Both the position numbers and the translations under genes were made by a program. From IMG/VR virus record IMGVR_UViG_3300045988_115450, positions 1 to 64,000 of that record: a DNA stretch of 64,000 bases; one strand, written 5' to 3'. Positions 1 through 64,000 of this stretch are shown one piece after another. The stretch is from a virus. Within the stretch, counting starts at the first letter, position 1; every line of letters starts with the position of its first letter. The notes beneath the pieces were generated by a model. The model was given only the letters and a program-made list of their open reading frames with translations. It searched no databases and had not been told where the DNA came from.

Positions 1-50
1 CTTTAAAAATAAGAGGGTCGCCCTGCAGGGCGACCCTCTTATTTTTAAAG
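1..50. terminator. Perfect 50-nt palindrome; bidirectional intrinsic-terminator-like hairpin
   Basis: Bases 1-25 are the exact reverse complement of 26-50. GC core GAGGGTCGCCCTGCAGGGCGACCCTC is flanked by AAAAATAA / TTATTTTT. Confidence 0.6.
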
Positions 51-243
51 GATAATTACATATGCACAAATATGTTTGACTGTCCTTGTTTTTCCTGTTG
101 CGTAAACTTCGCCGAAGGAAACAAAATCTTTGCGTACTCAACGCACTACGCAACTTCTACTCAATGCTTCTTATAAAGCTGTGATAATATATGACATATA
201 TTTCAAAAAGTTGTGCAGTTTATTTTAAAGAGCATATGCCGAA

Positions 244-263
244 AACGTTGATATTGCAACGTT
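244..263. promoter_or_regulatory. Inverted repeat AACGTTG-N6-CAACGTT followed by a T-run (operator or weak + strand terminator)
   Basis: Seen directly. A paralogous unit lies at 336-349. Confidence 0.35.
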
Positions 264-335
264 TTTTAACACTGTTACTCAGAATCCGCCGAAGACTTTG
301 TTACTTAATCATCTTTGCTAAGTTTCAAAAATCGT

Positions 336-349
336 GTTGATATATCAAC
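336..349. promoter_or_regulatory. Perfect palindrome GTTGATATATCAAC followed by a T-run; second copy of the 244-263 unit
   Basis: Seen directly. Both copies share the flank CAACGTTTTT. Confidence 0.35.
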
Positions 350-460
350 GTTTTTCCATCACACGCACACTTCACTACTCAACAACTACTCAACGCTTAT
401 TGTTTTGTGCCTCCGCCATATTTAGAACACATGACTCAACGCCACACACTACACAACACT

Positions 461-1660
461 TTACAGTAGGCTTCCAGCTTTAGCAACCTCACTGTTTGTG
501 TAGGAGTCTGTGATGTGCGTATAATGTAGAGTCGTGGAGTAACTCGAATGCCCCATCACCTGTTGAACAAATAGCGGTTCGAGACCCTTTTTGAAACAGA
601 GTGTTGCGAATGTATGTCTACATACATGCGGATGAATGTTTTTGATCTCCCTCGGAACTCGCCCCTCTTTATTTGCGTTGTAGTTCTCTTTGGCTTGCAT
701 ATTTGCACACACCCTTTTAAGATCGTGTGCAATAGGATATCTTGTAGCCGGAGACCCCATCGTTGTTGTAAAGACTAGGTTGCCGTGGTCTGGGTTTGCT
801 CTCCACCTATTGCCAAGCTCCTCTTTTAAGGTTTGTTGCTTCATCCTCCAGGCTAGTAAATATTTTTCCACATCTCCGAAGAACGGGATTCTTCTGTACG
901 CATTTGATGTTTTTGGAGTACATAGCTCTTCTACTTTCTTGCCCCCGTCATAGTATGTTCTCATTGATCTCTCAATCGTGATTACCTTGTTGCCAAAATC
1001 TATATCCTCCCAACGCAACCCGGAGAATTCTCCGATTCGTACGCCGGTAAGGAGCAAGAACATATATGCCTCATAGTAATAGTTGTTTTCGATCTCCTCC
1101 AAGAACAACTTTAGTTCCCAGTCAGCAAGCGCCCGTTTTTCTTTCGCGGCAGTTACATTGGCGTTCAGGATATTTATTCCAACACATGGGTTAACTTTAA
1201 TTACTTTGTTTACTACAGCGATGTCTAGGCACTCTTTTAGAGCACCAAGGGCTTCTTTAATTGATCTATATGAATACTCCTTTTCTACAAGTTCATTTGT
1301 CGCTGTTTGAATATTCATCTGGGATATATCTTCAACCTTTTTTGCGCCGATAATGTTGATATATGTGTTATTGATTTTTCTGTAATAGACCTTTCTGGAC
1401 ACATCAGATTTTAAACTCGGTGCTTTGCAACGTTCAAACCATTCTTCGAACCACTCAACAAGTTTTATGCCGGGGCGCTCTCCATACTCGTCCCTATGGG
1501 CGAGTGCTTTTTTCTCTTCAAACTCTTTCTTCAGTTTTGAAAGATTAGAATTATATATGCAGATCTTGGTCGTACCAATTTTTGCGCGAGCGCAATATAT
1601 CCCGTCTTTCCGTTGAGAAAACCCAACCCCAAGATCTTTCCCTTTTAAATCTTTGCCCAA
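461..1660 (-). CDS. int: Tyrosine site-specific integrase
   Basis: 399-aa ORF with LTGVRIGEFSGLRWEDID (Arg box), HVCRHTFAT (HxxR) and GHSSYSTTLHYTH (catalytic Tyr). Confidence 0.9.
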   Translation of the reverse strand: MGKDLKGKDLGVGFSQRKDGIYCARAKIGTTKICIYNSNLSKLKKEFEEKKALAHRDEYGERPGIKLVEWFEEWFERCKAPSLKSDVSRKVYYRKINNTYINIIGAKKVEDISQMNIQTATNELVEKEYSYRSIKEALGALKECLDIAVVNKVIKVNPCVGINILNANVTAAKEKRALADWELKLFLEEIENNYYYEAYMFLLLTGVRIGEFSGLRWEDIDFGNKVITIERSMRTYYDGGKKVEELCTPKTSNAYRRIPFFGDVEKYLLAWRMKQQTLKEELGNRWRANPDHGNLVFTTTMGSPATRYPIAHDLKRVCANMQAKENYNANKEGRVPREIKNIHPHVCRHTFATLCFKKGLEPLFVQQVMGHSSYSTTLHYTHITDSYTNSEVAKAGSLL

Positions 1661-1720
1661 GTCAGCACTCCTTTCTACTTACGGGCAAAACATATTTGTG
1701 CATATGTAACTAGTATACAC

Positions 1721-1909
1721 CTAGATGTCAATACCGTATTTTGCGCATCGGTTTAAGTATTCGTCAAACCTCTCCTTGTAGACGTAAAGTCTATTTCCTA
1801 CTCTAAGGGTAAAACCGCCCTCGTTTTCTTTTAGTAGTTTTCTTGTTTTTGTTTGTCCCCATCCCGTGTACTCACACACTTCTTTTAGTGATAATAAAGC
1901 TTTTTCCAT
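1721..1909 (-). CDS. Excisionase-like / MerR-type HTH DNA-binding protein
   Basis: 62 aa with LSLKEVCEYTGWGQTKTRKLLKE. Lies directly upstream of int. Confidence 0.55.
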   Translation of the reverse strand: MEKALLSLKEVCEYTGWGQTKTRKLLKENEGGFTLRVGNRLYVYKERFDEYLNRCAKYGIDI

Positions 1910-1923
1910 ATTCTCTCCTTGTC

Positions 1924-1946
1924 AGGGCTGCCCGTTGGGCAGCCCT
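1924..1946. other. GC-rich hairpin AGGGCTGCCC-GTT-GGGCAGCCCT without a U-tract
   Basis: 10-bp perfect stem between thyX and the xis-like gene. Confidence 0.5.
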
Positions 1947-1961
1947 AAATTCATACGCTAG

Positions 1962-2702
1962 TTACTTTCTTGTGTACTTATTTCTAACTTCTTCATACTT
2001 ACCACAGCTCATACTACCTTCCGGACACTTGCCCTCAGCTACACAACTAGGTCCAGCCTTTGCAAACAAGTTCGGTGCTACAGGGTAAACAAGCTCCAAC
2101 ATCTTATCGGCCAGTTCTCTGATCTCCCACTGAGCACGGTTACAACATCTAAGCTCGAACAAATGCAGCAGAGACCTTGCGTTCATAGTTACAATCATTC
2201 TTGTTGTCGCCGCATTCGGCAAGACAAATCGTGCATCCTCATTCGCAGCTTTATCCGCTGCAGACTTTTTCATTCCTGCTTCAACATACTTCTTGGACAG
2301 CCTGCTCTGGAGCACTTCGTACACTCTGTTCTCCATTGTCATCGTCTCGGAAAACAGAACATTCAGCTCCTCGTCGCCTTCTACGTCCGGTGGGATAACA
2401 AAATCGAACCCGTTCATGTTTACGTACCGCTGACTTTGTACTGAGTAAGAGGCAATGCGGTGCCGAGTCAACTGCGCAAGCAACGCGCGAGACACTCCTT
2501 CAATACCAAATGTAAAAGATACGTGCTCGATAGGCGATTGATGCCCCATGTTCGAGAGATGCTGAATGAATTTGGATACAGATTCGTCCGTCAATCCGTT
2601 CATCAAAGTCTCAATACTATCTGCATTTGAGTAACACAGCTTAGCCGCTGCAGCGACAACCTTCTCCGGTGCTGGTGTATGTGTAATTAGAGTAACCTTC
2701 AT
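1962..2702 (-). CDS. thyX: Flavin-dependent thymidylate synthase ThyX
   Basis: ThyX signature RHRxxSxxxxSxR is present as TRHRIASYSVQSQRY. Confidence 0.9.
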   Translation of the reverse strand: MKVTLITHTPAPEKVVAAAAKLCYSNADSIETLMNGLTDESVSKFIQHLSNMGHQSPIEHVSFTFGIEGVSRALLAQLTRHRIASYSVQSQRYVNMNGFDFVIPPDVEGDEELNVLFSETMTMENRVYEVLQSRLSKKYVEAGMKKSAADKAANEDARFVLPNAATTRMIVTMNARSLLHLFELRCCNRAQWEIRELADKMLELVYPVAPNLFAKAGPSCVAEGKCPEGSMSCGKYEEVRNKYTRK

Positions 2703-2711
2703 TTATAAACC

Positions 2712-3614
2712 TCACTTATCCATTCCAATCATGATGTTTCCGTCCTTCGATGTGACGACGCCAGGCATCTTGCCATCCCATTTTTCAATGTACTGGCTCT
2801 TAATAACGTTATCAGTCAGAGATTTCTCCAGCATTTTGTTTGCCTTGGACTCAGCTTCGGCATTCTTAATCTTTACCTTCGCTTCCGCCTCTGCTTTAGC
2901 GATATTTTTCTTATTGAGGATCTCTTGCTCCTCTGCTTCAAGCTGTGCTTTCTGCTTTTTAGCAATGGCTTTGTTGTAACTATCCTCAAAATCAGCACCG
3001 TTGATAACAACTTTGTTAATCACAACAACGTTCTTATTATATTTTTCGTCCAACGCTTCTTGCAGGTGCTTCATAGCGAGTGGTTCAATCTTTGTTCTGG
3101 ACGTCGCGTCGGTGTCTTGCAGCTCTTTGCTCGCAGATTTGACCGCAGAAGACACAATCCCAGTAGAAACTAGCGCATCTTTATAGTCTGAGACATTGGC
3201 GTAGATCCAAGAGGACTTGTCCGGGTTAATTTGATAGGTCACAGTCACATTTTCGTAGTACACAGCAGTTCTATTTGCAGTCTCAGACCAAATCTTATCT
3301 TCAAAAGTGACGTCTTGTTGCTTGTTGTTTACCGCTTCGATTTTCTGAACGAACGGAACTTTCCAATTGAATCCGGTTTGGACAGTTTTCTCTGAAATCT
3401 GACCGAATGTGCTGCGCACGCCGGTATATCCGGTGGGAATAATAGTGAACGTCTGTAAACCCAACATAATAACAATTCCAGCTACAATAAAAATATTGCA
3501 AGTCTTTGTAATTCTTGCTCCGGCCTCGTGCTTCATGTCCCCGCATCGACAAACGATTGATACAACAATACCTGCTAGCACAAAGATGGCAGCAATAAAA
3601 CGCAAAAACCCCAT
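2712..3614 (-). CDS. SPFH/band-7 (prohibitin-like) membrane protein
   Basis: N-terminal TM segments, then an SPFH-like core and a Lys/Glu/Ala coiled coil. Confidence 0.7.
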   Translation of the reverse strand: MGFLRFIAAIFVLAGIVVSIVCRCGDMKHEAGARITKTCNIFIVAGIVIMLGLQTFTIIPTGYTGVRSTFGQISEKTVQTGFNWKVPFVQKIEAVNNKQQDVTFEDKIWSETANRTAVYYENVTVTYQINPDKSSWIYANVSDYKDALVSTGIVSSAVKSASKELQDTDATSRTKIEPLAMKHLQEALDEKYNKNVVVINKVVINGADFEDSYNKAIAKKQKAQLEAEEQEILNKKNIAKAEAEAKVKIKNAEAESKANKMLEKSLTDNVIKSQYIEKWDGKMPGVVTSKDGNIMIGMDK

Positions 3615-3624
3615 ATAGCCCTCC

Positions 3625-4230
3625 TTATTTATCTACTTCGTCCAGGTGACTCGCCATCATGTCCGCCATATGCAGCATAAAACCGAGCGGATACTTCTCC
3701 CACGCCTTATTAAGGGATTTGTCTCCGCCTTTCACGGCGTTATCAAACTCACCCATATGCCATCTAATAGCGATTGCCTCTTCCGGCTTCAGCTTCATAT
3801 AGTTCTGAATGATGAAGTTGGTCTTCTCGCCGTGACCAATCGGGAATCTTTCGTCAATTACATAGGTTGGAACCGTTTCCCATCTACCAGTGTCCGGATT
3901 CTTTACGTTCCGTGTGCCAGGCTGGTAAAAATGAATCTTGCACAGGTCGTGCAGGAGCGCCGCAATAGCAACTGTCTCGTTAATTTCTTCGTCCGGTACT
4001 CCGGCTGGGAAGCAGCGTTCCTTGTCTGCCTGATTATCAAGCAGCTGGACCAATCTATCGTATACATTCAGACTATGGATACACAGACCTCCATCGCAGG
4101 ACAGGTGAAACCGAGTGTTGGCCGGTGCTGTAAAGAAATCAGATCGTTCCAGGTACGACAGGAGCTGGTCGCTCCCGTCGCGGTGGACGTTGTTTTTAAA
4201 CACCTCAATAAATCTTTCCTTGTAGCCCAT
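3625..4230 (-). CDS. HD-domain phosphohydrolase
   Basis: HD motif in AALLHDLCK, plus a downstream His (RWHMGEFD). Confidence 0.7.
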   Translation of the reverse strand: MGYKERFIEVFKNNVHRDGSDQLLSYLERSDFFTAPANTRFHLSCDGGLCIHSLNVYDRLVQLLDNQADKERCFPAGVPDEEINETVAIAALLHDLCKIHFYQPGTRNVKNPDTGRWETVPTYVIDERFPIGHGEKTNFIIQNYMKLKPEEAIAIRWHMGEFDNAVKGGDKSLNKAWEKYPLGFMLHMADMMASHLDEVDK

Positions 4231-4238
4231 ATTCCTCC

Positions 4239-4880
4239 TTATTCTTCGTTGATGTTGTTGTCCTCGAACATAGCTTTGCAGTTTCTTTTCATATTTTCCG
4301 CAAGCATGTTAACCATGAAATCCCAGTTATCACGTGCCTGCTTCTTCTCCAGCTCACGTACTCTCTGCTTGGCCGCACGTTTTCTCTTTTCTTTTTCCTT
4401 AGCCTTCTCTTTTTCAATCTTGAAGGCGTCCTTCTTTTTGAGGGCCTTTCTCAGCATATTATTGTACAGATTTGTGCCGGACTTTTCTCCGAACTTTTCA
4501 AACATCAGTCGGAGGATTCTTTTCATAAGGCAAATCGTCACACCGGTTTCAATTGAAAATGTATCGCCCTCGCGGCAGATAGCTTTTTCTTGTGTGCCGT
4601 CAGTAAATGTGACGATAGTAACTTTGTCGTTCACAGCCGTTACATCCGCAACCTCTGGATCAATGCCATGAGGAGTCTGATGCTTGGTTGCGCCGCGCCA
4701 GTCTGCGACAAGGCACGCACAGCCATTATCAAGTGCGCAGGTAAGACCTTCTTTATCGTCATAGTTGATAAATTTCACCTCCTCGTTGGTTACGCCAGAC
4801 ACTGGTTCTACGAGTTCAAGATATGTATCGCCAAGAAAAGGAATGTTAATTTCGTAAGTATTGTTGCATTCATAGCCCAT
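4239..4880 (-). CDS. Hypothetical protein with Lys/Glu-rich C-terminal half
   Basis: 213-aa ORF, co-oriented and tightly packed. No motif recognised. Confidence 0.5.
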   Translation of the reverse strand: MGYECNNTYEINIPFLGDTYLELVEPVSGVTNEEVKFINYDDKEGLTCALDNGCACLVADWRGATKHQTPHGIDPEVADVTAVNDKVTIVTFTDGTQEKAICREGDTFSIETGVTICLMKRILRLMFEKFGEKSGTNLYNNMLRKALKKKDAFKIEKEKAKEKEKRKRAAKQRVRELEKKQARDNWDFMVNMLAENMKRNCKAMFEDNNINEE

Positions 4881-4958
4881 TTAATTACCTCTTTCTGTTG
4901 TATTGTATTTATGTTTGTGGTATCATGAAAATTATACTTTCATGAAAGGAATGAGAAT

Positions 4959-5174
4959 ATGGCAAGAGCCAGAAAAACCCTGGAACAGCAGCTTATTGAC
5001 ATCGACGAGAAAATTGCTTTTTACGAAAACAAGATCGCAGAGCTTAAAACGAAGCGAGAAGAGCTTCTTGCTCCGTCTCCCGCCGAAATCATCGCCATGG
5101 CTAAGAGCAAGGGCATGACTATTACTGATATCATGGATGTGCTTGGCGTCAACCCTAACGAAACTGCTGAATAA
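4959..5174 (+). CDS. Small coiled-coil protein (DUF4315-like); the only clear + strand gene in the left 60 kb
   Basis: RBS GGAATGAG precedes the ATG. The coiled coil is followed by a C-terminal helix, and the gene has its own terminator. Confidence 0.55.
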   Translation: MARARKTLEQQLIDIDEKIAFYENKIAELKTKREELLAPSPAEIIAMAKSKGMTITDIMDVLGVNPNETAE

Positions 5175-5184
5175 CCTTTAACGC

Positions 5185-5210
5185 GCGTCGCTTGTCGGCG
5201 CTTATTTTTT
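5185..5210 (+). terminator. Intrinsic terminator for the + strand gene
   Basis: Stem GCGTCG/CGGCGC with a 5-nt loop, followed by TTATTTTTT. Confidence 0.6.
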
Positions 5211-5693
5211 ATTTAGCTTACGGATGATCTTATCAATCTCAATCGCGCACCCTACAAAGTCCAGCGGACCAAACCCCTTAGTCGTCATTGCGGCACAGCC
5301 AATTCTAATCCCGCTAGTCTCCGCCGGAGATCTCTTATCACCCGGTACGCAGTTCTTGTTTACTGCAATGCCTTTCTCCTCCAAAGCGTCCTGAACCATC
5401 TTGCCGGTAACATTAGGGTGGGTGTTAGTCAGGTCGATCATAAACAGGTGGTTGTCTGTTCCGCCGGACACGATCTCGTAGCCCATCTTTTTGAACTGCT
5501 CGCACATGGTGTATGTATTCAGAATTACATTGGAGATGTACTCCTTATACTCTTCTGTGCAAGCTTCTTCAGCCGCTACTGCTTTGCCTGCGATAACGTG
5601 CATCAGAGGGCCGCCCTGGTTTCTGGGAAATACTGCGCTGTTGATTTTCTTTGCCATCTCGGTTTTACAGAAGATTAACCCTCCTCTTGGTCC
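5202..5693 (-). CDS. glyA: Serine hydroxymethyltransferase, exon 2
   Basis: The real coding part starts at GPRGGLIF..., which continues the SHMT motif HKTLR|GPRGG. The upstream part of the listed ORF is intron read-through. Confidence 0.8.
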   Translation of the reverse strand, partial: GPRGGLIFCKTEMAKKINSAVFPRNQGGPLMHVIAGKAVAAEEACTEEYKEYISNVILNTYTMCEQFKKMGYEIVSGGTDNHLFMIDLTNTHPNVTGKMVQDALEEKGIAVNKNCVPGDKRSPAETSGIRIGCAAMTTKGFGPLDFVGCAIEIDKIIRKLNKK

Positions 5694-6659
5694 CAGAACC
5701 TGTGTGTCAATGGCGAGGCGGTTCTGCAAGGGCTTTTTCAACTGTCCAGCCCATTTTATCAATCCTATCAGAAATTGTGCTTCTGTTGATTCCAGTAATT
5801 TCTGCCCACTCTGCAAGGCAATGAGTTTCCCCATTACGAGTCAACAACCTATTATTTCGCTTGTTTCTTTGCTGCCCTTTTGAAGTCTCCCATCGGCAGT
5901 TTTCTGGAAAATACCCTTTATCATTATCTATTCTGTCAATAGACAGGTCATCCCGATAGCCATTTTTCACAGCCCAATCGTAAAAATTTTGAAAATTATT
6001 TTTCCATTCGTCACAGACCGTGATGCCTCGTAAACCATAATTGTTATAATTGTCTGATGAAGGGTTGCAGCATCGCGCCTTTATTCCGTGCCATGTCTTG
6101 TAAATTCTTTCATTGCGGTGACCGTGAGTATGATGCTTTGTTTTTGAATCCTTCCTTTTTTCATCATTCAAACACCCGCAAGACCGGGTTAGCCCGGCAC
6201 CTAGACTGGTAGTAGCAACTAAAGTTTTATTTCCACACTCACATAAGCACTCCCACTGAACCACTTTTCGCCCACTTTTAAAAACTTTGTCTGGGCCTCT
6301 TTTGAGGACGAGTAAACGTCCATATTTCTGACCAGTTCTATCTTTTAGATTTGACAGTTATATCACCTTCTAAATAAAAAATTACACACTTCTAAATATT
6401 TCTATTTAGCTTAGACTATATCATCTTCTAAAAAGAAGCCTACTATTTCGGAGCCTCACCTCTCCTACTTCATAAAGAATAGTCGTTGAACCTTCATCTG
6501 TTCTAGATGCTTGGATGCGTCTGGTTGCCCAATCCTTAACGATTTTACCGTACCTTGGTCGCTAACCTCGCCATCATTGTGTCCCCACAATAATTTGGTT
6601 GTTAAGGCTCTAAGGGTGTTCCCGCAGTTAAGTAGGTTTTACTTGCGCCGACCAATTCA
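5694..6659 (-). mobile_element. Group I-type intron (966 nt) in glyA, carrying an HNH homing endonuclease
   Basis: Exon 1 ends ...ACTTTGCGT (U) with an in-frame TGA right after it. The intron ends ...GTTCTG (G) before GGACCA. It shares blocks with the dnaE intron (GGTTCAACGACTATT, GATTGGGCAA). Confidence 0.7.
5707..6264 (-). CDS. Intron-encoded HNH homing endonuclease
   Basis: DRIDNDKGYFPENCRWET..QQ.N (HNH_3-like) with a C-terminal HTH-like tail. The frame is open to 6357 (CTG) and there encodes YGRLLVLKRG, homologous to the N-terminus of the 16604-17242 paralog. Confidence 0.8.
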   Translation of the reverse strand: MVQWECLCECGNKTLVATTSLGAGLTRSCGCLNDEKRKDSKTKHHTHGHRNERIYKTWHGIKARCCNPSSDNYNNYGLRGITVCDEWKNNFQNFYDWAVKNGYRDDLSIDRIDNDKGYFPENCRWETSKGQQRNKRNNRLLTRNGETHCLAEWAEITGINRSTISDRIDKMGWTVEKALAEPPRH

Positions 6660-7361
6660 ACGCAAAGTTTTATGCGTGGTAGTAGTAATCACGTCTGCAA
6701 GCCCGAACGGAGATACATGCGCGCCGCCGACAATCAGCCCGGCGATATGTGCCATATCCACCATAAAGATGGGATGGTAATCAGGATCAACAGACATTTC
6801 GATGTTAATGATTTTTCTAATCAATCCAAACTTAATTTCTCTTGAGTAAGAACTTGCACCAGCTAGGATTAGCTTAGGCTTGTAAGTTCTTATTTTTTTG
6901 CTTAGGTCGTAATAGTCAAGAATTCCATCCTCATCCAACCCATAGAAAACCGGATTGTAAAGCTTGCCGGAAATACTGGCCGGAGAAAAGTGTGACAGAT
7001 GCCCACCACAATCCAGTGACATACTCAAGACCGTATCACCTGGATTGAGCAGCGCGTAATAAACCGCTTCGTTTGCCTGGGTGCCGGAGTGCGGCTGGAC
7101 GTTCACAAAGTAGTCTGTCTTGAAAGCCTCCTGCCATTTCTTTTGGCAGTAAAGCTCAAGCTCGTCCACAAGTTCACACCCACCATAATACCGGTGGCCG
7201 GGATACCCCTCGGCGTACTTGTTAGTAAGGCAGGAACCAACCGCTCTCATCACATCTTCTGAGCAGAAGTTCTCCGACGCAATTAGGTTGATCTGGTCTT
7301 CTTGTCTTTGCCGTTCTTTTTCAATAAGATCAAATACTCTTTTCGTTGCTATACACCTCAC
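6660..7361 (-). CDS. glyA: Serine hydroxymethyltransferase, exon 1
   Basis: LIASENF, YAEGYPGHRYYGG and TTTTHKTLR (PLP-lysine motif) at the exon end. Confidence 0.85.
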
Positions 7362-7385
7362 ATTTCGTTTGTTGTATGTATATTG

Positions 7386-7937
7386 TTAATTAACCCATCG
7401 TACAATCGGGTCGCCCTGGAAACCTTTCTCCCAGACAAACCATGCGTATGCAACGGCATTATTCTTTCGGTCAAAAACACCATTCTTGCCGCAGCATACA
7501 CGCGATGAGAACACGTATATTGTTTTGGGTGGATACTTTTGGAACAGTTGCTTGCGAGCCTTTCCTTCCAAGAATGTGAGCTTCAAAAACATTGCAACCT
7601 TGTGTCCATTGCCCACACACTGTAAAGACTTCTCAACAAATTCCCGTGCGTACTTATAAGGGGGGTTGGTGATAATGTCGATGTCATCTGCCTCTGTAAA
7701 GTCCTCGTTTAAAAAATCAACAGGGGCTTTAAATCCAAAACCTCTATACACCAGGTCTGTACTTAGTACATCGTACCCTCTCTCAAGCAGGACTTTCGAT
7801 ATATGGCCTTCACCACAAGCTGGTTCCCATACATCCTTAGAGAAGGTTTCGTGATCGAGCAAGATCTCCACGGCTCTTGGTTCTGTGGCGTAGTAATCGT
7901 TAGTCGCTGCGTCATCTTTTCTGTTGTTGCCAGACAA
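7386..7937 (-). CDS. N6-adenine DNA methyltransferase (small, gamma/beta-type)
   Basis: SAM motif EPACGEG and catalytic NPPY. Confidence 0.75.
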   Translation of the reverse strand: MSGNNRKDDAATNDYYATEPRAVEILLDHETFSKDVWEPACGEGHISKVLLERGYDVLSTDLVYRGFGFKAPVDFLNEDFTEADDIDIITNPPYKYAREFVEKSLQCVGNGHKVAMFLKLTFLEGKARKQLFQKYPPKTIYVFSSRVCCGKNGVFDRKNNAVAYAWFVWEKGFQGDPIVRWVN

Positions 7938-7965
7938 GATGAACTGCTGTGTCCCAACCCAATCT

Positions 7966-8367
7966 TTATTCTTTATTGTTCAACAACTCCTTTGCAAGCT
8001 CTACAAACGGCTGGATGTCGTCTGCGAGAGTCCCAGGCCACCAAGGGCCATCTGCCTCGTTTGGTAGTTCTACGGCCTTGCAGACCGCCATTGCTTGATC
8101 ATACGTCATTCTGTTGCCGACCTCATCTTGAATCGCATAGCATACATCTCTAACACAGCGCGCATACCGCGCTTCTCGGTCTAGAATATCCGCGACGTAC
8201 TTGGCCTCCAATTCCTCGTTTCTTTTCGCAAGCTGCTCTCTGTTCCACTTGACAGATTTGTTTTCGTCGATAATCATGTGGTCAACGTATCTATCACGCC
8301 TTGGTTTACTCCGTTGAATGCGGAATCCTTCGTCCTCAAGCGCTTTCCATGCTTCTTTGTAAACCAT
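7966..8367 (-). CDS. Hypothetical protein
   Basis: 133-aa ORF, co-oriented. Confidence 0.45.
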   Translation of the reverse strand: MVYKEAWKALEDEGFRIQRSKPRRDRYVDHMIIDENKSVKWNREQLAKRNEELEAKYVADILDREARYARCVRDVCYAIQDEVGNRMTYDQAMAVCKAVELPNEADGPWWPGTLADDIQPFVELAKELLNNKE

Positions 8368-8414
8368 AAATCATCCTCTCTGACCGCCGCCCGTGCGGGC
8401 GGCGGTTCTATAAA

Positions 8415-8726
8415 TCATTTATCTGTTTTGTCGTAAATCGTCTTTACGACAGTCCCAATGCGAACACTTTTAACGACCTTGTAAGGTTGTCCAGTCATTT
8501 GATATCCAAGAAGATCCCACGTCCAAGGGATGCACCAAAGGCTATTACCAGCTTTAATGATGGTCTGCATTTCTTTAACTGATCGGCCTTCTCCCCTTTC
8601 CACCACATCAAACTCTTCGTACTTGCCAGGCTCTGTGTGACATCTATCATCATAGCCAAGTGCTAAGTAGCAGAGTTCTTCTTCGTCGAGAGGGATGCCG
8701 TGCAGCATTTTTTCAATGATTGTCAT
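8415..8726 (-). CDS. Hypothetical protein
   Basis: 103-aa ORF, co-oriented. Confidence 0.45.
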   Translation of the reverse strand: MTIIEKMLHGIPLDEEELCYLALGYDDRCHTEPGKYEEFDVVERGEGRSVKEMQTIIKAGNSLWCIPWTWDLLGYQMTGQPYKVVKSVRIGTVVKTIYDKTDK

Positions 8727-8747
8727 TACTAAGCAATCTCCTTTCTC

Positions 8748-9044
8748 TTATTCAATCTTCACGTCAATCGACTCCAGCACTTCTTTCATGCCGAGTCCGC
8801 CCTCGCTCCAAGGTTTCATGCAATATTCCCACAGCCTCGGATGGGTTTGCCTCAGCCGCTGGAACCGGTTTGGTTCTTTTTCCAGATGCGCCCCGAACGC
8901 GCAGAAGACGCAGCCCGTCCGAGCGCAACCGGTGGTATGTAACCTGCCCTTATCATTTTCCACAATCTCGCCATAGACCGAGGCATAAGGGACGTTAAAC
9001 CGCTTGAGGTAGAGTAATACATCCTGCTCTGTCCAAAAGCTCAT
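8748..9044 (-). CDS. PAPS-reductase-family protein, C-terminal segment (separate frame)
   Basis: FWTEQDVLLYL...CxxxGCVFC resembles the C-terminal part of phage PAPS reductase/DndC-like proteins. It lies in the -1 frame relative to 9041-9694. Confidence 0.6.
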   Translation of the reverse strand: MSFWTEQDVLLYLKRFNVPYASVYGEIVENDKGRLHTTGCARTGCVFCAFGAHLEKEPNRFQRLRQTHPRLWEYCMKPWSEGGLGMKEVLESIDVKIE

Positions 9045-9694
9045 CGGCTGGGACGTTGGCCTTTTTTTTTGCCAAAAGCATTACACCCGTACAACATCCA
9101 ATTAGATGCTCGTTGTCCGCTCTCGGTAGCCATTGTCGCAATAATTGCTGTCTTTCCCGTTCTTTTCTCGAATTGTTTTGCGGGTGATTTTTTCATGACA
9201 TCGCAGCATTTATCCGAGATTTTAAACGGCGCGGCGATTAACGGAACCCATCGTTTAGAAATTTTCCCTCGGCCATACTTATTCCCATTTAGCCGGATAG
9301 CTCTTAACTTCTCACTGTTTGTCGTCCTGCATTCTTGGATAAACGCTGCTTGTTCTTTCGAGATTAGCGGGTACCCATATTTTTCGATTACCTGGCGGAA
9401 ATTCATTTTCGGTTTTAGCCAAGTGACGCCATCAAACGTCTTGACAAATTCCCTAATCTCCGGGTACTCCAAGCCAGTGTCGATAAACACTGCCTCGATG
9501 TCAGGGTAAATCCTCCGTGCCATATCCAGCAGCACGGTGGAGTCCTTGCCGCCGGAGAACGACACGTACACCTTGCCGTCATAGTGTTGATACCATTCGA
9601 TGATGCGGGTCTGCGTGACCTGGATTTTCCGTTCCAGCGGCCACGCCCGCATTTCCTTTAGGTCTTCTGAGGTGTACTTCTTTTCTTTTTCCAT
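9041..9694 (-). CDS. PAPS-reductase-family (PP-loop ATPase) protein, N-terminal segment
   Basis: PP-loop VSFSGGKDS. The ORF ends just after an A9 run (T9 at 9062-9070 on the + strand). Confidence 0.7.
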   Translation of the reverse strand: MEKEKKYTSEDLKEMRAWPLERKIQVTQTRIIEWYQHYDGKVYVSFSGGKDSTVLLDMARRIYPDIEAVFIDTGLEYPEIREFVKTFDGVTWLKPKMNFRQVIEKYGYPLISKEQAAFIQECRTTNSEKLRAIRLNGNKYGRGKISKRWVPLIAAPFKISDKCCDVMKKSPAKQFEKRTGKTAIIATMATESGQRASNWMLYGCNAFGKKKGQRPSR

Positions 9695-10266
9695 CGGCTA
9701 CCTTCTTTGCTTGTACTTCCGAACCCGCCGGTTCTTTCTTCGACACCATACAACTCCACATTTTCGTTATCATACTCCGGGAGAGTAGAATACGGGACAA
9801 TGATTCCTTGTGCAAAGCCGTCATTAAAATGGAAAGTGACTGCTTCGTGGTGGTCGTGGTTAAACAGCTTAATCATAATATGTCCTTCGCTTCTAGTGCT
9901 AGGGTTATAGTAGTCGCTATCAATGACACCGACTGTATTGGCTAGGCTTACGCCGTACTTAAAGCCACTACCACTTCTAGGGACAAGCAGGAGCACAGCC
10001 GATTCCGGCATGACAATTCTCACACCAGTGGGGATCGTGGCCGAACCGCCTGGTTGAATCGTTACGTCAAACGGGATGAAGAAATCGTACCCGGCGGAAC
10101 CAGGCGTTGCCCTTGCTGGCAATCTGAACTCATCATAAGAACCTTGAATTCTTCGATTGAGGGCTGCGTCATCCTCACAAAGGCTCTGCATCTCTGGAAT
10201 TTTTGCACAGTCTGTTCTGAAGGTCTCGAAGGGAACCTTTTCAAAATAGCCTTTACATCCGATCAA
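9658..10266 (-). CDS. dut: dUTP diphosphatase
   Basis: GSAGYDFF, VPRSGSG and GVIDSDYY motifs. Confidence 0.85.
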   Translation of the reverse strand: MIGCKGYFEKVPFETFRTDCAKIPEMQSLCEDDAALNRRIQGSYDEFRLPARATPGSAGYDFFIPFDVTIQPGGSATIPTGVRIVMPESAVLLLVPRSGSGFKYGVSLANTVGVIDSDYYNPSTRSEGHIMIKLFNHDHHEAVTFHFNDGFAQGIIVPYSTLPEYDNENVELYGVEERTGGFGSTSKEGSRWKKKRSTPQKT

Positions 10267-10281
10267 TTCGTACCTCTCTTT

Positions 10282-10815
10282 CTAGTCTGTAATCCATTTA
10301 ACCCATACACCATCTTGCTTCTTCCAAACAATCTGGTTACTGCTGCCTCGGAACTGGAGGGTGACATCTCGCTTGTCGATCTCAAACCTCCCGTCTACTA
10401 CCACATCACAGTTTCCGATCACATCTTTTCTCAAGAGGTGGCTTTCGTTTGCCTTCCTAGTACAGATGCTTAGGTCTGGATTAAGGATTTCTTCCATAGT
10501 GTATCCCGTATAAATCCAAATTGTCTTTTCCGGGATCTCGTTTTTTAACTCTCTCACTAGCTTCAAAACGTCTCGCAAATTTTCATACGCAAGCGGCTCG
10601 CCTCCGAGGATTGAAACTCTCTTTATGTAAGGTTTGTTCGCAAGCGTTAAGAGTTTATCTTTTATCTCAGCCGTGAATTCTTTACCCCCGCTGAACGCCC
10701 ACGCCCCAGGGTTAAAGCACCCTGGGCAGTGGAACGAACATCCTTGCACAAAGACGGAGACACCTGCGCATTTGCCGTTACATACTTCAAACGGAACAAT
10801 CTGCGCATACCTCAT
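10282..10815 (-). CDS. nrdG: Anaerobic ribonucleotide reductase activating protein (radical SAM)
   Basis: Cys-rich N-terminus CNGKCAGVSVFVQGCSFHCPGCFN. Directly downstream of nrdD. Confidence 0.85.
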   Translation of the reverse strand: MRYAQIVPFEVCNGKCAGVSVFVQGCSFHCPGCFNPGAWAFSGGKEFTAEIKDKLLTLANKPYIKRVSILGGEPLAYENLRDVLKLVRELKNEIPEKTIWIYTGYTMEEILNPDLSICTRKANESHLLRKDVIGNCDVVVDGRFEIDKRDVTLQFRGSSNQIVWKKQDGVWVKWITD

Positions 10816-12144
10816 TACAGGATCACCCCGCTATGTTTTGTTCTCATAGAAACCTCTTGCTGTTTGCCTTCGTTAAATGCTGCCGTGTAATCGCCCGTGA
10901 GATATCCAGTCACTCTTCTCAACCTCTGAATCTTACTGCCGCCACACATGGGACAAACATCTGAGATCTCATCTGTATAACCGCAGTCCATACAGGTGTC
11001 GTTTGGGACATTCACCGCAAAATAAGGAATGTCCTTATCCATTGCGTAGTTGATAATGTCCTCTAGCGCTTCCAGATTGTTTTTCACTGTTGAATCCAGC
11101 TCGATATATGTAATACATCCAGCGCTTGAATACCCAGTCAACTGGGCTTCAAGGTCAATCTTTTCGTAAGGGGTCATTTCCTCCCACACGGGGATATGCA
11201 TCGAATTAGTAAAGAATTTTTTATCCGACACGTTCGGAATTTCGCCGTATTTTTCTTTGAATTTTTTCATAGCCGTGTAACAAAGATTTTCCGCAGGGGT
11301 AAAATATACACCAAAGTTCAATTTATATTTTTCTTTAAATTCTGCGCATCTCTTTTTAAATAAAGCCTCAATGCGCTTTGCCAAAGCCATACCTTGCGGC
11401 GTTGTATGATTACACCCGATAAGAATTTGCAAAGCTTCCGCTAATCCTAACTGTCCGACTGCTAAAGTCCCATGTTTTAGGGCAGATTGAATACCTTCTT
11501 CAGGGATATATCCCTCCATAATTCTGTTATCATACATAAACTTTGCAGACTCTGGCGGTTGGGAACAAACCAACTCAAATCGCTCAAGCAGCATATCTTT
11601 AGCTTCATGAATCTTCTTATCGAGTAAGTCCATAAATTCTCTCACGCAATCATATAGCATTACATCGTCGCAATTTACCTTGTCAATAATCGCTAGAGAA
11701 GTGAATCTATTATCCTCCTCGACTTTCTTCACCGCCTCCATAGCAATAGTTGGCAGAATAATCGTGACCGGGCAGATGTTACCTCTTCCGTCTTTCAGTT
11801 GGCCGAGGCCGTTGATATCAAACCCATTTGCAGTACGGCATCCCATGGTGCTAAAGTATGTGCAAGGATTACCCTTGTCATATCCATCGTTACCTGACCA
11901 GTCTACATTCGCATAGTTCGGGTACAACCTTTGCGCGGTAGACTTCAATGATAATTGAAACAAATCATAGTTTGGATCTCCAGGTTTTCTATTAACGCCT
12001 TGCTTACACTGAAAGATTCCGCAAGGAAAGATGGGGGTCTTGTGTAGTTTCCCCGTCCCGTTAATAGAGTTCTCTAGAAGTGCTTTAATTACCATCCTGC
12101 CCTCTGGGAGTGTACAAGTCCCATAATTCAATGAAGTGAAAGGT
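10815..12144 (-). CDS. nrdD: Anaerobic ribonucleoside-triphosphate reductase, exon 2
   Basis: Begins (L)PFTSLNYGTC. Has a C-terminal Zn cluster CMDCG..CPMCG and glycyl-radical region RVTGYL. Confidence 0.85.
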
Positions 12145-13310
12145 CAAATTTGTTATCATAAAAGTTTTTTATCTTTTATCTCCGGAGCTTTCGCCCTTTT
12201 ACCCACCATCATTTGGTGGCGGTTCAGCATACGTATTCATCTTCGGCTACACCCGTTAAGATGTGGACACTCTTGGCGGTATTATATTCTCTATACGAGG
12301 TTCAACCGCTATGCGTTACGATACCATAGGATCTTTATTTCCTTTGGTTATCTCGGCGCTACCATATTTGTACGCTTCTGCATACACTAAATCACAAAGA
12401 CGCTTTTTTCTTTCCATATACACATGCGCGTCATTATACATATAATCTATCAGCTTCAACATGCTGTAGTTTTCCCTATACGCTATCGACCATAGGTTAT
12501 CTTTTTCTCTGTAAAGGCTCACCCTTTTAATCCCAACGTTAACAAACAGGAATTCAACCAAGTCTTCTAGGAATTGTCTGCTCCCCTTACAAAAACGAAC
12601 CGCTTTCGTGTGGGACTTTCTTCCCTGCGCCGCTCTTGAGTAATACGACACAGAGCCGTCCCCGTCCAGCACCCCTCTGATAAAATGTCTGTAAAACTGT
12701 TTCGGGATATTCTTGGGAAACGCAACAGAGAGAGATTTGTTCGGCACGACACCATACTGCTTCAAATCAGCCACCATCTTACTTGACAGTATGCTTAATG
12801 AACAACAGCCTCGCCCATCTCCTGTCACTCTTTTATTCGAGTTAAGTTCTTCTTTTAGCTTCTCTAGTAAATAAGCGTCTGACTTTTGGAGCGTCAGTGA
12901 GACTAACGGTTGCCTGCCTTTTGCGCTATGGATGCAGCCGTCGGTTATAATCAGTCCCAAGAAGTACGCTTTGCATTCTGTGTCAATCGTTTCGAAATAG
13001 CTTTCCTTTAAATCAGGCGAAAACAAACGCACCTTTGAGTATCTCTTAACGTGATATTCATTTAACACCTTTATTACGGACGGCATACTGATGTTGAATA
13101 CTTCCACAAGACGATCAAGCGTCATTGGTTTGCTTTTATAGTAGCTGACTAGTGTTTCCTTCATTTCCTTTGTTATGTGTTTCGGCATATTTTTCACCTC
13201 TTTTCTGCGACATACAGCGATGATATAAAAATGATTTGTGATTTATTAGGCTCCGCCGATATTGCCCTTTATTGTTTCAATATATTTCTATAAAGCCAGC
13301 CACTTATCTT
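12145..13310 (-). mobile_element. Group I-type intron (1166 nt) in nrdD, carrying a LAGLIDADG endonuclease
   Basis: Exon 1 ends ...AACCAGTT (U). The intron ends ...AATTTG (G). The junction restores SGNQL|PFTS. Confidence 0.65.
12316..13197 (-). CDS. Intron-encoded double-motif LAGLIDADG homing endonuclease
   Basis: YFLGLIITDGCI and FIRGVLDGDGSV motifs. Confidence 0.85.
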   Translation of the reverse strand: MKNMPKHITKEMKETLVSYYKSKPMTLDRLVEVFNISMPSVIKVLNEYHVKRYSKVRLFSPDLKESYFETIDTECKAYFLGLIITDGCIHSAKGRQPLVSLTLQKSDAYLLEKLKEELNSNKRVTGDGRGCCSLSILSSKMVADLKQYGVVPNKSLSVAFPKNIPKQFYRHFIRGVLDGDGSVSYYSRAAQGRKSHTKAVRFCKGSRQFLEDLVEFLFVNVGIKRVSLYREKDNLWSIAYRENYSMLKLIDYMYNDAHVYMERKKRLCDLVYAEAYKYGSAEITKGNKDPMVS

Positions 13311-14266
13311 AACTGGTTTCCACTTCTTGATTGCAGCGTATTGAGGTTATGGTACATGCCTTCAGCCGCTTGCATGGTTTCACGTTCCGTCATCTTCAAA
13401 GCATACCGATATACCTTGTCGTTTTTCTTCCAGAACGGATCGTCAATACTCCTATCTTTATCCGAGTCTTTCATAGAGAAGATCTTTGAATTAGTATCAT
13501 CGCACAACCATTCAAGCCCATCCCTGTAGTGTTTCCAAAAACTCTTTCTTACATATGGAACCATTGTCCAGTCGATATGGCTCGCAGAGACACCACCATA
13601 CTGCTGGAGACTCTGCAGCTGGAAGATGACAGCAACTAACTGGAATGCCGTCCCCACAGAACCAGCAGAACGAATATCGGTTTGCCTTGTATCAAATCCA
13701 TTTTCCAGTAATTTATCAAAAGGAATTGTGAGACAGTTGTGACTACCCACCGCATAGCTTGATAGGTCATGGATATAGATCTCGTTGTTCAAATGATTAT
13801 TTCTCGCCATCTCAGACATGCAATAATCCAGCGCGTATTGCTTCATAACGACAGCATTTGCCTCGCCCATGCGTCCGCCAAATGATCTTTCGTCAACATT
13901 TGCGTTCTGGTTCTGCACGTTACTTGCCATAAGCTTCTCAGATACGGCTTTAATTAGGTCGCTACCACGCTCTCTAGCTTTCGTCCGCTCATTTCTATAC
14001 AGGATGTACGCTTTTGCCACATCTTTTCTGTCAGATTCCATAAGTTTGGCTTCAACAATATCTTGAATTTCCTCAACAGACTTGCTTTTCTTCATCTCAG
14101 CAGTCACGGCGACCGCAATTTCCTTTGCAACAGCTGCACACTGCCCATTTTCTTCCCCATCGACGCTTACAAACGCCTTCTTCACCGCATCTTCTATCTT
14201 TTTAGGGGAAAATTTCTCTAACCGACCGTCTCTTTTGATTACAAATAGCTCGATAATCAACCACAA
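13311..14266 (-). CDS. nrdD: Anaerobic ribonucleoside-triphosphate reductase, exon 1
   Basis: ATP-cone VIKRDGRLEKFSPKKIEDAV. The start is probably a TTG near 14260-14266. Confidence 0.8.
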
Positions 14267-14802
14267 CCTTCCATAATCTCACTTGCGACCCAATCCGCTT
14301 CAGATCTTAGGCTTTCAAGCGTCAAATTTTCAACCACATAGTCAAAATCATAGTCGTCAAGCTCATTTTCTGATTTATGCCTACGCCAAAACGCCGTTTC
14401 ATCACCGCAGTCCATTCTCTCAACACGCACGGTCACGGTTTTGAACGCCGCTTTCACTTTTTCTACCTCATTTTTGAACCGCGCGTCGGGAATCAGCACG
14501 ATATCCCACAGATACCCGATGGAATGTAGGGTATCTACCACAAAGTTCACAAAAAAATCCTCATTGTTTGCTCTAAATGTATCCCCTGTCACTTGAAGAA
14601 GCTCTCTGCCGCAAGAATCCTTCTTGCTATCCCAACTGAAGTAACTGCGGAGAATATATTTTAAAGAATCGGCATAATGAGTTGTGCAAACCTTCTTCCC
14701 ATACGCCTGTTCAAGCTCATCCGTCAGCATTCCAGCAAATGTATCCTTACCAGAACCAGCTTTCCCTGAAATCAGGACAACCAAGGGGCTTTGACTCTTC
14801 AT
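14257..14802 (-). CDS. Deoxynucleoside monophosphate kinase-like P-loop kinase
   Basis: Walker A ISGKAGSGKDT. Size and context match phage dNMP kinases. Confidence 0.65.
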   Translation of the reverse strand: MKSQSPLVVLISGKAGSGKDTFAGMLTDELEQAYGKKVCTTHYADSLKYILRSYFSWDSKKDSCGRELLQVTGDTFRANNEDFFVNFVVDTLHSIGYLWDIVLIPDARFKNEVEKVKAAFKTVTVRVERMDCGDETAFWRRHKSENELDDYDFDYVVENLTLESLRSEADWVASEIMEGCG

Positions 14803-15125
14803 GCCATCCCCTCCTCAGTCAAATCACTCAAAACCAGCCACACTTCGTCGTCTGGAACATCCTTGTTGCTGACCATTGGGGATCTTTCAATCCAATCATA
14901 TTGACATTTTGCGTCCCAGTTCTTCTTTTGTGGGCTATATCTGTCAACTCTGTTCTGCATATACAGCAGGAGCTTATAGCAATTACTTTCACTCATATAA
15001 ACGTCCAGCGGCGAGGCGTGAAGTCGGTTCATATCGTAAGACAAACCCTCCACACCTTTGAAAAAATCCGCCATGCACGTAATCAGTTTGAATTCTTCAA
15101 TATTGTACTTGTATTTCTTGATCAT
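14799..15125 (-). CDS. Hypothetical protein
   Basis: 108-aa ORF whose stop and start overlap the neighbouring genes. Confidence 0.45.
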   Translation of the reverse strand: MIKKYKYNIEEFKLITCMADFFKGVEGLSYDMNRLHASPLDVYMSESNCYKLLLYMQNRVDRYSPQKKNWDAKCQYDWIERSPMVSNKDVPDDEVWLVLSDLTEEGMA

Positions 15126-15331
15126 TCTTCCTCCGTGAATGGGTTAACCGCAAAATCAATACGGTTTACAATTTTATCAAAGCAGTCGTAACATAAAGTG
15201 CAAGAAAACCGCAGCCCATCATAGACACTTCCATATCCAACCTCTCCAAGGTCGATATCAAAGTAGTTGCCCAGGCTAAACTCTTTTAGTTCACGACCAC
15301 ACACATTACATTTCTTATGTACATCATTCAT
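15122..15331 (-). CDS. Small zinc-ribbon protein
   Basis: CNVCG...CTLCYDC. Confidence 0.45.
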   Translation of the reverse strand: MNDVHKKCNVCGRELKEFSLGNYFDIDLGEVGYGSVYDGLRFSCTLCYDCFDKIVNRIDFAVNPFTEEE

Positions 15332-15411
15332 CTTGTAAAAACTCCTGTTGTAATGATTGCTTTCGCCAACAAGGCGGGCTTCTGTTGTTCAAAAACTTTT
15401 CTGCAGTTGCA

Positions 15412-16596
15412 TCACTCCAATACTTTGTAGTCGTTCAAATACCAATACCCTTTCTTGTTCTTGTACAGACCTATACCGAACAGGATATTGTATTGAGCGA
15501 AAGGTTTCTTATCAAAAATAGACTTACGAACCGTGAGTCTTGCCTCGTTACCAGTACCGATAGACCGCACTGTAGTGGCAACACCCCACACTCCGTTAGC
15601 TCCATTTAGTTCAAACGTCTCGAGGACGAGCAACTTTCTTCTGTCTTGCGGATCATTGGTCGTGATGTCTATGTATCCCATTAGTCCAAGCTGATCCATG
15701 ATCCTACTCCTCACATCAGCCTCTTCAATACCAAGACTTAGAACATTGCGCTCACATTCCTCCAATAAGCCGGGCATATCTGTGATCGTATAAGACTTTA
15801 GCTCATTGCCTTTCACGCCAACGTCTGTCGCGTGTCGCTTTACTATTTCACACATCGGCCCTTCTTTAAGCTTTGTCTTCTTAATAGATTTGGCCGTGCC
15901 ATCATTAAAGAACTTGAAGATGTCGTATATTCTTTGCAACTCACGGGTGTTGCCATACTCAGAAAAGAAGCCTATCCGAATTAGATTTAGTAGCTGCCGC
16001 TCATTGCACGACGTCTCTGACCGAATTCTAAGAAGTGTCTCCATAAATGACTCCGGTTTCTTCTGGTGATACATGGCATAGAGTTGCTGCGGCACAACTT
16101 TGTTAAGATACTTTACAGAGCTGATGCCCTTAGACACAATCTTTCTATCCGGGTCAAACATGTACTGGTCAGATGATGCGCCGAACATCGGAGGCGTAAT
16201 CTTTAATCCGTATATTTGCGCGAGCTTAGTGCCGTTTCTGATATCCTCATCCTTCGCAGGATTGTTCAGATAACTTGTTACGAATTCATACGGATGGTAA
16301 CAGCGTAACCACGCACACAAAAAGCCAACCAAGCAGTAGCTGATAGAGTGATTATAGCCAAACTGATATGATGCACTGTCCTCTAGTATCTGAAGGAATT
16401 CTTTTGCTTCTTCTTCGGCCACTTCTCGTGGCTTATCTGACTTACTACAATACCCGTCAAGAATTTTTGGAAGCGCAGCGTCTAATCTATCTTTGTCCTT
16501 TCTACCAATGGCTCGGCGGATATTGTCACTTTCAGAACCAGACAACCCGCAGATTTGTTGCAGGAATTTAATCGTGTCTTCCTGATAAATTAGATC
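15412..16596 (-). CDS. dnaE: DNA polymerase III alpha-type polymerase, exon 2
   Basis: The frame is open upstream of the listed ORF: DLIYQEDTIKFLQQICGLSGSESDNIRRAIGRK, matching the DnaE YQEQ..GxSxxxAD.LRRAxGKK region. Confidence 0.75.
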   Translation of the reverse strand, partial: DLIYQEDTIKFLQQICGLSGSESDNIRRAIGRKDKDRLDAALPKILDGYCSKSDKPREVAEEEAKEFLQILEDSASYQFGYNHSISYCLVGFLCAWLRCYHPYEFVTSYLNNPAKDEDIRNGTKLAQIYGLKITPPMFGASSDQYMFDPDRKIVSKGISSVKYLNKVVPQQLYAMYHQKKPESFMETLLRIRSETSCNERQLLNLIRIGFFSEYGNTRELQRIYDIFKFFNDGTAKSIKKTKLKEGPMCEIVKRHATDVGVKGNELKSYTITDMPGLLEECERNVLSLGIEEADVRSRIMDQLGLMGYIDITTNDPQDRRKLLVLETFELNGANGVWGVATTVRSIGTGNEARLTVRKSIFDKKPFAQYNILFGIGLYKNKKGYWYLNDYKVLE

Positions 16597-17580
16597 CGTT
16601 TTATTATGTGCTATGTATCTCTTTCATCTTAATCGCATCTTCGAACGGGATGCCTCGACGGATTCTAGCTCTTAACGTCGTGTATTTTATTCCCGTTCTT
16701 CTGGCCCATTCTGCCATGGTTAATGTTTCGCCGTTGTAAGTAAACAGTTTATTGCTTGATTGGTTATTGCATTGTGATGTATGGTTAGACCACCTACAAT
16801 TCGACGGGCAGTAATCTTTTGAGTTATCTATCCTGTCAATTGTACATTCTTGTGGGGCCGCGTACTCGTTATATCCATTCTCGATTGCCCACTCTGAAAA
16901 CGCCGTAAAATCGTTTCGCCATTCTTCGCATACCGAAATGCCTTTCCCGCCATAATACTTATAGTTTTCAGAATTCTTATTGTAACAACGGTTTTTAATA
17001 CCAGCCCACACACGATACAGTCTTGTTTTCGACGCTTTATGTGTCGTCATTCTTTCTCTAACTAGCTCTCTTTGAAGACACCCGCATGAACGAGTGTCTC
17101 CGGTAATTAGGTCACGGCTTGACACTACCTTTTCTTTGCCACAGTCGCATCGGCAACGCCACGTTGCGTTTTTTGCCTTATCGCTACCAGCTCTATCGAC
17201 TATCAACAGTCTTCCAAACTGTTGCCCTTTTAATTGATACATACATTCACCTCCTTCATAATTTATTTACATAGCACTTAGTTCGCTAAACTATCCTCTA
17301 CCATTTCGATAGAGCGTAGACTATATCTTCATCCGTTTTATCCGGATGCCCACCGCTTCGAACCGCCGATCGCTTGCGGTCCTACTTGCATACGCAATAG
17401 TCGTTGAACCTTTCTCTGTTCGAGACTTGGCTGCTGATTGCCCAATCTACATTCTTTTCAAACCATCACGCTTATCTTTGTTTCAAAATTACGTTGTGGC
17501 GAATATAGCTCTAAGGGGTTTCCAGCAATTCAATGGGTTTGCAAGCGCATATTACTATGCACCGGGACTATCTCTAATCC
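16597..17580 (-). mobile_element. Group I-type intron (984 nt) in dnaE, carrying an HNH endonuclease
   Basis: Exon 1 ends ...GACAATAAT (U). The intron ends ...AAAACG (G). It is homologous to the glyA intron over several blocks. Confidence 0.65.
16604..17242 (-). CDS. Intron-encoded HNH homing endonuclease
   Basis: FGRLLIV..WRCRCDCG, DRIDNSKDYCPSNCRW and a C-terminal HTH-like tail. Paralog of 5707-6264. Confidence 0.85.
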   Translation of the reverse strand: MYQLKGQQFGRLLIVDRAGSDKAKNATWRCRCDCGKEKVVSSRDLITGDTRSCGCLQRELVRERMTTHKASKTRLYRVWAGIKNRCYNKNSENYKYYGGKGISVCEEWRNDFTAFSEWAIENGYNEYAAPQECTIDRIDNSKDYCPSNCRWSNHTSQCNNQSSNKLFTYNGETLTMAEWARRTGIKYTTLRARIRRGIPFEDAIKMKEIHST

Positions 17581-19527
17581 ATTATTGTCCGCAAGCAACT
17601 CGTCAATCATTGGCGACGGGTTATGATGTGGAACTCTACTTATCAAATCATTTCTATACGACGCGCCAGACGGGCGAATACACGCAGTCACCAACGACAT
17701 ATCAAAGATTGACTTCGTGTTGAAGTCCTTTAGCATCTTTCCTGCAAAAGGAGATTCCATCTGAAAGATGCCGATATTGGAAACCATCATGTCTTCCCAG
17801 ACCTTTTGGTCATCCCAATCAATTTCGTGCGACTTTGGGTAGGGGATGTTCGCCAGCTTACAGGCATCACGGATGATCTGTAGTGTGTTCAGAACGAGCA
17901 TGTCATACTTAACAAGAGACACTTCATGGATTTCTTCCATGTCAATTTGTAGAACGACGCCGCTATCCTTGTGGTGAAAGACACCGTAATTGTCATCCAG
18001 CGTAACCGGGCTAATCACGATACCAGCCGGGTGTACAGATTGAGATACTCTTGTGTTCAGGAAACCATCAAAATAATAAAAGACTTCCTTATATTTTTGC
18101 TTACACGCCTCTGCGTCTTTCCCATAATCTGCTTTAATCTTTGCTACCAAACTTACTTGGTATGGATTCTCGCCTTTGTCTGCTTCTGGATGTTGCTCTG
18201 CCCATTTATGTCTAAACCCGCGCACAATCTCTTCGATAGTCGCCAGGTCTTTTAATGTGCCGCAAGATGGAACGAAAGCAGTCTTTTGTTGCCCGAACCG
18301 TTCTATAATGTAGTTGAAGATTTTGGGCCGGTCGTCTTCAATAACGTCTGTGTCGATATCCCCCACTTCAATTCGATCCTCATTGCAAAAGCGACTAAAC
18401 ACTGTGTGCCATGTTTCTGAATTAACATCTGTGATGTCTGTTATATAAGCGACTCTTGACCCAGCCACACTGCCACGACCAGGACCTGTTATAATCCCAT
18501 TTTCATGACACCATGTAAGAATCTCACTCATAGATTGCATGAACCCGCACATCCCAAGTTTTGTGAAGACTCTAACCTCTTCTTTAATTGCGTCTCGGAA
18601 CGCTTGCTCTTGCTCTCTTGGGATGATTCCGGCCTCTAACTTTGCTTCTAGCTTTTCGTTAATATTCTGGATAAATTTTTCTCTATCTTCTTCTGCAGAC
18701 CCATAAAGGATTGGGTATTTCAAAGAAGTATCTAATTCAAACTCCTCAACCTGATTTGCCATCAAGACTGTATTGTCTATCGCGGCCTGCCATGCTTCTT
18801 CTGGGATAGCGTCCTGCTTTCTAAATGCTTCTTCCAATTCCTCACGCGACTTATACGTCAGGTCAAAATCATCTTCCGTGTCATAATGCTTGCTCTTTGC
18901 ATAAGCAAGTAATGACCGGCACTCAGCGTAGTATTGATTGATACTATGTGTATCTGTCGCTGCAATCAAAGGAATACCATACCTCTGGGATAGCGCCGCC
19001 AGATGCCTGTTGTAGACAATCTGATCCTCGCAGTCATTCGGTTGAATCTCAAGATAGTCGTACTTCTTTACGAGCTTCTCGTAGTACGGATGGCTTACGT
19101 CCAGCTTGTTTAGTGGTGAAGCCAAACAAGCGGACGTTTTGATAATATTCGGAGAGATATTCAGAAACTCATCAAACGAAAGTCGCCCGACGTAGTATTT
19201 ATGTTCTTCATCCGTTGACATACTAAGCAACTTATTAAGTTCCAAAAACCCTTGTCGGTTCTTCGCTATCAGAATCGTATGATAGTTATCTCTCACTTTC
19301 TCATGTAGAGATTCCGTCAAATAAATTTCCACGCCATGTAGGTATTTAATTCCCGCTTCATCGCAGGCCATCTTTTTAGCAACCCACCCACGGGTGTTGC
19401 CATGCTCGGTAAAACAAATAGCTTTTTGTCCGAGCTGCTTTGCCTTTTCTATGTAGAGGTTAAAATCTGTCGTCGAGTCCAACAGCGAATAGTCGCTGTG
19501 AACATGATACGCAACATAATTGTCCAA
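17581..19527 (-). CDS. dnaE: DNA polymerase III alpha-type polymerase, exon 1 (PHP + palm)
   Basis: PHP start YVAYHVHSDYSLLDS and catalytic region GDIDTD. Confidence 0.8.
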
Positions 19528-19530
19528 CCA

Positions 19531-22377
19531 TCAGCCTCCTCCCTGTATCACACCATACACTTCCGACTCCGCGTCCAATGGAGCACATGGAACGCGGGTA
19601 GTGTAAATCTTGTCATCCCATTTATATCTACGGTCGTACTCTTCATAGTTCGTGAAGAACCTCCGACACGCTTCATCGTAGTATAAGCCGAGTTCAAAAC
19701 CAGCCCTTCCTCGCATACGATCTTTTGTTACAGACACAACGCAGGAATACTGCGAGAACTTTGATGTCCCTTGCTCTTTTTCGTCCTGCCGCACCCTCCG
19801 TAGAGACAACGTCCGATGCGCGAGATTTGGAAGGTTCGATGTGCCACCAATGTCATACAGCGCAACCGCTCCCGGTGTTGTTCCGCTTGGAATCTTTCTT
19901 GGATGTGCAACTAGAATTACACACACATTAAACTTCGATGCAAACTGAATCAGCCAGTTGACCAGCTCGGTCTGCTTGTCATACTTGTTCTCATCAGATG
20001 AATGTAGGTCTATAGTCATCAGATTGTCCAGCAGGAACAACTTACTGCCATACTTTCTAGCTGAGGCTTCCATAGATTCCTGGATTGACTCAATATCATT
20101 CGGCCATTCATTCTTATACACAAACCACTGGCCTCTATAACAATCGTTGATTCTTTCTTTCGCTTCTCTCGAAGCAACCCAGTAGATCGCGCCGTTCTTA
20201 CCGGTGTGTTCTTCAACATTCCTCGGCCCTGCAAGCAAGTAATTCATCCACGCCTTACTCATGAAGTCCGGCAGCTCTCTTGAAAAGATCCATGCGCCTC
20301 TGTTTTGCTCAAGCGCATTACAGATAAGCTGGTACAAGAAGCTGGTCTTGCCGGAACCTGGCGTGCCGGTCACGAGCGTTAACGTCCCGAAGAACAGTTT
20401 AAACAGTTCCCTGTCAAGGCTTTCAATACCAAAATAAATCCCGTCCAAGTCACTGATATTAACGTCCTCGACGTCACTAAGATCCATCACACTGTCAATC
20501 GGAGATTCCTTCGCACTAAGGATTGCGTTCATCACCGCTTCTTTTCCCTTGTAATAAAGCAACTCATTTAAATCCTTAATGTGCCTACCAGTTGCTTCAT
20601 CTATTGGCGGGATGTCTACCACCTTTGTCCTCCAGGAACCAAGTCTAGGGCACACATCTTTTGCCATTTGATAACCAGCTTTATCATTGTCAGAGCAGAT
20701 AATAATTTCGGAAAACTGGTCTAGCCAATCCATATTCTCCTCAATCCAGTGGTGATTTTGAGAACCTAAAGGAACGCTCACCGCGTTTGTATATCCGGAC
20801 TCGATAGCAGCCATTGCGTCGCAGTTGCCTGTAACAAAGATTGTCCCGTATTGCCTCACCAAGATCATTCCACTTGGAACCGCCACGCAATAAACTGGAC
20901 CGCTGTAATACTGCGCGTCATATGTAATATTGTTTAAATCCGCTTTTTTCTTACCTGTGATTGACACACGATAGCTCCCGTCCAATGTAGACAACTGGTA
21001 TTTAACAGAGCATTGCTGTCCGCTTGTGTGAGCAATCGTCTGCATCACATTAGCGTTATCCAGTTTGCAGGCATAGCCTGCAGTCCATTTCTGAAATCGC
21101 CGAAGAATCACGAGCTTTTGTATTTCAGACGTGGTGCTGATCCACGAATAAGAGACGGGTTCTATGTGAACGTGTGACGGGATCTTGAACAGCAATTTAA
21201 AACCATAATCAGAAACTGGCGTCTCAACGTAACTAACGGATAGCTTCTTGAGAAGCCGCCGCAACCTACGCCGTTTTCTCTTTTCTGTCGTTAAGAGTGT
21301 GTACTCACCAGTGCTCTTGTCATAACTACAGTTCTCCGATATAGCAATTGATAGTTCGACTTCATCCGTAGTGAGAAAAAACCCATCGCCCGAATAACTC
21401 GTTGTAATTGGAGCCGATTTATACCAACCATCTGACAATTTCCTCGCCTTCGTCTTCTCTAGGAAACCAAGAGCATTATAAGTTACAATATTGTGACCTT
21501 CAGTTACACACGACACATAGTTATCCGCAGCAATGAAGGATAGGAACCCTTCGTAGTGCTCGTTGATAATTGCAACCGGTCTTACAAATTTGCCACGCAG
21601 TTTCGACCAAGTACCAACAAATAGGTCATCCGCACACACCGAATACACGTCCTGCCCGTGATATTCATCAAATCGAACCCATCCATCAGGCGTTAAAATT
21701 TCTGCGTCGCCAGGGAAGCATTCACCTTCAGTTATCAATAACGGTTGACTTATGTTTACCCTGTTCATATTAAAAAGGAGCGGACGAGTGTCCGCTCCTT
21801 TCTGACACCAGTTCTTAGCCTCACCTTTTGACTTGTCGATTTTTCTGGCCGGTCGGTATTTCACCATCGTCAGCACGTCGTTTGTGTCGTAGTAGTTGAA
21901 CACAGCATTACCATGTTCATCTTCTCGCACATCACAATGGTCTAGCGTCTTCTCACTAATCTTTCTCGTAGCCATGTACTGGTTTACGATTGACCGATCT
22001 CTTAACGGAGTCTGCTGAGGATAGCGATACCCCCTATGAGTCTTGATGCCTTTCTCTCCAAAGCTATATGCCATCCCAGCTTCTTCAAAAGTTTTCTCTG
22101 CCGCTTCAAGATATGTATCGCCAGACATCACATAGGCGTCAATAATATCAATATTGCAACCGCATCCAAAGCAGTGAAAACCATAGGCTTTCGGATTATA
22201 GATAAAGCTCGGAGTGTCTTCTTGATGCACCGGGCATAATGATTTCAAGTTAGACGGATCAAACAATTTAAGGTCAAGTGTTTCAGCAATCAAGAATGGA
22301 GTTCTGTCTCCGATCTTCTCTTTTGCCTTTTGTAATTTTTCCTTTTCAATTAGCATTTCGTTCTCACCATCTACCAC
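19531..22377 (-). CDS. Bifunctional primase-helicase (Zn finger + Toprim + DnaB/gp4-like ATPase), intein-containing
   Basis: CPVHQEDTPS..CFGCGC Zn finger, Toprim ITEGE|CDAMAAIE, Walker A GTPGSGKTS and Walker B LFLLDNL. Confidence 0.85.
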   Translation of the reverse strand: MVDGENEMLIEKEKLQKAKEKIGDRTPFLIAETLDLKLFDPSNLKSLCPVHQEDTPSFIYNPKAYGFHCFGCGCNIDIIDAYVMSGDTYLEAAEKTFEEAGMAYSFGEKGIKTHRGYRYPQQTPLRDRSIVNQYMATRKISEKTLDHCDVREDEHGNAVFNYYDTNDVLTMVKYRPARKIDKSKGEAKNWCQKGADTRPLLFNMNRVNISQPLLITEGECFPGDAEILTPDGWVRFDEYHGQDVYSVCADDLFVGTWSKLRGKFVRPVAIINEHYEGFLSFIAADNYVSCVTEGHNIVTYNALGFLEKTKARKLSDGWYKSAPITTSYSGDGFFLTTDEVELSIAISENCSYDKSTGEYTLLTTEKRKRRRLRRLLKKLSVSYVETPVSDYGFKLLFKIPSHVHIEPVSYSWISTTSEIQKLVILRRFQKWTAGYACKLDNANVMQTIAHTSGQQCSVKYQLSTLDGSYRVSITGKKKADLNNITYDAQYYSGPVYCVAVPSGMILVRQYGTIFVTGNCDAMAAIESGYTNAVSVPLGSQNHHWIEENMDWLDQFSEIIICSDNDKAGYQMAKDVCPRLGSWRTKVVDIPPIDEATGRHIKDLNELLYYKGKEAVMNAILSAKESPIDSVMDLSDVEDVNISDLDGIYFGIESLDRELFKLFFGTLTLVTGTPGSGKTSFLYQLICNALEQNRGAWIFSRELPDFMSKAWMNYLLAGPRNVEEHTGKNGAIYWVASREAKERINDCYRGQWFVYKNEWPNDIESIQESMEASARKYGSKLFLLDNLMTIDLHSSDENKYDKQTELVNWLIQFASKFNVCVILVAHPRKIPSGTTPGAVALYDIGGTSNLPNLAHRTLSLRRVRQDEKEQGTSKFSQYSCVVSVTKDRMRGRAGFELGLYYDEACRRFFTNYEEYDRRYKWDDKIYTTRVPCAPLDAESEVYGVIQGGG
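20824..21720 (-). mobile_element. Intein (299 aa, residues C220-N518) inside the Toprim EGExDA motif
   Basis: Block A CFPGDAEILT, block B TEGHNIVT, C-terminal VYCVAV..ILVRQYGTIFVTGN followed by +1 Cys. Removing it restores LLITEGE-CDAMAAIESG. Confidence 0.75.
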
Positions 22378-22383
22378 ACTCCT

Positions 22384-22875
22384 TTACTCCATTGTTGCAT
22401 CCGTACTCTCTACGTTCATCCTCGCTCCGCAATTTGGGCAATATCTTGCGAATGTATACAGCTTGAGGTTTTCTAAAAACTTTTCTAAAGCTTTTTGCTT
22501 TTCTGCTTCTAAATCCCATTCATACGTATACTCTTCCCCATCCGGCGCATATAGTCTGCGCGACCATACTACTGCATTATTTGGATGCCTTTCCCCGCAC
22601 CCAGAACACACTGCCGTGATGGACACAGAAAGCTCTCTTTCCTCAGACATTGTATCCATATAAAAGGCGGTTGGTCTTAGTCGCCACTCTTGAAAGTGCG
22701 CAGAAGAAACATTCGCCGCTGGGGCATTTTCTATAGCACTAATCACATCTTCAGGATCAAAGTTTCCTTCCGGGTATTTCATTGGTGGCCCGTACACACC
22801 GCCGCCATCTTCCCACCATGTCGGCAGATCCTTTATGTATGCTAAAAGAGATTCTCTCTCGATATATTCAGGCAC
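22384..22875 (-). CDS. Zinc-ribbon protein, function unknown
   Basis: Start reassigned to GTG at 22875, preceded by RBS GGAGA and overlapping the upstream stop. CSGCG...CPNCG. Confidence 0.5.
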   Translation of the reverse strand: MPEYIERESLLAYIKDLPTWWEDGGGVYGPPMKYPEGNFDPEDVISAIENAPAANVSSAHFQEWRLRPTAFYMDTMSEERELSVSITAVCSGCGERHPNNAVVWSRRLYAPDGEEYTYEWDLEAEKQKALEKFLENLKLYTFARYCPNCGARMNVESTDATME

Positions 22876-23791
22876 TCTTATATCTCCTATTATTCTTAGC
22901 TCTAAACGGACAGCTCTCAGCAGTGTCACAAATATATGTACATCTGAAAAACTCAGGATCTGGCTCGAACCCTCTCTCTTTTTTGATCTCTTCAATTCGA
23001 TCCAATACCCACTGTTTCACCTGCTCAAGCCGTTCTTCGTCAAATGCTTCTGCGATAAACCGCCCATGTCGGTAACAATTGAAATCCAAAGTCGCAGGCC
23101 ATTTCCCATATTCTTCTTTGATGGGGATTGAGTAAATATAAGGCTGTCTGTAGTACCTGTCTAGTTCCTTGTCATATTCTGTCTGGAACTTTCTGTTGCT
23201 TCTGAATCTCAATCCGTGTGATTTGTGGTCGGCTATATGTAATCCGTTCTCTTCGGCCAATACATCTATAAAACCAACAAAGTTGTACGGACCAATCATG
23301 AAGTGGACTTCTTTTTCAACAGCGACAATATCTTTGATATCGTATGGGAAGTCAATGTTCTCCAAATACAAAAGTGAATTATTGAAGAAATTATCCTCGA
23401 CCTTTTTGCTCGGTGGTTTACCAACGACCTCCTCGTCATAGTGATCCAGGAAATACGGTACAAGCTCTTCCTTCTTTAACGCCTGTGACAAATACTGCTC
23501 CAGCACATGGTGCATAAATCTGCCATACGTGGAAAAAAAGTGTGGCTCCGGTTTGATTCTTACCGCTGTGTGCTCAAGAACCTTTTGGTAAGTCTCGTCG
23601 TCGAGTCTTTTCTTCATCCACTCCATAACCTTCCTGTAACCCTGGTCTAATTCTTTGTTGTACGCTATGTACCGAACAAACCAGCCATACTTGCAGTCAT
23701 CAAACGAAGACAGTCTAGAATAACTCCACAGCATAGCTGAAATTGCTCTTTCATATTCGGGGTCAGAGACGACCTCAAAAGGGGTCGTCAT
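22868..23791 (-). CDS. PD-(D/E)xK exonuclease with Cas4/AddB-like Cys cluster
   Basis: N-terminal Cys (SSFDDCKYGW), core GFIDVL..IADHK and C-terminal CTYICDTAESC. Confidence 0.7.
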   Translation of the reverse strand: MTTPFEVVSDPEYERAISAMLWSYSRLSSFDDCKYGWFVRYIAYNKELDQGYRKVMEWMKKRLDDETYQKVLEHTAVRIKPEPHFFSTYGRFMHHVLEQYLSQALKKEELVPYFLDHYDEEVVGKPPSKKVEDNFFNNSLLYLENIDFPYDIKDIVAVEKEVHFMIGPYNFVGFIDVLAEENGLHIADHKSHGLRFRSNRKFQTEYDKELDRYYRQPYIYSIPIKEEYGKWPATLDFNCYRHGRFIAEAFDEERLEQVKQWVLDRIEEIKKERGFEPDPEFFRCTYICDTAESCPFRAKNNRRYKSA

Positions 23792-24134
23792 CTGTTACGG
23801 TAGGCTGATTTGCCGAAATTGCGCCATTATCAGAGTTGCCTCTGGAGTTATCTACGGACTCAAAGGAGAACACAGCAAAATTGTAGTACCGCTTGTTCGT
23901 CTCCTTGTTATAGCTATTGGTTGCGTCCATGTCGCCGATGCGAATTCTGTCTCTCGGCTTTAGTTCCTTTGCATTAGCGTGCGCCGCACCAACAAAGTTT
24001 ACGAAGTCACTAAACTTAGTCTCGTACTCGCCAGTGTTCTTATTCTTCTGGCTGACAGACAGATTTACCTTTGTATAATTACCTTTGTCTTCGACAGACC
24101 AAATTGTTGCATACGCGCCAGTATGAAAACCCAT
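23775..24134 (-). CDS. ssb: Single-stranded DNA-binding protein
   Basis: OB-fold-sized protein with acidic tip ...TVTDDDPF. Confidence 0.8.
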   Translation of the reverse strand: MGFHTGAYATIWSVEDKGNYTKVNLSVSQKNKNTGEYETKFSDFVNFVGAAHANAKELKPRDRIRIGDMDATNSYNKETNKRYYNFAVFSFESVDNSRGNSDNGAISANQPTVTDDDPF

Positions 24135-24137
24135 GTA

Positions 24138-24848
24138 TTATTCCTCCGTATGTAGTTTATTCAAATCTCTCAGCAGAGCAGTCGCTCTTGCCTTCTTTTT
24201 AATTTGTTTGTAGTCTCCAGTGGGAATCAGCCTCCCATTTTCGTCACGCTTATCTACGTGCTTTGTAACCAACTCTCTAATCTTTTCTCTCTTGCTAGGA
24301 TCTTTCGCCGCGATGTCGTTAGCGATTGCGTCAATTTCCTCAATGATAGATGCGAGTTCGTTCTTAGACTTCTCTTCTTTTTGCTTCGAGCGAATGAAGT
24401 CCGGATCGTCGGTAGTAGTAGCACACTGAAAGTATTTCAGCAGGAAATATCTGTTACTGTAGGTAAGAGCCGAACCAAACGCCTGGCTGCTATCTGCTTG
24501 ATTGCCAGTCATCGTCCAAGGCACAACGATCTTCTCTTCGGGATTGTCGTTATTGACCCAGGTGTAAACCATATCAGCAGAGACCAAGAACTCATTTACT
24601 GTTTCCGTCTTACCGCCCTTCGTTTTCTCATAGCTGAAAGGCCGTACATCTGCTGTCCCTTGAACAATCCCAGGAACCAGTGTCAAGCCATACTCCGCAA
24701 CAGCGCTGTTAATCTTCGGCAGCAATTCCACATCAGAGGTGTAGCTGTAACCATACCCCTTCTTGTCTTTCTTGACGACATCTACAGCTTTCTGCACCGC
24801 CGCGAGCTTCTGATAGATGTTCAACGTTGCGTGATTTTCTTTTTCCAT
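24138..24848 (-). CDS. erf: ERF-family single-strand annealing recombinase
   Basis: NIYQKLAAVQKAVDVVKKDKKG.GYSYTS..LLPKI pattern. Sits next to SSB and the exonuclease. Confidence 0.7.
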   Translation of the reverse strand: MEKENHATLNIYQKLAAVQKAVDVVKKDKKGYGYSYTSDVELLPKINSAVAEYGLTLVPGIVQGTADVRPFSYEKTKGGKTETVNEFLVSADMVYTWVNNDNPEEKIVVPWTMTGNQADSSQAFGSALTYSNRYFLLKYFQCATTTDDPDFIRSKQKEEKSKNELASIIEEIDAIANDIAAKDPSKREKIRELVTKHVDKRDENGRLIPTGDYKQIKKKARATALLRDLNKLHTEE

Positions 24849-24925
24849 ATTTCACCTCATCTCATTTTTTGCGCTGGCTGCGTTGCAAAATAACCTTATA
24901 TTTTTTAACCGCTCAGCGTGATTAT

Positions 24926-24954
24926 ATTATATAGCTTTATTTTTCAAATGTCTA
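24926..24954 (-). promoter_or_regulatory. Sigma-70-type promoter TAGACA-17-TATAAT
   Basis: Minus strand reads TAGACATTTGAAAAATAAAGCTATATAAT. Same family as 53389-53417 and 63140-63168. Confidence 0.7.
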
Positions 24955-24962
24955 CCCCTTTT

Positions 24963-24989
24963 CGCGAAACTCGTCTGACGAGTTTCGCG
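24963..24989. promoter_or_regulatory. 27-nt perfect palindrome CGCGAAACTCGTC-T-GACGAGTTTCGCG just upstream of the -35
   Basis: Identical copy at 53426-53452, in the same position relative to its promoter. Confidence 0.65.
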
Positions 24990-25008
24990 ACGGAGCAGCC
25001 ACTTAAAA

Positions 25009-25422
25009 TCACAGTCCTTGAATCCTCTTTGACTCCCTCCATACGTCCAGGAGTTCCTCCTCTGAAAGAAGGGCAATAGCCGAGGAGGATAGGATGTTTC
25101 CAATAGCTATGCTCTTAATATCCTCCTCTTCTAGAGCACCTAGATATTTCAGCAGTCTTGACTTTGACATCCTCTGCGGATTCTCACATAGGACAAGGCT
25201 ATCCGCCAGCAGGTTGTATTTCTCCGCTGGCAGAAGCACATGTGTGGGTTGAGTTAGATTCTTAATTCTGGTCGTGAGCGGCAGCGCTATGACGTTCGGG
25301 CTTCTGTCATTTCCAATATCGTTTTGGAAAATGATTCCCGGCCTGACGCCTTTCTGTTCACTGCCAACCCCACTGAAACTCATTAGATATATGTCGCCTA
25401 GTCGCGGCTTATCGTATTCCAT
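25009..25422 (-). CDS. mazF: MazF/PemK-family endoribonuclease toxin
   Basis: GDIYLMSF..GSEQKGVRPGIIFQND...VIALPLTT...THVLL pattern. Confidence 0.8.
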   Translation of the reverse strand: MEYDKPRLGDIYLMSFSGVGSEQKGVRPGIIFQNDIGNDRSPNVIALPLTTRIKNLTQPTHVLLPAEKYNLLADSLVLCENPQRMSKSRLLKYLGALEEEDIKSIAIGNILSSSAIALLSEEELLDVWRESKRIQGL

Positions 25423-25485
25423 GAAACCTCCTTCTACCCGATGTTAGGTTCCGCTAACACACGGGTAGAAGAGAGCACTTAATCG

Positions 25486-25656
25486 TTACTTTTCTTCCGT
25501 GTCTTTGCGTAAAGTATCGGGCTTTTCCTTAAATCTATCTGTTACCTGTCGCCATGTGCAGGCGACCCATGCTTGCCAGTCAGGACACTGGCGAGTACAC
25601 TTCCAGTCCCTATCACACAATCTACAAGGACTAGTATCCAAAATATTCTCCGGCAT
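25486..25656 (-). CDS. 56-aa Cys/Trp-rich ORF (below the ORF-track cutoff); candidate non-canonical antitoxin
   Basis: Hand translation gives MPENILDTSPCRLCDRDWKCTRQCPDWQAWVACTWRQVTDRFKEKPDTLRKDTEEK. The ATG overlaps the upstream TAA (TAATG). Lies directly 5' of mazF. Confidence 0.4.
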   Translation of the reverse strand: MPENILDTSPCRLCDRDWKCTRQCPDWQAWVACTWRQVTDRFKEKPDTLRKDTEEK

Positions 25657-25928
25657 TATTCCACCGCCTCCAACCTTTTTAATCCAAGAGTTTTAATAAC
25701 AACGTATACTGCAGACGGCGTCACCTTGATCTTTCTTGCGATATCACTAGGACTCATCCCATCCAAATACAAAGACGCCACTTCATCAATATCAATTTTA
25801 ATGCGGCGATCTCTCGCCTTGCTCTTTCGCTTTCTATGTACTTGTTCGTTTGGGCGATTCTGTGCTACCCACTGACCATAACTCAAACCAGCTTCCTTAG
25901 CCGCAGCCGCCACTTCGTCAATCGTCAT
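25656..25928 (-). CDS. Small HTH DNA-binding protein
   Basis: Start reassigned to MTIDEV (ATGA overlap). C-terminal HTH is LDGMSPSDIARKIKVTPSAVYVVIK. Confidence 0.55.
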   Translation of the reverse strand: MTIDEVAAAAKEAGLSYGQWVAQNRPNEQVHRKRKSKARDRRIKIDIDEVASLYLDGMSPSDIARKIKVTPSAVYVVIKTLGLKRLEAVE

Positions 25929-26716
25929 CCTAAACTCCCTTCCTTTTGTACTTCTGTGCATGGGACAGTACTCCATCTTTTTCTATCTATGTACTTCCAC
26001 TGTACTGATCTATCTATAACACGAGTCTCAATATCTTCAACTCTTTCTAGCATAAGCAGAAATTCCCTACACTCTGCGATTTCACGATCCGTCCTGCCGT
26101 ATATACCAGCCCATGTAGAAATGCTTTTATCAATCTGCTCGATCGACCATTCGTAGTCTGAAAGCTCCGACTGCCTAATAAACTCTTGAACGTATTTATC
26201 TACTTCCCTTTTTGCCTCTTCGTAAGAATCGTATACATTAGGGGACAAGAGACTAATACGGGTAGGGTAATTGTCGTAAAACCGCTTCACGATTCTGTAA
26301 CCATTTGTGGTAATCTCTACATCAATTACGCCACGGTTCATTTGTTTTTTAACTAAGATTCCGCGATCATATAAGTCCCTAACCTTGTTTTTATCGCTTA
26401 TTTTAAGTGCCTCAATTTCTTTTCTTTCTTCTTTACTAAAGGCATAGTCGCCAAGCTGATACAATTCTGTATCATAAGACCAACCTTTTGGGAGTTTGTG
26501 AAATGACGTCTCAGACTGGAATTCCTTTACCGGTACATCTTTGAAGTAGGCTGACGACACTGTGCGCCTGTCGTCAAGTACTAGGTAGTTAATATACACA
26601 ACACCACCAAGGTGCTCGTCAACTCTTCCAAAACCAACACTATACTCGTAGCCTTCTTTCTTACACCAGTACACAATATCACCTGTCTTGAAAACTTTTC
26701 TGCCCATAACAATCAC
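25925..26716 (-). CDS. Hypothetical protein
   Basis: 263-aa ORF, translationally coupled on both sides. Confidence 0.5.
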   Translation of the reverse strand: MIVMGRKVFKTGDIVYWCKKEGYEYSVGFGRVDEHLGGVVYINYLVLDDRRTVSSAYFKDVPVKEFQSETSFHKLPKGWSYDTELYQLGDYAFSKEERKEIEALKISDKNKVRDLYDRGILVKKQMNRGVIDVEITTNGYRIVKRFYDNYPTRISLLSPNVYDSYEEAKREVDKYVQEFIRQSELSDYEWSIEQIDKSISTWAGIYGRTDREIAECREFLLMLERVEDIETRVIDRSVQWKYIDRKRWSTVPCTEVQKEGSLG

Positions 26717-28746
26717 CTCACGATATAGCTATTTAAAAATCCTTCTTCTGAAAGAATCGGGATTCCCATACTAACAGCTTTCTTGAGTTTCGAGCTTCCG
26801 CCCTGCGGATCGTTGCAAACCAGACAAGTCGTGTCTTTTGTCACACTTGACGACACGCTCCAGCCCGCACCTTTTGCAACCTCCTCGAACTCTTTTCTTG
26901 ACTTAAACATCTTCAGCTTGCCGGTCACGCAAACCGTCATTCCTGCGTTCTTCTTGTTTTCCCTAACAGTAATAGCTAAATAACGATTCAACAACGCGAT
27001 CTCAGCAGAATGTCTTTTAACATAGTCGTTAATTCCATCACTGGTTTTTACGCCAACCCCATTGAGATTGCTCCAATCCATATCAGCATCCGCCATGTCA
27101 CACAACGTTTCAGCAAACGAGCGTTCATCCATTGCTTCAAAGATTGCCTCGGCTATAACCGGCGCAGAAGATTTCCCAACACCAGGAATTCCTATTGCAA
27201 CAATGAAGTTTTCTGCCGCGCAAGTCTTGCTTTTTTCTATCGCGGCCAGCAGCTTGTCCACGCTGGCGTCACCAAGCCCGTCGAGCTGCTTTATATCACT
27301 ACTATATCTATCAAGCCGGTAGATATCGGCAAGATTCTTCAACCATCCGTTATTGACAAAAAGCTTGATGCGCTCCGTAGATAAACCATCAATATTCATC
27401 CCTTGCCTAGACACGAAGTTTGAAATCCTGTCTACCAAAACCGCGGGACAATTATCGTTACTGCACTCAAGACGCTGAGCTTCGTTACTTGATACAGCTC
27501 TAGCAGCTTCCCCGCAGACCGGACAGTGTGCCGGAATTGAATACGTGTCACTCTGAGTAAGGTTACGAACAACCATCGGGATAATTTGATTAGCCTTAAT
27601 GACCTCGATCTCATCGCCGATTCCAAGCTTCAGCTTTTTAATCTGGCTTACGTTAGAAAGGCTCGCTCTACTCACAGTCGTGCCGTCAATTTCTACTGGA
27701 TCAAACACAGCAACCGGATTGATTGTGCCGGTTCTCGTAGTATTCCACTCAACATCTCTAAGCGTTGTCAGGTTTCTTTCCTGATAGAACTTAAAGGCGA
27801 AACTATGATTGGGGTGGTGAGAAGTCTCGCCTAATGTCCGGCCATATTTCTGGTCACAGAACGTTCCGACCATCCCGTCGATTGGATATGGTGTACACTT
27901 CATAGCTTCCATGGTGCGGCTCACAAATTCCTTGACATCAATACCATCCTTATCAAAGGGAGGGACGGATACAATCTGAACGGTTGTAAACCCTAGACTA
28001 CTCAGCATTTGCATGGCATCTCGAAAGTCCTTATCTTGAAACTTAGGCGTAGAATTTCGCCATGCTATGAAAGTGACTTTTCGTCTGCGCAAAACAGCGC
28101 TATCTAGTTGCCTGACAGTTCCGCTTACAAGGTTACGGGGGGTTTTATAATCTGTATTTTCGGCCTTTTTAATTTTTTCAAATTCTTCATAGGTGATTAC
28201 TGCCTCACCGTCCACATACAACTCACCTTTATATGGGATGGTTAAAGGGATATTAACAAACTCCCTTACGTTGTGAGTAATATCCTCACCAACAGTGCCG
28301 TCCCCTCGTGTCTCGGCGCGTTTAAGGATGCCGTGTTCATATGTAAGAGCGCAAGTAACACCGTCGAGCTTTGGCATTAGTACGAATTCATGCTGGCTAA
28401 AATACTTGATAAACTCATCTAGCCCAGTTGTCTTGGCGAGAGATAGCAACTTATGCGTGTGTGTTACTTTTTCTAGATTGCTAACTACTTTGCAACCAAC
28501 AGTTCTTGTTGGAGAGATTGAGTATGTAATACCCGTTTCTTTTTCGAGTTCAACCAGTTTATTCATAAGCGCGTCAAACTCTTTGTCGCTTACGAGGTTC
28601 TCATGCTCATTAAAATAACTGTAGTTTAAAACATTGATGGCTACGATTAGAGCATTCATGTCAGGACAGTTAGATCTTGCTTCCCGCAAAACCTGCTCTA
28701 AAGATATTGGTTCATACATTGACATAGGCACAAACCCCAATCGCAA
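26713..28746 (-). CDS. ligA: NAD-dependent DNA ligase
   Basis: Adenylation motif KLDGV, then TRGDGTVGEDITHN, Zn finger CPVCG..C..C and a BRCT-like C-terminus. Confidence 0.9.
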   Translation of the reverse strand: MRLGFVPMSMYEPISLEQVLREARSNCPDMNALIVAINVLNYSYFNEHENLVSDKEFDALMNKLVELEKETGITYSISPTRTVGCKVVSNLEKVTHTHKLLSLAKTTGLDEFIKYFSQHEFVLMPKLDGVTCALTYEHGILKRAETRGDGTVGEDITHNVREFVNIPLTIPYKGELYVDGEAVITYEEFEKIKKAENTDYKTPRNLVSGTVRQLDSAVLRRRKVTFIAWRNSTPKFQDKDFRDAMQMLSSLGFTTVQIVSVPPFDKDGIDVKEFVSRTMEAMKCTPYPIDGMVGTFCDQKYGRTLGETSHHPNHSFAFKFYQERNLTTLRDVEWNTTRTGTINPVAVFDPVEIDGTTVSRASLSNVSQIKKLKLGIGDEIEVIKANQIIPMVVRNLTQSDTYSIPAHCPVCGEAARAVSSNEAQRLECSNDNCPAVLVDRISNFVSRQGMNIDGLSTERIKLFVNNGWLKNLADIYRLDRYSSDIKQLDGLGDASVDKLLAAIEKSKTCAAENFIVAIGIPGVGKSSAPVIAEAIFEAMDERSFAETLCDMADADMDWSNLNGVGVKTSDGINDYVKRHSAEIALLNRYLAITVRENKKNAGMTVCVTGKLKMFKSRKEFEEVAKGAGWSVSSSVTKDTTCLVCNDPQGGSSKLKKAVSMGIPILSEEGFLNSYIVR

Positions 28747-28812
28747 ACATAAGCAGATAGAACAGACCCCAGAGAGACTCTATTACAATATCTAAAACCT
28801 TGCACAGCTTTC

Positions 28813-29013
28813 TCATTTCTTCGTCCCGCCTTTCAGTAGCTCCTTCAGCTTCCTAGAGATGACGTACCACAGGAAAATTGCCCCAGCTGGCATAAGGATC
28901 ACCACAGTGATAGCCGCAAACAACTCTGATACATATCGTCCCAAAAGAAAGAGGACGGCAATGATCAACGCTAACGTGATCGCCGTCCAAACTCCAACAA
29001 TTTTTTCTTTCAT
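28813..29013 (-). CDS. Small two-TM membrane protein
   Basis: Two hydrophobic segments. Confidence 0.45.
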   Translation of the reverse strand: MKEKIVGVWTAITLALIIAVLFLLGRYVSELFAAITVVILMPAGAIFLWYVISRKLKELLKGGTKK

Positions 29014-29022
29014 ATGTCCTCC

Positions 29023-29376
29023 TTAGCAAGCAATCTTACTAACCTCGATTGCCGTTGTACGGATAAACTTTTTCAGTGTTATATCTCCGGTTCTATAGAA
29101 ATCATCGTCCGGAAACAGGTCATACAAATACTGGATTGGTTGCTTTACATCCAGCATACTTACCACGTTCCTTTGCATAGCTTTTTCTACAGATTTGAAC
29201 GACGCCCCGTATTTACACTCAAGATCCATGATGAGTTCTTTCAGTTCAAACCCGTAGAAATCCTTCTCCTCTGCTACCGCACATATTGCATCCTGCAGGT
29301 ATCCAGCTCCACGCTGCGAAAACCTGCAACCTAAAGCTTGTAGTAGGTCTGCCGTTACAGCACGTACTTTATTCAC
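29023..29376 (-). CDS. Spo0A-C-terminal-like DNA-binding protein
   Basis: GAGYLQDAICAV...SVEKAMQRNV resembles the Spo0A_C pattern (GYxYLxxAI...VERAIRxAI). Confidence 0.45.
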   Translation of the reverse strand: MNKVRAVTADLLQALGCRFSQRGAGYLQDAICAVAEEKDFYGFELKELIMDLECKYGASFKSVEKAMQRNVVSMLDVKQPIQYLYDLFPDDDFYRTGDITLKKFIRTTAIEVSKIAC

Positions 29377-29388
29377 TTACCCAGCTCC

Positions 29389-29700
29389 TTAGTGAGCTAC
29401 AGACACCTGCCGCCCATCGGAGCAAGCATCACGGCACTCTTCACACTTTACACAGTCCTCTTTTAGCCACACATTAAAAAGTGTGCATTTTGGCACATGA
29501 TATTCTGTCGGAGCTTTCTTACCGTGCGTGCGATTTCTTCGTCTATGATATTTACATACATACTTCCCATAAAAGTCTCCACCGTAAGTGCAATTATTTT
29601 CGTCTGGTGACACATTATGTTCAACTGTAATTCTCGTCATTGTTTCAAAATTCATTATTAACCCCATCCATGTCTTTAAATTCAAGCGTAGTTTAAACAA
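29389..29700 (-). CDS. Cys-rich hypothetical protein
   Basis: 103-aa ORF with many Cys residues. Confidence 0.4.
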   Translation of the reverse strand: MFKLRLNLKTWMGLIMNFETMTRITVEHNVSPDENNCTYGGDFYGKYVCKYHRRRNRTHGKKAPTEYHVPKCTLFNVWLKEDCVKCEECRDACSDGRQVSVAH

Positions 29701-29853
29701 ATAGATCTATCACGGAAAGTACGATAGAGGCAAAGAAAAAAGACGTTCCTACAAAAAATTCCTTACTACAACTAGTAATCTGCTTAATACAACCAGATGC
29801 GAATGCAGCAATAACAACGAGATTTAATACGTCTATAACGAAATGTAAAATAC

Positions 29854-30123
29854 TCATTCCAACTTTTTACCTCCATCGGCTGTTCTTATTACCTCTAGCA
29901 ATTCAATATATTTCTTCACATACATTGCCAACCCACTTACATAGTCATCAAAAAATCTCGTTCCATACGACTCAAAACCCCAGCAACTCTCTTTTAAATC
30001 CCAGTAGATTCTGGCGATGGCGTAGCAGTGGTCGTCGGCAAACCATTTTACTAACTCATAGTCTCTAGTCTCTTGGTTGGCAGAATGAATGATTGGTCTG
30101 ATCTCAAACTCTTTAAATCGCAT
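29854..30123 (-). CDS. Hypothetical protein
   Basis: Start reassigned to MRFKEFEI. Confidence 0.4.
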   Translation of the reverse strand: MRFKEFEIRPIIHSANQETRDYELVKWFADDHCYAIARIYWDLKESCWGFESYGTRFFDDYVSGLAMYVKKYIELLEVIRTADGGKKLE

Positions 30124-31486
30124 CTTCTCTACCCAGTTCTTCAGCTTCCTCCATATCTGGAGCGCTAGCATCTACTTTCACGATGCCTTCCAGTACCTTA
30201 AACGACCAGTTCTTATGCTTGTACGCGCAAAATCTCGGTCTATTCACGACTCTAACAACCACACCTTCACGAATATGAGTGAGACCAATTGGGTCCACGC
30301 CATCGCAATATTTCCCCGCAATCTCCTTAACAGCATTCCCAGCAATACCCTCATGAGGGAATACACGAAAATTATTATTCGCGTCCCAGACACACACGCC
30401 GCTGTTATTGATAGTCGCTTTTGCCATAAGAGGCACGCACTTACATCCCATCTGCTCACATCTATATCGCATGAAGTCCGGTGTGTATTCAACAACGTCC
30501 CCATCCTCGTTCGTCATTGTCATCCTGTATACATAAAAGTCGGATTGCGGGTCCCCGTCATGACCATACGGGTCGCACCCATAAGAAAAGGTGGTGTATT
30601 TGCCGTACCTCTTAACAAAATCTTTGTCTCCCGTTTTCTTGTTGTTTGCTACTGGCATAATTGGCGTACCATTAGTGGTGAACCCAACGATCTCGTAGAA
30701 GACCTCCTCGCCCTTCCATAGCTTGCCCTCGAAAAACTTTGCGTGCTGTTCTCTAAATTCATTCGACCCGTGATACCCGTCGCTATAATTATCTAACACC
30801 ACTCTACGTGTGCCAGTTACATATCCCCAATCATAAATAGGAATACCGGTTCGCCGCTTGATTCTATCAATAATAGTCTTCTTATATCCTTTAAAGATTG
30901 GAAGATACGCCGTGCGCCCGCTGGTTCCGTGCATCTTTAGTGTGAATTCAAGTTCGTCACCAAGAGAAAAAGCAGACAGATTGTACGCGAGCTGCTCTGT
31001 GTCTGCGTGTTCTTTGAATAGTGGCGCGATAGACACATTTTTCTTTCTCGTCTTATTCCCGACACGCTGCTGGCTACCCCTCTTGTTAGGGATATACTTT
31101 TTACAAATCTCATGTCCATTGAATACGTCGATAGTATCTCCAACTTTTAACACGCCAATATCACCAAAGCTATTCAGGCAATTCAGAGGCAGAAATAAGC
31201 CATCAGACTTCTCTCCCCTGAGTCTGATGGCCGACACGTTGCGTTTTTCTGGGTTCATATAGCCGCCGATATTATTACCGTTAGCGTCTTTCTTTCTAAG
31301 AAGATTGTTGGCTGCGGCAAATTCGAGTGACAGCTGACCGTCAGTGGGGAAATAAACGCCCACTTGGCCTTCGCTGTAATCCATATTGACGCACACCGTA
31401 TTCCCGAAACACTCTCCGAGTTGAAGTCTGTCAGCGTTCGGATGTTTTCTAACATTTGTAATTTTTGTCACATAAGCTTTATACAT
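30113..31486 (-). CDS. RNA ligase (Rnl2/DRB0094-like nucleotidyltransferase with N-terminal OB domain)
   Basis: Start reassigned to MYKAYV, preceded by RBS GGAGG. OB-like KHPNADRLQLGE and motif I LKMHGTSGR (compare KxHGxN of Rnl2). Confidence 0.6.
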   Translation of the reverse strand: MYKAYVTKITNVRKHPNADRLQLGECFGNTVCVNMDYSEGQVGVYFPTDGQLSLEFAAANNLLRKKDANGNNIGGYMNPEKRNVSAIRLRGEKSDGLFLPLNCLNSFGDIGVLKVGDTIDVFNGHEICKKYIPNKRGSQQRVGNKTRKKNVSIAPLFKEHADTEQLAYNLSAFSLGDELEFTLKMHGTSGRTAYLPIFKGYKKTIIDRIKRRTGIPIYDWGYVTGTRRVVLDNYSDGYHGSNEFREQHAKFFEGKLWKGEEVFYEIVGFTTNGTPIMPVANNKKTGDKDFVKRYGKYTTFSYGCDPYGHDGDPQSDFYVYRMTMTNEDGDVVEYTPDFMRYRCEQMGCKCVPLMAKATINNSGVCVWDANNNFRVFPHEGIAGNAVKEIAGKYCDGVDPIGLTHIREGVVVRVVNRPRFCAYKHKNWSFKVLEGIVKVDASAPDMEEAEELGREDAI

Positions 31487-31793
31487 CTGTGCCCTCCTTC
31501 TTTGCGTTTGTATATGCGACAACCGCATCATTCCAATTCCGCTTCGCCTGTTTGGCGGTTTCTGCGGGCGCTCCCTCAAACGCACAGATCTTTCGACTAC
31601 CTCTCACGCAAAACTGATCGTCAGACTCAGCCTGCCAGTTTCTACAGCGCCGAATATATTTTCCACCACCAGACCACTCGCTAGTAGTTTTGCTGCCGCA
31701 CACAGGGCACGGCAGCAACTTAATACTTTCTGGTTTTTTCGTGAGATTATAACCTAACTTATCGGCCTCAATTTTCAATTCTTCAATAGTCAT
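31479..31793 (-). CDS. Zinc-ribbon protein
   Basis: CPVCGS...CRNW. Confidence 0.45.
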   Translation of the reverse strand: MTIEELKIEADKLGYNLTKKPESIKLLPCPVCGSKTTSEWSGGGKYIRRCRNWQAESDDQFCVRGSRKICAFEGAPAETAKQAKRNWNDAVVAYTNAKKEGTDV

Positions 31794-31826
31794 TATGTAC
31801 TCCTTTTCGAATCTGTGTCGCCATAT

Positions 31827-31997
31827 TTACATACCAGTTAAATCAAATCCTGCATGGCAAAAGCCATAAGCATCAGACAGAAAATCTGAAACTTCATCTA
31901 CATCCGCCATACCCTCCGGGATCTCAACAGATTGCGGCAGTTGGTTTAGAAGCTCTTTATCGCCATCTGTGTCCCACTTAATGTTTGCTGTAATCAT
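31827..31997 (-). CDS. 56-aa hypothetical protein (below the ORF-track cutoff)
   Basis: Hand translation gives MITANIKWDTDGDKELLNQLPQSVEIPEGM...GFCHAGFDLTGM. It fills an otherwise empty gap. Confidence 0.4.
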   Translation of the reverse strand: MITANIKWDTDGDKELLNQLPQSVEIPEGMADVDEVSDFLSDAYGFCHAGFDLTGM

Positions 31998-32002
31998 GAG
32001 GC

Positions 32003-32221
32003 TTACTCCTTCAGCTCAAAGTTTCCTTCCGGATAAAAGTCGGTGCTGACATTGATGTACGGTTCCGCATCTAGATCGTCAACATAGCAAGTAACGATAA
32101 CGCCTTTCGAGTATTTGTAATTACCAATAATACTCTCCGCGTTGTCGATCAAAGACTGCCCACACTTTTTAATAGCACGAATTTTCCTTTCGTTATCCCA
32201 GATATTAAATTCTGTCGCCAT
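32003..32221 (-). CDS. Hypothetical protein
   Basis: 72-aa co-oriented ORF. Confidence 0.4.
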   Translation of the reverse strand: MATEFNIWDNERKIRAIKKCGQSLIDNAESIIGNYKYSKGVIVTCYVDDLDAEPYINVSTDFYPEGNFELKE

Positions 32222-32245
32222 ATGTATCCCTCCATGAAAAGTAGT

Positions 32246-32485
32246 TTAAATTTTGATGCCTCGCTTGGTTAGCTCCGCCTCGAACACAAGCGACCAATAC
32301 TTGTCTAACGGTCTTACCATACGATAACAGTTCTTAATATGATCGTCTGTCATGCTTCCAACCGTGAGTTTATCCCCAGCTTTAGTAGTCCAAATTTCGT
32401 CTGACGGGTTGCCCACATATATCAGTTTTCGCTCCGGGAGTGCCGCATCATCGCTCCATATATTGACAAAATCATGTCGCTTCAC
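32246..32485 (-). CDS. Hypothetical protein
   Basis: 79-aa co-oriented ORF. Confidence 0.4.
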   Translation of the reverse strand: MKRHDFVNIWSDDAALPERKLIYVGNPSDEIWTTKAGDKLTVGSMTDDHIKNCYRMVRPLDKYWSLVFEAELTKRGIKI

Positions 32486-32492
32486 TCACCTC

Positions 32493-32750
32493 TCACTCCC
32501 ATTCTTTTTTCGGCAGAGGAGGTAATCCTTTCCCGTTCTTGATGTCGTCCATTAGATCGCGACTGCCGCCCGACGACTTCTTCTCAACCTGTTCATACAC
32601 AACAATTACTCCGTGCTTCGGTGTCGCCGCCATTGTAACCACTCTATAATCGCCCTGAATTATTTCGCGTATTGCACCACTTGCAGTAATCACGTCTTCA
32701 TAAAGACTTACGGTTTGTCTAGACACTATCTTCGCCTCCTTTAAACCCAA
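32493..32750 (-). CDS. Hypothetical protein
   Basis: 85-aa co-oriented ORF. Confidence 0.4.
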   Translation of the reverse strand: MGLKEAKIVSRQTVSLYEDVITASGAIREIIQGDYRVVTMAATPKHGVIVVYEQVEKKSSGGSRDLMDDIKNGKGLPPLPKKEWE

Positions 32751-33040
32751 ATAATATCTTCGTATTTCCCCATATAAAAATTACGGACTGCTCTGTCAAT
32801 CATTCTCTTGTCTTTTTCCTTGTTGCACCAGAGCCTACCAACTCTTTTCACACAAGTGGCTTCGTCCGGCATCCATGACAGTACGGTGCCGTCCGTAAAT
32901 TCCGTAAATGCCATATGTTCATGTCGCCTGTATCTGTGCCTCACTTCTTTGCCGCAGGTCTGTTCGATCTTATCCATTAAGGCACAGCCAGATTCATAGT
33001 CGAACCCGATAACAGCCCAGTATTTTCTAAACACGACCAT
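32741..33040 (-). CDS. Hypothetical protein
   Basis: 99-aa co-oriented ORF. Confidence 0.4.
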   Translation of the reverse strand: MVVFRKYWAVIGFDYESGCALMDKIEQTCGKEVRHRYRRHEHMAFTEFTDGTVLSWMPDEATCVKRVGRLWCNKEKDKRMIDRAVRNFYMGKYEDIIWV

Positions 33041-33045
33041 TTCCT

Positions 33046-33213
33046 TTACTCATCTAAATCCTTTGCCCGGCATACAATCTCATCAATACCATTCATCAGA
33101 TTCTCAACTAAGATTTTAGATACGTCTTTTCCGTTGATAGTTTTCAAAGGATATCTTTTACCACATTTAACAACAAAAATATCCACATAAATTCCGTCCG
33201 TAATCTTATCCAT
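33046..33213 (-). CDS. Hypothetical small protein
   Basis: Start reassigned to MDKITDG, preceded by RBS GGGGGA. Confidence 0.35.
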   Translation of the reverse strand: MDKITDGIYVDIFVVKCGKRYPLKTINGKDVSKILVENLMNGIDEIVCRAKDLDE

Positions 33214-33224
33214 ATAATATCCCC

Positions 33225-33377
33225 CTACTCCACATCCTCTTTTTCGCAATAACAATTAAACAACGGGTCGTTCACATCACACACACAACATGGTTTCCCG
33301 TCACAAGAACTAGGCGGGTAGAACATACAAGACTCACACACCCACTCCGCTTTTCCTTTTTCTTTTTGAACCATCAT
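33225..33377 (-). CDS. 50-aa Cys-rich ORF (below the ORF-track cutoff)
   Basis: Hand translation gives MMVQKEKGKAEWVCESCMFYPPSSCDGKPCCVCDVNDPLFNCYCEKEDVE. Confidence 0.35.
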   Translation of the reverse strand: MMVQKEKGKAEWVCESCMFYPPSSCDGKPCCVCDVNDPLFNCYCEKEDVE

Positions 33378-33389
33378 AAAGCTAAAATT

Positions 33390-33626
33390 CTATGTATTAA
33401 ATCCACGGATATTTTGATATATGCTGATAACGTAGCGATAATATTCTTTCTCTACATCGCCGCCTTTTCTCTCCCGCATAAACCCGGCGTCTAAGTTATG
33501 ACAGTCAGAGCATTCGTAGTGATGGATTGGTATGCCGTATCCATCGCGAGGATTCCCGACGGTATCGCGGGGTAGTTCACGGGCCTCATATTCCTTCCCA
33601 CAGTTAGGACAATAAAAATAATACAT
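33390..33626 (-). CDS. Zinc-ribbon protein
   Basis: CPNCG...CSDCH. Confidence 0.45.
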   Translation of the reverse strand: MYYFYCPNCGKEYEARELPRDTVGNPRDGYGIPIHHYECSDCHNLDAGFMRERKGGDVEKEYYRYVISIYQNIRGFNT

Positions 33627-33662
33627 ACTGCTTATTTCCTTCTTTAATCTATAATTTTTATT

Positions 33663-34247
33663 TTAAAAAAACCTCTTCTCAATCAGCTTATTTAGCACGT
33701 CAGTGACATCTTTATTCGCCTGCGCTACTTTGACGCAGTTGTTGTTGATGATAATCTTGTACGCTTCACTCAACTCTTCTAGGTTCTTGATCTCAGATCT
33801 TCTCTCTTTAATCTGGGTATCTGCCTCATCAATCATTTTCCTATACATGTCAGACTCTTTCTGCACTTGCTTCTGAATATCCTCCAGAGTTGCCTTAGTA
33901 GAGTTCAATTTATCCAGCATTTTAGTTACATATGTATTGTTAAATTCATCGCCTAAACCAAGGTCGATCTTGTAGAGAGTCACGACAACCTTTTCTCGCT
34001 CGTCTACAAGGAGCACCCAAGTATCTTGCACATAAACGTCAATTACTTTGCCCTTGCCATCCTTCTGAGATTGTCTGCCTGAATAAATACAGCTGCCGTA
34101 TTCTATCATCTTGTTAATATCTGTCTTAATCTTATCTTCATTCAGAGAAACAAAACGAGCAGCGTCTGACTTCTCCCCTTTGCCCATAACGCGTTCCGCG
34201 TAGCGAGTTTTACAATGCGCTGAAACCTGATACTTTATATTTTCCAT
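33663..34247 (-). CDS. Hypothetical coiled-coil protein
   Basis: 194-aa ORF. Confidence 0.45.
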   Translation of the reverse strand: MENIKYQVSAHCKTRYAERVMGKGEKSDAARFVSLNEDKIKTDINKMIEYGSCIYSGRQSQKDGKGKVIDVYVQDTWVLLVDEREKVVVTLYKIDLGLGDEFNNTYVTKMLDKLNSTKATLEDIQKQVQKESDMYRKMIDEADTQIKERRSEIKNLEELSEAYKIIINNNCVKVAQANKDVTDVLNKLIEKRFF

Positions 34248-34275
34248 GCACTACCCTCGAACCTTATTTTAATTT

Positions 34276-34602
34276 TCAAATAGAAATCTCAACCAAGAAA
34301 TCATAAACTTTATCCCACGATGATAGATCGATGCACTCTTTTTTCTCCTCCCCGTGTGAGACAAATACATCTCCGATCTTAAAATCCTTTAGCCAGTCTT
34401 TCTCATAAACGCAATAACTAACCCAATGTTCGTCATCGTGCATCGCGTCTTCGATCAGTTGTATTGCTATGTCGAAAATATCCGTGATGTAGAGGCCGCA
34501 GAAATCAGGATTAAGTTTTTTCATGGCAGAATTCACTGCACTCATCCTGCTATCCAAATCCATAAGCCGCTTCATCGTTTTTACGAAACTTTCCTTATTC
34601 AT
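34276..34602 (-). CDS. Hypothetical protein
   Basis: 108-aa ORF. Confidence 0.4.
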   Translation of the reverse strand: MNKESFVKTMKRLMDLDSRMSAVNSAMKKLNPDFCGLYITDIFDIAIQLIEDAMHDDEHWVSYCVYEKDWLKDFKIGDVFVSHGEEKKECIDLSSWDKVYDFLVEISI

Positions 34603-34623
34603 GTCGCATACCCATATGTATAG

Positions 34624-34974
34624 TTACTCCTCGCTGACTTCTTCTTTGATATCCTTTACGATATCCTTTACTGCCTTAGTTCTTCTAAGTCTTTCGGCCA
34701 GCCTGTCAGCAGCTAGGTTAATGATCTCATCTTTATGCTCGTTGATTACTTCAGTGATCTTTTTGTCAAAATATATCGTCGGCTCATCATTACCACACCA
34801 CCTCATAACCAAAGCTTTACGCACCTGCTCCGCCATCTCCTTAGCAACAACATTCTCAGCCGATTTCTCAATATTCTTCTTGATGTATTCGTCGTCAATC
34901 GTAATGCCAAACTGTACGATATGTTCCATTGAAACTCCTCCTGTCACATGAGTTGATAATCTATACGCCCGCAC
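34624..34974 (-). CDS. Hypothetical protein
   Basis: 116-aa ORF. Confidence 0.4.
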   Translation of the reverse strand: MRAYRLSTHVTGGVSMEHIVQFGITIDDEYIKKNIEKSAENVVAKEMAEQVRKALVMRWCGNDEPTIYFDKKITEVINEHKDEIINLAADRLAERLRRTKAVKDIVKDIKEEVSEE

Positions 34975-35171
34975 TTATCGCACCGATACATATAGGTTTC
35001 TGGATGTGTAAGCATTCTGATTGTCTGATTCTTGCACATATTCCCACCGCAGTCCGGACATAGGTACTTTGGCTCTGACCACTCTGACCATTCTAAAGGT
35101 GTCGCCCTCACCATCTTCCTATACTCCTCCGCAGTAGGCAGACGTTCCCCGTAATTATCACTCACTTTCAT
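34944..35171 (-). CDS. Zinc-ribbon protein
   Basis: CPDCGG...CDKCG. Confidence 0.45.
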   Translation of the reverse strand: MKVSDNYGERLPTAEEYRKMVRATPLEWSEWSEPKYLCPDCGGNMCKNQTIRMLTHPETYMYRCDKCGRIDYQLM

Positions 35172-35613
35172 TCACCCCGTTCAACATCTTTATCGTCTCT
35201 CGTTTGTTTTCTTCGGTCAACCCGTGGCTAAACAGAGTTCGTACTAACCGCTCCATATTTGGTTCCATGTCGTCTCTGTCATCCAGGATAACAAAGCTAC
35301 CTACATCCGTATGCGCGTCTAGCCACGACTGGATTTCCTGGCCCCTATGGTTGTTTATAACCGGTGTAAAGTCATATAAGGCTAAACCGTACTCCGACAG
35401 CTTGTCTTCCAGCTCGTCAAGTTCTGGACTTAATTCAGTATGAGCGTCGTATCTCCAGTCGCTCGACAAGACAATCTCGCATCCAGTTTGATCTACAATA
35501 TTCTTCAGTCGGCGAACAAAAATATCTTCAACGAAGCTACACCCGGTCGCAGTCTTTTCTTTTGTGTTCGCTTTATTTAAAACACCATCTACATCTAAGA
35601 ACAAAACTTTCAT
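35158..35613 (-). CDS. HAD-superfamily phosphatase-like protein
   Basis: Motif I FLDVDGVLN, and a later LDDRDD motif. Confidence 0.6.
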   Translation of the reverse strand: MKVLFLDVDGVLNKANTKEKTATGCSFVEDIFVRRLKNIVDQTGCEIVLSSDWRYDAHTELSPELDELEDKLSEYGLALYDFTPVINNHRGQEIQSWLDAHTDVGSFVILDDRDDMEPNMERLVRTLFSHGLTEENKRETIKMLNGVNESE

Positions 35614-35625
35614 GTAATAGCGGAC

Positions 35626-35808
35626 TCACCACCCTCTCATTTTCATTTGCTCTCCTTTGCACTTCTTCTGTTTGCTTCCTTTCGCTAATTTCCTATTTTC
35701 CTTGCACTGACTGCAATTGTTTCTATCTCTGCAAAGCCAGCACCCATCCCTATTTCCCCACGCCCAATGCGGTATAGAAGGACGTGGCTTTCTTCTAGCT
35801 TTTCCCAC
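35626..35808 (-). CDS. Basic Cys-rich small protein (possible GTG start)
   Basis: CWLC...CSQC within a Lys/Arg-rich ORF. Confidence 0.3.
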   Translation of the reverse strand: MGKARRKPRPSIPHWAWGNRDGCWLCRDRNNCSQCKENRKLAKGSKQKKCKGEQMKMRGW

Positions 35809-36169
35809 CACTACACCACCTCTTACAAAACCGTTCAAATTCTTCTACTTCGTCTAGGTCTGCATCAAAATACACACCTTGCGTCGGAAGAGCCGAATGC
35901 TGCGGGCCAATCATCATGTAAGCAGTTCCTTTGTGCCGTCGTTCTTCTAGAAAGATTGGGTTCCCAGACTTAGTAAAAGCCTCTCGGATTGTTAGTTTGT
36001 TTGTTAGCATTTTTCTACAGTGGTTAACGGACACCTTCGTAGACACGCAACTCTCATCTTCACTTCGGCAGCATAAGAAAAGCTCACCTTTAGATGAGCT
36101 TAAAAATAGCACCGGATATCGGTGCTCGAAGAATACATATTCAATAGACCAGTCTTTAATAAGCTCCAT
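35795..36169 (-). CDS. Hypothetical protein
   Basis: Start reassigned to MELIKDW. Confidence 0.4.
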   Translation of the reverse strand: MELIKDWSIEYVFFEHRYPVLFLSSSKGELFLCCRSEDESCVSTKVSVNHCRKMLTNKLTIREAFTKSGNPIFLEERRHKGTAYMMIGPQHSALPTQGVYFDADLDEVEEFERFCKRWCSGGKS

Positions 36170-36407
36170 CAAACCCCAACCTTTCATCAATAATAGCCTC
36201 GGTTGCATCTTGCTGGATAACGCCAGCCAGCATGTGAGCAGTTGTCGGAGTACACTCGTAGTAATTAGAATAAATCTCCTCCGTGTCTTTACCAATAGCA
36301 ACAATAGCAATGCTCGTTACGTCGCTAATCACGCTACTGATCTCATCTAAGGATTCCGCAAAGAAGTCCTGATACCGAACGTCTTTATTTGAAATAATAT
36401 GTACCAT
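36156..36407 (-). CDS. Hypothetical protein
   Basis: 83-aa ORF. Confidence 0.4.
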   Translation of the reverse strand: MVHIISNKDVRYQDFFAESLDEISSVISDVTSIAIVAIGKDTEEIYSNYYECTPTTAHMLAGVIQQDATEAIIDERLGFDGAY

Positions 36408-36419
36408 ACAGTGTCCTCC

Positions 36420-37667
36420 TTATTCGCTTGCCTTGAAATTGTATACAGGCTTGATGATGTTCGCGACCTCTACGGTGTCCGCAATATTGGCAATGATTTC
36501 CTCCATCGTCTTGTAAGCCATCGGACTTTCATCAATGGTGGAACGGCTGACAGATGTGGTGAAGATACCCTTCATGGAATCCTCATACTCCTCGAGAGAA
36601 ACCAGCTCTTTCGCCTTACTGCGGCTCATTACTCGACCAGCACCATGAGGAGCTGAACAGTTCCAATCATCATTACCCTTGCCGATACCGATGATACAAC
36701 CATCACGCATATTGATAGGAATGAGGAGCTTTTCACCAGCTTTCGCAGAGATAGCCCCCTTGCGAACCATATTCGTTCCAAACTCAATGTAGTTGTGAAC
36801 GGTCTCGAACATCGGCAAATCCCAGTAGGCGATGTCACTTCCGAACAAACTGCTGACGATTCGATTTGCGATTTCATATCGGTTGGTTGCCGCAAAATGC
36901 TGACACGCTTTCATGTCGTGAAGATAATCTTCCCGGTGCTTTCCTGTGAGGTAGCACAGTTCCTTCGGAATCCCGAGAGGGTTCGGAGAGAACTTTCTAT
37001 GAAGCTCGGCAATCGCTTTCTGAATTTCCTTTTTGCGCCCCTGCGCCTTGTAATCAACAATCAGTTTCTCTTGTATAGCAATGAGTTCGTCCTTACCTTG
37101 CATAGTCTCAACGGCAAGGTTCTGATAGTATTCGGCAACCTGTTTTCCCAAATTGCGGCTACCAGTATGAATCACAAGGTATTTTACCCCTTCGGAATCA
37201 GTATCAATCTCGATGAAATGGTTTCCACCCCCGAGAGAACCGATGGAGCGAACCAGTCGTTCCGGGCCTTTGAGTGCCTTATAGCACCGAATATATTCAA
37301 TTACCTCGGTAGGGTAGATAGCCGTCTCGTTTACTTCACGACCACTTGGGACGTTCTCCCGGATAGCCTTGTCGAGATAATCGAAGTCAATGTCAATCTT
37401 ACCCAGTTCCACGGTCAGCATACCGCAACCAATGTCAACGCCAACGATGTTCGGAATGACCTTATCCCCCAAATCAGCCGTAAAGCCAACGACACAACCA
37501 GCCCCAGCATGAACATCGGGCATGATACGAACCTTGCAATCTGCGAAAGCTGGTTGTTTGACAAGGGTATAAATCTGATTCAGAGCCGTAGGCTCGATGT
37601 TATCAGTAAAAATCTTTAAGTCGCTCATTACACCACCATCACAATCCATGTTAAAATAATCTGACAA
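36420..37667 (-). CDS. rtcB: RtcB 3'-phosphate RNA ligase
   Basis: MPDVHAGAGC, GGGNHFIE, HTGSRNLG and APHGAGR motifs. Confidence 0.9.
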   Translation of the reverse strand: MSDYFNMDCDGGVMSDLKIFTDNIEPTALNQIYTLVKQPAFADCKVRIMPDVHAGAGCVVGFTADLGDKVIPNIVGVDIGCGMLTVELGKIDIDFDYLDKAIRENVPSGREVNETAIYPTEVIEYIRCYKALKGPERLVRSIGSLGGGNHFIEIDTDSEGVKYLVIHTGSRNLGKQVAEYYQNLAVETMQGKDELIAIQEKLIVDYKAQGRKKEIQKAIAELHRKFSPNPLGIPKELCYLTGKHREDYLHDMKACQHFAATNRYEIANRIVSSLFGSDIAYWDLPMFETVHNYIEFGTNMVRKGAISAKAGEKLLIPINMRDGCIIGIGKGNDDWNCSAPHGAGRVMSRSKAKELVSLEEYEDSMKGIFTTSVSRSTIDESPMAYKTMEEIIANIADTVEVANIIKPVYNFKASE

Positions 37668-38005
37668 ATATGAACCAGCTGATCCTGAACCAGGTTGATT
37701 TTCTTAAAGTTCGCCTTCAAGTCGTCAACACAGAAGTGAATAACGCAGTTCACTACCAGCATAACAAAAAACAGGACCGGTAGGTTGAGCTTCAGATAAA
37801 CCGCCACCGGCAGCATCGTCATGAACGTCCAGCTAGAAGCGTGCATAAACAGTGCTGCAAGATAGTCGTGCCTGTACTTCTCTCCAGGAGAGTTCTTTCT
37901 CCACCAATCCTTCTGCTTCATACTGGCAAGCACACCCTGCAGGTAATAATCATCCACGATGTGAGCAAACAGCATCACCAATAACACAAATAGCTTAGTC
38001 TGCAT
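37628..38005 (-). CDS. Multi-TM membrane protein (DUF3307-like)
   Basis: HIVDDYYLQG plus several hydrophobic helices. Confidence 0.45.
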   Translation of the reverse strand: MQTKLFVLLVMLFAHIVDDYYLQGVLASMKQKDWWRKNSPGEKYRHDYLAALFMHASSWTFMTMLPVAVYLKLNLPVLFFVMLVVNCVIHFCVDDLKANFKKINLVQDQLVHICQIILTWIVMVV

Positions 38006-38022
38006 TCATCATACCTCCACAA

Positions 38023-38235
38023 TCATCTACTATCAGTGGGAAACATAATTATATTTTCTTCTTCATCGTACCCAACATACACAAATGCCGCTTCGTGAAC
38101 ACCGTAATTACACTGATTATCATAACCATAGTAAGTATGGGCACACATCGTATCATCGGGGATATTATTCAAGAACTCTTTCAGAGCACCAACATCTTTC
38201 ATGCACTTAAAATTCATTAAATTCAGCCCCCACAA
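38023..38235 (-). CDS. Hypothetical protein
   Basis: 70-aa ORF. Confidence 0.35.
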   Translation of the reverse strand: MWGLNLMNFKCMKDVGALKEFLNNIPDDTMCAHTYYGYDNQCNYGVHEAAFVYVGYDEEENIIMFPTDSR

Positions 38236-38253
38236 CCAGTTTCTTTATATAGG

Positions 38254-38478
38254 TTATTCCATAGTTCTTCTAACCTTACATCTGTTAAATACTTCACTTG
38301 TGACCAACCACTCTTCAGCCCATACATCAATTTCAGTACCAGAATAGTCGCTGTTGTCCAGTACGATCTCCTCATTATTATACTTGCGCTTCACAATCTC
38401 GTAAGCCTGTTCCTTGCTCTCTGCCTCAATTTCCAGCTCTCTCCGGAGTTCTTCCGTAACAGCTACAACGTACTTCAT
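38254..38478 (-). CDS. Hypothetical acidic protein
   Basis: Start reassigned to MKYVVAV. Confidence 0.4.
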   Translation of the reverse strand: MKYVVAVTEELRRELEIEAESKEQAYEIVKRKYNNEEIVLDNSDYSGTEIDVWAEEWLVTSEVFNRCKVRRTME

Positions 38479-38485
38479 ACGAACC

Positions 38486-38644
38486 TCACTTTCTCCCAAT
38501 TACAACGTGCTTTACACGCCCGCACTTCTTACACATATAAACAAGTTCAATCCCGTCTGGCACAGTTACGTTGTCGCCAAACTTCTTTACGCCTGTCACG
38601 TAATGAAAGTCGTGTTTGCAAAACAGCTTAGTTAACAACCCCAT
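38486..38644 (-). CDS. 52-aa zinc-ribbon ORF (below the ORF-track cutoff)
   Basis: Hand translation gives MGLLTKLFCKHDFHYV...YMCKKCGRVKHVVIGRK. Confidence 0.35.
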   Translation of the reverse strand: MGLLTKLFCKHDFHYVTGVKKFGDNVTVPDGIELVYMCKKCGRVKHVVIGRK

Positions 38645-38829
38645 TTGTCACCTCTAGCAACCAGATTTTTATATCTGGAACGTGAATATCGACCGTATTC
38701 ACCTCTAATACGCTTCTGCCACTTAATCCAATTATCCATTTTCTTCGCCGCTTTATATTTTTCGCAAAAACTATGGCATCCTACCTCTCTACTTTCGCAG
38801 CCTTTACACGGATACACCATCTTTACCAC
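38632..38829 (-). CDS. Cys-rich small protein
   Basis: CKGCESREVGCHSFC. Confidence 0.4.
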   Translation of the reverse strand: MVKMVYPCKGCESREVGCHSFCEKYKAAKKMDNWIKWQKRIRGEYGRYSRSRYKNLVARGDKWGC

Positions 38830-39248
38830 CCATCTTTCGTGTATACATCCAGCAGCCGCATTCTATCCTTGCCACGCCAAATAAGATACGGAAGCTCGAA
38901 CTCCTCATATCGTGTGTAACCAATAAATCCATACGTTATTACATACGGGAAAATAAAATCCAAGAATTTAGAAATTTCTCCATCATAGTTTTTTAAATTA
39001 CATCTCACATTTAAATTATAGCGTTTTGTGATGACATCGTAGGTTATCGAACTATCGGTTATGCCATCAAAATAGTAACTATCACTCACCAGCATATACC
39101 GCCATCCTTCAGTTTGAAACAGCGGATGATCTGGAATATCGACATCCACTTCTTCATCGCCAAGCATGTAATTAAGAACCTTGATTACACTGTCAGGCGT
39201 CGAGGGCGCTAAGTCCACCCCGATATTTAACTCCGTATACATTCCCAT
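38823..39248 (-). CDS. Hypothetical protein
   Basis: 141-aa ORF. Confidence 0.45.
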   Translation of the reverse strand: MGMYTELNIGVDLAPSTPDSVIKVLNYMLGDEEVDVDIPDHPLFQTEGWRYMLVSDSYYFDGITDSSITYDVITKRYNLNVRCNLKNYDGEISKFLDFIFPYVITYGFIGYTRYEEFELPYLIWRGKDRMRLLDVYTKDGW

Positions 39249-39268
39249 AATTCCACGTCCTCGTTCTC

Positions 39269-39946
39269 TTACTGAATAATCATTTCGTCCGCAAAGATTT
39301 TTTCACGCTGACTAGCATCAATCTTCTCCAGATTTACCGGCAGAATACCTGCAATGCCAATACTAGTCTCAATCATCAGCATACCAAGCCTATCTTTGTA
39401 GTATACTTTTGCCACACTGCCGTCATTAACAATACTAAACGCTCTATCCAACAGCGACATCTTGTATCCTCCATCCTTATACCGGAGCATATAGCGAAAG
39501 TCTTGCTTCATCTCTGCCTTCTTGAGTTTATATCCTTTGGATTTCGCTTCCGCGAGCACTTTGTTAAGGTCAACTCGGTCTACCTCTGTGTAATTGGTGT
39601 AGTTCACAAACCCGTCCAGCCTAAAATACGGGCCATGTTCTTCCTCGTTATATGTATCCATCTCACCAAGAGGTTCCTTAGTAATCACAAAGGAATAACC
39701 GTCCATAAAACCGTTGTAAATTTCCCCATTCACTTTAACGTTGTCACACGGGTAGTGACAACACGGATTTGGCTTATCTGCATACTTAAAGTACCGCTTC
39801 ATAGCAGCGTAACGCTCTTTCGCGCCAACATTTTTCTTCAAACTGTCCTGATAGATTTCATCAGTCAACAAGCTTTTAAGCTCGTCAATCCGCCCTTCTT
39901 TCAACATTTCAAGTACAACTGTATTTTTCATATTTACTCCTTTCAA
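39269..39946 (-). CDS. Hypothetical protein
   Basis: 225-aa ORF. Confidence 0.45.
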   Translation of the reverse strand: MKGVNMKNTVVLEMLKEGRIDELKSLLTDEIYQDSLKKNVGAKERYAAMKRYFKYADKPNPCCHYPCDNVKVNGEIYNGFMDGYSFVITKEPLGEMDTYNEEEHGPYFRLDGFVNYTNYTEVDRVDLNKVLAEAKSKGYKLKKAEMKQDFRYMLRYKDGGYKMSLLDRAFSIVNDGSVAKVYYKDRLGMLMIETSIGIAGILPVNLEKIDASQREKIFADEMIIQ

Positions 39947-39956
39947 ATTATCTTTT

Positions 39957-40184
39957 TTAATTGCTTACCAATCTAACCTTACTTTTTCTTACATAGATTC
40001 CGACATCACCTTCTCCGTCAATCGAATCAAGCGTAACATAAATTTTCTTATCATACTTTTTTGGTGTTACCTCTACTGTACCTTCCGTAACAACTCTACA
40101 ATTATAATCATGAATCCAAAGTTCCGATGTATCACCAGAAATATAAACTCTATCTCCTGCCTTGAACATATTTAAATCCTTCAC
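39957..40184 (-). CDS. Hypothetical protein
   Basis: 75-aa ORF. Confidence 0.4.
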   Translation of the reverse strand: MKDLNMFKAGDRVYISGDTSELWIHDYNCRVVTEGTVEVTPKKYDKKIYVTLDSIDGEGDVGIYVRKSKVRLVSN

Positions 40185-40207
40185 TTAAAAATTACATTTT
40201 TATAGAG

Positions 40208-40447
40208 TCACTCAATATAGCCATCATAAATCAGGACTTCCGACCATCCTTTAATATTGATTGAGTCATGTAAAATAATATCTCCGTATTTATTCTTGAA
40301 ATCCATAAGCTCCTCCAGAGAGTTTATCTCAACAGTCCAGAACTTTTTTTCTTTTTTACTAATACCATCGAAGAGCATCATTTGTTTTGATTCTTCGCAG
40401 GGGCAACCAGTACCCCACAAACTTACTCTATTAACAATAAAGGTCAT
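40208..40447 (-). CDS. Hypothetical protein
   Basis: 79-aa ORF. Confidence 0.4.
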   Translation of the reverse strand: MTFIVNRVSLWGTGCPCEESKQMMLFDGISKKEKKFWTVEINSLEELMDFKNKYGDIILHDSINIKGWSEVLIYDGYIE

Positions 40448-40470
40448 AAAATTCCTCCTAAACCATCTTG

Positions 40471-40743
40471 TTAAAACATGTAATACGTGCCATCTTCGTC
40501 GAACACAAGACGCTCACTTCCGTCCAGAATAATATACTCTTCAAGTAGGATATCAACGTCAACGTCAACACATTGAATATCAAAAACTTCATTGGTTTCC
40601 GTATCCACTTTGCAATCAGTAGTTATAGTCACGCCTCCGCCCCACACCGTTACAAACTTAGCATCTTTAACCATAGCAGCCTCCTTCATAAGCTCATAAG
40701 CCACACGAACAAATCCTCCTGATAACCCTTCTTGTAACCACAA
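40471..40743 (-). CDS. Hypothetical protein
   Basis: 90-aa ORF. Confidence 0.4.
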   Translation of the reverse strand: MWLQEGLSGGFVRVAYELMKEAAMVKDAKFVTVWGGGVTITTDCKVDTETNEVFDIQCVDVDVDILLEEYIILDGSERLVFDEDGTYYMF

Positions 40744-40884
40744 CTCTACAACTCACTCATCCACTAATCCCATAGAAGATAAAAGACTTCTTTGAATAGA
40801 TCAAAGAAGTCGTTCTTGTATTTGTCGGCCATATTTTGTGCCCACATATCTCTCTCTAGCAGGCTCATCTCTTCGGGAGCCTTC

Positions 40885-41133
40885 TCAAACCATTCTGATT
40901 CCCGCATATTCTTCATCAGTATATCCGCCTGGGATTCCCCATCGTGTATCTGAGTATCTGGTCATTACTCTCGTCATCGTTTTGATGAACCAAAGTGACA
41001 TATCATATTCCGCTTCTCTGGTGAATCCGTATTTCAGAAGGTACTTCCGCTCTTTAAAGTAATAAGGTATCCCAAACACGTTCCGCCACCAGTGAATACT
41101 TTCATGTTGAAAACTTTTCTTCCAATCTACCAT
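40885..41133 (-). CDS. Hypothetical protein
   Basis: 82-aa ORF. Confidence 0.4.
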   Translation of the reverse strand: MVDWKKSFQHESIHWWRNVFGIPYYFKERKYLLKYGFTREAEYDMSLWFIKTMTRVMTRYSDTRWGIPGGYTDEEYAGIRMV

Positions 41134-41162
41134 ATAGTACCTCCAGCATAGCTGCTTTAAGA

Positions 41163-41402
41163 TTACTCATTACCCTTCTTGTCTTTCTGCTCGCCGCCAT
41201 TTTCCTTCACACAAATCGGAAGCCGCCGAACATGGTAGTCCTTTCTTTCTCTTACCACGTTATACTTCTCACAGGTGTGTGTCGGGTATGGATGAGTCCC
41301 AGGGAGTCCGTACATGGCAGCGAGAGAGCTAGAGATACCAGCTCTGTACTTAGAGAATCTACACTCATTACACAATACTGTTTTAGTTTTCATATATGAC
41401 AC
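41163..41402 (-). CDS. Cys-rich small protein immediately downstream of the RT
   Basis: CNEC...HTCEK...C. There is a 9-nt gap after the RT stop. Confidence 0.45.
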   Translation of the reverse strand: MSYMKTKTVLCNECRFSKYRAGISSSLAAMYGLPGTHPYPTHTCEKYNVVRERKDYHVRRLPICVKENGGEQKDKKGNE

Positions 41403-41410
41403 CTCGTCCT

Positions 41411-42577
41411 TTAGTTTTTGAGATCCTTCTTCATCGTGGCTTCAATATCAAAGCCAAACTTCTGACTATAGCGAGTGATAACTCCATCAATACTTCCTCT
41501 GTTAACCATTCGATAGTAGCTCATAAGACCGAGCACATATTGCAGTTGCTCAAGAGGCCAATAAGTTCCGCTCTTTCTGTCCTTCGCGTAATTGAAAAGC
41601 ATCGCCTCGAAGTTGCGCTTCTTCTTATACCCAATCGTGATCTGGTTGTCCTTGTTGATCATCACACCGAGTACCCAATTCTTATGATACGAGGGGCCGT
41701 AATGAGTTTTCTCATCTTTGATGAGATAACTGGCCCCGAAAAGTCTAAACAGATTTTCAATCTTTCTGATAATGAAGCTCTTATCAAACTCAATACCACA
41801 GCTGATGTTCATATCATCAGCATATCTGGTATACGCGAACCTTCTACCCTTTTCATCAGGGTTGTTTTCCGGGTTCTGCAGGCTACGCAGAAACTTACTG
41901 AACTCAAAATCAAACGGAATCATAATCAGATTGGTCAGCATCGGGCTGATCGGCGTTCCCATAGGTAGACCTCCATCCAGGAAGCAAAGCGACAGAGCTT
42001 TTCTAAGCTCTTCTCTCCCGCTTTTGCACTCCATAATGAGACAGAACGGGTAAATCATAGACAGCGCGTTCCATACAAACTCCGGAGTGGTATTAGGAAA
42101 GAAACCGCTGATGTCAGTCTTTAAATACCACTTGCTCTTATTCCACTGATGGACTTTTGCGGCGTCTACACTACTTCTGTTTTTGACATAAGCGTATGCA
42201 GCGGCATGGCTGCTCGCATAAAACTCAGATTCTAACAGCAGTTTTAGCTCTCGCAGACAATTCATCAGTTCGTCGTCCGGCGCGTTAATCTCTCTCATGC
42301 CGCCGCTCTTTTTCGGGATAAAAAACTTATGGTAATGTGTATGAAGATCGCTTTCAAGCAGTTCCTGATGCTTTTTGTTAAATGCTCTCAGTAGTTCAAT
42401 CTTTTTCCCCGTGTCAAACCCTGCCAGGATTCTCTCGGGCAGTCTCTCATATGCAACTGTTCTAGTATATAGAGATCTCGATTCCCTCACATGTTTATCT
42501 TGAAGCAGCGCAGACATAATATCCTCTAAAGAAATCTGCTTATACGGCTCTGTAATTCTTGCTGTTACATAAATCAT
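41411..42577 (-). CDS. Reverse transcriptase, retron-type
   Basis: KKSGGMREINAP (motifs 1-2), YAYVKNRS, LKTDISGFFPN, GLPMGTPISPMLTN, YTRYADDMNIS (YADD), then NWVLGVMINKDNQITIG (retron VTG-like region) and LGLMSYYRMVN. Confidence 0.85.
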   Translation of the reverse strand: MIYVTARITEPYKQISLEDIMSALLQDKHVRESRSLYTRTVAYERLPERILAGFDTGKKIELLRAFNKKHQELLESDLHTHYHKFFIPKKSGGMREINAPDDELMNCLRELKLLLESEFYASSHAAAYAYVKNRSSVDAAKVHQWNKSKWYLKTDISGFFPNTTPEFVWNALSMIYPFCLIMECKSGREELRKALSLCFLDGGLPMGTPISPMLTNLIMIPFDFEFSKFLRSLQNPENNPDEKGRRFAYTRYADDMNISCGIEFDKSFIIRKIENLFRLFGASYLIKDEKTHYGPSYHKNWVLGVMINKDNQITIGYKKKRNFEAMLFNYAKDRKSGTYWPLEQLQYVLGLMSYYRMVNRGSIDGVITRYSQKFGFDIEATMKKDLKN

Positions 42578-42594
42578 ATTATTCTCCTTGCTTT

Positions 42595-42935
42595 TATCTG
42601 AAACTATATATGGATTTGGATGTCAGTACGAGATGCTCATCGCGGAGCTTGTCGTCGTCTGAGACGGTGAAATCCCTGACTTGGCGTTTATTGTTTGCCG
42701 GATACCCCTGCTGGTGGCGGATGTTGACCCTGTCGAACGAATATCCTTCTGGTTTTTCCTGTTGTTCGGGCGCTGCTTCTCATCAGAGAAGATGCCACCG
42801 GGGTGTTAAGCCTTCTTGGAGGGCACCAAGCATTGGTCTGCTATCGCACGCAGCGGGGTTCCTCTTTCGGACGATGTGCCACTCTTCCGTTCCGGTAAGA
42901 GTTTCTATTTTTTTAAATAGAAAGTGCTTTCAGAT
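42595..42935 (-). ncRNA. Structured RNA copy A (about 341 nt) directly 5' of the RT; retron msr/msd-like candidate
   Basis: 9-bp closing helix (42595-42603 / 42927-42935). On the minus strand this is followed by G, hairpin 42901-42923 and hairpin 42881-42900. Homologous to 48537-48883. The only ORF here is a junk-like antisense one. Confidence 0.65.
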
Positions 42936-43037
42936 ATTTAGATTGAATTGGTTGTTAGCAGGCGTGCCATTCCCCTGCATCTCTTTAGCCATTAAGGCGC
43001 GTGGCGACACGAAATTTCCACCTCAAACAACCAATAT

Positions 43038-43706
43038 TTAATATGCTTCCATAGTAAAATCAAAGGCGTCGATCAAAACTATCTTCTTGATCGAACGCCC
43101 ATTCACAAAATTCATGAAGTTTGCTACTGCACAAGAGCAAATCATCCGCACAGAAGGAGCGATACTAAGCTCCAGGTTACATGCAGATCGAGGAGTTTCA
43201 GCCAGAGCTTCCTCTTGAGTAAACTGCATGGAGTTAATCAGATTTTCAACCATCGCACTAGAACTCCAGTCAGCCGCAAAGTGTTGCGCGTCCGTCAGCC
43301 GAAGTCTGGTATCAAACACAGCTTTGATATACGGGTTTCTAGCATTTTCTTCGCAAATTTTTCTGCGGAGATCAATGTTGTCCACCATAAGGAAGACATA
43401 GCCGGACAGACGCTGGTTGGTATACCCCTCCTGAACTACTTCAATACCATTTGCATCAGGATTGATACTCAACATCATATCTTTCACGGCTTCAGCTTTA
43501 TTTCTACCGATGTCGCTATCATTGAACATCTGATTCGCGATATTGTGCGACTCAACCTTGTCAAAATCGTACAGAGTGACCTTCTCAAGCCCAGCTCTTG
43601 CCAACAATTCGGCTACAGTGGAACCGGACGCACCACAACCGATGATATGTACTCTTTCTTTAACCTTCGTGGGATTAAAGAACTCAATACTCTTCGATAA
43701 ATTCAT
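43038..43706 (-). CDS. Minimal ThiF/MoeB/E1-like adenylyltransferase
   Basis: HIIGCGASGSTVAELLARAGLEKVTLYDFDKVESHNIANQMF..DIGRNKAEA (Rossmann GxGxxG plus the E1 DxD..N..RQ-like region). Confidence 0.8.
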   Translation of the reverse strand: MNLSKSIEFFNPTKVKERVHIIGCGASGSTVAELLARAGLEKVTLYDFDKVESHNIANQMFNDSDIGRNKAEAVKDMMLSINPDANGIEVVQEGYTNQRLSGYVFLMVDNIDLRRKICEENARNPYIKAVFDTRLRLTDAQHFAADWSSSAMVENLINSMQFTQEEALAETPRSACNLELSIAPSVRMICSCAVANFMNFVNGRSIKKIVLIDAFDFTMEAY

Positions 43707-43718
43707 CTTTATACCTCC

Positions 43719-43997
43719 TTATAGCATTAAACAATTCAAAAATACATCACTATCGACTTTACTTTCAATCGGCTCAAACATCCAAGAAGCCCAAGCAACA
43801 AATCTTAATTTGCCTCTTTCTTCAATGCAAATACGTTCAACTTGAATGCCGTTAATCAAGGATGTCAATGAGCGCACTGTTATGATCTTACCGCAATAGC
43901 GCGTTTTATCCCCTTCAAATATCCCGTGATCATTTTTAGAAAGAATCGCCGTTCCACTACCTGTATCTACGGAAAACAGATCAGGGTCAGACATCAT
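43719..43997 (-). CDS. Tail-family paralog P1 (divergent), C-terminus ...FLNCLML
   Basis: Shares the C-terminal tail with P2-P5. A 16-aa N-terminal remnant ORF (MKLEDMYVGQKVRVRS) lies just upstream at 44004-44054. Confidence 0.5.
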   Translation of the reverse strand: MMSDPDLFSVDTGSGTAILSKNDHGIFEGDKTRYCGKIITVRSLTSLINGIQVERICIEERGKLRFVAWASWMFEPIESKVDSDVFLNCLML

Positions 43998-44061
43998 GTC
44001 TTCCTAACTCCTCACCCTGACCTTCTGCCCAACATACATATCTTCAAGTTTCATACGTCAC

Positions 44062-44394
44062 CTACAACAACAAACAGTTCATAAAAACCTGCTCATCAAT
44101 AGATTGCTTTAACCGCAACACACTTTTATAGAAAGACATCTCTTTTTTGCTAACCCTTACCCTGTACCAACCGCCAAGTTCATACTCAACGATCTCGCCG
44201 CCGTCTCTTATAAACTCTCTGAGGCAAGGATCGCCCTCCGCGTACATCACATCGTCGGCGTATATAAATCTTTCGTTTGTGATGATGTCTACGCTCTGCG
44301 ACACAGCCCCATTCGGAAATACCGCCCGTAAGTTATCATTAAATTCATCCCACGTTTTTGGAATAAACTCAACCCGCTGCCCAGGTCTAAACAT
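44062..44394 (-). CDS. Tail-family paralog P2, C-terminus ...FMNCLLL
   Basis: MFRPGQRVEF..WDEF...GGWYRV...FYKSVL...DEQVFMNCLLL. Confidence 0.6.
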   Translation of the reverse strand: MFRPGQRVEFIPKTWDEFNDNLRAVFPNGAVSQSVDIITNERFIYADDVMYAEGDPCLREFIRDGGEIVEYELGGWYRVRVSKKEMSFYKSVLRLKQSIDEQVFMNCLLL

Positions 44395-44403
44395 TATATC
44401 ACC

Positions 44404-44745
44404 TCACAATAATAAGCAATTTATGAACAATTTTTCATCAATTGACCTCATGTCTTCTTTCAGACACAACACGCTTTCGTGAAATTTCAGTTTTACTCCA
44501 TTTATATTCACCATATACCAACCAGTAGCATAGTACTTGATAATCTCACCTCCATTTATTAGAAGCTCGTTAAACCAAGAATCGCCTTCCCCATAAAGCA
44601 CCCCTGCAACCAATATCATTTCTCTATGAGTAGTTGAGAATTCATCTAATATCATATCTCTCGCAAACAACTCCATTAAAGCATCCCGAAATTCATCCCA
44701 TGACTTTGGGGCAAGCGTAACTTTCTGTCCAAGTTCAAACATCAT
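44404..44745 (-). CDS. Tail-family paralog P3, C-terminus ...FINCLLL
   Basis: MMFELGQKVTL..WDEF...TGWYMV...FHESVL...DEKLFINCLLL. Confidence 0.6.
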   Translation of the reverse strand: MMFELGQKVTLAPKSWDEFRDALMELFARDMILDEFSTTHREMILVAGVLYGEGDSWFNELLINGGEIIKYYATGWYMVNINGVKLKFHESVLCLKEDMRSIDEKLFINCLLL

Positions 44746-44752
44746 ATTACCT

Positions 44753-45082
44753 CTATAGCAGCAAACAATTCATAAGTACCTCTTCGTCAACATATGCTTC
44801 TTCCATCGACCGTAGCATCGTCTCATAGAACCACGCTCTTTCTCCGCCAAAGTCTACAATGTACCAACCACACTCGAAGTCTAATTCAATCACGCCACTC
44901 ATCCTGCGTAACTTATAAAAATCGGGAGCGCTATATCCTGCTGCACTAGCTGCAAGATACCCAGTGGTATCACAGCTCGTAAACCTTTTTGCGCTGCGAG
45001 GAAGATGCTTTAGGTAAGCGCTGCAAAACTCATCCCAGCTCCTCAATGCTATCCTGACTCGTTGTCCGATCTCGAACATCAT
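44753..45082 (-). CDS. Tail-family paralog P4, C-terminus ...LMNCLLL
   Basis: Start reassigned to MMFEIGQRVRI, preceded by RBS GAGGAG. CGWYIV...FYETML...DEEVLMNCLLL. Confidence 0.6.
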   Translation of the reverse strand: MMFEIGQRVRIALRSWDEFCSAYLKHLPRSAKRFTSCDTTGYLAASAAGYSAPDFYKLRRMSGVIELDFECGWYIVDFGGERAWFYETMLRSMEEAYVDEEVLMNCLLL

Positions 45083-45092
45083 ATCAACTCCT

Positions 45093-45437
45093 CTATAACA
45101 GCAGGCAATCCATAAGTGTCTTTTCGTCAACACTTTTTTCTTTTAATTGACACGGCGCTGTTTCGCCCGGCCCACCCACCAAACACTCATCTCTTACTTC
45201 GCCAAAGTCAACGCGCCAAATCCAATAGTCATCCGGTTCCAGATAAATTGTCGCTCCGTATTTATCTGGAGCATTAAAATTGTCACCTTCAATCATTTCG
45301 CATCCATCATCGACGCATTCTTGAAACACTGAATGAAACCTACGTTTCACGTGTTCCACCGCACTCTCCAAATTCCAATAAACACCGGATAAATCAATAC
45401 CCTGGTCTGTTTCTGTTATCACACAATATACCTTCAT
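45093..45437 (-). CDS. Tail-family paralog P5 (divergent body), C-terminus ...LMDCLLL
   Basis: Start reassigned to MKVYCVI, preceded by RBS AAAGGAGAAG. The tail is VDEKTLMDCLLL. Confidence 0.55.
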   Translation of the reverse strand: MKVYCVITETDQGIDLSGVYWNLESAVEHVKRRFHSVFQECVDDGCEMIEGDNFNAPDKYGATIYLEPDDYWIWRVDFGEVRDECLVGGPGETAPCQLKEKSVDEKTLMDCLLL

Positions 45438-45611
45438 ACCGGTCTTCTCCTTTCTTATGTACCTCTGAACAGCTAACCAGCTGTTTAAGTTCAAAAGTTT
45501 TCTGCTCTGGGAGTAGGAAAACTTTTGAAGCGACACAGCCATTTGTTACTCCCTCGTTCCGACAAGAGTGATATGTAATTTAACATATCTGTACAGGCAC
45601 ATATGTTTTTT

Positions 45612-46298
45612 TTACTTAATTAACATCTTACCGTCACGCCAATCGGGCCGCTCATCAATAATTTTATCTGCGTCCTCCATGAATTCTTCAAGCTCAACCG
45701 CGGCGTTCATAATCCACTCGATGCCATCCTGTACATCACGCACGTCCACCTTCTCAAACCGGTCAATGTTATCGAAAAACCATCTGCACAAATCATATAC
45801 AGCGGGGTTCCATCGTTCCACTGCGAGTTCCACATTGTCGCTTTCGTATAGGATGCCTTCTCTAACATCATAAACCTGTGAAGATATGTAGCCTTTCTTA
45901 TTGAAAATCTGAAAGACGTAGAAATCATCAACGTCTGTCAGCAAATCTGCTCTATACTTTATATCCGTAGAAGATGGACTGACACCCATGTTCACATGAG
46001 AATGCCCGTACAACCGAACCTTATTGAATATCTCCGTGTTAAGAGAATCCTGCCAGTTCACATAGTCCGCATCTTCAGGTTCGGTGCTTGCCGACGTGAC
46101 CTTCTGAGGGAATACCAAGACGTCCTCCACGATAAACTCAGCTGGATTTTCCAACCTTCTTACAACTCCGTGCCATCCAACCTCCAGATTCCTATTCATA
46201 ACAAGCAAACACGTCTTCATCCATGCCTTCTTACTGTATACGATTTTGCACGGATTTGTCGCGGCCAACAAATCCGTTGCATTAGTTGCCTTATTCAT
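45612..46298 (-). CDS. JAB/MPN (JAMM) metallopeptidase
   Basis: Exact JAMM signature HxHx7SxxD (GHSHVNMGVSPSSTD), with an upstream Glu (LEVGWHG). Confidence 0.8.
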   Translation of the reverse strand: MNKATNATDLLAATNPCKIVYSKKAWMKTCLLVMNRNLEVGWHGVVRRLENPAEFIVEDVLVFPQKVTSASTEPEDADYVNWQDSLNTEIFNKVRLYGHSHVNMGVSPSSTDIKYRADLLTDVDDFYVFQIFNKKGYISSQVYDVREGILYESDNVELAVERWNPAVYDLCRWFFDNIDRFEKVDVRDVQDGIEWIMNAAVELEEFMEDADKIIDERPDWRDGKMLIK

Positions 46299-47706
46299 TG
46301 CTCTTATTCTCCTTTATCCATTTAATTGCGTCGATGTAATTAACTACTCGCCCATCCGGCAACTCCAATACTACAGCGCCTTTTCTCAACAACTCTTCAA
46401 GGAATGATCTCAATACGACAGTATCACTAAGATTCAGATTCCCGCTTTCGGCGCACGTCGTGTCTACCGTATAAACGTAGTCACATTTGTCGCAAGATTT
46501 CTCTAGCGCCTGTTGCCAGCTCCCCATGCAACCATATTTATCAAGGTGTGTGTTGGGGAGATAGCTGTTGTATTCACAGCCATACCCATATGCCTTGATG
46601 GGTAGTACCATTCCTCCGAAAGAAAGTCTCCATGCGGAACACATTCTTACTTTGATATTAGAGTCAATGAAAATCCCTGTCATTAACTTTTTAGTATCAC
46701 TTTCTGTCAGGCCCACATACGAAGACCGCGTATAAAAAATCGACGACCGATTGTTGATGTACTCTCTCGCAATCTCTGGATCAAACAGTGTCATATAACC
46801 AGTTACAACATATACGATATTCCCATCTTTGTCACCGCTCTCAACGGACACATTTTTGTTCGACAAAAAATAATCCATTAACTCGTTCTTGCTTTCAACA
46901 TTACTGTTGTCAATTGCTTCCACCAACAAAGACCAACCTTCGTATTCTCTATACCAATCTCTCAAATCGGACATCAATTTATTGATCTGACTTCTTGCAC
47001 TCTCCATCTTCTTTGCGTATCTTTCCCTCTGTACGTTCCTTAGCTTTCCCTCATAGCCATAAAGGTAATATCTCTTTTTAGCTGAGGCCACGTCCACAGC
47101 AGCGGCAACCATATCGTTCATCGCTTTACAGATTACACTCATGCCGGAGTCTTCTTTAGACAGAATCTTAATAAACTTTGACTCCGCTTCAGTCCTGTCT
47201 TTAATGTACCATGGGCAGAATACATTGAAAAGACACACTAGGTAATGCCACGAGCCATAGTTATCCACGTTGGTAAGGACAACCGTACTCTTCCTCTCTT
47301 CATTACTGAAAATTCTCAGTATGATACCGAGTCGTTCTTTCATTAGATTCAGCTCTCTTGCCGTCTTCTCTTTCCAACTGCTCGCACATTTCATATTACT
47401 GACTAAAGTTTCTACGGCCTTAACCTTATCACACACGCAAAATGTAATCGTGTTGTCTTGAGAAGTTACCTCCGAAAAACGCTCTTTGTCTTTTATCCAC
47501 GTAATCCAATCAGCACAATTAGGATCTACCACTCTAACCATGATACGCACGTCCGCCGGAACTCTTGGCTTCAAAAACAACCGAGCCATTGCCAACGCAA
47601 AGTCATCGCCTTTGAACGTCCCGTCACCAGCAATATTAGAAAACTCAGACTCCAGCTCTGGGGCCAGCACTAAAACTTCACTGCGTTTCAAACAATTTGA
47701 AAACAT
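46291..47706 (-). CDS. Large (471-aa) protein of unknown function in the E1/JAB cassette
   Basis: Start reassigned to MFSNCLKRSEV, preceded by RBS AAAGGAGAAG. Cys-rich C-terminal region. Confidence 0.55.
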   Translation of the reverse strand: MFSNCLKRSEVLVLAPELESEFSNIAGDGTFKGDDFALAMARLFLKPRVPADVRIMVRVVDPNCADWITWIKDKERFSEVTSQDNTITFCVCDKVKAVETLVSNMKCASSWKEKTARELNLMKERLGIILRIFSNEERKSTVVLTNVDNYGSWHYLVCLFNVFCPWYIKDRTEAESKFIKILSKEDSGMSVICKAMNDMVAAAVDVASAKKRYYLYGYEGKLRNVQRERYAKKMESARSQINKLMSDLRDWYREYEGWSLLVEAIDNSNVESKNELMDYFLSNKNVSVESGDKDGNIVYVVTGYMTLFDPEIAREYINNRSSIFYTRSSYVGLTESDTKKLMTGIFIDSNIKVRMCSAWRLSFGGMVLPIKAYGYGCEYNSYLPNTHLDKYGCMGSWQQALEKSCDKCDYVYTVDTTCAESGNLNLSDTVVLRSFLEELLRKGAVVLELPDGRVVNYIDAIKWIKENKSNE

Positions 47707-47786
47707 ATATCTTCTCCTTTCTTTATGAACTCTTGGCAGGCCATCCGACGTAACCGAATGCCCTCCCAGCAACTCACTGTGTTATG

Positions 47787-47815
47787 TACGAGGCCGGACA
47801 ATGTCCGGCCTCGTA
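47787..47815. other. 29-nt perfect palindrome (14-bp GC-rich arms) without a U-tract
   Basis: TACGAGGCCGGACA-A-TGTCCGGCCTCGTA, between the Ubl-like gene and the 471-aa gene. Confidence 0.55.
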
Positions 47816-47832
47816 GATTGTGCTAACTCAAA

Positions 47833-48072
47833 TCAGATCGCGTTACCTTGCGCCTTAACAATAGCACTCAGAGTACAAATACCAGCGGCACCAAGTTCGG
47901 CAAAAGTGCAATCCATATCATCAGGCGTCAGAATCGTGCCGGAAAGAGAATTGACGCTACGGCTGCACTCAATTCCGATCTTCTCGAACAGAGAACGAGG
48001 GGTCTCTACATGTTCATCTACGGCCTGGCTATCAAAACGGCGGGTGGTACTTCTAACATTCACAATAATCAT
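47833..48072 (-). CDS. Small beta-grasp/ubiquitin-like (ThiS/MoaD-like) candidate, C-terminus ...VKAQG-NAI
   Basis: 79 aa. MIIVNVR..., a mid helix, then GTILTPDDMDCTFAELGAAGICTLSAIVKAQGNAI. This is a ThiS/MoaD-like layout with a Gly 3 residues from the end. Confidence 0.45.
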   Translation of the reverse strand: MIIVNVRSTTRRFDSQAVDEHVETPRSLFEKIGIECSRSVNSLSGTILTPDDMDCTFAELGAAGICTLSAIVKAQGNAI

Positions 48073-48113
48073 AATATACTTCCTTTCTGTTATTACATCT
48101 ATGCTTATTTGTT

Positions 48114-48503
48114 TTAGCCAGCTACTACGATCTTGGAACTGACCCGTGCCATCATAACGTCGATCTCTTCCAGCGCTTCGCGCACCTGGGCTTCAATCTT
48201 TTCTACCTTCTCGATAACAGAAGCATATCTCTCGGCAACAACCTCACGTACGGAACGGTCAGCTTCGGTAATAAGACTCACAGTTACGACCGCACGACCA
48301 GAGCCATCACAAGACTCAGCCTCATAGATAATACCGGTCGGTGCTACTACGCCTCTCTCGCCAGCGAGAGTGTAAAACAGTGCGTTGCCATCTTCGTCCA
48401 GCAGTTGCACAGACTTAGGCCGGTACAGAGCTGCGCGATTGATTTCTTCAAGAGTGAAAGCACTCTTGAGTGTTACTGCGTTACCACACACAATAATTTC
48501 CAT
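48114..48503 (-). CDS. 129-aa protein ending ...KIVVAG; first gene downstream of RNA copy B
   Basis: ORF preceded by RBS AAAGGAGAAG. C-terminal Gly. Confidence 0.5.
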   Translation of the reverse strand: MEIIVCGNAVTLKSAFTLEEINRAALYRPKSVQLLDEDGNALFYTLAGERGVVAPTGIIYEAESCDGSGRAVVTVSLITEADRSVREVVAERYASVIEKVEKIEAQVREALEEIDVMMARVSSKIVVAG

Positions 48504-48536
48504 ATTCTTCTCCTTTTCATATGTCTAATTATGTAT

Positions 48537-48883
48537 TATAAAGTGATTCTATATATGGAATGATAGACCTAACCCGTGCGTTAGTACGCTGACGGGCTTG
48601 GTTATCTGAGGTACTGTGTGATCGACGTCGCTCCAACTCCGCATCGCTTTGGCGTTTGATGCCTTACGCTGTAACGGTGGTAGGCAAGTTGTGCGGCTTT
48701 CTTTATATGCTTCGCTTAGTAATCTTAGCCTTCTTGTCGCATCCATGACGCCGAGAGGTTTCTGGTCGAGAGCCATCGAGGTTGGTGCAACCTTTGCGAT
48801 GCTTCCCACACCTTCGGACGATATGTTACTCTCCCATTCTGGCAAGAGCCTCTGTGAATTTCAGAGTTTGCAATCACTTTATA
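48537..48883 (-). ncRNA. Structured RNA copy B (about 347 nt), a diverged paralog of copy A
   Basis: 12-bp closing helix (48537-48548 / 48872-48883) at the equivalent position but with a different sequence. It is followed by G and then two hairpins. Shared blocks are CCATATATAG, CGTCCGAA, CTCTTRCCRGAAYGGRAGAG and AAACGCCAA. Confidence 0.65.
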
Positions 48884-48944
48884 AATACATTTCTAATACG
48901 GTTAAAAAAATCAGATAAAAGAATTATTTGGACTAAATGCTCAC

Positions 48945-49799
48945 TTAGTTTTCCTGCTGTCCACTCCAAACAACCAGACAATCAGGATTGGGGACACCTC
49001 TGGTTTCCTTACCATCTAGCCATCTAGCCAGTACATAAGAGGTCGTCAAGAACACACGGTGGCGGTAATGCTTGCACCGGCCATCAATAGCAGAATCCTT
49101 AATCCAATCTCTCAAGCGGACAATCTGCCTATCCAAACTAGACTCAGCATAACCAGTCTGAAGAACATTCCAGAAATATTCGAGCCTAACATCGCTCGCC
49201 CCGGCTTCTTTCGCCAGATACATGGCAGCTGTGATCGGAGCCGTGCCAAGCTTTCTCTGTCTCACCTTCAAGAAACTATTAACCCAGGAGAATTCAGCGA
49301 TGTGCTTCGAAATCATGTCCGCTCTCTTAGCTTCATTCTCCAAGTGCCTCGCACTAAATTCATTCAGCACCATGCAGATTGCAACCGAGCGCTTGTAAGA
49401 AGAAATCTTTCCTCTGTTTCCGCCCTCGGCCATACACAAAGCGTCGGCTTCACTTCTCGCCCTACCCCGGTCAATGTACGGACTGCGTTCCATATTGAAC
49501 AGGAAGAACATCTTTACTGTCTTACCGCAGCGCTTCACCGCTTCGAGCCGGTGATGCCCGTCAATAAGAACACCAGCCTTATCAAACATAATAAAGCCGG
49601 TCGGAGTATTTTCATCCCATGTGCCATTCATCATATGGGACTTGTACTTATTCACAGTGCTCTTACTGATCGGACGATTGCCGCCGGACATAGCCAACAA
49701 ACCCGTCGCCATTTCCGGAGACACGTAAGCATACGCCAACTGTCCACCGTTCCGTTCTTCTAGCAACAAGTTGCTCAACAATTCTTCATAAGCTGTCAT
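48945..49799 (-). CDS. ParB/sulfiredoxin-like nuclease-domain protein
   Basis: Start reassigned to MTAYEEL, preceded by RBS GGAGG; the listed N-terminal extension would overlap a tRNA. Motif LIDGHHRL. Confidence 0.6.
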   Translation of the reverse strand: MTAYEELLSNLLLEERNGGQLAYAYVSPEMATGLLAMSGGNRPISKSTVNKYKSHMMNGTWDENTPTGFIMFDKAGVLIDGHHRLEAVKRCGKTVKMFFLFNMERSPYIDRGRARSEADALCMAEGGNRGKISSYKRSVAICMVLNEFSARHLENEAKRADMISKHIAEFSWVNSFLKVRQRKLGTAPITAAMYLAKEAGASDVRLEYFWNVLQTGYAESSLDRQIVRLRDWIKDSAIDGRCKHYRHRVFLTTSYVLARWLDGKETRGVPNPDCLVVWSGQQEN

Positions 49800-49825
49800 T
49801 TGTATGTACCTCCTAAAAATTTTGC

Positions 49826-49902
49826 TGGTGGTTCCTGCCCGGCTCGAACGGGCGACCATCCAGTTATGAGCTGGACGCGCTAACCAACTGCGCTAAGGAA
49901 CC
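49826..49902 (-). tRNA. tRNA-Met/Ile2 (anticodon CAT), CCA encoded
   Basis: Hand-folded cloverleaf: GGTTCCT/AGGAACC acceptor, TCCAG-CTCATAA-CTGGA, GCCCG-TTCGAGC-CGGGC. Confidence 0.85.
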
Positions 49903-49978
49903 AGGTACGTTTAAAGCCGCTGAATTTATCAGCGGCTTTAAACTGTTAATGAAAGCAAGTGTCCGTATAAAACGAACG

Positions 49979-50053
49979 TGGCAGCGCCGGACTGAGATCG
50001 AACAGTCTTCCACGGAGTCAAAGTCCGTTGCATTACCGTTATGCTACGGCGCT
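49979..50053 (-). tRNA. tRNA-Gln (TTG), CCA encoded
   Basis: AGCGCCG/CGGCGCT acceptor and ACGGA-CTTTGAC-TCCGT anticodon arm. Confidence 0.8.
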
Positions 50054-50164
50054 ATATAAATCAAGCAGAGCAGAGCAGAGTTTAAAGCCATTCCAGGCTA
50101 TGTAAAGAAAGGAGGTGGTTTATCAACAATAACAGGTAGGAGAATCATTTTCTGTTGCTTGATA

Positions 50165-50239
50165 TGGGGTAGGCGACGAGTGCCGATCTCGCGTTTCCGG
50201 TTTGGAAGACCGGTGTTCTAGCCGTTGAACTACGCCTAC
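50165..50239 (-). tRNA. tRNA-Gly (TCC), CCA encoded, atypical T-loop
   Basis: GTAGGCG/CGCCTAC acceptor and CCGGT-CTTCCAA-ACCGG. The T-loop reads ATCGGCA instead of TTCRANY. Confidence 0.7.
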
Positions 50240-50269
50240 ATTTTTGCGGTTCCGCAAACCGCATTTTTT

Positions 50270-50899
50270 TTAATTCATATATAAATCATAATAACTTTGT
50301 TTTCTTCTTGGTTTCAAATCTGGATTTTTTAAACGCCTTTTGATGAACTCAACTGTATTATCCAGCCCATAGTTCCTGACGTATGTATTGATCCTGTTTG
50401 CTCCCAAACCTAAAGTTTTAGCCCAGTCCTTCCCAGTATGTATCGTTCCGTCAACATCAATAAGCGAAGTTGTAGACTTGTATTTCGAATTATCTGCCAA
50501 TGTTACCCATCTGCAATTATCAGGAGAATAATCCCCGTCCCAATCAATTCTATCAATAGTCAAACCATCATCGTACCCGTTAGTTAATGACCAACTCTCA
50601 AATAATTCTGGATTGCGCATCCAATCATCACAAACCTTAACACCCTTAGCGCCATACCATCTGTAGCTCTTATTACTCTTATCATAGCACCTAGCTTTCA
50701 TATCGCTAAAAATTCTCCGGAGCTTGTCGTCACTCCATGAAGCATCATAATTTATATAACCCCCGCTTCTTCCGATATGTCTACAAGCTTTCGCCTGCTC
50801 AATATGCCTTTTCTGTTTGTTCGTTTCAAACCCACACTCAGCACATCTCACATGGTATAATCTATGCCCGTCCCTATGCCTGAAATCACACTCATACAA
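50270..50899 (-). CDS. Free-standing HNH homing endonuclease inside the tRNA cluster
   Basis: DRIDWDGDYSPDNCRWVT..DN and a C-terminal HTH-like tail. Same family as the two intron HNH genes. Confidence 0.8.
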   Translation of the reverse strand: MYECDFRHRDGHRLYHVRCAECGFETNKQKRHIEQAKACRHIGRSGGYINYDASWSDDKLRRIFSDMKARCYDKSNKSYRWYGAKGVKVCDDWMRNPELFESWSLTNGYDDGLTIDRIDWDGDYSPDNCRWVTLADNSKYKSTTSLIDVDGTIHTGKDWAKTLGLGANRINTYVRNYGLDNTVEFIKRRLKNPDLKPRRKQSYYDLYMN

Positions 50900-51047
50900 G
50901 ACATCGAAAATACCTATCCTAGTACCAACAATATTCTCTTTTTCCAGAATATCACCATCTTTCTGCGTGTTGCTAAATAATAATCCGATGAGAGTGCTGC
51001 CCTCTCGCCTGCGTTGTTCACTGTACTACTGTTATACTAATCGGATG

Positions 51048-51128
51048 TACGGGCGACAAGATTTGAACTTGCAAGCCTTACGGCACCGGGGCCTAAACCC
51101 GGCGTGTATACCGTTCCACCACGCCCGC
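51048..51128 (-). tRNA. tRNA-Leu (TAG), long variable arm
   Basis: GCGGGCG/CGCCCGT acceptor and CCGGG-TTTAGGC-CCCGG. Confidence 0.75.
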
Positions 51129-51210
51129 ATGGCACCACTAAGTCATGGTCGGCTGCGCATTTATCCTTTTTTGAATCGTGGTAGATGATTTTGCTTCGTA
51201 CAACCACGCA

Positions 51211-51285
51211 TGGACTGAGTGGAGAATTTTGAAATCTCGACCTCTGGTTCCCAAAACCAGCGTTCTGCCTCTGAACTACACCCAG
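51211..51285 (-). tRNA. tRNA-Pro (TGG), CCA encoded
   Basis: CTGGGTG/CACTCAG acceptor and CTGGT-TTTGGGA-ACCAG. Confidence 0.75.
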
Positions 51286-51288
51286 ATA

Positions 51289-51363
51289 TGGAGGCCGATG
51301 CGAGTTCGAACTCAGCGTCTGTGGGTTACAAAGCCACTGTTTTACCACTTAAACTAATCGGCC
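51289..51363 (-). tRNA. tRNA-Thr (TGT), CCA encoded
   Basis: GGCCGAT/ATCGGCC acceptor. Anticodon loop TTTGTAA, with a C:C at the loop-closing pair. Confidence 0.7.
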
Positions 51364-51513
51364 ACGCACCCCGTTTTGCGGGGTGGCTATGTAAGGGAAT
51401 CAAAAAGGGGAACTCCTGTCTCTTCCAGGATGCCAACACACTACTACGGACTGCCAGAGGCAAACCGCCACTTTTCAGGTGTCATAGTCCGCAAACTATG
51501 GGCTTTTCTTTAG

Positions 51514-51595
51514 TGCGGGATAAGAGACTTGAACTCTTACGTCTATCGACATCGAGACTTAAACACGAGGTGTCTACCGATTCCACCAATCCCGC
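51514..51595 (-). tRNA. tRNA-Leu (TAA), long variable arm
   Basis: GCGGGAT/ATCCCGC acceptor and anticodon loop TTTAAGT. Confidence 0.75.
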
Positions 51596-51948
51596 ATATT
51601 GAACTTGCTACAACCCAGCCTGGTGGTTGACCCGTGGGCGTTGATAACTGACCCAAACCATTAACCCAGGATTTTGTAAAACTTTAACCGTTAACCTTTG
51701 ATTCTTGAACTTTAATCTTCTGAAGATCTTTGAGCCTTGAATTTTGAAATTTTAACTTTGAAGTTTGAGCTTTACAGCAACATTTCTTCTATAAGAAATT
51801 AGATTAACAGTCCAATCTTTTTGTAAGCGCAAAATTTCAAGTTTTGCTTTGTAGTTGGCACATATTTGTTCATTTTTACATCGAACCAAGTGCCGTCAGC
51901 ACGATGGGTTACCGTTTTAGGTTTTCGGGTTGCAGCAAGTTGCTTATT

Positions 51949-52602
51949 TTAGTATTCTACGGTGATTGTAGTGGTCGCATTGGACACAGATAGCTGAGAA
52001 TCTACATCCGCAGTAAACGTGTCAATCCAATCGCTCAAAACCTTGATTTCATTACCAATGTCAAGCGGATCAACGAGTTCATACGTATTGTTGGCAATAT
52101 ACTCTTCTCTCAACCGCTTAACGACCTCAGAATCCTTGGTTGTCTTGGCCTCTTTAGGCTGGCACTGGAGGAAATTCATGATATACTGTTCAGCTTTCGC
52201 TTCAATCCACTCGCCTTCATGTTTGGAAACCTCAGCACGGGCTCTTTCGTACTGCCGGACCATTACATCAAGCAAATCTTTCTTAGCCATGATTCCATGG
52301 CTTTTCATTTCGATGGCTTCGGCTACGGTGTAAGGTTCGCCGCCAATTACCACCGGGGTTTTGGCATTGGAGAGCACAACTGCTCTCTTAATAGCCGTCC
52401 GACGAGCAATCAAGTCCGTAACAGACTGATAATCAGACTTCATATCCTTCTTGAGGGTTTCGACCAGCACACCGCCGATCTTTTTGTCGCTCACTTTCTT
52501 ACTGGCAACGAAGGTTTTACCAGAAGTAGCATTGAAAATTCTAGCGTCCAAAATTTTCAGCTCTGCAAGAGCTTTATGGACGGTCATAGTTTCTTTGTTC
52601 AT
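51949..52602 (-). CDS. Hypothetical 217-aa protein embedded in the tRNA region
   Basis: ORF preceded by RBS GAGGAAC. No motif recognised. Confidence 0.5.
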   Translation of the reverse strand: MNKETMTVHKALAELKILDARIFNATSGKTFVASKKVSDKKIGGVLVETLKKDMKSDYQSVTDLIARRTAIKRAVVLSNAKTPVVIGGEPYTVAEAIEMKSHGIMAKKDLLDVMVRQYERARAEVSKHEGEWIEAKAEQYIMNFLQCQPKEAKTTKDSEVVKRLREEYIANNTYELVDPLDIGNEIKVLSDWIDTFTADVDSQLSVSNATTTITVEY

Positions 52603-52653
52603 ATTAGTTCCTCACTTTCTTATTTATGGAATTAGATTTTTATCGTGGTATCG

Positions 52654-52744
52654 TGGTCTCCCTGGGTGAATTCGAATCACCATATACCTTATGAGGGCCT
52701 TCCAATTATAAGTTGGAAGCTATAACCAATTTAGCTACAGGGAG
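52654..52744 (-). tRNA. Type II-like tRNA (19-nt variable region) with anticodon TAT, CCA encoded
   Basis: CTCCCTG/CAGGGAG acceptor, GCTA/TAGC D stem, TCCAA-CTTATAA-TTGGA, variable AGGCCCTCATAAGGTATAT, GGTGA-TTCGAAT-TCACC, discriminator A. Confidence 0.7.
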
Positions 52745-52933
52745 ATATTTGTTCAGCAACCACAACCGCCCTATCAATCAGTCGGCCTAACCAAAAGATA
52801 GGGCTGGATTGTGTTGCCCAACCGTGCCTGAGAGCTTTCTTGCCTAGCCTGTACTTAACCAGGTGTCTGCAATCAATGTTTAGGTTGCTGGTTTTGACCC
52901 TCGCTCTAGAACCAGTTAACTAGAGCGATTGAG

Positions 52934-53019
52934 AGCTACTAGACGGAATTGCACCGCCTTGAAGTCATAAGTGAGGCGCGAGAGGAGTTACGCCCACCTC
53001 TTCACCTGCTTGGAGTAGC
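52934..53019 (-). other. tRNA-like element / degenerate tRNA (no canonical anticodon arm)
   Basis: Acceptor-like GCTACT/AGTAGC and T-arm-like GGCGG-TGCAATT-CCGTC. The central stem AGAGG/CCTCT carries an 11-nt loop. Confidence 0.3.
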
Positions 53020-53024
53020 ATATG

Positions 53025-53100
53025 TGGCACCAGCACTAAGATTCGAACTTAGAACTACGGTTTTGGAGACCGCCGTTTTTCCACTTAAAACTATGCTGGT
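53025..53100 (-). tRNA. tRNA-Trp (CCA), CCA encoded
   Basis: ACCAGCA/TGCTGGT acceptor and GCGGT-CTCCAAA-ACCGT. Confidence 0.8.
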
Positions 53101-53244
53101 AAGTAAAAGCACCGTCAGCACCCGGTGCTTTTGGAGATAGCACAGACAGTACATTTTTTTAACAAAGGAGGACATTTTTTTGAGAAAGGAAGTGAACAAA
53201 ACCATGCCTGGTTTGACCTATCAAAGTGCTGTTTGATGGTCTTG

Positions 53245-53336
53245 TGGCGAGGAGCTGAGGTGTCGATCCCCATACGGTTACTAGCCGTACCAGCTGTTTT
53301 CAAGACAGCGCTGCGAGCCGTCGCAGGTAACTCCCC
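53245..53336 (-). tRNA. tRNA-Ser (TGA), long variable arm, atypical T-loop, CCA encoded
   Basis: GCTGT-CTTGAAA-ACAGC and variable stem TACGG/CCGTA. The T-loop is ATCGACA. Confidence 0.75.
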
Positions 53337-53388
53337 ATGCACCCCATGCAATTTAATCTTGTGTTTTTTAACCGCTCACCGTGGTTAT

Positions 53389-53417
53389 ATTATATAAGAT
53401 TATTTTTCAAACGTCAA
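53389..53417 (-). promoter_or_regulatory. Sigma-70 consensus promoter TTGACG-17-TATAAT driving the tRNA cluster
   Basis: Minus strand reads TTGACGTTTGAAAAATAATCTTATATAAT. Confidence 0.75.
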
Positions 53418-53425
53418 CCCTTTTC

Positions 53426-53452
53426 CGCGAAACTCGTCTGACGAGTTTCGCG
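53426..53452. promoter_or_regulatory. Second identical copy of the 27-nt palindrome CGCGAAACTCGTCTGACGAGTTTCGCG
   Basis: Exact repeat of 24963-24989, in the same position relative to the -35. Confidence 0.65.
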
Positions 53453-53532
53453 GTTTAAATTTTTACCCTGGGCAGCTTGCGACTACCCAGGGCAAAGAAA
53501 CAACCGCAGCGGAAAAAGGCAAGGCTGCGGTG

Positions 53533-53694
53533 TCATTCTTCGTCTTCGATATGTAATCTGTAACCACTCTTCCATAGGGCGATCAAAGAAATTGCAAGCG
53601 CCGTGTCAGCCAGGGATGCCAAACCCATAAGTTGCAACGGGATAGCCGCTACCATAAAGGGTAGGGATAGCAAAGCGCACATTTCACGTTTCAT
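53533..53694 (-). CDS. 53-aa membrane peptide (below the ORF-track cutoff)
   Basis: ATGA overlap with the upstream gene. Hydrophobic sequence MKREMCALLSLPFMVAAIPLQLMGLASLADTALAISLIALW... Confidence 0.35.
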   Translation of the reverse strand: MKREMCALLSLPFMVAAIPLQLMGLASLADTALAISLIALWKSGYRLHIEDEE

Positions 53695-53957
53695 TTGATC
53701 AGCATCTCCCTCAGATAGTTGCGGATACGAACCCTAACCTCCTTCAGTTTCCCAAGGATATGAACCTGGTCTTCCAGCATATTTTTTACCTTCTTCCGAT
53801 CATCAAGAGCGGCCTGGGTGTCACACAGCGTGTTGCGGGACTCGAGTTCTTCGGCGCGTTTCTTTCTAAACTGAATATCGTATTCTAGTTCGTTAAGCTG
53901 TTTGACTAAGGTCTTCTCGTCATTCAGCAAATCCAACAAAGCAAATTCCATTTTCAT
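53691..53957 (-). CDS. Hypothetical coiled-coil protein
   Basis: 88-aa ORF. Confidence 0.4.
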   Translation of the reverse strand: MKMEFALLDLLNDEKTLVKQLNELEYDIQFRKKRAEELESRNTLCDTQAALDDRKKVKNMLEDQVHILGKLKEVRVRIRNYLREMLIK

Positions 53958-53969
53958 TTTTATTCCTCC

Positions 53970-54302
53970 TTAATCTACGGCATTGACTTCCCCTGTTTTC
54001 ATCATTGAGACAATACCGTTCAGCTCGTTACATACGAACCGGTAGCAGGTTCTTAATACAGCATCTAGTTTCTTCTTGCTTGCCTTGATATTAACCAGCT
54101 TCATGTAATCAGCCCATGGAGAGAAGTCTGGTTCAAAAAGGCAGCATCCAGTTTTCTCTTCGCAAAATTCAAACACCCGCTTTACCTCGAAGCATTTAGA
54201 TGTGTGTTCGATTCCTTTATTGACAGACCACTTCGTGGATTTTACTAAGTCTGCGCATTCGGCTAATGCGCTGTAACTATAGGTTGCTACTTCAAATTCC
54301 AT
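53970..54302 (-). CDS. Hypothetical protein
   Basis: Start reassigned to MEFEVAT. Confidence 0.4.
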   Translation of the reverse strand: MEFEVATYSYSALAECADLVKSTKWSVNKGIEHTSKCFEVKRVFEFCEEKTGCCLFEPDFSPWADYMKLVNIKASKKKLDAVLRTCYRFVCNELNGIVSMMKTGEVNAVD

Positions 54303-54398
54303 CTTATTATTACCTCGCTTGTGCAACCACTGCAAACACACATACCCAGAAAGGCACCGCTATAGCGGTTACAATATACATGAGGTTTCCTCTCACTT

Positions 54399-55058
54399 TC
54401 ATTCCTCCTCAAAATTCAACACTCGATATTCATCGGGGATATCCTCGACACCCTCGTAGTACTCCGTAAAGCTCGACCCATCATGCAAGACATATCCGGC
54501 GGAAGTGAAGCACCCTTCTTCTTCAGACCGGACGTCTCGACCAAAACTTTCATAGTCGATATACCTGGCCAGCGTGCCGAGCTTGTCCGTGTCGTAACAA
54601 CCACTCTCCTCGATGTAGTAATAACCAAGGTCATAGTCGTTAGTTACATTAGAGAAGACCATGTAGTTATCCAAGTTATCTATGAGGTTAATAAGGTCTT
54701 TCACAGAGTCGCCGTGATTCCCTACCTCAATAGCCGCTTCGAACAATTTAAAGTCATAATCACTCATCTCGTCCAATCTTGCCGCTAGGTAATTCAGCTC
54801 GTCCAGATTTTCGTACTCGCCGAATCCCCGACAAAGCCCAGTTACATAACAGTCATAGTCCGTAATGAACCATTCCTCATATAGGCAACCAAAATCATCC
54901 TTCTGGCCGATCCCAATACGCTTGAACACATCCTTCATTTCTTTGGTCGTTGTGGGAAGGTGAACCCACTCACCAACCAACATACCCTCGTTGTACTTAC
55001 CAAGATTCGTGACGTAGACAGCAAAAGGATAATCTTTGTTGTATTCAAATTTAGCCAT
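54399..55058 (-). CDS. ardA: ArdA-like antirestriction protein
   Basis: VYVTNLGKYNEGMLVGEWVHLP...EEWFITDYD... and a strongly acidic C-terminal half. Confidence 0.7.
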   Translation of the reverse strand: MAKFEYNKDYPFAVYVTNLGKYNEGMLVGEWVHLPTTTKEMKDVFKRIGIGQKDDFGCLYEEWFITDYDCYVTGLCRGFGEYENLDELNYLAARLDEMSDYDFKLFEAAIEVGNHGDSVKDLINLIDNLDNYMVFSNVTNDYDLGYYYIEESGCYDTDKLGTLARYIDYESFGRDVRSEEEGCFTSAGYVLHDGSSFTEYYEGVEDIPDEYRVLNFEEE

Positions 55059-55070
55059 GGCGAGACCTCC

Positions 55071-55481
55071 TTACCGCACTTCAACCAACCGACCACCAAT
55101 GTAATCAAACCGGGCTAGGACTTCATATTCGTGCTTGTTGTCAAGCACGAAGTAGGACGTGACAACCATTCCAGCAGGAATGTTCCCACGATATGCAATG
55201 TAATCATGACCGCAGTCACAATCTTCCACATACCCTTCGCCATTTCCACCGGCAATCCAATCCTCTTTTACGATATAGATTGCGTTGGGGTCCAGAGCGT
55301 CATTGACGTACTGCTGGTGGGTAATCAGCTTAACCTTGTCGTCGTTAAATCTGGGCTGTTCCTGCTCAATTACCGTAGTAGCATCATCACCAGCACACTT
55401 CACCGTTACGACGATCCCCCACACTGCCATAGCTGCGATGACGATTGCCAGGATAGCGACACACTTTTTCTTGACGTTCAT
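55071..55481 (-). CDS. Membrane-anchored hypothetical protein
   Basis: N-terminal TM segment CVAILAIVIAAMAVWGIVV. Confidence 0.45.
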   Translation of the reverse strand: MNVKKKCVAILAIVIAAMAVWGIVVTVKCAGDDATTVIEQEQPRFNDDKVKLITHQQYVNDALDPNAIYIVKEDWIAGGNGEGYVEDCDCGHDYIAYRGNIPAGMVVTSYFVLDNKHEYEVLARFDYIGGRLVEVR

Positions 55482-55534
55482 TTTAAATTCCTCCTACCTG
55501 TTTCTTTCATTGTTACTTCCATAGGTATACCTCC

Positions 55535-55912
55535 TTACAAAACCCTGCATTCAATAACGGGGATGCCATTCTCTTCGAGCTTCTTATATGCTTCGGCTTG
55601 TTCTACCCATACCTTCTTGTCGTCTTCAAAACCATCGTGTTCCATAATGGCCTCCCTGTATTTATCCGAGTTCGTGCTACGGATGGCATACAGGAAACCA
55701 TCCTTAACGAAGAAGCATTTTGCTCCGAGTGTGTTATACACGCCAATCTTTTTCAGCGTGTGCCAGAACTCAAGACTCTGGCTAAGTTGAACATCCCCTA
55801 GCTTAGTGACTCCTCTCACAATTCCGCGAGTCTTACTGTCGTCGTCTTTAATCGTGATGGTAGACTTGCCGATTTTGACGTTTCGACCGACCAAATCCAT
55901 CATGCTTGCCAT
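55535..55912 (-). CDS. Hypothetical protein
   Basis: Start reassigned to MASMMDL, preceded by RBS AAGGAG. Confidence 0.45.
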   Translation of the reverse strand: MASMMDLVGRNVKIGKSTITIKDDDSKTRGIVRGVTKLGDVQLSQSLEFWHTLKKIGVYNTLGAKCFFVKDGFLYAIRSTNSDKYREAIMEHDGFEDDKKVWVEQAEAYKKLEENGIPVIECRVL

Positions 55913-55933
55913 GGCTATTCTCCTTTCTACCCA

Positions 55934-55965
55934 TAAGAAAAGACCGTGCTGATTAGCACGGTCTT
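55934..55965 (-). terminator. Intrinsic terminator (minus strand)
   Basis: AAGACCGTGC-loop-GCACGGTCTT followed by TTTCTT on the minus strand. Confidence 0.7.
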
Positions 55966-55998
55966 GCAATGGATTTATTAACTTAAGAGTCATGGGTG

Positions 55999-56415
55999 TC
56001 AAACCCGCGCCTCTGTTCCATACAAGTGCTTTACCTTCCTGCACCCGTCTGGGACCATATCGCTTACAACGATGTTCCACCTGATACTATAGGTCTTTGT
56101 TCTGCAATATGCCTGTGTGTCTTCCGCCCATGCTTCCAAAACTGATGTGCTACTTTCTTCCGCAGCACATCTATAGCTATTCAGCATATGCGAGTGACAC
56201 CCATCAAGGCCGTCATATACTTCCACGATTCCGCACTCCACTTCGTCGCCTATCTTAGTGTAAGCAAGGACATAGACGTATGGGATTTCCTTTTCTATTA
56301 TATCCCAACTCTCGCCCTGTAGCTCAGCGACTTCCATAGCGTACTCACGAGAGACATAACCTTTATCGTAGGTTGTGCCTTTGTTGGTCTTCGTGCGGAT
56401 CGTGTATAGTTTCAT
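55999..56415 (-). CDS. Hypothetical protein
   Basis: 138-aa ORF. Confidence 0.45.
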   Translation of the reverse strand: MKLYTIRTKTNKGTTYDKGYVSREYAMEVAELQGESWDIIEKEIPYVYVLAYTKIGDEVECGIVEVYDGLDGCHSHMLNSYRCAAEESSTSVLEAWAEDTQAYCRTKTYSIRWNIVVSDMVPDGCRKVKHLYGTEARV

Positions 56416-56478
56416 GTCTGGCCTCCTGTCGTGTAAGTGCTACCATATTATAACACCTACACCACCAGAGGTCAAACG

Positions 56479-56931
56479 TTAGAAGCACTCTCTATCCCGC
56501 TCTCTTTGCTCTTTGTATTCCATGAGATACTGGGCAGCCTCTCGACACACATCACCGCCTAATTCCTGGAGGAGCTTTGATACCTCCGTAATCCGCGCGT
56601 CCTTTCTCTCTTCTTCTGCGAGGCACTTGTTATACACCTCATCATCACTCATCATGCCCATAGCATGATAGAGGTCACTTCTGGATTTTATACCGGACAG
56701 CCATTCCTGACCATCCTTGGACTGCAATGCTTCCGCCATCTGAACGAGAGCCTGGTTGCGACATTCACTCGTAAAAGAGCAAGCAACCCATCTCAGTAGG
56801 CAGTCCTCGCAATCAGTATGGCAACAGTACCTAGTTACCCTCTCAATAGCTTTATACCAGCTCTCGCAGGTACAGCCACAGCAACCATCCACGCGATAGC
56901 TCTCGCAATTTTTGCATACGTTCACTTCCAT
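56479..56931 (-). CDS. Cys-rich hypothetical protein
   Basis: Start reassigned to MEVNVCKNCES, preceded by RBS GGAGG. Confidence 0.45.
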   Translation of the reverse strand: MEVNVCKNCESYRVDGCCGCTCESWYKAIERVTRYCCHTDCEDCLLRWVACSFTSECRNQALVQMAEALQSKDGQEWLSGIKSRSDLYHAMGMMSDDEVYNKCLAEEERKDARITEVSKLLQELGGDVCREAAQYLMEYKEQRERDRECF

Positions 56932-56951
56932 ATTTGTTCCTCCATTTCTAA

Positions 56952-56978
56952 TCAAAACCACTAGTAAACTAGTGGTTT
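56952..56978 (-). terminator. Intrinsic terminator (minus strand)
   Basis: AAACCACTAG-TTTA-CTAGTGGTTT followed by TGATT. Confidence 0.55.
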
Positions 56979-56984
56979 GCACAG

Positions 56985-57700
56985 ACCCTAGAAGGGTCAT
57001 TACAGGCAGAGCCCCTAAAGGGGCATTGAAAAGTTTGACACCGCATTACCATTACAGGCCGCCGCTAAAGCGGCCTGTTTTTATGCCTTCCTATTCTTGC
57101 TACCCGTAAACGGGTCAATGTATTCTTTCATCGTAATCTGATCCATCATTTCATCTTCAATCAACTGATTGCGGATATACTCTTCGATCACCCGCTTGTT
57201 CTTCCCTACCGTATCTACATAATAACCACGGCACCAGAAATGTCGGCTGCCATACTTGTATTTCAGATTTGCGTGGCGATCAAAAATCATCAGTGTGCTT
57301 TTTCCCTTGAGAAACCCCATAAACTGTGATACACTCAAATGCGGAGGCATACTCACCAACATATGCACATGGTCAATGCACGTTTCTGCTTCAATAATCT
57401 CCACTTTCTTTTCGTCGCACAACTTCCTCAAAATCTTCCCAATATCCGCCCGCAATTCTCCATAGATTGCCTTACGACGAAATTTCGGTGCAAATACCAG
57501 ATGATACTGACATCTCCATGTCGTGTGTGCTCCATGGTGCAAGTCATTCTTTCCCATATCTATAACCTCCTTTTTGTTTCTTGGTAATGCGGTCGCCAAA
57601 CCTTTACCATCTTACACTAGGAGGTTATTCTTTTCTACTTTTACTGAAGTTTTTCCCACCCCCAGTAGAACTGGGGGTTTTTTCATGCTAAAGCGCCAAC
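56985..57700 (-). mobile_element. IS200/IS605-family insertion sequence (tnpA only); ends approximate
   Basis: Y1 transposase gene flanked by subterminal hairpins. CATTACAGGC-hairpin occurs twice at 56998-57078, and CCCCCAG...CTGGGGG lies at 57649-57671. Confidence 0.6.
57081..57557 (-). CDS. tnpA: IS200-type Y1 (HUH) transposase TnpA
   Basis: YHLVFAPKFRR, HUH in IDHVHMLVS, and a C-terminal RGYYVDTVG (catalytic Tyr region). Confidence 0.85.
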   Translation of the reverse strand: MGKNDLHHGAHTTWRCQYHLVFAPKFRRKAIYGELRADIGKILRKLCDEKKVEIIEAETCIDHVHMLVSMPPHLSVSQFMGFLKGKSTLMIFDRHANLKYKYGSRHFWCRGYYVDTVGKNKRVIEEYIRNQLIEDEMMDQITMKEYIDPFTGSKNRKA

Positions 57701-57703
57701 GAC

Positions 57704-57736
57704 AATAAAAACGCCCGCTAAGTAATAGCGGGCGTT
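57704..57736 (-). terminator. Intrinsic terminator (minus strand)
   Basis: AACGCCCGCTA-loop-TAGCGGGCGTT followed by TTTTATT on the minus strand. Confidence 0.7.
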
Positions 57737-57806
57737 GAAGACTTATTAAACCACCGTCATGGTAAAAAGAAAGCCGTACTTAGTACGGTGGTAAGACAGG
57801 TATGTA

Positions 57807-58118
57807 TTAGTTGAACCATTCCAGTTCGTGCGGTTCCAGGGTTACGTCAAAGCAGACACAATCCCAAAACCAATTTGCGCTATCTCCATTTTCAGCGCGG
57901 TCAATGACAAGTGCGAACTCGTTTTCCCAACTGACGTCCTTCACCAAGGTCAATCGCTCGATGTCAAAACACGGCGGAAGCTCATAATAGATATTCTCTT
58001 CTCCATAGGTAACATTCACCTCCACCTCATCTACCGAAATTTTGACCGGGACAACACCGACCCGCGCAAAACCATGAGCGCTATTTACTACTTCTGTTTT
58101 TATGTACAATTTTATCAC
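57807..58118 (-). CDS. Hypothetical protein
   Basis: 103-aa ORF. Confidence 0.45.
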   Translation of the reverse strand: MIKLYIKTEVVNSAHGFARVGVVPVKISVDEVEVNVTYGEENIYYELPPCFDIERLTLVKDVSWENEFALVIDRAENGDSANWFWDCVCFDVTLEPHELEWFN

Positions 58119-58264
58119 CCTATCCCTTTCTCTTATTGTATAATATACCGTTAGAGGAAAAAATTCCAGAGGTAAAATATTCCTCTGTTGATAGAGTGGA
58201 TTGCCTAGCGCTCACCGTGCCCCTCTATTTTTATAGAGGGGTGCCGTCAACGTTAGGTATACCA

Positions 58265-58687
58265 TCAAATTCCCAGGGCATGAACCTTCGCCTTGATGCT
58301 CTTGATAGAGCTGGCGTGGCAAGTAAAGACCACTTTCACTACCCCTTTACCACGCATGGCGGTATAAGGAATCATGATTGTCCGGAGGTAGCGCATGAAC
58401 TCCATAGCAGGCTCGCCTTTCAAAACCACGTAGCACTTCTTCATATCGGGGACTCGCTGGGTCGCTGCTTCCAGCTTATTGATGTGGTTGATACCTTCCA
58501 TAGCGTCCAGAGCGCCATTCCGCGCCATGAGTTCTACGTGGGCGCGAACCAAGTTTCTGAACCGCTCCGGGTAACTATACCAGGAGAGGCCGGTCATCTT
58601 ACATTCTACCACTGCGGCGATGGCTTTCTTGCCTTCTTCTTTCCAGATAAGGTTAAAGGTCTTTTCTCTTTTTTCTCCGTATTTCAT
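58265..58687 (-). CDS. Hypothetical protein
   Basis: Start reassigned to MKYGEKRE, preceded by RBS AGGAGG. Confidence 0.5.
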   Translation of the reverse strand: MKYGEKREKTFNLIWKEEGKKAIAAVVECKMTGLSWYSYPERFRNLVRAHVELMARNGALDAMEGINHINKLEAATQRVPDMKKCYVVLKGEPAMEFMRYLRTIMIPYTAMRGKGVVKVVFTCHASSIKSIKAKVHALGI

Positions 58688-58738
58688 AGTTACCCTCCTA
58701 AAGTAAAACCATCCTAGCAAAACTAGGATGGTTGGTAA

Positions 58739-59725
58739 TTACAGATTAAACGCTTCTTTGTAAACCTTATACATCTTTATAGCGTTGTAATACCCTTTTT
58801 TCTGACGGAATACATCTTCCACCAGCGACTGATTCGTGTGATCAAAAACATCTACACCAGACTGTTCAATTCTGTACAGCTCGTGATACCGCCCAGACCG
58901 CCAAACATTTTGATACGTATGGCGGCGTGGGTAGCCTAGCGCTTGGTATTTTTTAGCCATTCTGCTGCATTGGTTGTTGACTGCTGCTAGAGAATATTCT
59001 TTCCCAAACTCCTCTATTCCAACCAAAACCATTCGCTTTAAGAACGAGCCTACAGATGTGTCTTTTACCGCTTGGACCGTTCCAGAACCTTTCGTTCTAA
59101 CAGAGTACTTACACGCACAATATCTTTTCAAAGTATCACAGACAGTATCAGAAAACCCGCTTGTGAGGATAGAACCATCTTGACCGTAGATAATCCTATC
59201 GTCTAAATCCACATCGTTATCTCTTAGGGCGATAATTTCTACATTATTCAATCCAATCCAGTTCAAGCAAAAAACAGGATACTCTATATACCCTGCATCA
59301 ATAGGAAGCACTTTTTTAATAGACTCCACTAAGTCAATATCGTCTTTGAATAGAGACTGCTCTAGCGGTTCTATTAACCGGATGTCTTCTGGAGACACTT
59401 CGAAGATCCCGTCTGACACATTTACAAAAACCTTGTTTTTCTTGCACCATTTTGAATACTGTCTTAACATGCTAATAGCACTTTTTACGGTCGCAGATTC
59501 TGCTATTCCCATAGCATGAACAGCTGCGACGCAATGGCCTTGATCCATCTGCGCAATATCTAACCTGCATTCTTCTTCATAACTAGCTATTTTGTTAAAA
59601 ACCCACGTGATAGAAGATTTCTTAGTATACCCCATCTCCTTGCAAAATCCCATTTTAACATCCTCGTTATACAAGATACCACCACCTTTTAGGCAATGAT
59701 ACCATGTATAATCAAAATCCGTCAA
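58739..59725 (-). CDS. Hypothetical 328-aa protein (start uncertain: TTG at 59725 or ATG at 59653)
   Basis: Long co-oriented ORF. No catalytic motif recognised. Confidence 0.5.
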   Translation of the reverse strand: MTDFDYTWYHCLKGGGILYNEDVKMGFCKEMGYTKKSSITWVFNKIASYEEECRLDIAQMDQGHCVAAVHAMGIAESATVKSAISMLRQYSKWCKKNKVFVNVSDGIFEVSPEDIRLIEPLEQSLFKDDIDLVESIKKVLPIDAGYIEYPVFCLNWIGLNNVEIIALRDNDVDLDDRIIYGQDGSILTSGFSDTVCDTLKRYCACKYSVRTKGSGTVQAVKDTSVGSFLKRMVLVGIEEFGKEYSLAAVNNQCSRMAKKYQALGYPRRHTYQNVWRSGRYHELYRIEQSGVDVFDHTNQSLVEDVFRQKKGYYNAIKMYKVYKEAFNL

Positions 59726-59752
59726 GCGGAAGTTATTACAACAATAGCGCCG

Positions 59753-59781
59753 TTGCGCACCACCTCCATTTGTGATATGAT
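59753..59781 (+). promoter_or_regulatory. Candidate + strand promoter TTGCGC-17-TATGAT with TGn extension
   Basis: Reads TTGCGCACCACCTCCATTTGTGATATGAT. Confidence 0.4.
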
Positions 59782-59956
59782 TAGTGTACCCTTCCAGGGA
59801 GGGTCGAAGCCCTCCCCTTTAGGGCGGTCAGGCCGCTCCTGCTTCCATGGCTTCGTCGATGGTAGCATATTCTACCCCATCGGAACCCATGTAGCCGTAA
59901 TCGGTATAGTCACCGGTTACATATGTATGGTTGCTCATACAGCGTCCTACCTTTCC

Positions 59957-59994
59957 GCTACCCTAGCAAGCTGCTGCTAGGGTAGCTTTTTTTT
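59957..59994 (+). terminator. Strong + strand intrinsic terminator
   Basis: 12-bp stem GCTACCCTAGCA/TGCTAGGGTAGC followed by T8. Confidence 0.65.
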
Positions 59995-60107
59995 GCAGGC
60001 ATAGACAGAATCCACCTATGTTATCCCTGCGACCTCGCAGGCCAGGGCGATCCCAGCCTACGAACGCTCCCGGCCTAACGCCTGTTTATAGTCGCCGGGA
60101 CGACTCT

Positions 60108-60428
60108 TTAAACCGGAATGAACGGCTCGATTCCAAACTTCACGAGATGGCTACATCTATCCCCCTTGCCCATAACGTCAAAACTTTTCGCCTCGTCTAA
60201 CACCTGGATAAGCATTCCTGCACGGGTGGCGAAATCAGGGCTATCCCACCCCGCCATAGTCTCAATACTACCTAACAGATCTACGAGATGATTCCACTCG
60301 TTCCACATCATAGTATCAATGAGGTCATAGGTGTGCATGGCCTTATACATGTCACGAATACCTTCTTTCTGCCCGTAGTTAATGTAGGTCAGCAGCATGT
60401 CAGACATAGTGACCTTGTTCATTTCCAT
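60108..60428 (-). CDS. Hypothetical protein
   Basis: Start reassigned to MEMNKV. Confidence 0.45.
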   Translation of the reverse strand: MEMNKVTMSDMLLTYINYGQKEGIRDMYKAMHTYDLIDTMMWNEWNHLVDLLGSIETMAGWDSPDFATRAGMLIQVLDEAKSFDVMGKGDRCSHLVKFGIEPFIPV

Positions 60429-60553
60429 AGTAATTCCCCTTTCTGGGTGCTGTTTAGCACTCACCGCGTTTTTCTACAGGGTAGAAAAATCCCGTCAATG
60501 CTAATCCTGCTCCGGTTATAACCCCGCCAATGGCGGGGTTATAACCTTTGCTA

Positions 60554-61324
60554 TTACTTCTCCTTTTTGGCGCGGATTTCATAGTTTGCACCGTTCTTTC
60601 TGGTGCGATAGCACCGGAAAACGAGATTGATTAACCCCTTGTCATTCTTCTGGGCATAGTGTCCGTTTTCCCCCGCCTTGTCCACAGCAGGCAGGGAGGC
60701 AGTACGGAAGAACACAACGTCCTTCCAAACCATCTTGACGCCGCCATCAGGATCTACCCAACGCTGAACCAGTTCGGTGAACTGATCCTGAAGCGCGTCA
60801 CGACCCGTCTTAGTCCATCCCAGTTCGTCCCTTTTTAGGGAATCCTCCGGGGACAGAGTGAACGCTTTATCCCCATTATCCCGCGCCCATTTGAGCGCGG
60901 TATTGTACAGGAACACACGACAGGCCGCCTTTAACCCGTCCGCGCTCTGCCCTTGGCACTGGGACACCATATCCCAGAAGTAGATACGGGTATCAGTGCC
61001 CGTCTTAACCTCATAGGTGCCGTTAGTATCCGTCACAGAGACGGACGGCGCACATTCGTTTTCTGCAAAGTGTGCAAGGGCTTCCGGGTATGTCATCTGG
61101 GTATATCCCCAGATAGCACGATACCGACTACAGTCATTGTAACGCTGGACAGCGGCTGCCACGTTTGCTTCTGCCTGGATAATTTCGCCAGGCATGACTT
61201 CCACGCCCTTGTTCAGGGCATTGCGTGCCGCAACGGCGTCACGGACGGACTGAAGCAGTTCAGTTTCAGTAACACCCTTGTTTTCCCGCAGCACCTTTTC
61301 CATCTTGCTTTCATTCTTTGCCAT
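60554..61324 (-). CDS. Hypothetical 256-aa protein
   Basis: Start reassigned to MAKNESK, preceded by RBS AGGAGG. Confidence 0.5.
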   Translation of the reverse strand: MAKNESKMEKVLRENKGVTETELLQSVRDAVAARNALNKGVEVMPGEIIQAEANVAAAVQRYNDCSRYRAIWGYTQMTYPEALAHFAENECAPSVSVTDTNGTYEVKTGTDTRIYFWDMVSQCQGQSADGLKAACRVFLYNTALKWARDNGDKAFTLSPEDSLKRDELGWTKTGRDALQDQFTELVQRWVDPDGGVKMVWKDVVFFRTASLPAVDKAGENGHYAQKNDKGLINLVFRCYRTRKNGANYEIRAKKEK

Positions 61325-61414
61325 GATATTTTCCTCCTGTGTAGTTATGTAAATGTGTTTCAAAAACAAATCAGAGCGGCGGGTAAGGTATCGGCTCTTC
61401 ATCAAGCTGGCTTC

Positions 61415-61678
61415 TCACATATCGGCGGCACAGGAGCACACATTTTCATCATGGACATACAGCCAGAGTTCGTAGCCATTCAACTCCCAGCCTTCTACCA
61501 CATACGTATACGGGTCAATACTGATATATGGCGCGATATACTCCGGACTACCACTTTCAACGTCTTTCAACTTCCCGGCCATGTAAATTTCGCCTGTTAA
61601 CGATTCCATAACAAGAATGTTCATTTCGCCGTCACGACGATTAGCTGCACAAAATTGTCCCACGTTCATCTCTTTCAT
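61415..61678 (-). CDS. Hypothetical protein
   Basis: Start reassigned to MKEMNVGQ. Confidence 0.45.
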   Translation of the reverse strand: MKEMNVGQFCAANRRDGEMNILVMESLTGEIYMAGKLKDVESGSPEYIAPYISIDPYTYVVEGWELNGYELWLYVHDENVCSCAADM

Positions 61679-61733
61679 GTTTCCACGTCCTTTTCTTGAT
61701 ATTGGCGTTCCCGCCGGTCTGATTTGTTTTTGA

Positions 61734-62520
61734 TTTTTTAGCTTTATCGCTACCATAGAAAAATAAACGTATCCCGTTGCCTGGAATGTCGTTTACAATG
61801 CAAACGCACCATAACAACGGGATACGTGAAATTTCCATTGATACATTTTTCCGTTTCAACCTTCAAGTCAACCTAGCAATGGTTTTTCACGTGGCGAGCC
61901 ACGCAACCTTGAAGAATTTTTGGGGACATCTTTCCGCTCCGGATAACAACAGAATCGCTACTTCTGTTATATCCATCATAACATAGCGTGACACGGCACT
62001 TCCTGGAACGCCCCATCCACCGGTTCCCGGCGCTATCACACAAAAATAGCGCTCCCTTCGGACGTTTGACAAGTCACGATTGAAAGATAGTTACTACCCT
62101 ATCCTTTGCTATCAAATCGAGCTTGCCAGGCCAGTCAACTATCACAGAATGTAAAAAACTGTGTAGTACCACGTGTTCCCACGTGGGGTTTGCACCCTAG
62201 ACACGACTACCCCTATTCGCTATCATACATACGCTTTTTTGACTTTTGGGCGACACTCACTCTAGCGATAGAGCGTCGTCATAGCTTTTGTACAAATCAC
62301 CTATCGGCATTTTGTACCAGCAGTCAATCAACGCAGTGTGTAGACTGTCATTGTAACGCTGTTTTCTCGGTAACACCTGGCTTGTGTCCCAGGGAGGTTT
62401 CCGATTGTCCAGCTACTTCCATGGAGTTTCGGTTTTTTAGCTTTATCGCTACTACCCAAAACTTTCCGCCCTTTCGAGCTGTCCCTATCCTATCACATCG
62501 ACCCGCCCTTGTCAAGGGGT
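61734..62520. repeat. Gene-free, hairpin- and repeat-dense region
   Basis: Exact 20-nt repeat TTTTTTAGCTTTATCGCTAC at 61734 and 62433. Three units, read on the minus strand, of TTGACA-like ... TGATAG ... ATAGGG (about 62097-62139, 62210-62250 and 62484-62519). Multiple 7-12-bp hairpins. Confidence 0.55.
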
Positions 62521-62680
62521 TTTTGCGATTTTCTAGGGATTTTTTTTGCCTGGCTTTCGCTACTGGAGCAAGGCCGCCGGGCTGGCCTGGTTTACGTCAT
62601 ACAATCAGGTTAGGACATAACCGGCGACTGTCACTTTTCGCCGTCCGTCCGGTTTGTGCCCGTCCCTTGACTGTGCCTTG

Positions 62681-62710
62681 AGTATACCATACATGGACAT
62701 GGTTTGTCAA
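62681..62710 (-). promoter_or_regulatory. Leftward promoter TTGACA-18-TATACT (TGn extended)
   Basis: Minus strand reads TTGACAAACCATGTCCATGTATGGTATACT. Confidence 0.65.
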
Positions 62711-63139
62711 CCCCTTTTTTGCATTTTTTTATTTTTTGGGTAGAAGGTGTTATTGAGACTCATTCCTATTATTGATTCGGGCCAGGCAAGCTAATGACCA
62801 TTAGCTGTTTTAGACTGCGTTCTAGACTGTAGTCTATTATAATACCTAACACTGTTAATTACTAACGTCCCATTTCCCGCCTATGAGGTGTACAGGGGGG
62901 CAATTTCCATATTTTCAGATTGATTTTTATATATAATATGGAATTAGTTACTCCACCATTTCACAACTTTTTCTCGCCAAAACTCACCGCCTCCATCCAT
63001 AACACATTGATTATCAGAACTTTTTATTTCACTTTATTTGGTTAAAGTTTCCTCTTCGTTTCTCCAGTCTCTGATTTTGGGACGTAATCAGTAGCTCATA
63101 AATTTTGGAAAATTTCTTGGAATCTGCCGTCCAAAAATC

Positions 63140-63168
63140 TTGACATTTGAAAACATTTTCGCTATAAT
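63140..63168 (+). promoter_or_regulatory. Rightward consensus promoter TTGACA-17-TATAAT
   Basis: Reads TTGACATTTGAAAACATTTTCGCTATAAT. Shares the TTTGAAAA spacer start with the two leftward promoters. Confidence 0.75.
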
Positions 63169-63218
63169 AGTAACATAATCAATAGAAAACATTTCAAATT
63201 TAAAAGGAGGTTTTGCCA

Positions 63219-64000
63219 ATGAGCAACCTAATTTCTTTCCCCAACGGTACTGTCAATCCCGCCAGCAAAACTGTCAACCCCGCGTCCATCGACGTCAACT
63301 CTGTCCGCCGCTCACGGACTGCCGACAGTAGCCGTTCACGGGTACTCAAGCAGTCCGCTGCCAGCCGGATCACCGCTCAGAGCGACCAGCCGGTAGAGGT
63401 CATCACCGCACCTGACCGAGCGGCTGACCCTATTAAGAGTGTTGACGACATTCGTAAAGCGTGTTCCTACCTACTGGACAGCCATCGCTACAGAGACCAC
63501 ATGCTGCTGGTTATGGGTATCAATTTCGGCCTGCGAGTCAGTGACCTGCAGCGTCTCCGGTTCACCCACATCCTGAACGAGGACTTCTCCTTTAAAGAAT
63601 CCTTTGAGATCCTGGAAAAGAAAACTGCCTCCACCCGTAAAAGAAAAAAGAACCGCTACGTTGTCATCAACGACGCGGTCATGGACGCTGTGGAACTCTA
63701 CCTGGAACACGCTCCCTACCCCGTCAGCCTGTCTGACCTCGTGTTCCGTTCTGAGAGCAATAACCGTGGTGCTTACGAGCCTGGTCCTCTCAACAGAAGA
63801 TCCGTCAATCGTATCCTAGAAGATATCGCCGACCACTGCAATTTCGATTTCCGGTTCTCCTCTCATTCCCTCCGCAAGACATTCGGCTACCACCAAATGA
63901 TGATGTCCGGCAACGATCCTCGCAAGCTGGTACTCCTCCAGAAGATGTTCGGCCACTCCTCCATGAACGAGACCCTCTGCTATATCGGCCTCACCAAGGA
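63219..64000 (+). CDS. Second tyrosine recombinase (partial; runs off the window; not in the ORF track)
   Basis: RBS AAAGGAGG and ATG at 63219. The frame stays open to 64000. GLRVSDLQRL (Arg box), SSHSLRKTFG (HxxR) and GHSSMNETLCYIG (His/Tyr). Confidence 0.8.
   Translation, partial: MSNLISFPNGTVNPASKTVNPASIDVNSVRRSRTADSSRSRVLKQSAASRITAQSDQPVEVITAPDRAADPIKSVDDIRKACSYLLDSHRYRDHMLLVMGINFGLRVSDLQRLRFTHILNEDFSFKESFEILEKKTASTRKRKKNRYVVINDAVMDAVELYLEHAPYPVSLSDLVFRSESNNRGAYEPGPLNRRSVNRILEDIADHCNFDFRFSSHSLRKTFGYHQMMMSGNDPRKLVLLQKMFGHSSMNETLCYIGLTK

What the first reader, a model, noticed from the sequence alone, without database searches (positions are those of the whole stretch)
41411..48944. Candidate composite system: retron-type RT, two paralogous structured RNAs and an E1/JAB/Ubl-like cassette with five tail-tagged paralogs
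All elements lie on the minus strand, in this order:
- RNA copy B
- a 129-aa protein ending in AG
- a 79-aa beta-grasp-like protein ending in QG-NAI
- a perfect 29-nt palindrome
- a 471-aa unknown protein
- a JAMM peptidase
- five paralogs ending in N/D-C-L-L/M-L
- a minimal ThiF/E1-like enzyme
- RNA copy A
- the RT
- a Cys-rich 79-aa protein

I know of no described retron, DRT, Bil/Bub or CBASS architecture that combines a retron-type RT and duplicated template-like RNAs with ubiquitin-like conjugation parts, and none inside a phage early region. It could be one system (anti-defence or superinfection exclusion) or two adjacent ones. Functional linkage is inference from adjacency only.
Basis: partly seen in the sequence, partly recalled or inferred. 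Interest (0 to 1): 0.9.

Follow-up and report, generated by a model that had tools for sequence, protein, structure and literature searches.

The report
Phage retron coupled to ubiquitin-like tagging
A large group of gut phages carries one conserved gene block that joins a retron (a reverse transcriptase with its template RNAs) to a ubiquitin-like protein-tagging kit, and I found no report of that pairing in the papers I could search.

Summary
The parts form one conserved module, not two neighbours.

- **Linkage.** In about 145 related phage contigs with enough flanking DNA, the order ~490-aa protein, JAB peptidase, ThiF-type E1, spacer, RT is kept. This held for about 68 loci found through the RT and for 77 of 77 found through the E1.
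- **RNAs.** The two "structured RNAs" are retron msr-msd RNAs. Each has a terminal a1/a2 stem that covaries, a G directly after a1, an opposing G before a2, and two covarying msr hairpins. A second copy also occurs in at least two other lineages.
- **Ubiquitin-like parts.** The 79-aa protein models as a ubiquitin/NEDD8-like beta-grasp. Its family ends in ..NA plus 0-3 variable residues. In some lineages it is fused, exactly after NA, to the 129-aa protein. The JAB has a complete JAMM motif and the E1 has an invariant Cys. The ~490-aa protein keeps only a His-x5-Cys, Asn, Asp set and matches no known fold.
- **Tail-tagged proteins.** These small SH3-like proteins accompany the module in nearly all lineages inspected.
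- **Open points.** No E2 was found, the Ubl lacks a C-terminal Gly, and nothing is shown biochemically.

My reading is a new, phage-borne retron type whose partner is a Ubl conjugation cascade.

The parts
48536..48884 (-). Retron ncRNA copy B (msr-msd), orphan copy upstream of the 129-aa gene. a1 is 48884-48872, the putative branching G is 48871, the opposing G is 48549 and a2 is 48548-48536. The stem extends to 48890/48531 with one bulge.
   Evidence: Sequence read. The MFE fold pairs the ends, z = -3.1. The a1-G / AG-a2 rule is met. Covariance model R1 (msr hairpin 2 plus motif) hits 48808-48850 at 44 bits, but this copy was in the model's seed. Equivalents exist in close relatives L002, L004 and L084.
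48114..48503 (-). 129-aa protein (p129): a beta-rich N-terminal part plus a C-terminal helix, of unknown fold. It partners the Ubl and is fused C-terminal to the Ubl in some lineages.
   Evidence: ORF. Homologues upstream of the Ubl gene in many loci. Fusion proteins of 203-221 aa in L067, L069 and L070, with the junction directly after ..NA. No Pfam or PDB relative.
47833..48072 (-). 79-aa ubiquitin-like beta-grasp protein (Ubl). The family C-terminus is K-x-[DES]-[NS]-A plus 0-3 variable residues; here it is ..KAQGNA-I.
   Evidence: AlphaFold2 model with pLDDT 86.8, bb-a-bb-b topology and a disordered tail. Foldseek top hits are NEDD8, ubiquitin, ISG15 and SUMO, TM 0.6-0.7, probability 1.0. 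Family alignment.
47787..47815 (-). Perfect 29-nt palindrome forming a 13-bp GC-rich RNA hairpin between the Ubl gene and the next gene. Probably an attenuator or mRNA-stabilising element.
   Evidence: A strong hairpin, in some lineages with a U-run, sits at the same place in L001, L005, L011, L015, L060 and L062. The function is inferred.
46291..47706 (-). 471-aa protein (p493 if read from the TTG at 47772). It is phage-specific, with two alpha/beta domains joined by a long helix. The only invariant residues are His387, Cys393, Asn425 and Asp451. It is a candidate thioester or conjugating enzyme, or a target.
   Evidence: Present in every related locus. Invariant residues across 9 lineages at about 20% identity. 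AF2 model with pLDDT 84. No PDB fold or sequence match. Its only BFVD match is an uncharacterised siphovirus protein.
45612..46298 (-). JAB/JAMM metallopeptidase (228 aa).
   Evidence: E39...H99-S-H101-x7-S109-x2-D112 is invariant in the family alignment, which includes a crAss-like phage metalloprotease. 6 of 10 family members hit Pfam Prok-JAB, best E = 7e-4. The window protein itself has no Pfam hit.
45093..45542 (-). Tail-tagged paralogue P1 (ends ..VDEKTLMDCLLL).
44753..45082 (-). Tail-tagged paralogue P2 (ends ..VDEEVLMNCLLL). The ATG start is taken from the alignment.
44404..44745 (-). Tail-tagged paralogue P3 (ends ..IDEKLFINCLLL).
44062..44394 (-). Tail-tagged paralogue P4 (ends ..IDEQVFMNCLLL).
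43719..43997 (-). Tail-tagged paralogue P5 (ends ..VDSDVFLNCLML).
   Evidence: Family members with lineage-specific acidic-hydrophobic tails lie next to the module in nearly all lineages.
43038..43706 (-). Minimal ThiF-type E1 adenylating enzyme (222 aa, a single adenylation domain) with an invariant Cys176.
   Evidence: Pfam ThiF 5e-24. It matches only the E1 portion of the PADLOC Cap2 E1-E2 models. PDB sequence hits are MccB, UBA5, MoeB, Uba1 and Cap2. Invariant residues G23/G25/G28, D47, D49, N55, Q59, K70, D109, R134 and C176.
42595..42936 (-). Retron ncRNA copy A (msr-msd) directly upstream of the RT. a1 is 42936-42928, the putative branching G is 42927, the opposing G is 42604 and a2 is 42603-42595, ending 17 nt before the RT ATG.
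   Evidence: Sequence read. MFE fold, z = -2.8. The same layout occurs in about 60 of 65 distinct E1-RT spacers. R1 hit at 42861-42903, 49 bits. Covariation of msr hairpin 2 and of a1/a2.
41411..42577 (-). Retron-type reverse transcriptase (388 aa) with an intact YADD catalytic motif.
   Evidence: Pfam RVT_1. PADLOC retron RT_II-A 5e-41 and RT_I-A 1e-38. NCBIfam retron St85 RT 1e-47, against group II intron RT 1.5e-18 and Drt2 3e-6. R251-Y-A-D-D255 is invariant in the alignment.

Best explanation
The block is one functional module of a large group of roughly 75-150 kb phages, probably of gut Clostridia. It is a retron whose obligate partner is a ubiquitin-like (Ubl) protein-conjugation cascade.

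**Shown by sequence comparison**
- The RT is retron-type with an intact active site.
- One or two RNAs of 260-350 nt have the retron msr-msd layout.
- The 79-aa protein has a ubiquitin-type fold with a conserved ..NA end followed by a short variable extension.
- The JAB has a complete JAMM site.
- The E1 has its nucleotide-binding residues and an invariant Cys.
- All of these, plus the ~490-aa His/Cys protein, the 129-aa protein and the small tail-tagged SH3-like proteins, travel together.

**Inferred mechanism**
1. The RT binds the two msr hairpins. It primes on the 2'-OH of the G after a1 and copies the msd into multicopy single-stranded DNA, one species per ncRNA.
2. The JAB trims the Ubl precursor, or the Ubl-p129 fusion, after NA.
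3. The E1 adenylates the new C-terminus and takes it onto Cys176.
4. The Ubl is passed, probably through Cys393 of the ~490-aa protein, onto lysines of target proteins. The JAB also reverses the mark.
5. As in other retrons, the RT-msDNA complex acts as the nucleic-acid sensor or regulatory scaffold that holds or releases this effector arm.
6. The tail-tagged proteins use their shared acidic-hydrophobic C-terminal peptide to dock onto the cascade. They serve as interchangeable adaptors or as substrates.
7. Because the module is expressed from the phage's replication/RNA-repair gene region, the likely purpose is conflict. The phage would tag host defence proteins or proteins of competing phages.
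For: **Linkage**
- Every RT-anchored locus with enough upstream DNA has the ~490-aa protein, JAB, E1, spacer and RT in the same order and on the same strand.
- 77 of 77 E1-anchored loci have the RT downstream.
- All 5 hits among 185,579 species genomes carry the whole module on phage-sized MAG contigs.

**Retron identity**
- Profile matches are to retron RTs and YADD is invariant.
- The a1-G ... AG-a2 layout is found in about 60 of 65 distinct spacers, with a2 ending 7-32 nt before the next start codon.
- a1/a2 covary, 7 of 7 pairs with compensatory changes.
- msr hairpin 2 is 100% paired, 5 of 9 pairs compensatory, and 0 of 500 shuffles reach the observed score.
- These match the defining retron features in Mestre et al. 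2020 (PMC7736814).
- Second ncRNA copies are seen in the window lineage, in L057/L058/L060 and in L107.

**Ubl cascade**
- Fold of the 79-aa protein.
- Conserved ..NA plus a 0-3 residue extension, as for Ubl precursors trimmed by the BilC peptidase (PMC10557695).
- Ubl-p129 fusions joined exactly after NA.
- JAMM motif.
- E1 residues and Cys176.
- His387/Cys393/Asn425/Asp451 are the only invariant residues of the ~490-aa protein.
- The gene order Ubl, large protein, JAB, E1 equals bilA-B-C-D.

**Tail family**
- Located next to the module in nearly all lineages. It has a shared Trp and a C-terminal E-h-x-h-x-x-L-h motif.

**Context**
- The window also holds DNA polymerase, primase-helicase, ligases, RtcB, an RNA ligase and a tRNA cluster.
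Against: - No msDNA, conjugate or phenotype has been observed. Every step after gene content is inference.
- No E2 was detected. The ~490-aa protein has no PDB fold match at E < 1e-3 and no PDB sequence match. Its profile comparison with a human E2 gave probability 0.7%.
- The Ubl ends in Ala, not the Gly of known conjugated Ubls.
- The E1 lacks the usual Arg of the N-x-x-R-Q motif and is far smaller than BilD.
- The RT motifs deviate from the retron consensus: A-h-x-x-H instead of NAxxH, and I-T-V/I-G instead of VTG. Its NCBIfam score is below the St85 family cut-off.
- The a1/a2 stems were found by searching for complementarity, so 100% pairing is partly by construction.
- In a few lineages (L005, L038, L066/67/71) the rule was not cleanly met.
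- A role for the tail-tagged proteins is inferred from adjacency only.
- How the RT-msDNA and the Ubl arm are coupled is unknown, including which one controls the other.
Confidence: 0.6

Rival explanations
1. The coupling runs the other way. The Ubl cascade regulates the polymerase, much as Cap2/Cap3 prime and reset the CD-NTase in type II CBASS. The Ubl, or the E1 acting directly, modifies the RT or the RT-msDNA complex to switch msDNA synthesis on. The JAB resets it, and the msDNA itself is the active product, for example a decoy for host nucleases or sensors.
For: - The E1 matches the E1 part of the Cap2 models.
- E1 and RT are immediate neighbours in all loci.
- The msr and the first templated bases are more conserved than the proteins, while the central msd varies freely. 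That fits a product whose bulk rather than sequence matters.
- Several RT C-termini end in small residues (..EDEAA..DDVAA..GVVA).
Against: - A separate Ubl with a conserved processed end exists, which CBASS lacks.
- RT C-termini are not conserved; the window RT ends ..DLKN.
- No evidence of any RT modification.
Confidence: 0.15
2. The module serves phage genome replication or RNA/DNA metabolism rather than conflict. Possible forms are msDNA as a primer or structural DNA, and Ubl tagging of replisome or repair proteins. The tail-tagged proteins would dock on a hub such as SSB or the sliding clamp.
For: - The module lies among replication, ligase, RtcB and tRNA genes. A primase-helicase or RtcB lies 5-8 kb downstream in several other lineages.
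- More distant E1-JAB pairs sit in the replication module of crAss-like phages, next to primase and UDG.
- The module is ubiquitous in its phage group, like a core function.
- The acidic-hydrophobic C-terminal tails resemble SSB and clamp-docking peptides (own knowledge).
Against: - No retron is known to act in replication.
- The crAss-like 426-aa neighbour is not detectably related to the ~490-aa protein.
- The tail motifs lack the conserved Gln of clamp-binding motifs and differ between lineages.
Confidence: 0.1
3. The Ubl/E1/JAB trio is a sulfur-carrier system of the ThiS-ThiF, QbsE-QbsC-QbsD or CysO-Mec type. It would make a Ubl thiocarboxylate to thiolate a nucleic acid such as tRNA, msDNA or phage DNA, rather than tag proteins.
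For: - The best NCBIfam match of the E1 is ThiS adenylyltransferase ThiF, 3e-20.
- The E1 is minimal and no E2 is recognisable.
- JAMM peptidases trim sulfur-carrier Ubls (own knowledge).
- tRNA genes flank or interrupt the module in many lineages.
Against: - The Ubl lacks the C-terminal Gly-Gly of all known sulfur carriers.
- Its closest folds are ubiquitin, NEDD8, ISG15 and SUMO.
- No rhodanese, cysteine desulfurase or PP-loop thiolase was detected among the ten module proteins scanned.
- All E1 matches are far below the curated cut-offs.
Confidence: 0.08
4. There are two unrelated systems, a retron and an E1/JAB cassette, that merely sit side by side.
For: - In the window alone, linkage is adjacency only.
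- More distant E1-JAB pairs exist without an RT in crAss-like, Flavobacterium and Xanthomonas phages.
Against: The association is strict in both directions across lineages with only 37-60% protein identity, while the immediate flanks change.
Confidence: 0.02

Closest known systems
Retrons (RT + msr-msd ncRNA + effector; types I-XIII of Mestre et al. 2020, PMC7736814)
   Same: - A retron-clade RT with YADD.
- The ncRNA lies directly upstream of the RT, with terminal a1/a2 repeats, a G after a1 opposed by a G before a2, and two msr hairpins.
- Accessory genes are conserved with the RT.
   Different: - The accessory part is a multi-gene Ubl/JAB/E1 cascade. It is not among the effector classes I recall from the 13 types, and the word 'ubiquitin' does not occur in the text of PMC7736814.
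- It is carried by phages as a near-universal feature of a phage group rather than in bacterial defence islands.
- The ncRNA is long, at 260-350 nt.
- Several lineages have two ncRNAs for one RT.
- The RT region X and region Y motifs deviate from the consensus.
BilABCD (bacterial ISG15-like / type I and II Bil ubiquitination operons; PMC10557695)
   Same: - A ubiquitin-fold protein with a conserved end followed by a non-conserved extension.
- A JAB peptidase and an E1.
- The same gene order: Ubl, large protein, JAB, E1.
   Different: - The Ubl ends in Ala, not Gly.
- The E1 is a 222-aa single domain, not the tandem inactive and active adenylation domains of BilD.
- No BilB-type E2 is detectable.
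- No CapH/CapP regulators.
- It is encoded by phages and joined to a retron.
Type II CBASS Cap2/Cap3
   Same: An E1-type adenylation domain and a JAB peptidase accompany a nucleotide-polymerising enzyme.
   Different: - No CD-NTase and no E2 domain fused to the E1.
- A free-standing Ubl is present.
- The polymerase is an RT with a template RNA.
Sulfur-carrier Ubl systems (ThiS/ThiF, MoaD/MoeB, QbsE/QbsC/QbsD, CysO/Mec)
   Same: A small beta-grasp protein, a minimal ThiF-type E1 and a JAMM peptidase, without an E2.
   Different: No Gly-Gly terminus, no sulfurtransferase partner, and the Ubl fold is closest to eukaryotic-type Ubls.
E1-JAB gene pairs in crAss-like, Flavobacterium and Xanthomonas jumbo phages (annotated 'thiamine biosynthesis protein ThiF')
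   Same: - A homologous minimal E1 (25-33% identity) with the same invariant Cys.
- A JAB with the same JAMM motif, at least in the crAss-like phage.
- A location among replication genes.
   Different: No RT or ncRNA, and the neighbouring large protein is not detectably related. The function of these pairs is also unknown.

Membership tests
Retron | RT belongs to the retron clade of prokaryotic RTs | tested here: met
   The best profile matches are all retron RTs: PADLOC RT_II-A 5e-41 and RT_I-A 1e-38, NCBIfam retron St85 RT 1e-47. The group II intron RT scores 1.5e-18 and Drt2 3e-6. The score of 162.9 bits is below the St85 family cut-off of 235, so it is not a member of that particular family.
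Retron | Region X NAXXH and region Y VTG motifs in the RT (PMC7736814) | tested here: inconclusive
   The most conserved residues, His and Gly, are invariant (H143, G316). The motifs read A-[AVL]-x-x-H and I-T-[IV]-G in the three-lineage alignment.
Retron | Contiguous ncRNA whose ends (a1/a2) pair, with two opposing G residues at the inner end of the stem | tested here: met
   a1-G ... AG-a2 in about 60 of 65 distinct spacers, with a2 ending 7-32 nt before the next start codon. 7 of 7 stem pairs show compensatory changes across 14 stems. Window coordinates were checked.
Retron | msr with one to three hairpins recognised by the RT | tested here: met
   Two hairpins follow the G. Hairpin 2 is 100% paired, with 5 of 9 pairs compensatory and 0 of 500 shuffles as high. 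Hairpin 1 was seen by eye in all lineages listed and was not quantified.
Retron | msd forming a long hairpin that is copied into msDNA, 2'-5' branched to the G | not testable with these tools
   The MFE folds show extensive but not single-hairpin structure. msDNA itself needs an experiment.
BilABCD ubiquitination operon | Ubl with a ubiquitin-type beta-grasp fold | tested here: met
   AF2 model with pLDDT 86.8. Foldseek hits NEDD8, ubiquitin and ISG15 at TM 0.6-0.7.
BilABCD ubiquitination operon | Universally conserved C-terminal Gly followed by a non-conserved extension | tested here: not met
   The extension is present (0-3 residues), but the conserved terminal residues are [NS]-A.
BilABCD ubiquitination operon | E2 (BilB) with catalytic Cys | tested here: not met
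   No E2 was detected by Pfam, PADLOC, PDB sequence or fold search, or by hhalign against a human E2. The ~490-aa protein has an invariant His-x5-Cys but no detectable E2 fold.
BilABCD ubiquitination operon | E1 (BilD) with tandem inactive and active adenylation domains and a mobile Cys domain | tested here: not met
   The E1 is 222 aa with one ThiF domain covering residues 17-218. One invariant Cys is present.
BilABCD ubiquitination operon | JAB deubiquitinase | tested here: met
   The complete JAMM motif is invariant. Weak Prok-JAB profile hits in 6 of 10 family members.
Type II CBASS | CD-NTase plus Cap2 (E1-E2 fusion) plus Cap3 | tested here: not met
   No CD-NTase and no E2 part. PADLOC E1-E2 models match only residues 15-97 of the E1.
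Diversity-generating retroelement | DGR-type RT with template and variable repeats differing at adenines | tested here: not met
   The RT matches retron models, not DGR models. RNA A and RNA B share only the msr and the 3' end and differ throughout, not at adenines.
DRT2-type (cDNA-encoded gene) | Stop-free reading frame on the cDNA strand, conserved among relatives | tested here: not met
   RNA A is open over its whole antisense strand (114 codons). The close relative L004 has 40, and the other lineages are at the shuffled expectation.
PRTRC (ParB-related, ThiF-related cassette) | PRTRC ThiF family protein and companion proteins A-E | tested here: not met
   TIGR03736 scores 35 bits against a cut-off of 145. 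No other PRTRC model matched. The ParB-like gene is present only in close relatives.
Skipping-rope RNA (Rfam RF02924) | Match above the Rfam gathering score | tested here: met
   50.3 bits against 36.7 at 42951-43031. It is present only in the window lineage, so it is an inserted neighbour and not part of the module.

The most novel reading that the evidence does not exclude
This is a previously unrecognised retron type and the first in which reverse-transcribed DNA is wired to a ubiquitin-like conjugation cascade. It would also be the first retron that is a standing feature of a virus lineage rather than a bacterial defence island. In this reading the RT-msDNA complexes, one or two per phage, sense or guide. 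The Ubl machinery then covalently tags host or rival-phage proteins, which are chosen through a family of interchangeable tail-tagged adaptors. The ~490-aa His/Cys protein would be a new kind of Ubl-conjugating enzyme with no detectable relationship to E2s. An even stranger form is not excluded: the Ubl could be joined to the RT or to the msDNA-RNA molecule itself.
Probability: 0.3. Interest if true: 0.9.

Novelty: new variant of a known kind. Interest (0 to 1): 0.8.

Why it matters
- **Retron biology.** Retrons and bacterial ubiquitin-like conjugation have so far been studied as separate bacterial anti-phage systems. Here the two are welded together, and the owner is the virus. If the model holds, it adds a new effector class to retrons.
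- **Viral use of protein tagging.** It would show that phages themselves use ubiquitin-like tagging, a strategy well known from eukaryotic viruses. It would also give a tractable entry point to the unexplained E1-JAB pairs of crAss-like and other abundant gut phages.
- **Possible tools.** The long, naturally duplicated ncRNAs, with a tolerant central msd and a compact RT, could interest retron-based DNA production. The Ubl/E1/JAB set with an unusual ..NA terminus could serve as an orthogonal protein-ligation system.
- **Annotation.** The E1 genes of relatives in public phage records are named "thiamine biosynthesis protein". For this module that name is probably wrong.

Tried and rejected
- **Near-identical DNA in GenBank phages:** none found.
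- **CCATATATAG as a general phage promoter:** rejected. There are only two exact copies in 64 kb, one in each ncRNA, directly 5' of a2.
- **DRT2-like coding cDNA:** rejected. The antisense open frame is not conserved.
- **DGR-like template/variable repeat pair:** rejected.
- **E2 identity of the ~490-aa protein:** not supported.
  - Foldseek against the PDB gave no hit with E < 1e-3.
  - The PDB profile search gave nothing.
  - BFVD returned only an uncharacterised homologue.
- **Homology of the ~490-aa protein to the 426-aa neighbour of the crAss-like E1-JAB pair:** not detected.
- **129-aa protein:** no Pfam or PDB relative.
- **Tail-tagged proteins:** only a weak SH3-like hint and unannotated PHROGs.
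- **Skipping-rope RNA as a module part:** rejected, because it occurs only in the window lineage.
- **RNAalifold on a plain MAFFT alignment of the msr:** recovered only the tip of hairpin 2. I used a gap-free 43-column alignment instead.
- **Covariance model R1:** too narrow for the more distant lineages.
- **Generic scan for a1-G/AG-a2 pairs:** too noisy to count ncRNA copies. It gave 816 candidates, against 473 in shuffled sequence and 271 on the opposite strand.
- **Sigma-70 promoter and terminator scans of the block:** at chance level.
- **Literature:** searches for retron with ThiF, JAB or ubiquitin, and for phage-encoded Ubl or E1, found no description. The supplement of the skipping-rope paper was not available.

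Full report
**1. What is in the window**

- **Order of parts:** a 440-nt non-coding gap, then ORFs of 129 aa and 79 aa, a palindrome, a 471/493-aa ORF, a 228-aa ORF and five small ORFs. These are followed by a 222-aa ORF, a 460-nt non-coding gap, a 388-aa ORF and a Cys-rich 79-aa ORF.
- **Profile matches:**
  - The 388-aa protein is a reverse transcriptase (RVT_1). Its best matches are retron RTs: PADLOC RT_II-A 5e-41 and NCBIfam retron St85 RT 1e-47. The group II intron RT scores 1.5e-18 and Drt2 3e-6.
  - The 222-aa protein is a ThiF-family E1 (5e-24).
  - The other proteins have no direct Pfam, PADLOC, PHROGs or NCBIfam match.
- **228-aa protein:** it carries an exact E...H-S-H-x7-S-x2-D JAMM signature.
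- **Palindrome:** it is real, a perfect 29 nt at 47787-47815.
- **Paralogue tails:** the [ND]CL[LM]L ending occurs on exactly five ORFs in the 64 kb.
- **Surroundings:** DNA polymerase (split by a group I intron), primase-helicase, NAD ligase, RNA ligase, RtcB, NrdD, integrase-like genes and a tRNA cluster. This is the replication and nucleic-acid metabolism region of a phage of about 106 kb, judged from the contig lengths.

**2. One module or two neighbours?**

No near-identical DNA exists in GenBank phages. A protein search did find an unannotated human-gut phage scaffold (MT835544.1) with the RT and the E1 side by side at 42% and 49% identity. Its ORFs repeat the whole set.

- **Anchored on the RT.** Scanning IMG/VR with an RT alignment gave 73 loci at 37-97% identity. 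tblastn of the window proteins showed the ~490-aa protein, JAB, E1, a 270-800-nt gap and the RT, in that order and on one strand. This held in every locus with enough upstream DNA.
- **Anchored on the E1.** An E1 alignment found 473 viral contigs with relatives. Among the best 80 (52-100% identity), all 77 with room downstream carry the RT.
- **Species genomes.** Among 185,579 species genomes only five contigs matched. All are Clostridia MAG contigs of phage size and all carry the whole module.
- **Flanks.** The immediate flanks (ParB-like gene, Cys-rich gene) are conserved only in close relatives.

More distant E1-JAB pairs without an RT exist in crAss-like, Flavobacterium and Xanthomonas jumbo phages.

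**3. The RNAs are retron msr-msd RNAs**

- **Shared features.** RNA A and RNA B share a hairpin with compensatory changes, the motif AUCGUCCGAA and the 10-mer CCAUAUAUAG. That 10-mer occurs nowhere else in the window. Both gaps fold better than shuffled sequence, with z about -3, and their ends pair.
- **A common rule.** Among the 65 distinct E1-RT spacers of relatives, the best long-range inverted repeat usually obeys one rule:
  - the 5' arm (a1) is followed directly by G;
  - the 3' arm (a2) is preceded by ..AG;
  - a2 ends 7-32 nt before the next start codon.
- **Covariation of a1/a2.** The arm sequences differ between lineages but stay complementary. Examples are UAUCUGAAA/UUUCAGAUA, AUCGUGAU/AUCACGAU, CUCACAAU/AUUGUGAG, CUUUGCAAU/AUUGCAAAG and AAAGUAAAACAGU/ACUGUUUUAUUUU. 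All 7 pairs nearest the G show compensatory changes across 14 stems. One caveat applies: the arms were found by looking for complementarity.
- **msr hairpins.** After the G come two hairpins and a conserved single-stranded motif. Hairpin 2 has 5-6 bp, a bulged A, 3 bp and a triloop. On a gap-free alignment of 12 sequences from the window lineage, the L001/L015-type lineages and the L057/L060 lineage, it is 100% paired. Five of its 9 pairs are compensatory, and the score is far above the shuffled and slid controls.
- **Match to the retron definition.** This is the layout given for retrons: terminal a1/a2, two opposing G residues and one to three msr hairpins (PMC7736814).
- **RT motifs.** YADD is invariant, as are the His of region X and the Gly of region Y. 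The surrounding motif residues deviate from the consensus.
- **Window coordinates.**

| Feature | ncRNA A | ncRNA B |
|---|---|---|
| Span | 42595-42936 | 48536-48884 |
| Putative branching G | 42927 | 48871 |

- **Second copies elsewhere.** A covariance model of hairpin 2 plus the motif finds both window copies. It also finds a second complete ncRNA downstream of the RT in L057, L058 and L060, and 3 kb downstream in L107. These second copies have their own a1-G/AG-a2 ends. Two template RNAs for one RT is therefore a recurring trait.
- **Pattern of conservation.** Within lineages the msr and the last ~20 nt before a2 are almost invariant, while the central msd varies.
- **Skipping-rope RNA.** The Rfam skipping-rope RNA at 42951-43031 lies 5' of a1. 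It is seen only in the window lineage, so I treat it as an inserted neighbour.

**4. The protein cassette**

- **Ubl (79 aa).**
  - Built on 27 family members, the model is a confident beta-grasp (pLDDT 86.8).
  - Its best PDB matches are NEDD8, ubiquitin, ISG15 and SUMO (TM 0.6-0.7).
  - The family ends in K-x-[DES]-[NS]-A. Some members stop there and others add 1-3 variable residues. This is the pattern of Ubl precursors that a peptidase trims, as shown for BilA and BilC (PMC10557695).
- **Fusion with the 129-aa protein.** In L067, L069 and L070 the Ubl is fused in front of the 129-aa domain, and the join falls exactly after ..NA. This links the two proteins functionally and again implies cleavage at that site.
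- **JAB.** The family has an invariant JAMM site. Six of ten members reach Pfam Prok-JAB weakly.
- **E1.** It is a single 222-aa adenylation domain with invariant nucleotide-binding residues and an invariant Cys176. These are conserved even in the crAss-like and jumbo-phage relatives.
- **The ~490-aa protein.**
  - It is present in every locus at about 20% identity.
  - Apart from the initiator Met, only His387, Cys393, Asn425 and Asp451 are invariant across nine lineages. That points to a Cys/His active site.
  - Its model is confident (pLDDT 84).
  - It matches nothing in the PDB by fold or by sequence.
  - It shows no relationship to a human E2 or to the crAss-like neighbour protein.
  - It has only an uncharacterised viral homologue.
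  - Calling it an E2 is therefore a hypothesis. It rests on the gene order (Ubl, large protein, JAB, E1, as in bilA-B-C-D) and on the invariant Cys/His pair.
- **Hairpin after the Ubl gene.** A strong hairpin sits between the Ubl gene and the ~490-aa gene in most lineages. It may let the 129-aa protein and the Ubl be made in excess over the enzymes; this is inference.

**5. The tail-tagged proteins**

In the window they sit between the JAB and the E1. In nearly all other lineages, 1-4 small proteins with the same build lie directly upstream of the 129-aa/Ubl genes. Their tails are lineage-specific: C.C.SLL, SNILSL, TSLL, ANLI, ALLL, QML and LFG.

Aligned together, they share three features:
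- an SH3-like N-terminal segment (K-F-x-x-G-D-R-V, with one weak SH3 Pfam hit);
- an invariant Trp;
- a C-terminal acidic-hydrophobic peptide, E-h-x-h-x-x-L-h.

They are thus a conserved companion family. The shared tail suggests a common docking site, but its partner is unknown. Resemblance to SIM/LIR-type Ubl-binding peptides, or to SSB and clamp-docking tails, is recalled from general knowledge and is untested.

**6. How it most likely works**

- **Shown:** the gene content, the strict linkage, the RNA architecture with covariation, the Ubl fold, and the catalytic motifs.
- **Inferred:**
  1. The RT makes msDNA from each ncRNA, primed at the G after a1.
  2. The JAB exposes the ..NA end of the Ubl.
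  3. The E1 activates it and carries it on Cys176.
  4. The Cys/His protein passes it to targets, and the JAB reverses the mark.
  5. By analogy with all studied retrons, the RT-msDNA complex controls this effector arm, or the arm controls the complex.
  6. The tail-tagged proteins act as adaptors or substrates.
  7. The setting is a phage's early/replication region with RNA-repair genes. Together with the absence of the module from bacterial chromosomes, this points to a role in conflict with host defences or rival phages.
- **Rivals:**
  - The cascade regulates the RT, as Cap2/Cap3 regulate the CD-NTase.
  - The module serves replication.
  - The trio is a sulfur-carrier system. A minimal ThiF-like E1, no E2 and neighbouring tRNAs speak for it. 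The lack of a Gly-Gly end, the lack of a sulfurtransferase and the ubiquitin-type fold speak against it.
  - The two halves are chance neighbours. This is contradicted by the co-occurrence data.

**7. Comparison with what is known, and novelty**

- **As a retron.** The module meets the sequence-level retron criteria, apart from partly deviant RT motifs and the untestable msDNA. Its accessory genes are not an effector class I know from the 13 described types.
- **As a Bil system.** It works like a Bil system on paper but fails Bil membership on three points: the terminal Gly, the E2 and the E1 architecture.
- **Other families.** It is not CBASS, DGR, DRT2 or PRTRC (see the membership table).
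- **Literature.** Full-text searches for retron with ThiF, JAB or ubiquitin, and for phage-encoded Ubl, E1 or JAB, found no description. The library misses much subscription literature, so prior description cannot be excluded.
- **Rating.** I rate it a new variant of known kinds: a new retron type with a Ubl-conjugation partner, carried by phages. It has high interest because the coupling is strict, widespread and mechanistically unexplained.

Noticed in passing
window 42951-43031 (-): An Rfam skipping-rope RNA (50.3 bits, gathering score 36.7) lies between the E1 stop codon and the start of ncRNA A. It is found only in the window lineage (also L002 9546-9626). Weinberg et al. 2017 describe the motif as linked to particular nearby protein genes and of unknown function.
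   Followed up: partly
window 60028-60105 (-): Pistol self-cleaving ribozyme, 63.9 bits against a gathering score of 34.5.
   Followed up: no
window 17296-17622 (-) and 6392-6683 (-): Two group I introns. The first lies between two ORFs (15412-16545 and 17530-19527) that both match DNA polymerase, so the polymerase gene appears to be intron-split.
   Followed up: partly
window 49829-53100 (-): A cluster of at least nine tRNA genes lies directly upstream of the module. In other lineages tRNA genes flank the module or sit inside it (L008 4984-5055 and 6367-6439, between the Ubl gene and the ~490-aa gene).
   Followed up: partly
window 26713-28746, 30113-31585, 36420-37667 (-): NAD-dependent DNA ligase, RNA ligase and RtcB tRNA-splicing ligase lie downstream of the module. 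This is an RNA-repair toolkit that suggests the phage counters tRNA-cleaving defences.
   Followed up: no
L081 10001-10912 and 12106-12318: In a Ruminococcus MAG contig the RT match is split by about 1.2 kb. This may be an intron or a homing-endonuclease insertion in the RT gene.
   Followed up: no
L001 about 31830-31860, L005 about 6055-6075, L011 and L015 (gap between the Ubl gene and the ~490-aa gene): A conserved motif CTTATAT(A/G)TGTCCA follows the intercistronic hairpin in several lineages that share only about 20-40% protein identity. It may be a phage promoter or a processing signal.
   Followed up: no
window 48504-48944 compared with L084 3780-4230: RNA B of the window and of L084 are almost identical in the msr and in the last ~70 nt but unrelated in the central ~280 nt. 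The proteins of the two phages are only 52-90% identical. The msd core appears to turn over or be exchanged much faster than its flanks.
   Followed up: partly
window 461-1660 (-) and 58739-59725 (-): Two tyrosine-integrase-like genes and a ParB-like gene (48945-49859) are present, yet relatives are almost absent from bacterial genomes (5 contigs in 185,579 species). The lifestyle (virulent, temperate or plasmid-like) is unclear.
   Followed up: no
window 41163-41402 (-): A Cys-rich 79-aa protein (CxxC ... C ... C) lies directly after the RT. It is conserved only in close relatives. L005 has an unrelated Cys-rich 84-aa ORF in a similar position (11318-11572).
   Followed up: partly
L075 (crAss-like phage cr111_1) 3430-7331; L076 (Xanthomonas phage PhiXhv-12) 3268-6642: Distant relatives of the E1, with the same invariant Cys, sit in replication gene clusters without any RT and are annotated 'thiamine biosynthesis protein'. 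In the crAss-like phage the E1 follows a JAMM peptidase. Their function is unknown and the annotation is probably misleading.
   Followed up: partly

Follow-up and report, generated by a model that had tools for sequence, protein, structure and literature searches.

The window analyzed here, a 64,000-nucleotide stretch of viral DNA, carries on its minus strand a reverse transcriptase (RT) gene (41411..42577) that raises two questions: to which RT family the protein belongs, and whether the RNA upstream of it and the genes beside it make up one system. The initial annotation had proposed a retron-type rather than a group II RT, encoded in a phage directly 3' of a structured noncoding RNA. The open reading frame starts with ATG and encodes 388 aa, in agreement with the size given there, and the protein comprises a ~75-aa N-terminal extension, RT motifs 1 to 7, YADD, and an xLG/ITIG region. 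All five RT motif strings on which the proposal was based (KKSGGMREINAP, YAYVKNRS, LKTDISGFFPN, GLPMGTPISPMLTN, and YTRYADDMNIS) are present in the translation. The two post-YADD strings cited as retron-like, NWVLGVMINKDNQITIG and LGLMSYYRMVN, are also present, but the VTG triplet expected in this region reads xLG.

Profiles of retron, DRT, and group II RTs were then compared with the protein, and the best full-coverage matches were retron RTs, not group II or DGR RTs. All of the top 25 PADLOC matches were retron RT models; RT_II-A matched at 5e-41, with residues 73 to 374 aligned to profile positions 20 to 297 of 304. Among NCBIfam models, retron_St85_RT matched at 1e-47, whereas the DRT profiles were far weaker (Drt2, 3e-6; Drt3a, 3e-3). 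A profile search of PDB sequences returned the retron Ec83 RT at 1.4e-33 and the Ec78 and St85-family RTs at ~1e-25 to 1e-29. The Pfam search matched RVT_1 only (residues 87 to 294; E, 2.5e-13; 50.7 bits against a cutoff of 29.6). YADD was retained in 129/130 full-length RT homologues from related loci and was invariant across a 20-sequence alignment (43 to 76% identity). Ranked in this way, the profile matches place the RT most probably in the retron clade rather than among group II, DGR, Abi, or DRT enzymes, as the initial annotation had supposed.

The locus does not qualify as a type II-A retron, since the retron_St85_RT (NF038233) score of 162.9 bits lies below the NCBIfam curated cutoff of 235 and no NDT is encoded among the neighbors (ThiF, JAB, and others). 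Two motifs, VTG and NAXXH, are degenerate, with only the most conserved residue of each (G and H, respectively) retained. NAXXH reads D-A-x-x-x-H (VDAAKVH in the window), so that the N is not kept and the spacing is off by one; H143 is invariant and is followed by Q-x-N. The VTG region takes the form NWxLGxMxN in 127 of the 130 homologues, with G304 invariant and the T replaced by L.

The 460-nt gap upstream of the RT gene (42578..43037) is noncoding and structured, with a fold z-score of -3.4. Within it, an a2/a1 repeat, a covariance-model (CM) match, and the MFE fold delimit a retron ncRNA (msr-msd) of 342 nt, here called unit C (42595..42936, minus strand). The a2 arm (42936..42928, UAUCUGAAA) pairs with a1 (42603..42595) in 9/9 bp, the arms being 324 nt apart, and is followed by a putative branching G at 42927. 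The msr (42934..42864) forms two hairpins, the central msd is GC rich, and CCAUAUAUAG, with the opposing G at its end, stands just before a1; the ATG of the RT lies 18 nt beyond. A CM built without the window's lineage matched unit C at 21.5 bits (E, 8e-4), and an unconstrained MFE fold recovered the a2/a1 stem and both msr hairpins (z = -3.1). By this anatomy, the structured RNA that had been noted directly 5' of the RT gene is a retron msr-msd.

Two further retron-like units, both identified by CM match and MFE fold, lie on the same strand; like the partner genes described below, they had escaped notice in the initial annotation. Unit A (48537..48883, 347 nt) has a 12-bp closing stem formed by a2 (48883..48872, UAUAAAGUGAUU) and a1 (48548..48537), with the G at 48871, two msr hairpins, and the CCAUAUAUAG box that it shares with unit C (here at 48558..48549); the ATG of the p129 gene follows at 48503. 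It matched the CM at 21 bits (E, 1e-3) and has a z-score of -4.3. Unit B (45456..45604, 149 nt) has a2 at 45604..45596, the G at 45595, and a1 at 45464..45456, together with two msr hairpins and a 13-bp msd hairpin; the ATG of the following open reading frame is at 45437. Its CM match was 18.2 bits (E, 5e-3) and its z-score was -4.6. The MFE folds of both units recovered the closing stem and the msr hairpins. Unit B is the weakest of the three, with a short closing stem of 9 bp that includes one G.U pair. Units C, A, and B were the only matches with E < 0.01 between 40 and 50 kb; over the whole window, unit C was missed with default filters and was found with the filters off. A structured msd is predicted for each unit (z = -3.1 to -4.6), and the ribosome-binding sites (RBS) of the downstream genes lie outside the a1 arm and are not sequestered in the predicted structures.

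A skipping-rope RNA (RF02924, 42951..43031) between the ThiF and RT genes was considered as the cognate RNA of the RT and was rejected. In a set of 16 diverse RT loci it was present in the same phage species only, and it is absent from locus L004, which marks it as a lineage-specific insertion.

The same RNA anatomy was found in related loci. In 131 nonidentical upstream regions, the a2/a1 geometry with a G after a2, which was a requirement of the search, occurred in 97, whereas dinucleotide shuffling left an average of 4.2 and at most 8. Loci with this geometry have 30 different 8-nt arm cores with the pairing kept, which amounts to compensatory change. Hairpin 2 of the msr, compared in 95 sequences, was 98.9% paired versus 67.9% after shuffling and contained 194 double-change cells versus 49.8, while slid registers paired only 30 to 51%; the covariation was also seen on a MAFFT alignment. 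CM searches of related loci gave 170 matches, every one on the RT strand. For the 165 whose position relative to the RT could be assigned, 97 were downstream of it, 52 immediately upstream, and 16 upstream at a greater distance. An a2/a1 repeat of their own of at least 7 bp was present in 129 of the matches, and for most of the others a 6-bp repeat or none was found. In nearly all of these 129 units the base before a1 is G (TAG in 73, CAG in 25, and GAG in 7), and the median unit length is 296 nt. The window has three units for its one RT, and related phages have 2 to 4 (up to 8) per RT. The center of the msd is hypervariable even between phages whose RTs are 90 to 97% identical.

The genes that accompany the RT, all on the minus strand, encode components of a ubiquitin-like (Ubl) module. 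The cassette runs in the order p129, Ubl, P493, JAMM protease, ThiF/E1-like enzyme, ncRNA, and RT, with the RT last. The E1-like adenylyltransferase (43038..43706, 222 aa) matches PF00899 at 5e-24 and PADLOC CBASS E1-E2 models at 3e-17; GxGxxG is present in 134/139 homologues, and Cys176, which may be the catalytic Cys, is invariant. The JAB/JAMM (MPN+) metalloprotease-like protein (45612..46298, 228 aa) contains HSHVNMGVSPSSTD, an HxHx7SxxD motif that is found in all 129 of 129 homologues; its PADLOC JAB match is weak (E, 0.035) and covers the motif. P493 (46291..47709; ~472 aa) is conserved, with a likely start at MFS (47709), although the mechanical open reading frame extends to 47772. Its AF2 model has a pLDDT of 86. 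Nothing informative was found for the P493 family in Pfam, PHROGs, PADLOC, NCBIfam, or PDB sequences; Foldseek gave no match in the PDB and only an uncharacterized phage protein in BFVD.

The small protein p79 (47833..48072) was marginal by sequence (ubiquilin UBL, E 0.22, and ThiS, 0.46; by hhalign, ubiquitin, 0.0098, and ThiS, 0.086), so that structure prediction was needed for the Ubl call. The AF2 model (pLDDT, 88.9; pTM, 0.77) has the order beta-beta-alpha-beta-beta-beta. All 50 PDB matches listed for it were ubiquitin-, NEDD8-, ISG15-, or SUMO-type chains (E from 1.6e-4), with a TM score of ~0.55 to 0.68 for all but one of those listed. On this model, p79 is predicted to have a ubiquitin-like beta-grasp fold. 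The Ubl family ends in VVKADNA plus 0 to 8 variable residues and the window protein in KAQGNAI; a C-terminal Gly-Gly was found neither in the family nor in the window protein. The neighboring p129 (48114..48503), a small protein conserved in position, is fused to the C terminus of the Ubl in 7 loci. These fusions and the variable tail past ADNA fit precursor processing. No cassette protein matched E2/UBC; p129 was considered as an E2 and rejected, since it has no conserved Cys. Taken with the RT and its RNAs, these genes probably constitute a new retron system, with a minimal Ubl conjugation machinery that lacks a recognizable E2 as its partner or effector module.

The linkage between the two parts was examined in loci that were all found via RT or ThiF searches. 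The P493-JAB-ThiF-RT order is kept in at least 120 loci. Of 142 loci found from the RT, 138 have ThiF upstream of it in the same orientation, and loci found from ThiF contain the RT in 79/80, JAB in 79/80, and P493 in 78/80 cases. In the window, unit A precedes the p129 and Ubl genes and unit B follows JAB, so that RNA elements interleave with the Ubl genes. In a widespread relative, an RNase H gene lies inside the cassette, between the Ubl and P493 genes.

The phage setting that had been assigned to the RT was supported by viral contigs of 104 to 109 kb that are 90 to 97% identical and by the phage genes of the window itself. These encode a primase-helicase, PolIII alpha, NAD ligase, NrdD, and RtcB; a tyrosine integrase, 8 tRNAs, and group I introns are also present. 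The RT carrier is a temperate gut phage of ~106 kb. A megablast search of GenBank phages found no near-identical known phage, and the best tblastn match was to an unannotated fecal phage (41.8% identity). In public data, RT homologues number more than 2,100 and Ubl homologues more than 1,400; a homologous Ubl gene is also present in the genome of Ruminococcus sp. AF12-5. The cassette, which lies inside the replication and tRNA region of phages of 50 to 150 kb, is widespread, being conserved in numerous large gut Firmicutes phages.

By profile and by solved structure, the RT is closest to those of retron types I-A and II-A (Ec83/Eco4, Ec78/Eco7, and St85/Sen2). The locus shares with those types an ncRNA on the ret strand, immediately 5' of the gene, with the inverted repeats a1 and a2, a G where a2 ends, two opposing Gs, and msr hairpins that lead into a structured msd. 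Unlike those types, the RT described here has a conserved ~75-aa N-terminal extension and xLG in place of VTG and is accompanied by several msr-msd units, typically of ~300 nt. Its partners are a Ubl, an E1-like enzyme, JAMM, P493, and p129, whereas the partners in types I-A and II-A are PtuAB (ATPase plus HNH) or an NDT-type effector. Ec67 on phiR67 and Ec73 on phiR73 are prophage-borne E. coli retrons. They have a single ncRNA, with effectors either fused to Toprim or of the NDT kind, and are accessory cargo of small P2/P4-like elements. The system described here is likewise a retron of a temperate phage, the window encoding a tyrosine integrase, but it forms a conserved multigene cassette in the replication and tRNA region. 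E. coli retrons are for the most part prophage related, and the 13-type retron classification contains no ubiquitin, E1, or adenylyltransferase partner (Mestre et al. 2020).

The partner module resembles minimal prokaryotic Ubl systems in its beta-grasp Ubl, its ThiF-family E1, its JAMM protein with an intact HxHx7SxxD, and the variable tail and Ubl fusions that suggest processing of a precursor. Such systems include archaeal SAMP/UbaA/JAMM1, Thermus TtuB/TtuC, bacterial Bil, and CBASS type II Cap2/Cap3. The best defense-library matches of the E1-like protein are CBASS E1-E2 and 6A-MBL Cap2 E1 domains. Unlike Bil and CBASS Cap2, the module has no recognizable E2 (UBC fold). It also differs from the minimal systems in that its Ubl ends in ...KADNA instead of GG, its E1 is only 222 aa, and it is tied to an RT and RNAs and encoded by a phage rather than a host. 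A search of the accessible literature covering retrons with ThiF, JAB, Ubl, or E1, phage-encoded retrons, and multiple ncRNAs found no description of this cassette, which is apparently undescribed.

A third point of comparison is the type VI retrons, which are reported to act by translational derepression of the effector through reverse-transcribed single-stranded DNA (ssDNA) and not through abundant msDNA (bioRxiv 10.1101/2025.10.22.683967). As described there, these retrons also have their ncRNA in the leader of the partner gene, and they offer a precedent for DNA made by an RT controlling expression rather than serving as an abundant antitoxin. The RBS in our cassette does not lie within the predicted structure, and no relation in sequence or partner genes was found.

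Three other explanations of the locus were weighed. That the RT derives from a group II intron or a DGR is exceedingly improbable. It does have weak group II similarity (group_II_RT_mat, TIGR04416, 1.5e-18, with 67 bits against a cutoff of 300; group II RTs in the PDB search, ~1e-12), as is expected of any prokaryotic RT, and retron profiles score 20 to 30 orders of magnitude better with full coverage. The protein has no maturase or endonuclease domain, and no group II intron RNA reached the Rfam gathering score anywhere in the 64-kb window; on both counts the initial annotation was correct. A DGR template/variable pair was likewise not found, in that no second copy of the ncRNA longer than 14 nt exists in the 64 kb; the window's single long repeat, which contains a palindrome, is intergenic and distant from the RT, and its differences are not A specific. 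A retron-related RT could instead use its ncRNAs in another way, producing unbranched or concatenated cDNA as some DRTs do, or the RNAs could be mainly 5'-UTR regulators. The placement of the units is in keeping with this idea, since 96/129 directly precede an RBS and start codon and 23/129 precede another unit, as are the degenerate VTG and NAXXH motifs, the unusually large msd that the median unit length implies, and the translational mode of action reported in that preprint for a type VI retron. Yet the a2/a1 stem, together with the G that follows a2 and its opposing G, is the exact priming geometry of retrons, the RBS lies free beyond the a1 arm, and DRT profiles rank far below retron profiles, and we give this explanation little credence.

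The remaining explanation is that an orphan retron merely sits beside an unrelated Ubl module, the two having stayed neighbors by synteny inherited within a single phage lineage rather than by joint function. All carriers do resemble related large Clostridia-type phages. Insertions of 0.9 to 1.9 kb often separate ThiF from the ncRNA, ThiF is not found within 4 kb in four RT loci, and in locus L102 its gene follows that of the RT. However, the genes that flank the RT on its other side are not conserved across loci at all, yet the five-gene order holds down to ~37% RT identity. The association is also reciprocal, with the RT present in nearly every locus found from ThiF, and both the interleaving of the ncRNA units with the Ubl genes and the RNase H gene embedded between the Ubl and P493 genes of relatives argue against mere adjacency. 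We consider an orphan retron unlikely, if less so than a nonclassical use of the ncRNAs.

Under the preferred reading, a retron that works with a Ubl module, we infer that the RT synthesizes msDNA and that the two modules are functionally linked. By analogy with characterized retrons, the RT would bind its cognate RNAs at two elements, msr hairpin 2, which is conserved, and the GUAACA-like tail, and the 2'-OH of the G after the a2 arm would serve as the primer. The msd would then be copied from just 5' of the a1 arm to yield branched multicopy ssDNA (msDNA), and, unusually, one RT appears to serve several msr-msd templates. In the Ubl module, the task of JAMM would be to trim the tail of the Ubl, and that of the E1 to adenylate the protein and possibly also to transfer it. 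P493 and p129 might be the target, adaptor, or effector, and RT-msDNA complexes might act as a sensor or regulator of the module. The biological role is a tentative matter. Conflict between phages or between phage and host, as superinfection exclusion or counterdefense, has somewhat less than an even chance of being correct, and a core pro-viral role is possible but doubtful. It is similarly speculative that this is a retron class native to large gut phages, in which one RT makes several msDNAs from hypervariable templates and works with an E2-less Ubl/E1/JAMM/P493 module.

To our knowledge, the characterized retrons all act in host or prophage defense, each combining a single template RNA with an effector drawn from a short list (13 types). 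The cassette differs from them in its conservation in large phages, its wholly different partner module, and its multitemplate arrays with hypervariable msd. The additional ncRNA units matter for phage annotation because spurious open reading frames are called across them, and an RT from gut organisms that naturally accepts several ~300-nt templates, as we infer for this one, would be attractive for producing and editing DNA with retrons. If the more speculative reading is true, the cassette would provide the first link of reverse-transcribed DNA with ubiquitin-like tagging. It may also be the first retron with a pro-viral or counterdefense rather than a host-defense role, a possibility suggested by its being conserved in a constant place within the replication region of these phages. 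Should the modules cooperate, they would form a testable link between two separate conflict toolkits, reverse-transcribed ssDNA and ubiquitin-like conjugation, and would prompt the question of how msDNA synthesis benefits a phage.

The RT ORF (41411..42577, minus strand) starts with ATG, carries an AAGGAG box 8 nt upstream of the start codon and encodes 388 aa; all of the RT peptide strings quoted in the initial annotation were found in its translation. RVT_1 (Pfam) matched residues 87-294 with an E value of 2.5e-13. With PADLOC, all of the top 25 matches were retron RT models, of which the best were RT_II-A (5e-41; residues 73-374 on profile positions 20-297 of 304) and then RT_I-A (1e-38). 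In NCBIfam, the match to retron_St85_RT (1e-47, 162.9 bits) was under the curated cutoff of 235, and scores for other models were 1.4e-23 for the Ec67 family, 1.5e-18 for group II RT/maturase, 3e-6 for Drt2 and 3e-3 for Drt3a. When PDB sequences were searched with a profile of 20 RT family members, the retron Ec83 RT ranked top (1.4e-33), followed by the retron RTs Ec78, St85-family, Ec67, Kva2 and Ec86, with group II RTs appearing only at ~1e-12. All three rankings are led by retron RTs, which bears out the earlier assignment of the protein to the retron RTs rather than to group II or DGR enzymes. The catalytic YADD is invariant across the 20-sequence alignment and was found in 129 of 130 full-length homologues. 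The retron signature motifs, taken as defined in Mestre et al. 2020, are partly kept: region X reads DAxxxH with an invariant H, and region Y reads NWxLGxMxN in 127/130 homologues with an invariant G.

No group II intron RNA family reached its Rfam gathering score in the window, in agreement with the initial annotation, which had seen no intron domain V-like sequence near the RT. A DGR was excluded because the RNA upstream of the RT has no second copy in the window. The window does hold an intergenic direct repeat of 106 nt (24884..24989 and 53347..53452, 87% identity) with an AT-rich box and the perfect palindrome CGCGAAACTCGTCTGACGAGTTTCGCG; it was rejected as a DGR repeat pair and is probably a reused promoter or terminator element.

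The structured RNA that had been proposed directly 5' of the RT was recovered as unit C (42595..42936, minus strand). Within the 460-nt gap upstream of the RT, UAUCUGAAA (42936..42928) and UUUCAGAUA (42603..42595) form an exact inverted repeat of 9 bp, with the arms 324 nt apart. G42927 directly follows the 5' arm (a2). CCAUAUAUAG stands before the 3' arm (a1), and 18 nt separate the end of this arm from the RT start codon. The unconstrained fold contains the closing stem and the two msr hairpins (z = -3.1). From 157 related loci, this geometry was sought in 131 nonidentical upstream regions, the criteria being an exact repeat of 8 bp or more, arms located at -200..-400 (5') and -10..-75 (3'), and a G following the 5' arm. 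It was found in 97 of the 131; dinucleotide shuffles averaged 4.2 and never gave more than 8. Since the 30 different 8-nt versions of the arms (e.g., ACUGUAAC, UUUGUGUU, CUAAUAAA and GCCGCCGU) all keep the repeat, the pairing is upheld by compensatory change. The G is followed by two hairpins and then by a conserved GUAACAA-like tail. The second msr hairpin covaries, with double changes at 6/6 pairs in a plain MAFFT alignment. In 95 model-aligned sequences, an alignment that is fitted to the model and so favors structure, this hairpin was 98.9% paired versus 67.9% in shuffled sequences, with 194 double-change cells versus 49.8 and with slid registers at 30-51%. The window msr (42864..42934) was matched by a covariance model made from the sequences of other lineages alone (21.5 bits; with filters off, E 8e-4 in 10 kb; these E values are rough, coming from a shortened calibration). 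Between phages with RTs 90-97% identical, the msr and the a1-proximal box are identical and the msd center is almost wholly different. By its anatomy, this RNA is a retron msr-msd, with the msd fold being predicted.

A skipping-rope RNA (Rfam RF02924, 50.3 bits versus a gathering score of 36.7) lies at 42951..43031 on the minus strand, between the stop of the E1 gene and a2 of unit C. It was considered as the RT's partner RNA and rejected: it occurs only in the closest relatives (loci L001, L002 and L007) and is absent in the related locus L004 and 15 other RT lineages. It is therefore a lineage-specific insertion.

With the covariance model from other lineages, two further msr-like elements were detected within the cassette of the window, both in the orientation of the RT. 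In unit A (48537..48883), the a2/a1 repeat spans 12 bp, and G48871 and two msr hairpins are present (z = -4.3); like unit C, unit A carries the CCAUAUAUAG box, and it ends 34 nt ahead of the p129 start. Unit B (45456..45604), which is shorter and the weakest unit of the window, is closed by a 9-bp stem that includes one G.U; G45595, two msr hairpins and an msd hairpin of 13 bp are also present (z = -4.6). Unit A is overlapped by two mechanically called ORFs, one of 98 aa (48549..48845) and one of 50 aa (48725..48877), and unit B by the 5' part (45438..45542) of a 149-aa ORF (45093..45542), all on the minus strand. The overlapping stretches are probably noncoding, and ATG 45437 is the more likely start of the 149-aa ORF.

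In 83 related loci the model gave 170 matches, all on the RT strand; 165 had a placeable RT, lying just upstream of it (52 matches), downstream (97) or further upstream (16). Loci carry 1-8 units, mostly 2-3. An a2/a1 repeat of at least 7 bp belongs to 129 units; their median length is 296 nt, and a G stands before a1 in almost every unit. A ribosome-binding site and start codon directly follow 96 units, and another unit follows 23. Units of one locus have the msr hairpin and tail in common and differ in arms and msd. The largest array seen was in related locus L167 (10319..13943), where seven more msr-like matches, for a total of eight, follow within 3.6 kb after the RT; an a2/a1 repeat of >6 bp was found in only 1/8 of these.

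Apart from the two degenerate motifs, all features that can be tested in silico qualify the RT and its RNA as a retron. Membership in the St85/II-A family failed both on score (162.9 bits versus 235) and on partner genes. A ubiquitin-like or E1 partner is absent from all 13 retron types (Mestre et al. 2020). In the full-text literature searched, with subscription-only papers outside the scope, neither a retron with ubiquitin-like/E1 partners, nor phage-encoded retrons of such kind, nor multi-template retrons were described.

When window proteins from 34-50 kb were compared with RT loci by tblastn, four upstream proteins were conserved and none 3' of the RT. All loci were collected via RT or ThiF. 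In 138 of the 142 loci with enough flank, the RT has a ThiF-like gene upstream of it on the same strand, and the order P493-JAB-ThiF-RT is kept in at least 120 loci. In the reverse test, ThiF homologues in viral contigs were taken with 8-kb flanks; RT was downstream in 79/80, the sole exception ending at a contig edge, and JAB was found in 79, P493 in 78, p79 in 49 and p129 in 20, the last two being short proteins for which tblastn is weakly sensitive. The cassette of a widespread relative also includes an RNase H, encoded between Ubl and P493. In that relative (L238-L240, about 1..2400 and 19300..20228), a YonO-like RdRP-family polymerase (PF05183) and YonV_C lie upstream of the cassette and an nSTAND3/AAA NTPase just downstream. 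Four tandem paralogous ORFs of 92-126 aa (43719..45133, minus strand), all ending NCL(L/M)L, lie between unit B and the E1 gene and were found only in the species group of the window phage. An RtcB RNA ligase is encoded at 36420..37667 (minus strand; Pfam 3.4e-59), with a homologue ~3.5-6.5 kb downstream of the RT in 14/80 related loci.

The partner proteins are all encoded on the minus strand. The E1-type adenylyltransferase (43038..43706, 222 aa; Pfam ThiF 5e-24) has its best defense-library matches in the E1 domains of CBASS E1-E2 and 6A-MBL Cap2; GxGxxG is present in 134/139 homologues and Cys176 is invariant. The JAB/JAMM protein (45612..46298, 228 aa) contains HSHVNMGVSPSSTD, the HxHx7SxxD JAMM motif, which is present in 129/129 homologues. 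In most JAB homologues (L005-L157), the C terminus is extended by a low-complexity tail of 100-200 aa in which K, G, D and Y are abundant; many of these tails finish with an acidic and aromatic patch and some with ...LGG(K/E), and the window protein is without most of the tail. The family of the ubiquitin-like p79 (47833..48072) has at least 1,435 members of 75-79 aa, with VVKADNA followed by 0-8 variable residues as their C terminus; p79 is fused to p129 in 7 loci. Its AlphaFold model is a beta-grasp (pLDDT 88.9, pTM 0.77), and the 50 PDB fold matches listed were all ubiquitin/NEDD8/ISG15/SUMO-type chains (E from 1.6e-4; TM ~0.55-0.68 in all but one). P493 (47709..46291) gave a confident model (pLDDT 86) and no family, PDB sequence match or PDB fold match; its sole structural relative is an uncharacterized phage protein.

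Contigs 90-97% identical over the region measure 104-109 kb. The window encodes a DnaG-DnaB fusion, an intron-split PolIII alpha, NAD ligase, NrdD, a PD-(D/E)XK nuclease and RtcB. It also has two group I introns (minus strand), one at 17296..17622 between two PolIII alpha pieces (ORFs 17530..19527 and 15412..16545) and one at 6392..6683, and a pistol self-cleaving ribozyme (60028..60105, minus strand; Rfam RF02679, 63.9 bits). Eight tRNA genes are arrayed at 49982..53100 (minus strand), just upstream of the cassette; in related phages L010, L013 and L014, tRNA arrays, tmRNA and drum RNA lie just downstream of the RT. A tyrosine integrase (461..1660, minus strand; Phage_integrase 1.5e-24) implies that this ~106-kb phage is temperate. 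Relatives were binned with Oscillospiraceae, Ruminococcus, Lachnospiraceae and other Clostridia. At least some carriers may be prophages, since the records of one Ubl homologue include the genome of a Ruminococcus isolate and a contig of up to 499 kb.

In its anatomy, the RNA shows the priming geometry of retrons. The most parsimonious interpretation is that the RT would recognize the msr hairpin and tail common to the units, prime on the 2'-OH of the G after a2 and copy each msd into branched msDNA, with an RNase H, host-encoded or, in some lineages, phage-encoded, trimming the template. We argue that the RT, ncRNAs, Ubl, E1, JAMM and P493 form one system, because the linkage is reciprocal and order-preserving and because the ncRNA units interleave with the Ubl, E1, JAMM and P493 genes in the window. 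The Ubl genes would then replace the effector of classical tripartite retrons. JAMM would expose the Ubl C terminus, a processing step that fits the variable tails after the conserved C terminus and the Ubl fusions. E1 would adenylate Ubl and perhaps transfer it directly, as in archaeal SAMPylation, which is E2-less, and P493 and p129 would be target, adaptor or effector.

Such a system may serve inter-phage or anti-host conflict, as suggested by the integrase, by the association of retrons and E1/JAMM modules with defense elsewhere and by the hypervariable msd. Alternatively, it may serve a core pro-viral step of infection, a role favored by its location, which stays fixed within the replication and tRNA region despite deep divergence.

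Follow-up and report, generated by a model that had tools for sequence, protein, structure and literature searches.

Retrons are bacterial anti-phage systems that combine one reverse transcriptase (RT), one non-coding RNA (ncRNA) and one effector. Their transcripts carry 'two opposing G residues' at the a1/a2 repeats, and their RTs are recognized by the signature motifs NAXXH in region X and VTG in region Y, of which the H and the G are the most conserved residues (PMC7736814). Judged from sequence, phage genomes hold this same primer-template geometry together with an RT of the same clade. The case described here lies in IMG/VR virus record IMGVR_UViG_3300045988_115450, of which positions 1 to 64,000 (the window) were analysed, and concerns a stretch immediately 5' of an RT gene that an earlier note, made from the letters alone, had flagged as a possible retron-like RNA. 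By its sequence conservation and predicted pairing, the flagged stretch is one copy of a conserved, multi-copy RNA with the build of a retron primer-template RNA. Two properties are unusual: there are several such RNAs per RT, and each has a long unstructured cargo, which has been replaced or has strongly diverged in phages with 94-99% identity in their flanking genes. The reading favoured here, as a probable rather than a secure one, is that a phage-borne, multi-template retroelement of the retron type uses several template RNAs, of which this element is one.

The copy directly 5' of the RT (copy A) is a complete element of 342 nt on the minus strand (42595-42936), in which a 5' arm is followed by a G, the hairpins P1 and P2, a tail with the family consensus GUAACAAAUUGUC, a body of ~230 nt, the ending ..UAG and a 3' arm. 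The a2-like 5' arm, TATCTGAAA (42928-42936), is the exact complement of the a1-like 3' arm, TTTCAGATA (42595-42603). The earlier note had the sequence of the 5' arm right but placed it one base off, at 42935-42927 rather than 42936-42928, while the 9-bp terminal helix that it described as closing the element, and the 3' arm at 42603-42595, were found as given. The unpaired G that it expected after the 5' strand is present at 42927 and, by analogy with retrons, is the candidate 2'-OH priming (branching) residue. Both predicted hairpins also exist 3' of this G: P1 (42902-42923) is formed by TTTCTATTT and AAATAGAAA, with 42923-42915 pairing to 42910-42902 in 9 bp under an AAAA loop, and P2 (42882-42901) reads CTCTT-A-CCG-GAA-CGG-AAGAG, with 5 bp, a 1-nt bulge, 3 bp and a GAA loop, and scores 33.4 bits with the covariance model R1. 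A conserved single-stranded tail, UGGCACAUCGUCCGAA, was recognized 3' of P2 by sequence comparison (42866-42881). At the other end of the body, the CCATATATAG said to precede the 3' arm was located directly before it at 42613-42604 and recurs in copy B; this conserved CCAUAUAUAG (42604-42613), identical in copies A and B, is the presumed template start. Past the 3' arm come a ribosome binding site (RBS), AAGGAG (42590-42585), and the RT start codon ATG (42577), as had been claimed, but the ATG lies 17 nt past the arm and not ~25 nt. Folding of the whole element is stronger than that of shuffled sequences, with z = -3.7 for copy A and z = -3.2 for copy B.

Model R1 matches the window in three places, two of them complete copies and the third partial. 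Copy B, the second copy implied by the earlier note, is a complete minus-strand element of 349 nt (48536-48884) that lies 5' of an unannotated 129-aa ORF. Its 13-bp closing helix (TTATAAAGTGATT/AATCACTTTATAA) differs from that of copy A, its G is at 48871, and it shares the type of the second hairpin and CCATATATAG with copy A (35.8 bits with R1 at 48814-48851). Copy C is a partial or mini element on the minus strand, with approximate boundaries at 45440-45610 (25.1 bits, E = 4e-4), which has a P1-like hairpin, P2 and the tail (P2 plus tail at 45534-45571), a body of only ~90 nt and a closing helix of 5 bp at most. Because it lacks a convincing closing helix, copy C suggests that the P2-tail module can occur apart from the priming geometry. 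All three copies were recovered in contig 3300045988_122191, and copy positions are conserved among relatives, whose loci hold several elements, often in tandem, with a maximum of 7 P2-tail matches (locus L026). Some tandem elements have no intervening ORF, such as those at 3669-3952 and 3951-4253 of locus L017. Every R1 match is oriented with the RT and with transcription (106 in viral loci, 115 in loci from metagenome-assembled genomes (MAGs) and 3 in the window), and every copy is intergenic and placed like a 5' UTR, ending 15-30 nt ahead of an RBS or of another element. Promoters and terminators around the elements occurred at the counts expected from shuffling, with no excess.

The retron-like closing-stem-G geometry proposed for copy A holds across its homologues. 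Of 71 distinct viral loci, 57 have this geometry 5' of the RT homologue, with arms that pair exactly over 8 bp or more and a G after the first, as compared with 2.4 expected from dinucleotide shuffles; in these 57 loci 17-30 nt separate the element from the RT start, and its placement in MAG loci is the same. Two further pattern matches, in L006 and L008, were dismissed as chance matches inside coding sequence. Closing helices measure 8-16 bp, 8 bp being the shortest that the search accepted, and enclose spans of 216-402 bp. The covariation that the earlier note wanted sought in a wider alignment supports the closing helix, P1 and P2. In the 70 non-redundant elements the helix covaries, its inner 8 nt occurring as 38 distinct arm sequences, and many clades share a semi-conserved inner arm core, TG[TC]AA[CT]. 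Nearly all homologues have a G directly after the 5' arm even when the search does not demand one, and the ..UAG ending shows a G at -1 of the 3' arm, likewise not imposed, in 67/70 elements and an A at -2 in 56/70. A hairpin occupies the P1 site in 90% of the 70 elements, in 64 different sequences, versus 7% of shuffles, and P1 and P2 were both recovered in 21 of 23 representatives. Because alignments of the whole 5' module made with MAFFT misplaced P1 and the arms, P2 was tested on a sub-alignment (A6), while the arms and P1 were tested by anchored scripts with shuffle controls. In that sub-alignment 95% of P2 cells are paired and 7 of the 8 pairs are changed on both sides, a result matched by 0 of 500 shuffles; in the independent MAG set 98% are paired. 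Double-sided changes in P2 number 51 in the viral set and 206 in the MAG set, and the covariation of the internal hairpins is of the RNA type, G-U pairs included. The apical loop of P2 is genome-specific, and P2 with its tail is 74% identical among the copies of one genome and 49% identical between genomes. This greater likeness within than between genomes, together with the genome-specific loops, suggests that one shared trans factor recognizes the copies.

The RT gene (41411-42577, minus strand) encodes a protein of 388 aa with a YADD motif and an N-terminal extension of ~65 aa, and sequence comparison assigns it to the retron clade. Its best PADLOC matches are RT_II-A (5e-41) and RT_I-A (1e-38), and its best NCBIfam match is retron_St85_RT (163 bits, under the family cutoff of 235); its scores fall short of the curated cutoffs for known retron families. 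In a profile search of the PDB, the top 12 matches were all retron RTs, from Ec83 (1e-33) to Ec86 (1e-13), as compared with 4e-12 for group II intron RTs and 7e-5 for Drt2. In an alignment with the Ec83 RT, the NAKIH of Ec83 falls opposite AAKVH and its HVTG opposite WVLG; the N and the T are replaced, and the H and the G are kept and, as H143 and G304, are invariant across the RT family. This family comprises 2122 proteins at E <= 1e-10, 260 IMG/VR stretches and 71 MAG loci; all 71 matches in the genome collection are MAG contigs, and the carriers are phage genomes of ~50-180 kb from animal-gut MAG bins of the Clostridia type. Two neighbours are conserved. A gene for a ThiF/E1-like adenylyltransferase (43038-43706, minus strand; Pfam ThiF, 5e-24), whose PDB relatives are MccB, UBA5 and MoeB, was located 5' of the RT by tblastn in 80 of 86 loci. 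The other (45612-46298, minus strand) encodes a probable JAB/MPN+ metalloprotease of 228 aa, with a motif, E39...H99-S-H101-x7-S109-x2-D112, that is invariant in 27 homologues; a PDB profile search returned Rpn11 only, and weakly (E = 0.22), and a homologue was found at 122 of 160 loci. Both gene products, E1-like and JAB-like, probably work together with the RT system. Scanning four neighbouring ORFs with the PADLOC retron effector models gave no match.

The element had been described as a 341-nt structured RNA, but its structure is limited to ~100 nt, namely a 5' module of ~70 nt and the closing helix, and the body of ~230-250 nt (42614-42865 on the minus strand in copy A) folds no better than shuffles of it. 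Mean folding z-scores of 60-nt body windows in 65 elements lie between -0.03 and -0.5, and a search for a consensus fold of the body across elements found none. An msd hairpin was sought across the whole body, including its 3'-proximal 60-70 nt, and none was found beyond chance; folded as putative cDNAs, copies A and B give z = -2.1 and -1.8 and multi-branched structures, not a single hairpin. The earlier view that the region has no credible ORF was borne out. A 160-aa antisense ORF is present (42559-43041), yet in 62 homologous elements neither strand of the body has a conserved stop-free frame, and this ORF was set aside as incidental. The body is T-poor, with a compositional gradient conserved across elements, and positions +10 to +20 after P2 are ~75% purine. 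A polypurine plus-strand primer at these positions was considered and not adopted, as the clade of L066 is C-rich there.

Bodies differ strongly between close relatives. That of copy A is 0.98, 0.69 and 0.52 identical to those of its relatives, as compared with 0.97, 0.96 and 0.89 for the 5' module, and in 12 close relatives identity is 46-63% for the bodies and 94-99% for the flanks. Sharp borders delimit the variable zone, which starts ~20-25 nt past P2 and stops 25-40 nt before the 3' arm. Within it the body exists as discrete alleles that are 37-50% diverged, as against 2-6% for the flanking genes. Divergence of the body has a bimodal distribution (0.06-0.10 or 0.37-0.50) and is nearly uncorrelated with divergence at four-fold sites of the RT (0.07-0.16; r = 0.17); some allele pairs differ by 0.24-0.33 versus 0.07-0.13 at neutral sites, that is, 2-3 times as much. 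Transversions are in excess among the substitutions (Ts/Tv ~0.8), and no single base, adenine included, is favoured. In one relative, a unit of 21-22 nt inside the body is triplicated in tandem. As a sequence pattern, the presumed reshuffling of body alleles between near-identical phages would be a signature of diversifying or frequency-dependent selection in conflict between phage and host or between phages.

A retron-type reading of the locus is supported by the clade of the RT, the position of the element before it, the geometry of the closing helix and G, the msr-like hairpins, the likeness of P2 and tail within genomes and the cassette-like variation of the body. The body in turn is template-like: it has no conserved structure or ORF, is T-poor and has a conserved composition gradient. 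In the mechanism proposed on these grounds, each step of which is reasoned from the anatomy, conservation and linkage described above, with priming and template use modelled on retrons, the RNAs would be transcribed together with the surrounding minus-strand genes, and the single retron-clade RT of the genome would recognize the 5' scaffold, consisting of P1, P2 with its genome-specific loop and the tail. The closing helix would place the 3' end of the element beside the unpaired G (42927 in copy A), the 2'-OH of which would prime reverse transcription, as in retrons. Synthesis would begin at ..UAG/CCAUAUAUAG (42604-42613) and proceed through the body toward the tail after P2, yielding an RNA-linked, G/T-rich single-stranded DNA (ssDNA) of up to ~250 nt. 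The msDNAs of retrons are not known to be longer than ~163 nt, a length that such a product would exceed. One RT would thus serve several RNAs, copies A and B and perhaps the mini copy C, with the body acting as a specificity cassette and the E1-like and JAB-like neighbours cooperating with the RT system. Evidence counting against the retron reading includes this expected length, the absence of an msd stem-loop, RT scores below cutoffs, the N-terminal extension of the RT, the poor closing helix of copy C, the 5'-UTR-like placement of the copies and the lack of an adjacent known retron effector. It is tentatively suggested, as a possibility that falls short of being likely, that the RT and the E1-like/JAB pair would turn the RNA repertoire into long strain-specific ssDNAs, diversify the RNAs, or both, the cassettes being specificity determinants in counter-defence or competition between phages.

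The intergenic, 5'-UTR-like placement of all copies also fits a regulatory or processing role. A cis-acting leader or processing element independent of the RT, in which P1, P2 and the tail would be bound or cleaved by a phage factor and so control downstream genes, is unlikely, as is the accompanying supposition that the closing helix only insulates and that adjacency to the RT reflects synteny. Such a leader would agree with the co-orientation of all copies with transcription in the viral, MAG and window sets, with elements that end shortly before an RBS or another element, with a partial copy C that has P2 and the tail without a good closing helix, and with the lack of a promoter or terminator excess marking separate transcription units; however, it leaves unexplained the opposing G residues and ..UAG at the helix junction, the ~230-nt unstructured hypervariable cargo with its conserved composition gradient, the tandem elements of L017 with no ORF between them and the constant element directly 5' of a retron-clade RT. 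The sharp bounding of the variable zone by flanks that are 94-100% identical draws attention instead to self-diversification, in which error-prone cDNA of the body would recombine into its own locus by homing like that of diversity-generating retroelements (DGRs), with the template also serving as the target. The conserved 5' and 3' modules would then be homology arms. Such self-diversification is distinctly unlikely; it would extend the multi-template retron reading and is not exclusive of it. Some allele pairs that are 2-3 times more diverged than neutral sites, the transversion excess and the tandem triplication speak for it, but divergence is mostly bimodal, with 0.06-0.10 within an allele group against 0.07-0.16 at RT four-fold sites, and bimodality is better explained by old alleles exchanged by recombination than by continuous hypermutation. 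Against it also stand the absence of any adenine-specific or other single-base bias, the absence of a separate variable repeat from the window and the position of the RT outside the DGR clade.

An ncRNA 5' of the RT with its ends joined by a helix, and a T-poor body in which stop codons of the sense strand are depleted, recall the template RNA of DRT2, from which rolling-circle reverse transcription gives a concatemeric cDNA encoding a protein de novo. This is highly improbable here: most of the 62 elements have no stop-free frame across the body on either strand, and the RT scores 26.5 bits with the Drt2 model against a cutoff of 390 and matches Drt2 in the PDB at 7e-5 versus 1e-33 for retron RTs. 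On the RT family and the reading frames, gene synthesis of the DRT2 type was rejected, and with it the DRT-type template that the earlier note had offered as an alternative. The chance that the elements are miniature inverted-repeat transposable elements (MITEs), with a transposase acting on their terminal inverted repeats and dispersing copies through the phage genome, is negligible. Terminal inverted repeats of 8-16 bp (8 bp being the search minimum) around 216-402 bp, several copies per genome and the semi-conserved arm core could all be so understood, but every copy is oriented with transcription, the arms differ between copies of one genome and covary as base pairs, the internal hairpins show RNA-type covariation that includes G-U pairs, and copy positions are kept among relatives (A, B and C in 3300045988_122191). 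A MITE, a CRISPR-like array and an omega or guide RNA were rejected together for their orientation, RNA-type covariation and missing cognate proteins.

Searches of existing collections brought no described counterpart. The Rfam scan that had been proposed as a check gave no credible match overlapping copy A or copy B: nothing overlapped either at gathering thresholds, with msr, RT-associated motifs, ROOL, GOLLD and HEARO included, and at E <= 10 the overlap was by chance only (TUSC7 at 42500-42605, 20.6 bits versus a gathering threshold of 65, E = 0.99). The large ornate RNA (ROOL/GOLLD-like) proposed as an alternative is thus without an Rfam match to those or any other family. A skipping-rope RNA at 42951-43031, separate from copy A, is the sole real Rfam match nearby. 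No GenBank phage matched 41400-43100 by blastn. The full-text literature searched, drawn mostly from outside subscription journals and hence compatible with earlier publication elsewhere, held no description of the phage RT/ncRNA family.

The multi-copy state and the allelic hypervariable body change the most likely function of the element. If cDNA is made, phages have recruited retron chemistry, which raises the question of what role a repertoire of variable ssDNAs has during infection. Should the RT and its neighbours indeed convert or diversify the RNA repertoire for counter-defence or competition between phages, as tentatively suggested above, retron chemistry would have its first viral or offensive use, and exchangeable, allelic templates would be seen in a retron for the first time. 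A retron-type RT that naturally accepts multiple long, hairpin-free and freely variable templates would be attractive for ssDNA production in vivo. The constant E1-like and JAB-like neighbours hint, in addition, that ubiquitin-like conjugation enzymes and reverse transcription are connected in a way not yet described.

Among known RT systems, the defence-associated RT system DRT2 resembles the phage locus in having an ncRNA 5' of the RT with a structured scaffold and a template region, and differs in its RT family, in its stop-free frame (the 'neo' gene), absent here, and in priming geometry, which here is retron-like. The DGRs are alike in being phage-borne, in pairing an RT with a non-coding template RNA and in having a hypervariable, RT-linked sequence with sharply conserved borders. 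Priming in DGRs reportedly starts from a 2'-OH within the RNA, a finding attributed to Handa et al. in 2018, and priming of this kind is what the geometry of the phage element would predict. The DGRs differ in RT clade and in their template-repeat/variable-repeat pair and adenine-specific pattern, neither of which is seen here. Their target is protein-coding, whereas the variable sequence here is the non-coding RNA itself, and the variation here looks allelic rather than continuously generated. Within the 64-kb window of the ~106-kb genome, no 24-mer of either body matched elsewhere with A, T, C or G left free, and the matches that sensitive blastn gave for the bodies, 14 nt at the longest, were all at chance level; a DGR reading was set aside for lack of a variable repeat in the window and of base-specific bias.

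Retrons, nearest by RT in types I-A and II-A (Ec83, Ec78 and St85/Sen2), remain the closest relatives. They reside in bacterial defence islands, as compared with the animal-gut phage genomes considered here, and have one msr-msd cassette per RT in place of several ncRNAs. Their long stable msd stem-loop contrasts with the presumed template of ~230-250 nt, which is unstructured, is devoid of such a stem-loop and occurs in the phages as hypervariable alleles. The phage RT differs by its ~65-aa N-terminal extension and degenerate NAXXH and VTG motifs, and E1-like and JAB-like neighbours take the place of described effectors, with msDNA production at the prediction stage for the phage system. Shared with retrons are the RT clade, an ncRNA directly upstream of the RT on the same strand (copy A ends 17 nt before the ATG), a1/a2-like terminal inverted repeats, the opposing G pair at the inner end of the helix, of which the 5' G is a candidate branch point here, the short msr-like hairpins P1 and P2 after the G, where retron msr regions have one to three, and a conserved sequence at the presumed template start.

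Copy A, the 342-nt element at 42595-42936 on the minus strand, lies between a ThiF/E1-like ORF (43038-43706), which precedes the reverse transcriptase (RT) gene in 80 of 86 loci, and the 388-aa RT ORF itself (41411-42577; Pfam RVT_1). The features listed in the earlier note, a terminal helix followed by an unpaired G, two hairpins and a conserved motif before the 3' arm, are all present on this strand, with the 5' arm coordinates shifted by one base. As read from the sequence, the 5' arm TATCTGAAA (42936-42928) faces the 3' arm TTTCAGATA (42603-42595), and the G is at 42927; hairpin P1 (42923-42915 with 42910-42902), hairpin P2 (42901-42882) and, much further along, the CCATATATAG motif (42613-42604) follow, with the RT ribosome-binding site at 42590-42585 and its ATG at 42577. 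A second complete element, copy B (48536-48884), has a different 13-bp closing helix, G at 48871 and a P1 unrelated in sequence to that of copy A. Its P2 differs by compensatory changes (CCG/CGG to CCA/TGG), its tail (..CAYATCGTCCGAA) and CCATATATAG motif are identical to those of copy A, and the roughly 230 nt between them cannot be aligned. Both copies fold more stably than shuffles (z = -3.7 for A, -3.2 for B), and an Rfam scan, proposed in the same note to look for a known RNA family, returned none for either. A 129-aa ORF downstream of copy B (48114-48503, minus strand) matched nothing in Pfam, PHROGs, NCBIfam or PADLOC; because it is only 53% identical in L007, the closest related viral locus that has it, its divergence far outpaces that of its neighbours.

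This anatomy recurs across the family. In 57 of 71 distinct viral loci, against 2.4 in dinucleotide shuffles, the sequence upstream of the RT contains an exact inverted repeat of 8-12 bp with a G directly after it; the repeats enclose 270-360 nt and end 8-45 nt, typically 17-30 nt, ahead of the RT start. The 70 non-redundant complete elements have 38 different inner arm sequences between them, and position -1 relative to the 3' arm is G in 67 and position -2 is A in 56, neither being imposed by the element search. As described by Mestre et al. (PMC7736814), retron transcripts are closed by an a1/a2 helix in which two G residues oppose each other. P1 begins 3-5 nt after the G and is a stable hairpin in 90% of elements compared with 7% of shuffles, in 64 different sequences. 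P2 consists of 5 bp, a bulge, 3 bp and a short loop, and is followed by a single-stranded tail with the consensus GUAACAAAUUGUC. Covariation in a wider alignment, named beforehand as a check on the RNA, was observed at P2: in a clean 22-sequence alignment 95% of cells were paired and seven of eight pairs had changed on both sides, while none of 500 shuffles reached this pairing and slid controls gave at most 50%. In 105 distinct sequences from independent MAG loci, in an alignment fitted to the model, 98% of cells were paired, with 206 double-sided changes.

A covariance model of P2 plus tail recovered copy B (35.8 bits), copy A (33.4 bits) and a third site in the window (45534-45571; 25.1 bits, E = 4e-4). 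The third site is part of a short element of about 170 nt (copy C), with P1-like and P2 hairpins, tail and a closing helix of 5 bp at most, between a 228-aa ORF and a small ORF that, although listed as 149 aa (45093-45542), probably starts at ATG 45437. The model matched 106 times in 43 viral loci and 115 times in 71 MAG loci, always co-oriented with the RT. Two to four complete elements are found in most loci, each closed by arms of its own, often in tandem directly after the RT stop without an intervening ORF; no promoter or terminator signal marking them off was found. Copies within one genome have a common, genome-specific P2 apical loop while the outer stems covary (identity 0.74 within genomes versus 0.49 between), which argues for one genome-encoded factor recognising all of them, the RT being the obvious candidate.

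All profile libraries grouped this RT with retron RTs (PADLOC RT_II-A, 5e-41; RT_I-A, 1e-38), as did a profile of 20 family members searched against PDB, whose first twelve matches were retron RT sequences; NCBIfam retron_St85_RT scored 163 bits, under its family cutoff of 235. The retron RT motifs NAXXH and VTG (PMC7736814) read AAKVH and VLG in alignment with the Ec83 RT, and the H of the former and G of the latter are invariant across the family. This family is large and metagenomic, with 2122 proteins at E <= 1e-10, on 260 IMG/VR stretches and at 71 loci in genome collections, all 71 on animal-gut MAG contigs binned mostly as Oscillospiraceae, Clostridia or Lachnospiraceae; blastn of 41400-43100 found nothing similar in GenBank phages.

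The body between tail and 3' motif behaves differently from the scaffold. Twelve phages of a single clade share 94-99% identity in the ThiF-like and RT genes, and the element's first 88 nt and last 40 nt are essentially invariant among them, whereas identity over the intervening ~230 nt is 46-63%. Divergence at RT four-fold-degenerate sites is 0.07-0.16 for all pairs; that of bodies is 0.06-0.10 within an allele group and 0.37-0.50 between groups, with a few intermediates (0.24-0.33), and the two are almost uncorrelated (r = 0.17). Body changes carry no base-specific bias (Ts/Tv ~0.8). In the window's clade, comparison with three relatives gives identities of 0.98, 0.69 and 0.52 for the body and of 0.97, 0.96 and 0.89 for the 5' module. 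The simplest reading of these comparisons is that old, strongly diverged alleles recombine between genomes via the conserved modules, perhaps with some additional mutation. On contig IMGVR_UViG_3300045988_122191 (related loci L007 14250-14400, minus strand, joined to L002 1-110), the copy A body has three tandem copies of a 21-22-nt hairpin unit, CTTCTCTGATGAGAAACAGCC, of which the window has one (42780-42800 region), indicating that cassettes are also altered by local duplication.

The earlier note's structured RNA holds for the scaffold and fails for the body, where 60-nt windows anywhere in 65 elements average z of only -0.03 to -0.5 and 12 close relatives yielded no consensus fold. Its statement that the region has no credible ORF agrees with the homologous elements, in which no frame is kept open on either strand; the body is not coding. 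The body keeps a position-specific composition, enriched in purines at +10 to +20 after P2, followed by a stretch rich in G+C and poor in T and then by one rich in A and C. For the putative cDNAs of copies A and B, folding gives z = -2.1 and -1.8, respectively, and neither molecule forms a single long hairpin; with an unstructured body, the long stable msd stem-loop of retrons is therefore missing.

The ThiF-like gene and a JAB-like gene, the 228-aa ORF upstream of it (45612-46298, minus strand), form a conserved pair adjoining the RT. Homologues of the latter occur in 122 of 160 loci and have an invariant JAMM/MPN+ motif (E39, H99-S-H101-x7-S109-x2-D112); it had no Pfam match, and its only PDB profile matches, to Rpn11, were weak (E = 0.22). 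Between the pair lie five tandem small paralogous ORFs (43719-45437, minus strand; ~92-126 aa) with conserved C-termini (..CLLL), which matched no family among four scanned. In other clades the tandem elements downstream of the RT are immediately followed by a calcineurin-like metallophosphoesterase gene (for example L017, a related viral locus, 4261-4962, and equivalents; Pfam Metallophos 1e-11), which 37 of 160 loci carry and the window lacks. Dbr1, the 2'-5' debranching enzyme, is a member of the same superfamily, so some connection with branched RNA-DNA is conceivable.

The window appears to span some 60% of a phage genome of about 106 kb. Its nearest relatives are IMG/VR contigs of 106-109 kb, nearly all its long ORFs are on the minus strand, and its RNA genes comprise nine tRNA genes, two group I introns and a pistol ribozyme (6392-6683, 17296-17622 and 60028-60105, minus strand) and a skipping-rope RNA. 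Both introns have repeated segments in common (repeat families D4, D6 and D8), and a 106-nt direct repeat of 87% identity occurs 28 kb apart on the plus strand (24884-24989 and 53347-53452). An RtcB RNA ligase gene (36420-37667, minus strand; Pfam 3e-59) and the tRNA cluster (49826-53100, minus strand) flank the RT region, a combination with which the phage could be countering tRNA-cleaving defences. The skipping-rope RNA (42951-43031, minus strand; RF02924, 50.3 bits, E = 5e-11), to which the literature assigns no function (PMC5737381), separates the stop codon of the ThiF-like gene from copy A; because L003, a related viral locus with 90% RT identity, has unrelated sequence there, it is a separate, dispensable insert.

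Upon the observed anatomy, conservation and covariation, linkage to a retron-clade RT, copy number and cassette behaviour, a mechanism can be proposed. The RT would bind P1, P2 and tail, the closing helix would position the G so that its 2'-OH primes cDNA synthesis, and synthesis would start at the ..UAG motif and proceed across the body; one RT may serve several templates, and the cassettes may be specificity determinants under diversifying selection. Taken whole, this model is somewhat probable. Its main rival, an RT-independent leader or processing element, fits the intergenic, co-oriented placement and copy C, which is without the helix, but leaves the opposing Gs, tandem copies and hypervariable cargo unexplained and is unlikely. 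Still less likely is a self-diversifying loop like that of a DGR, which would extend the RT-primed model, not replace it; no match to either body was found elsewhere in the window, whether or not positions were left free in DGR style. A DRT2-like reading, for which the Drt2 model gave the RT only 26.5 bits, is unlikely, as is the reading of these recurrent elements as MITEs.

No description of this phage RT/ncRNA element was found in full-text literature, within incomplete coverage. Canonical retrons form an msd hairpin, pair each RT with a single cassette and have a known effector in a bacterial genome; here the hairpin is absent, several elements accompany each RT, and effector and host setting do not correspond. 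Because it departs from canonical retrons in these three testable features, the element is not counted as a retron member, although a retron is what it would work most like and its RT is a retron relative.
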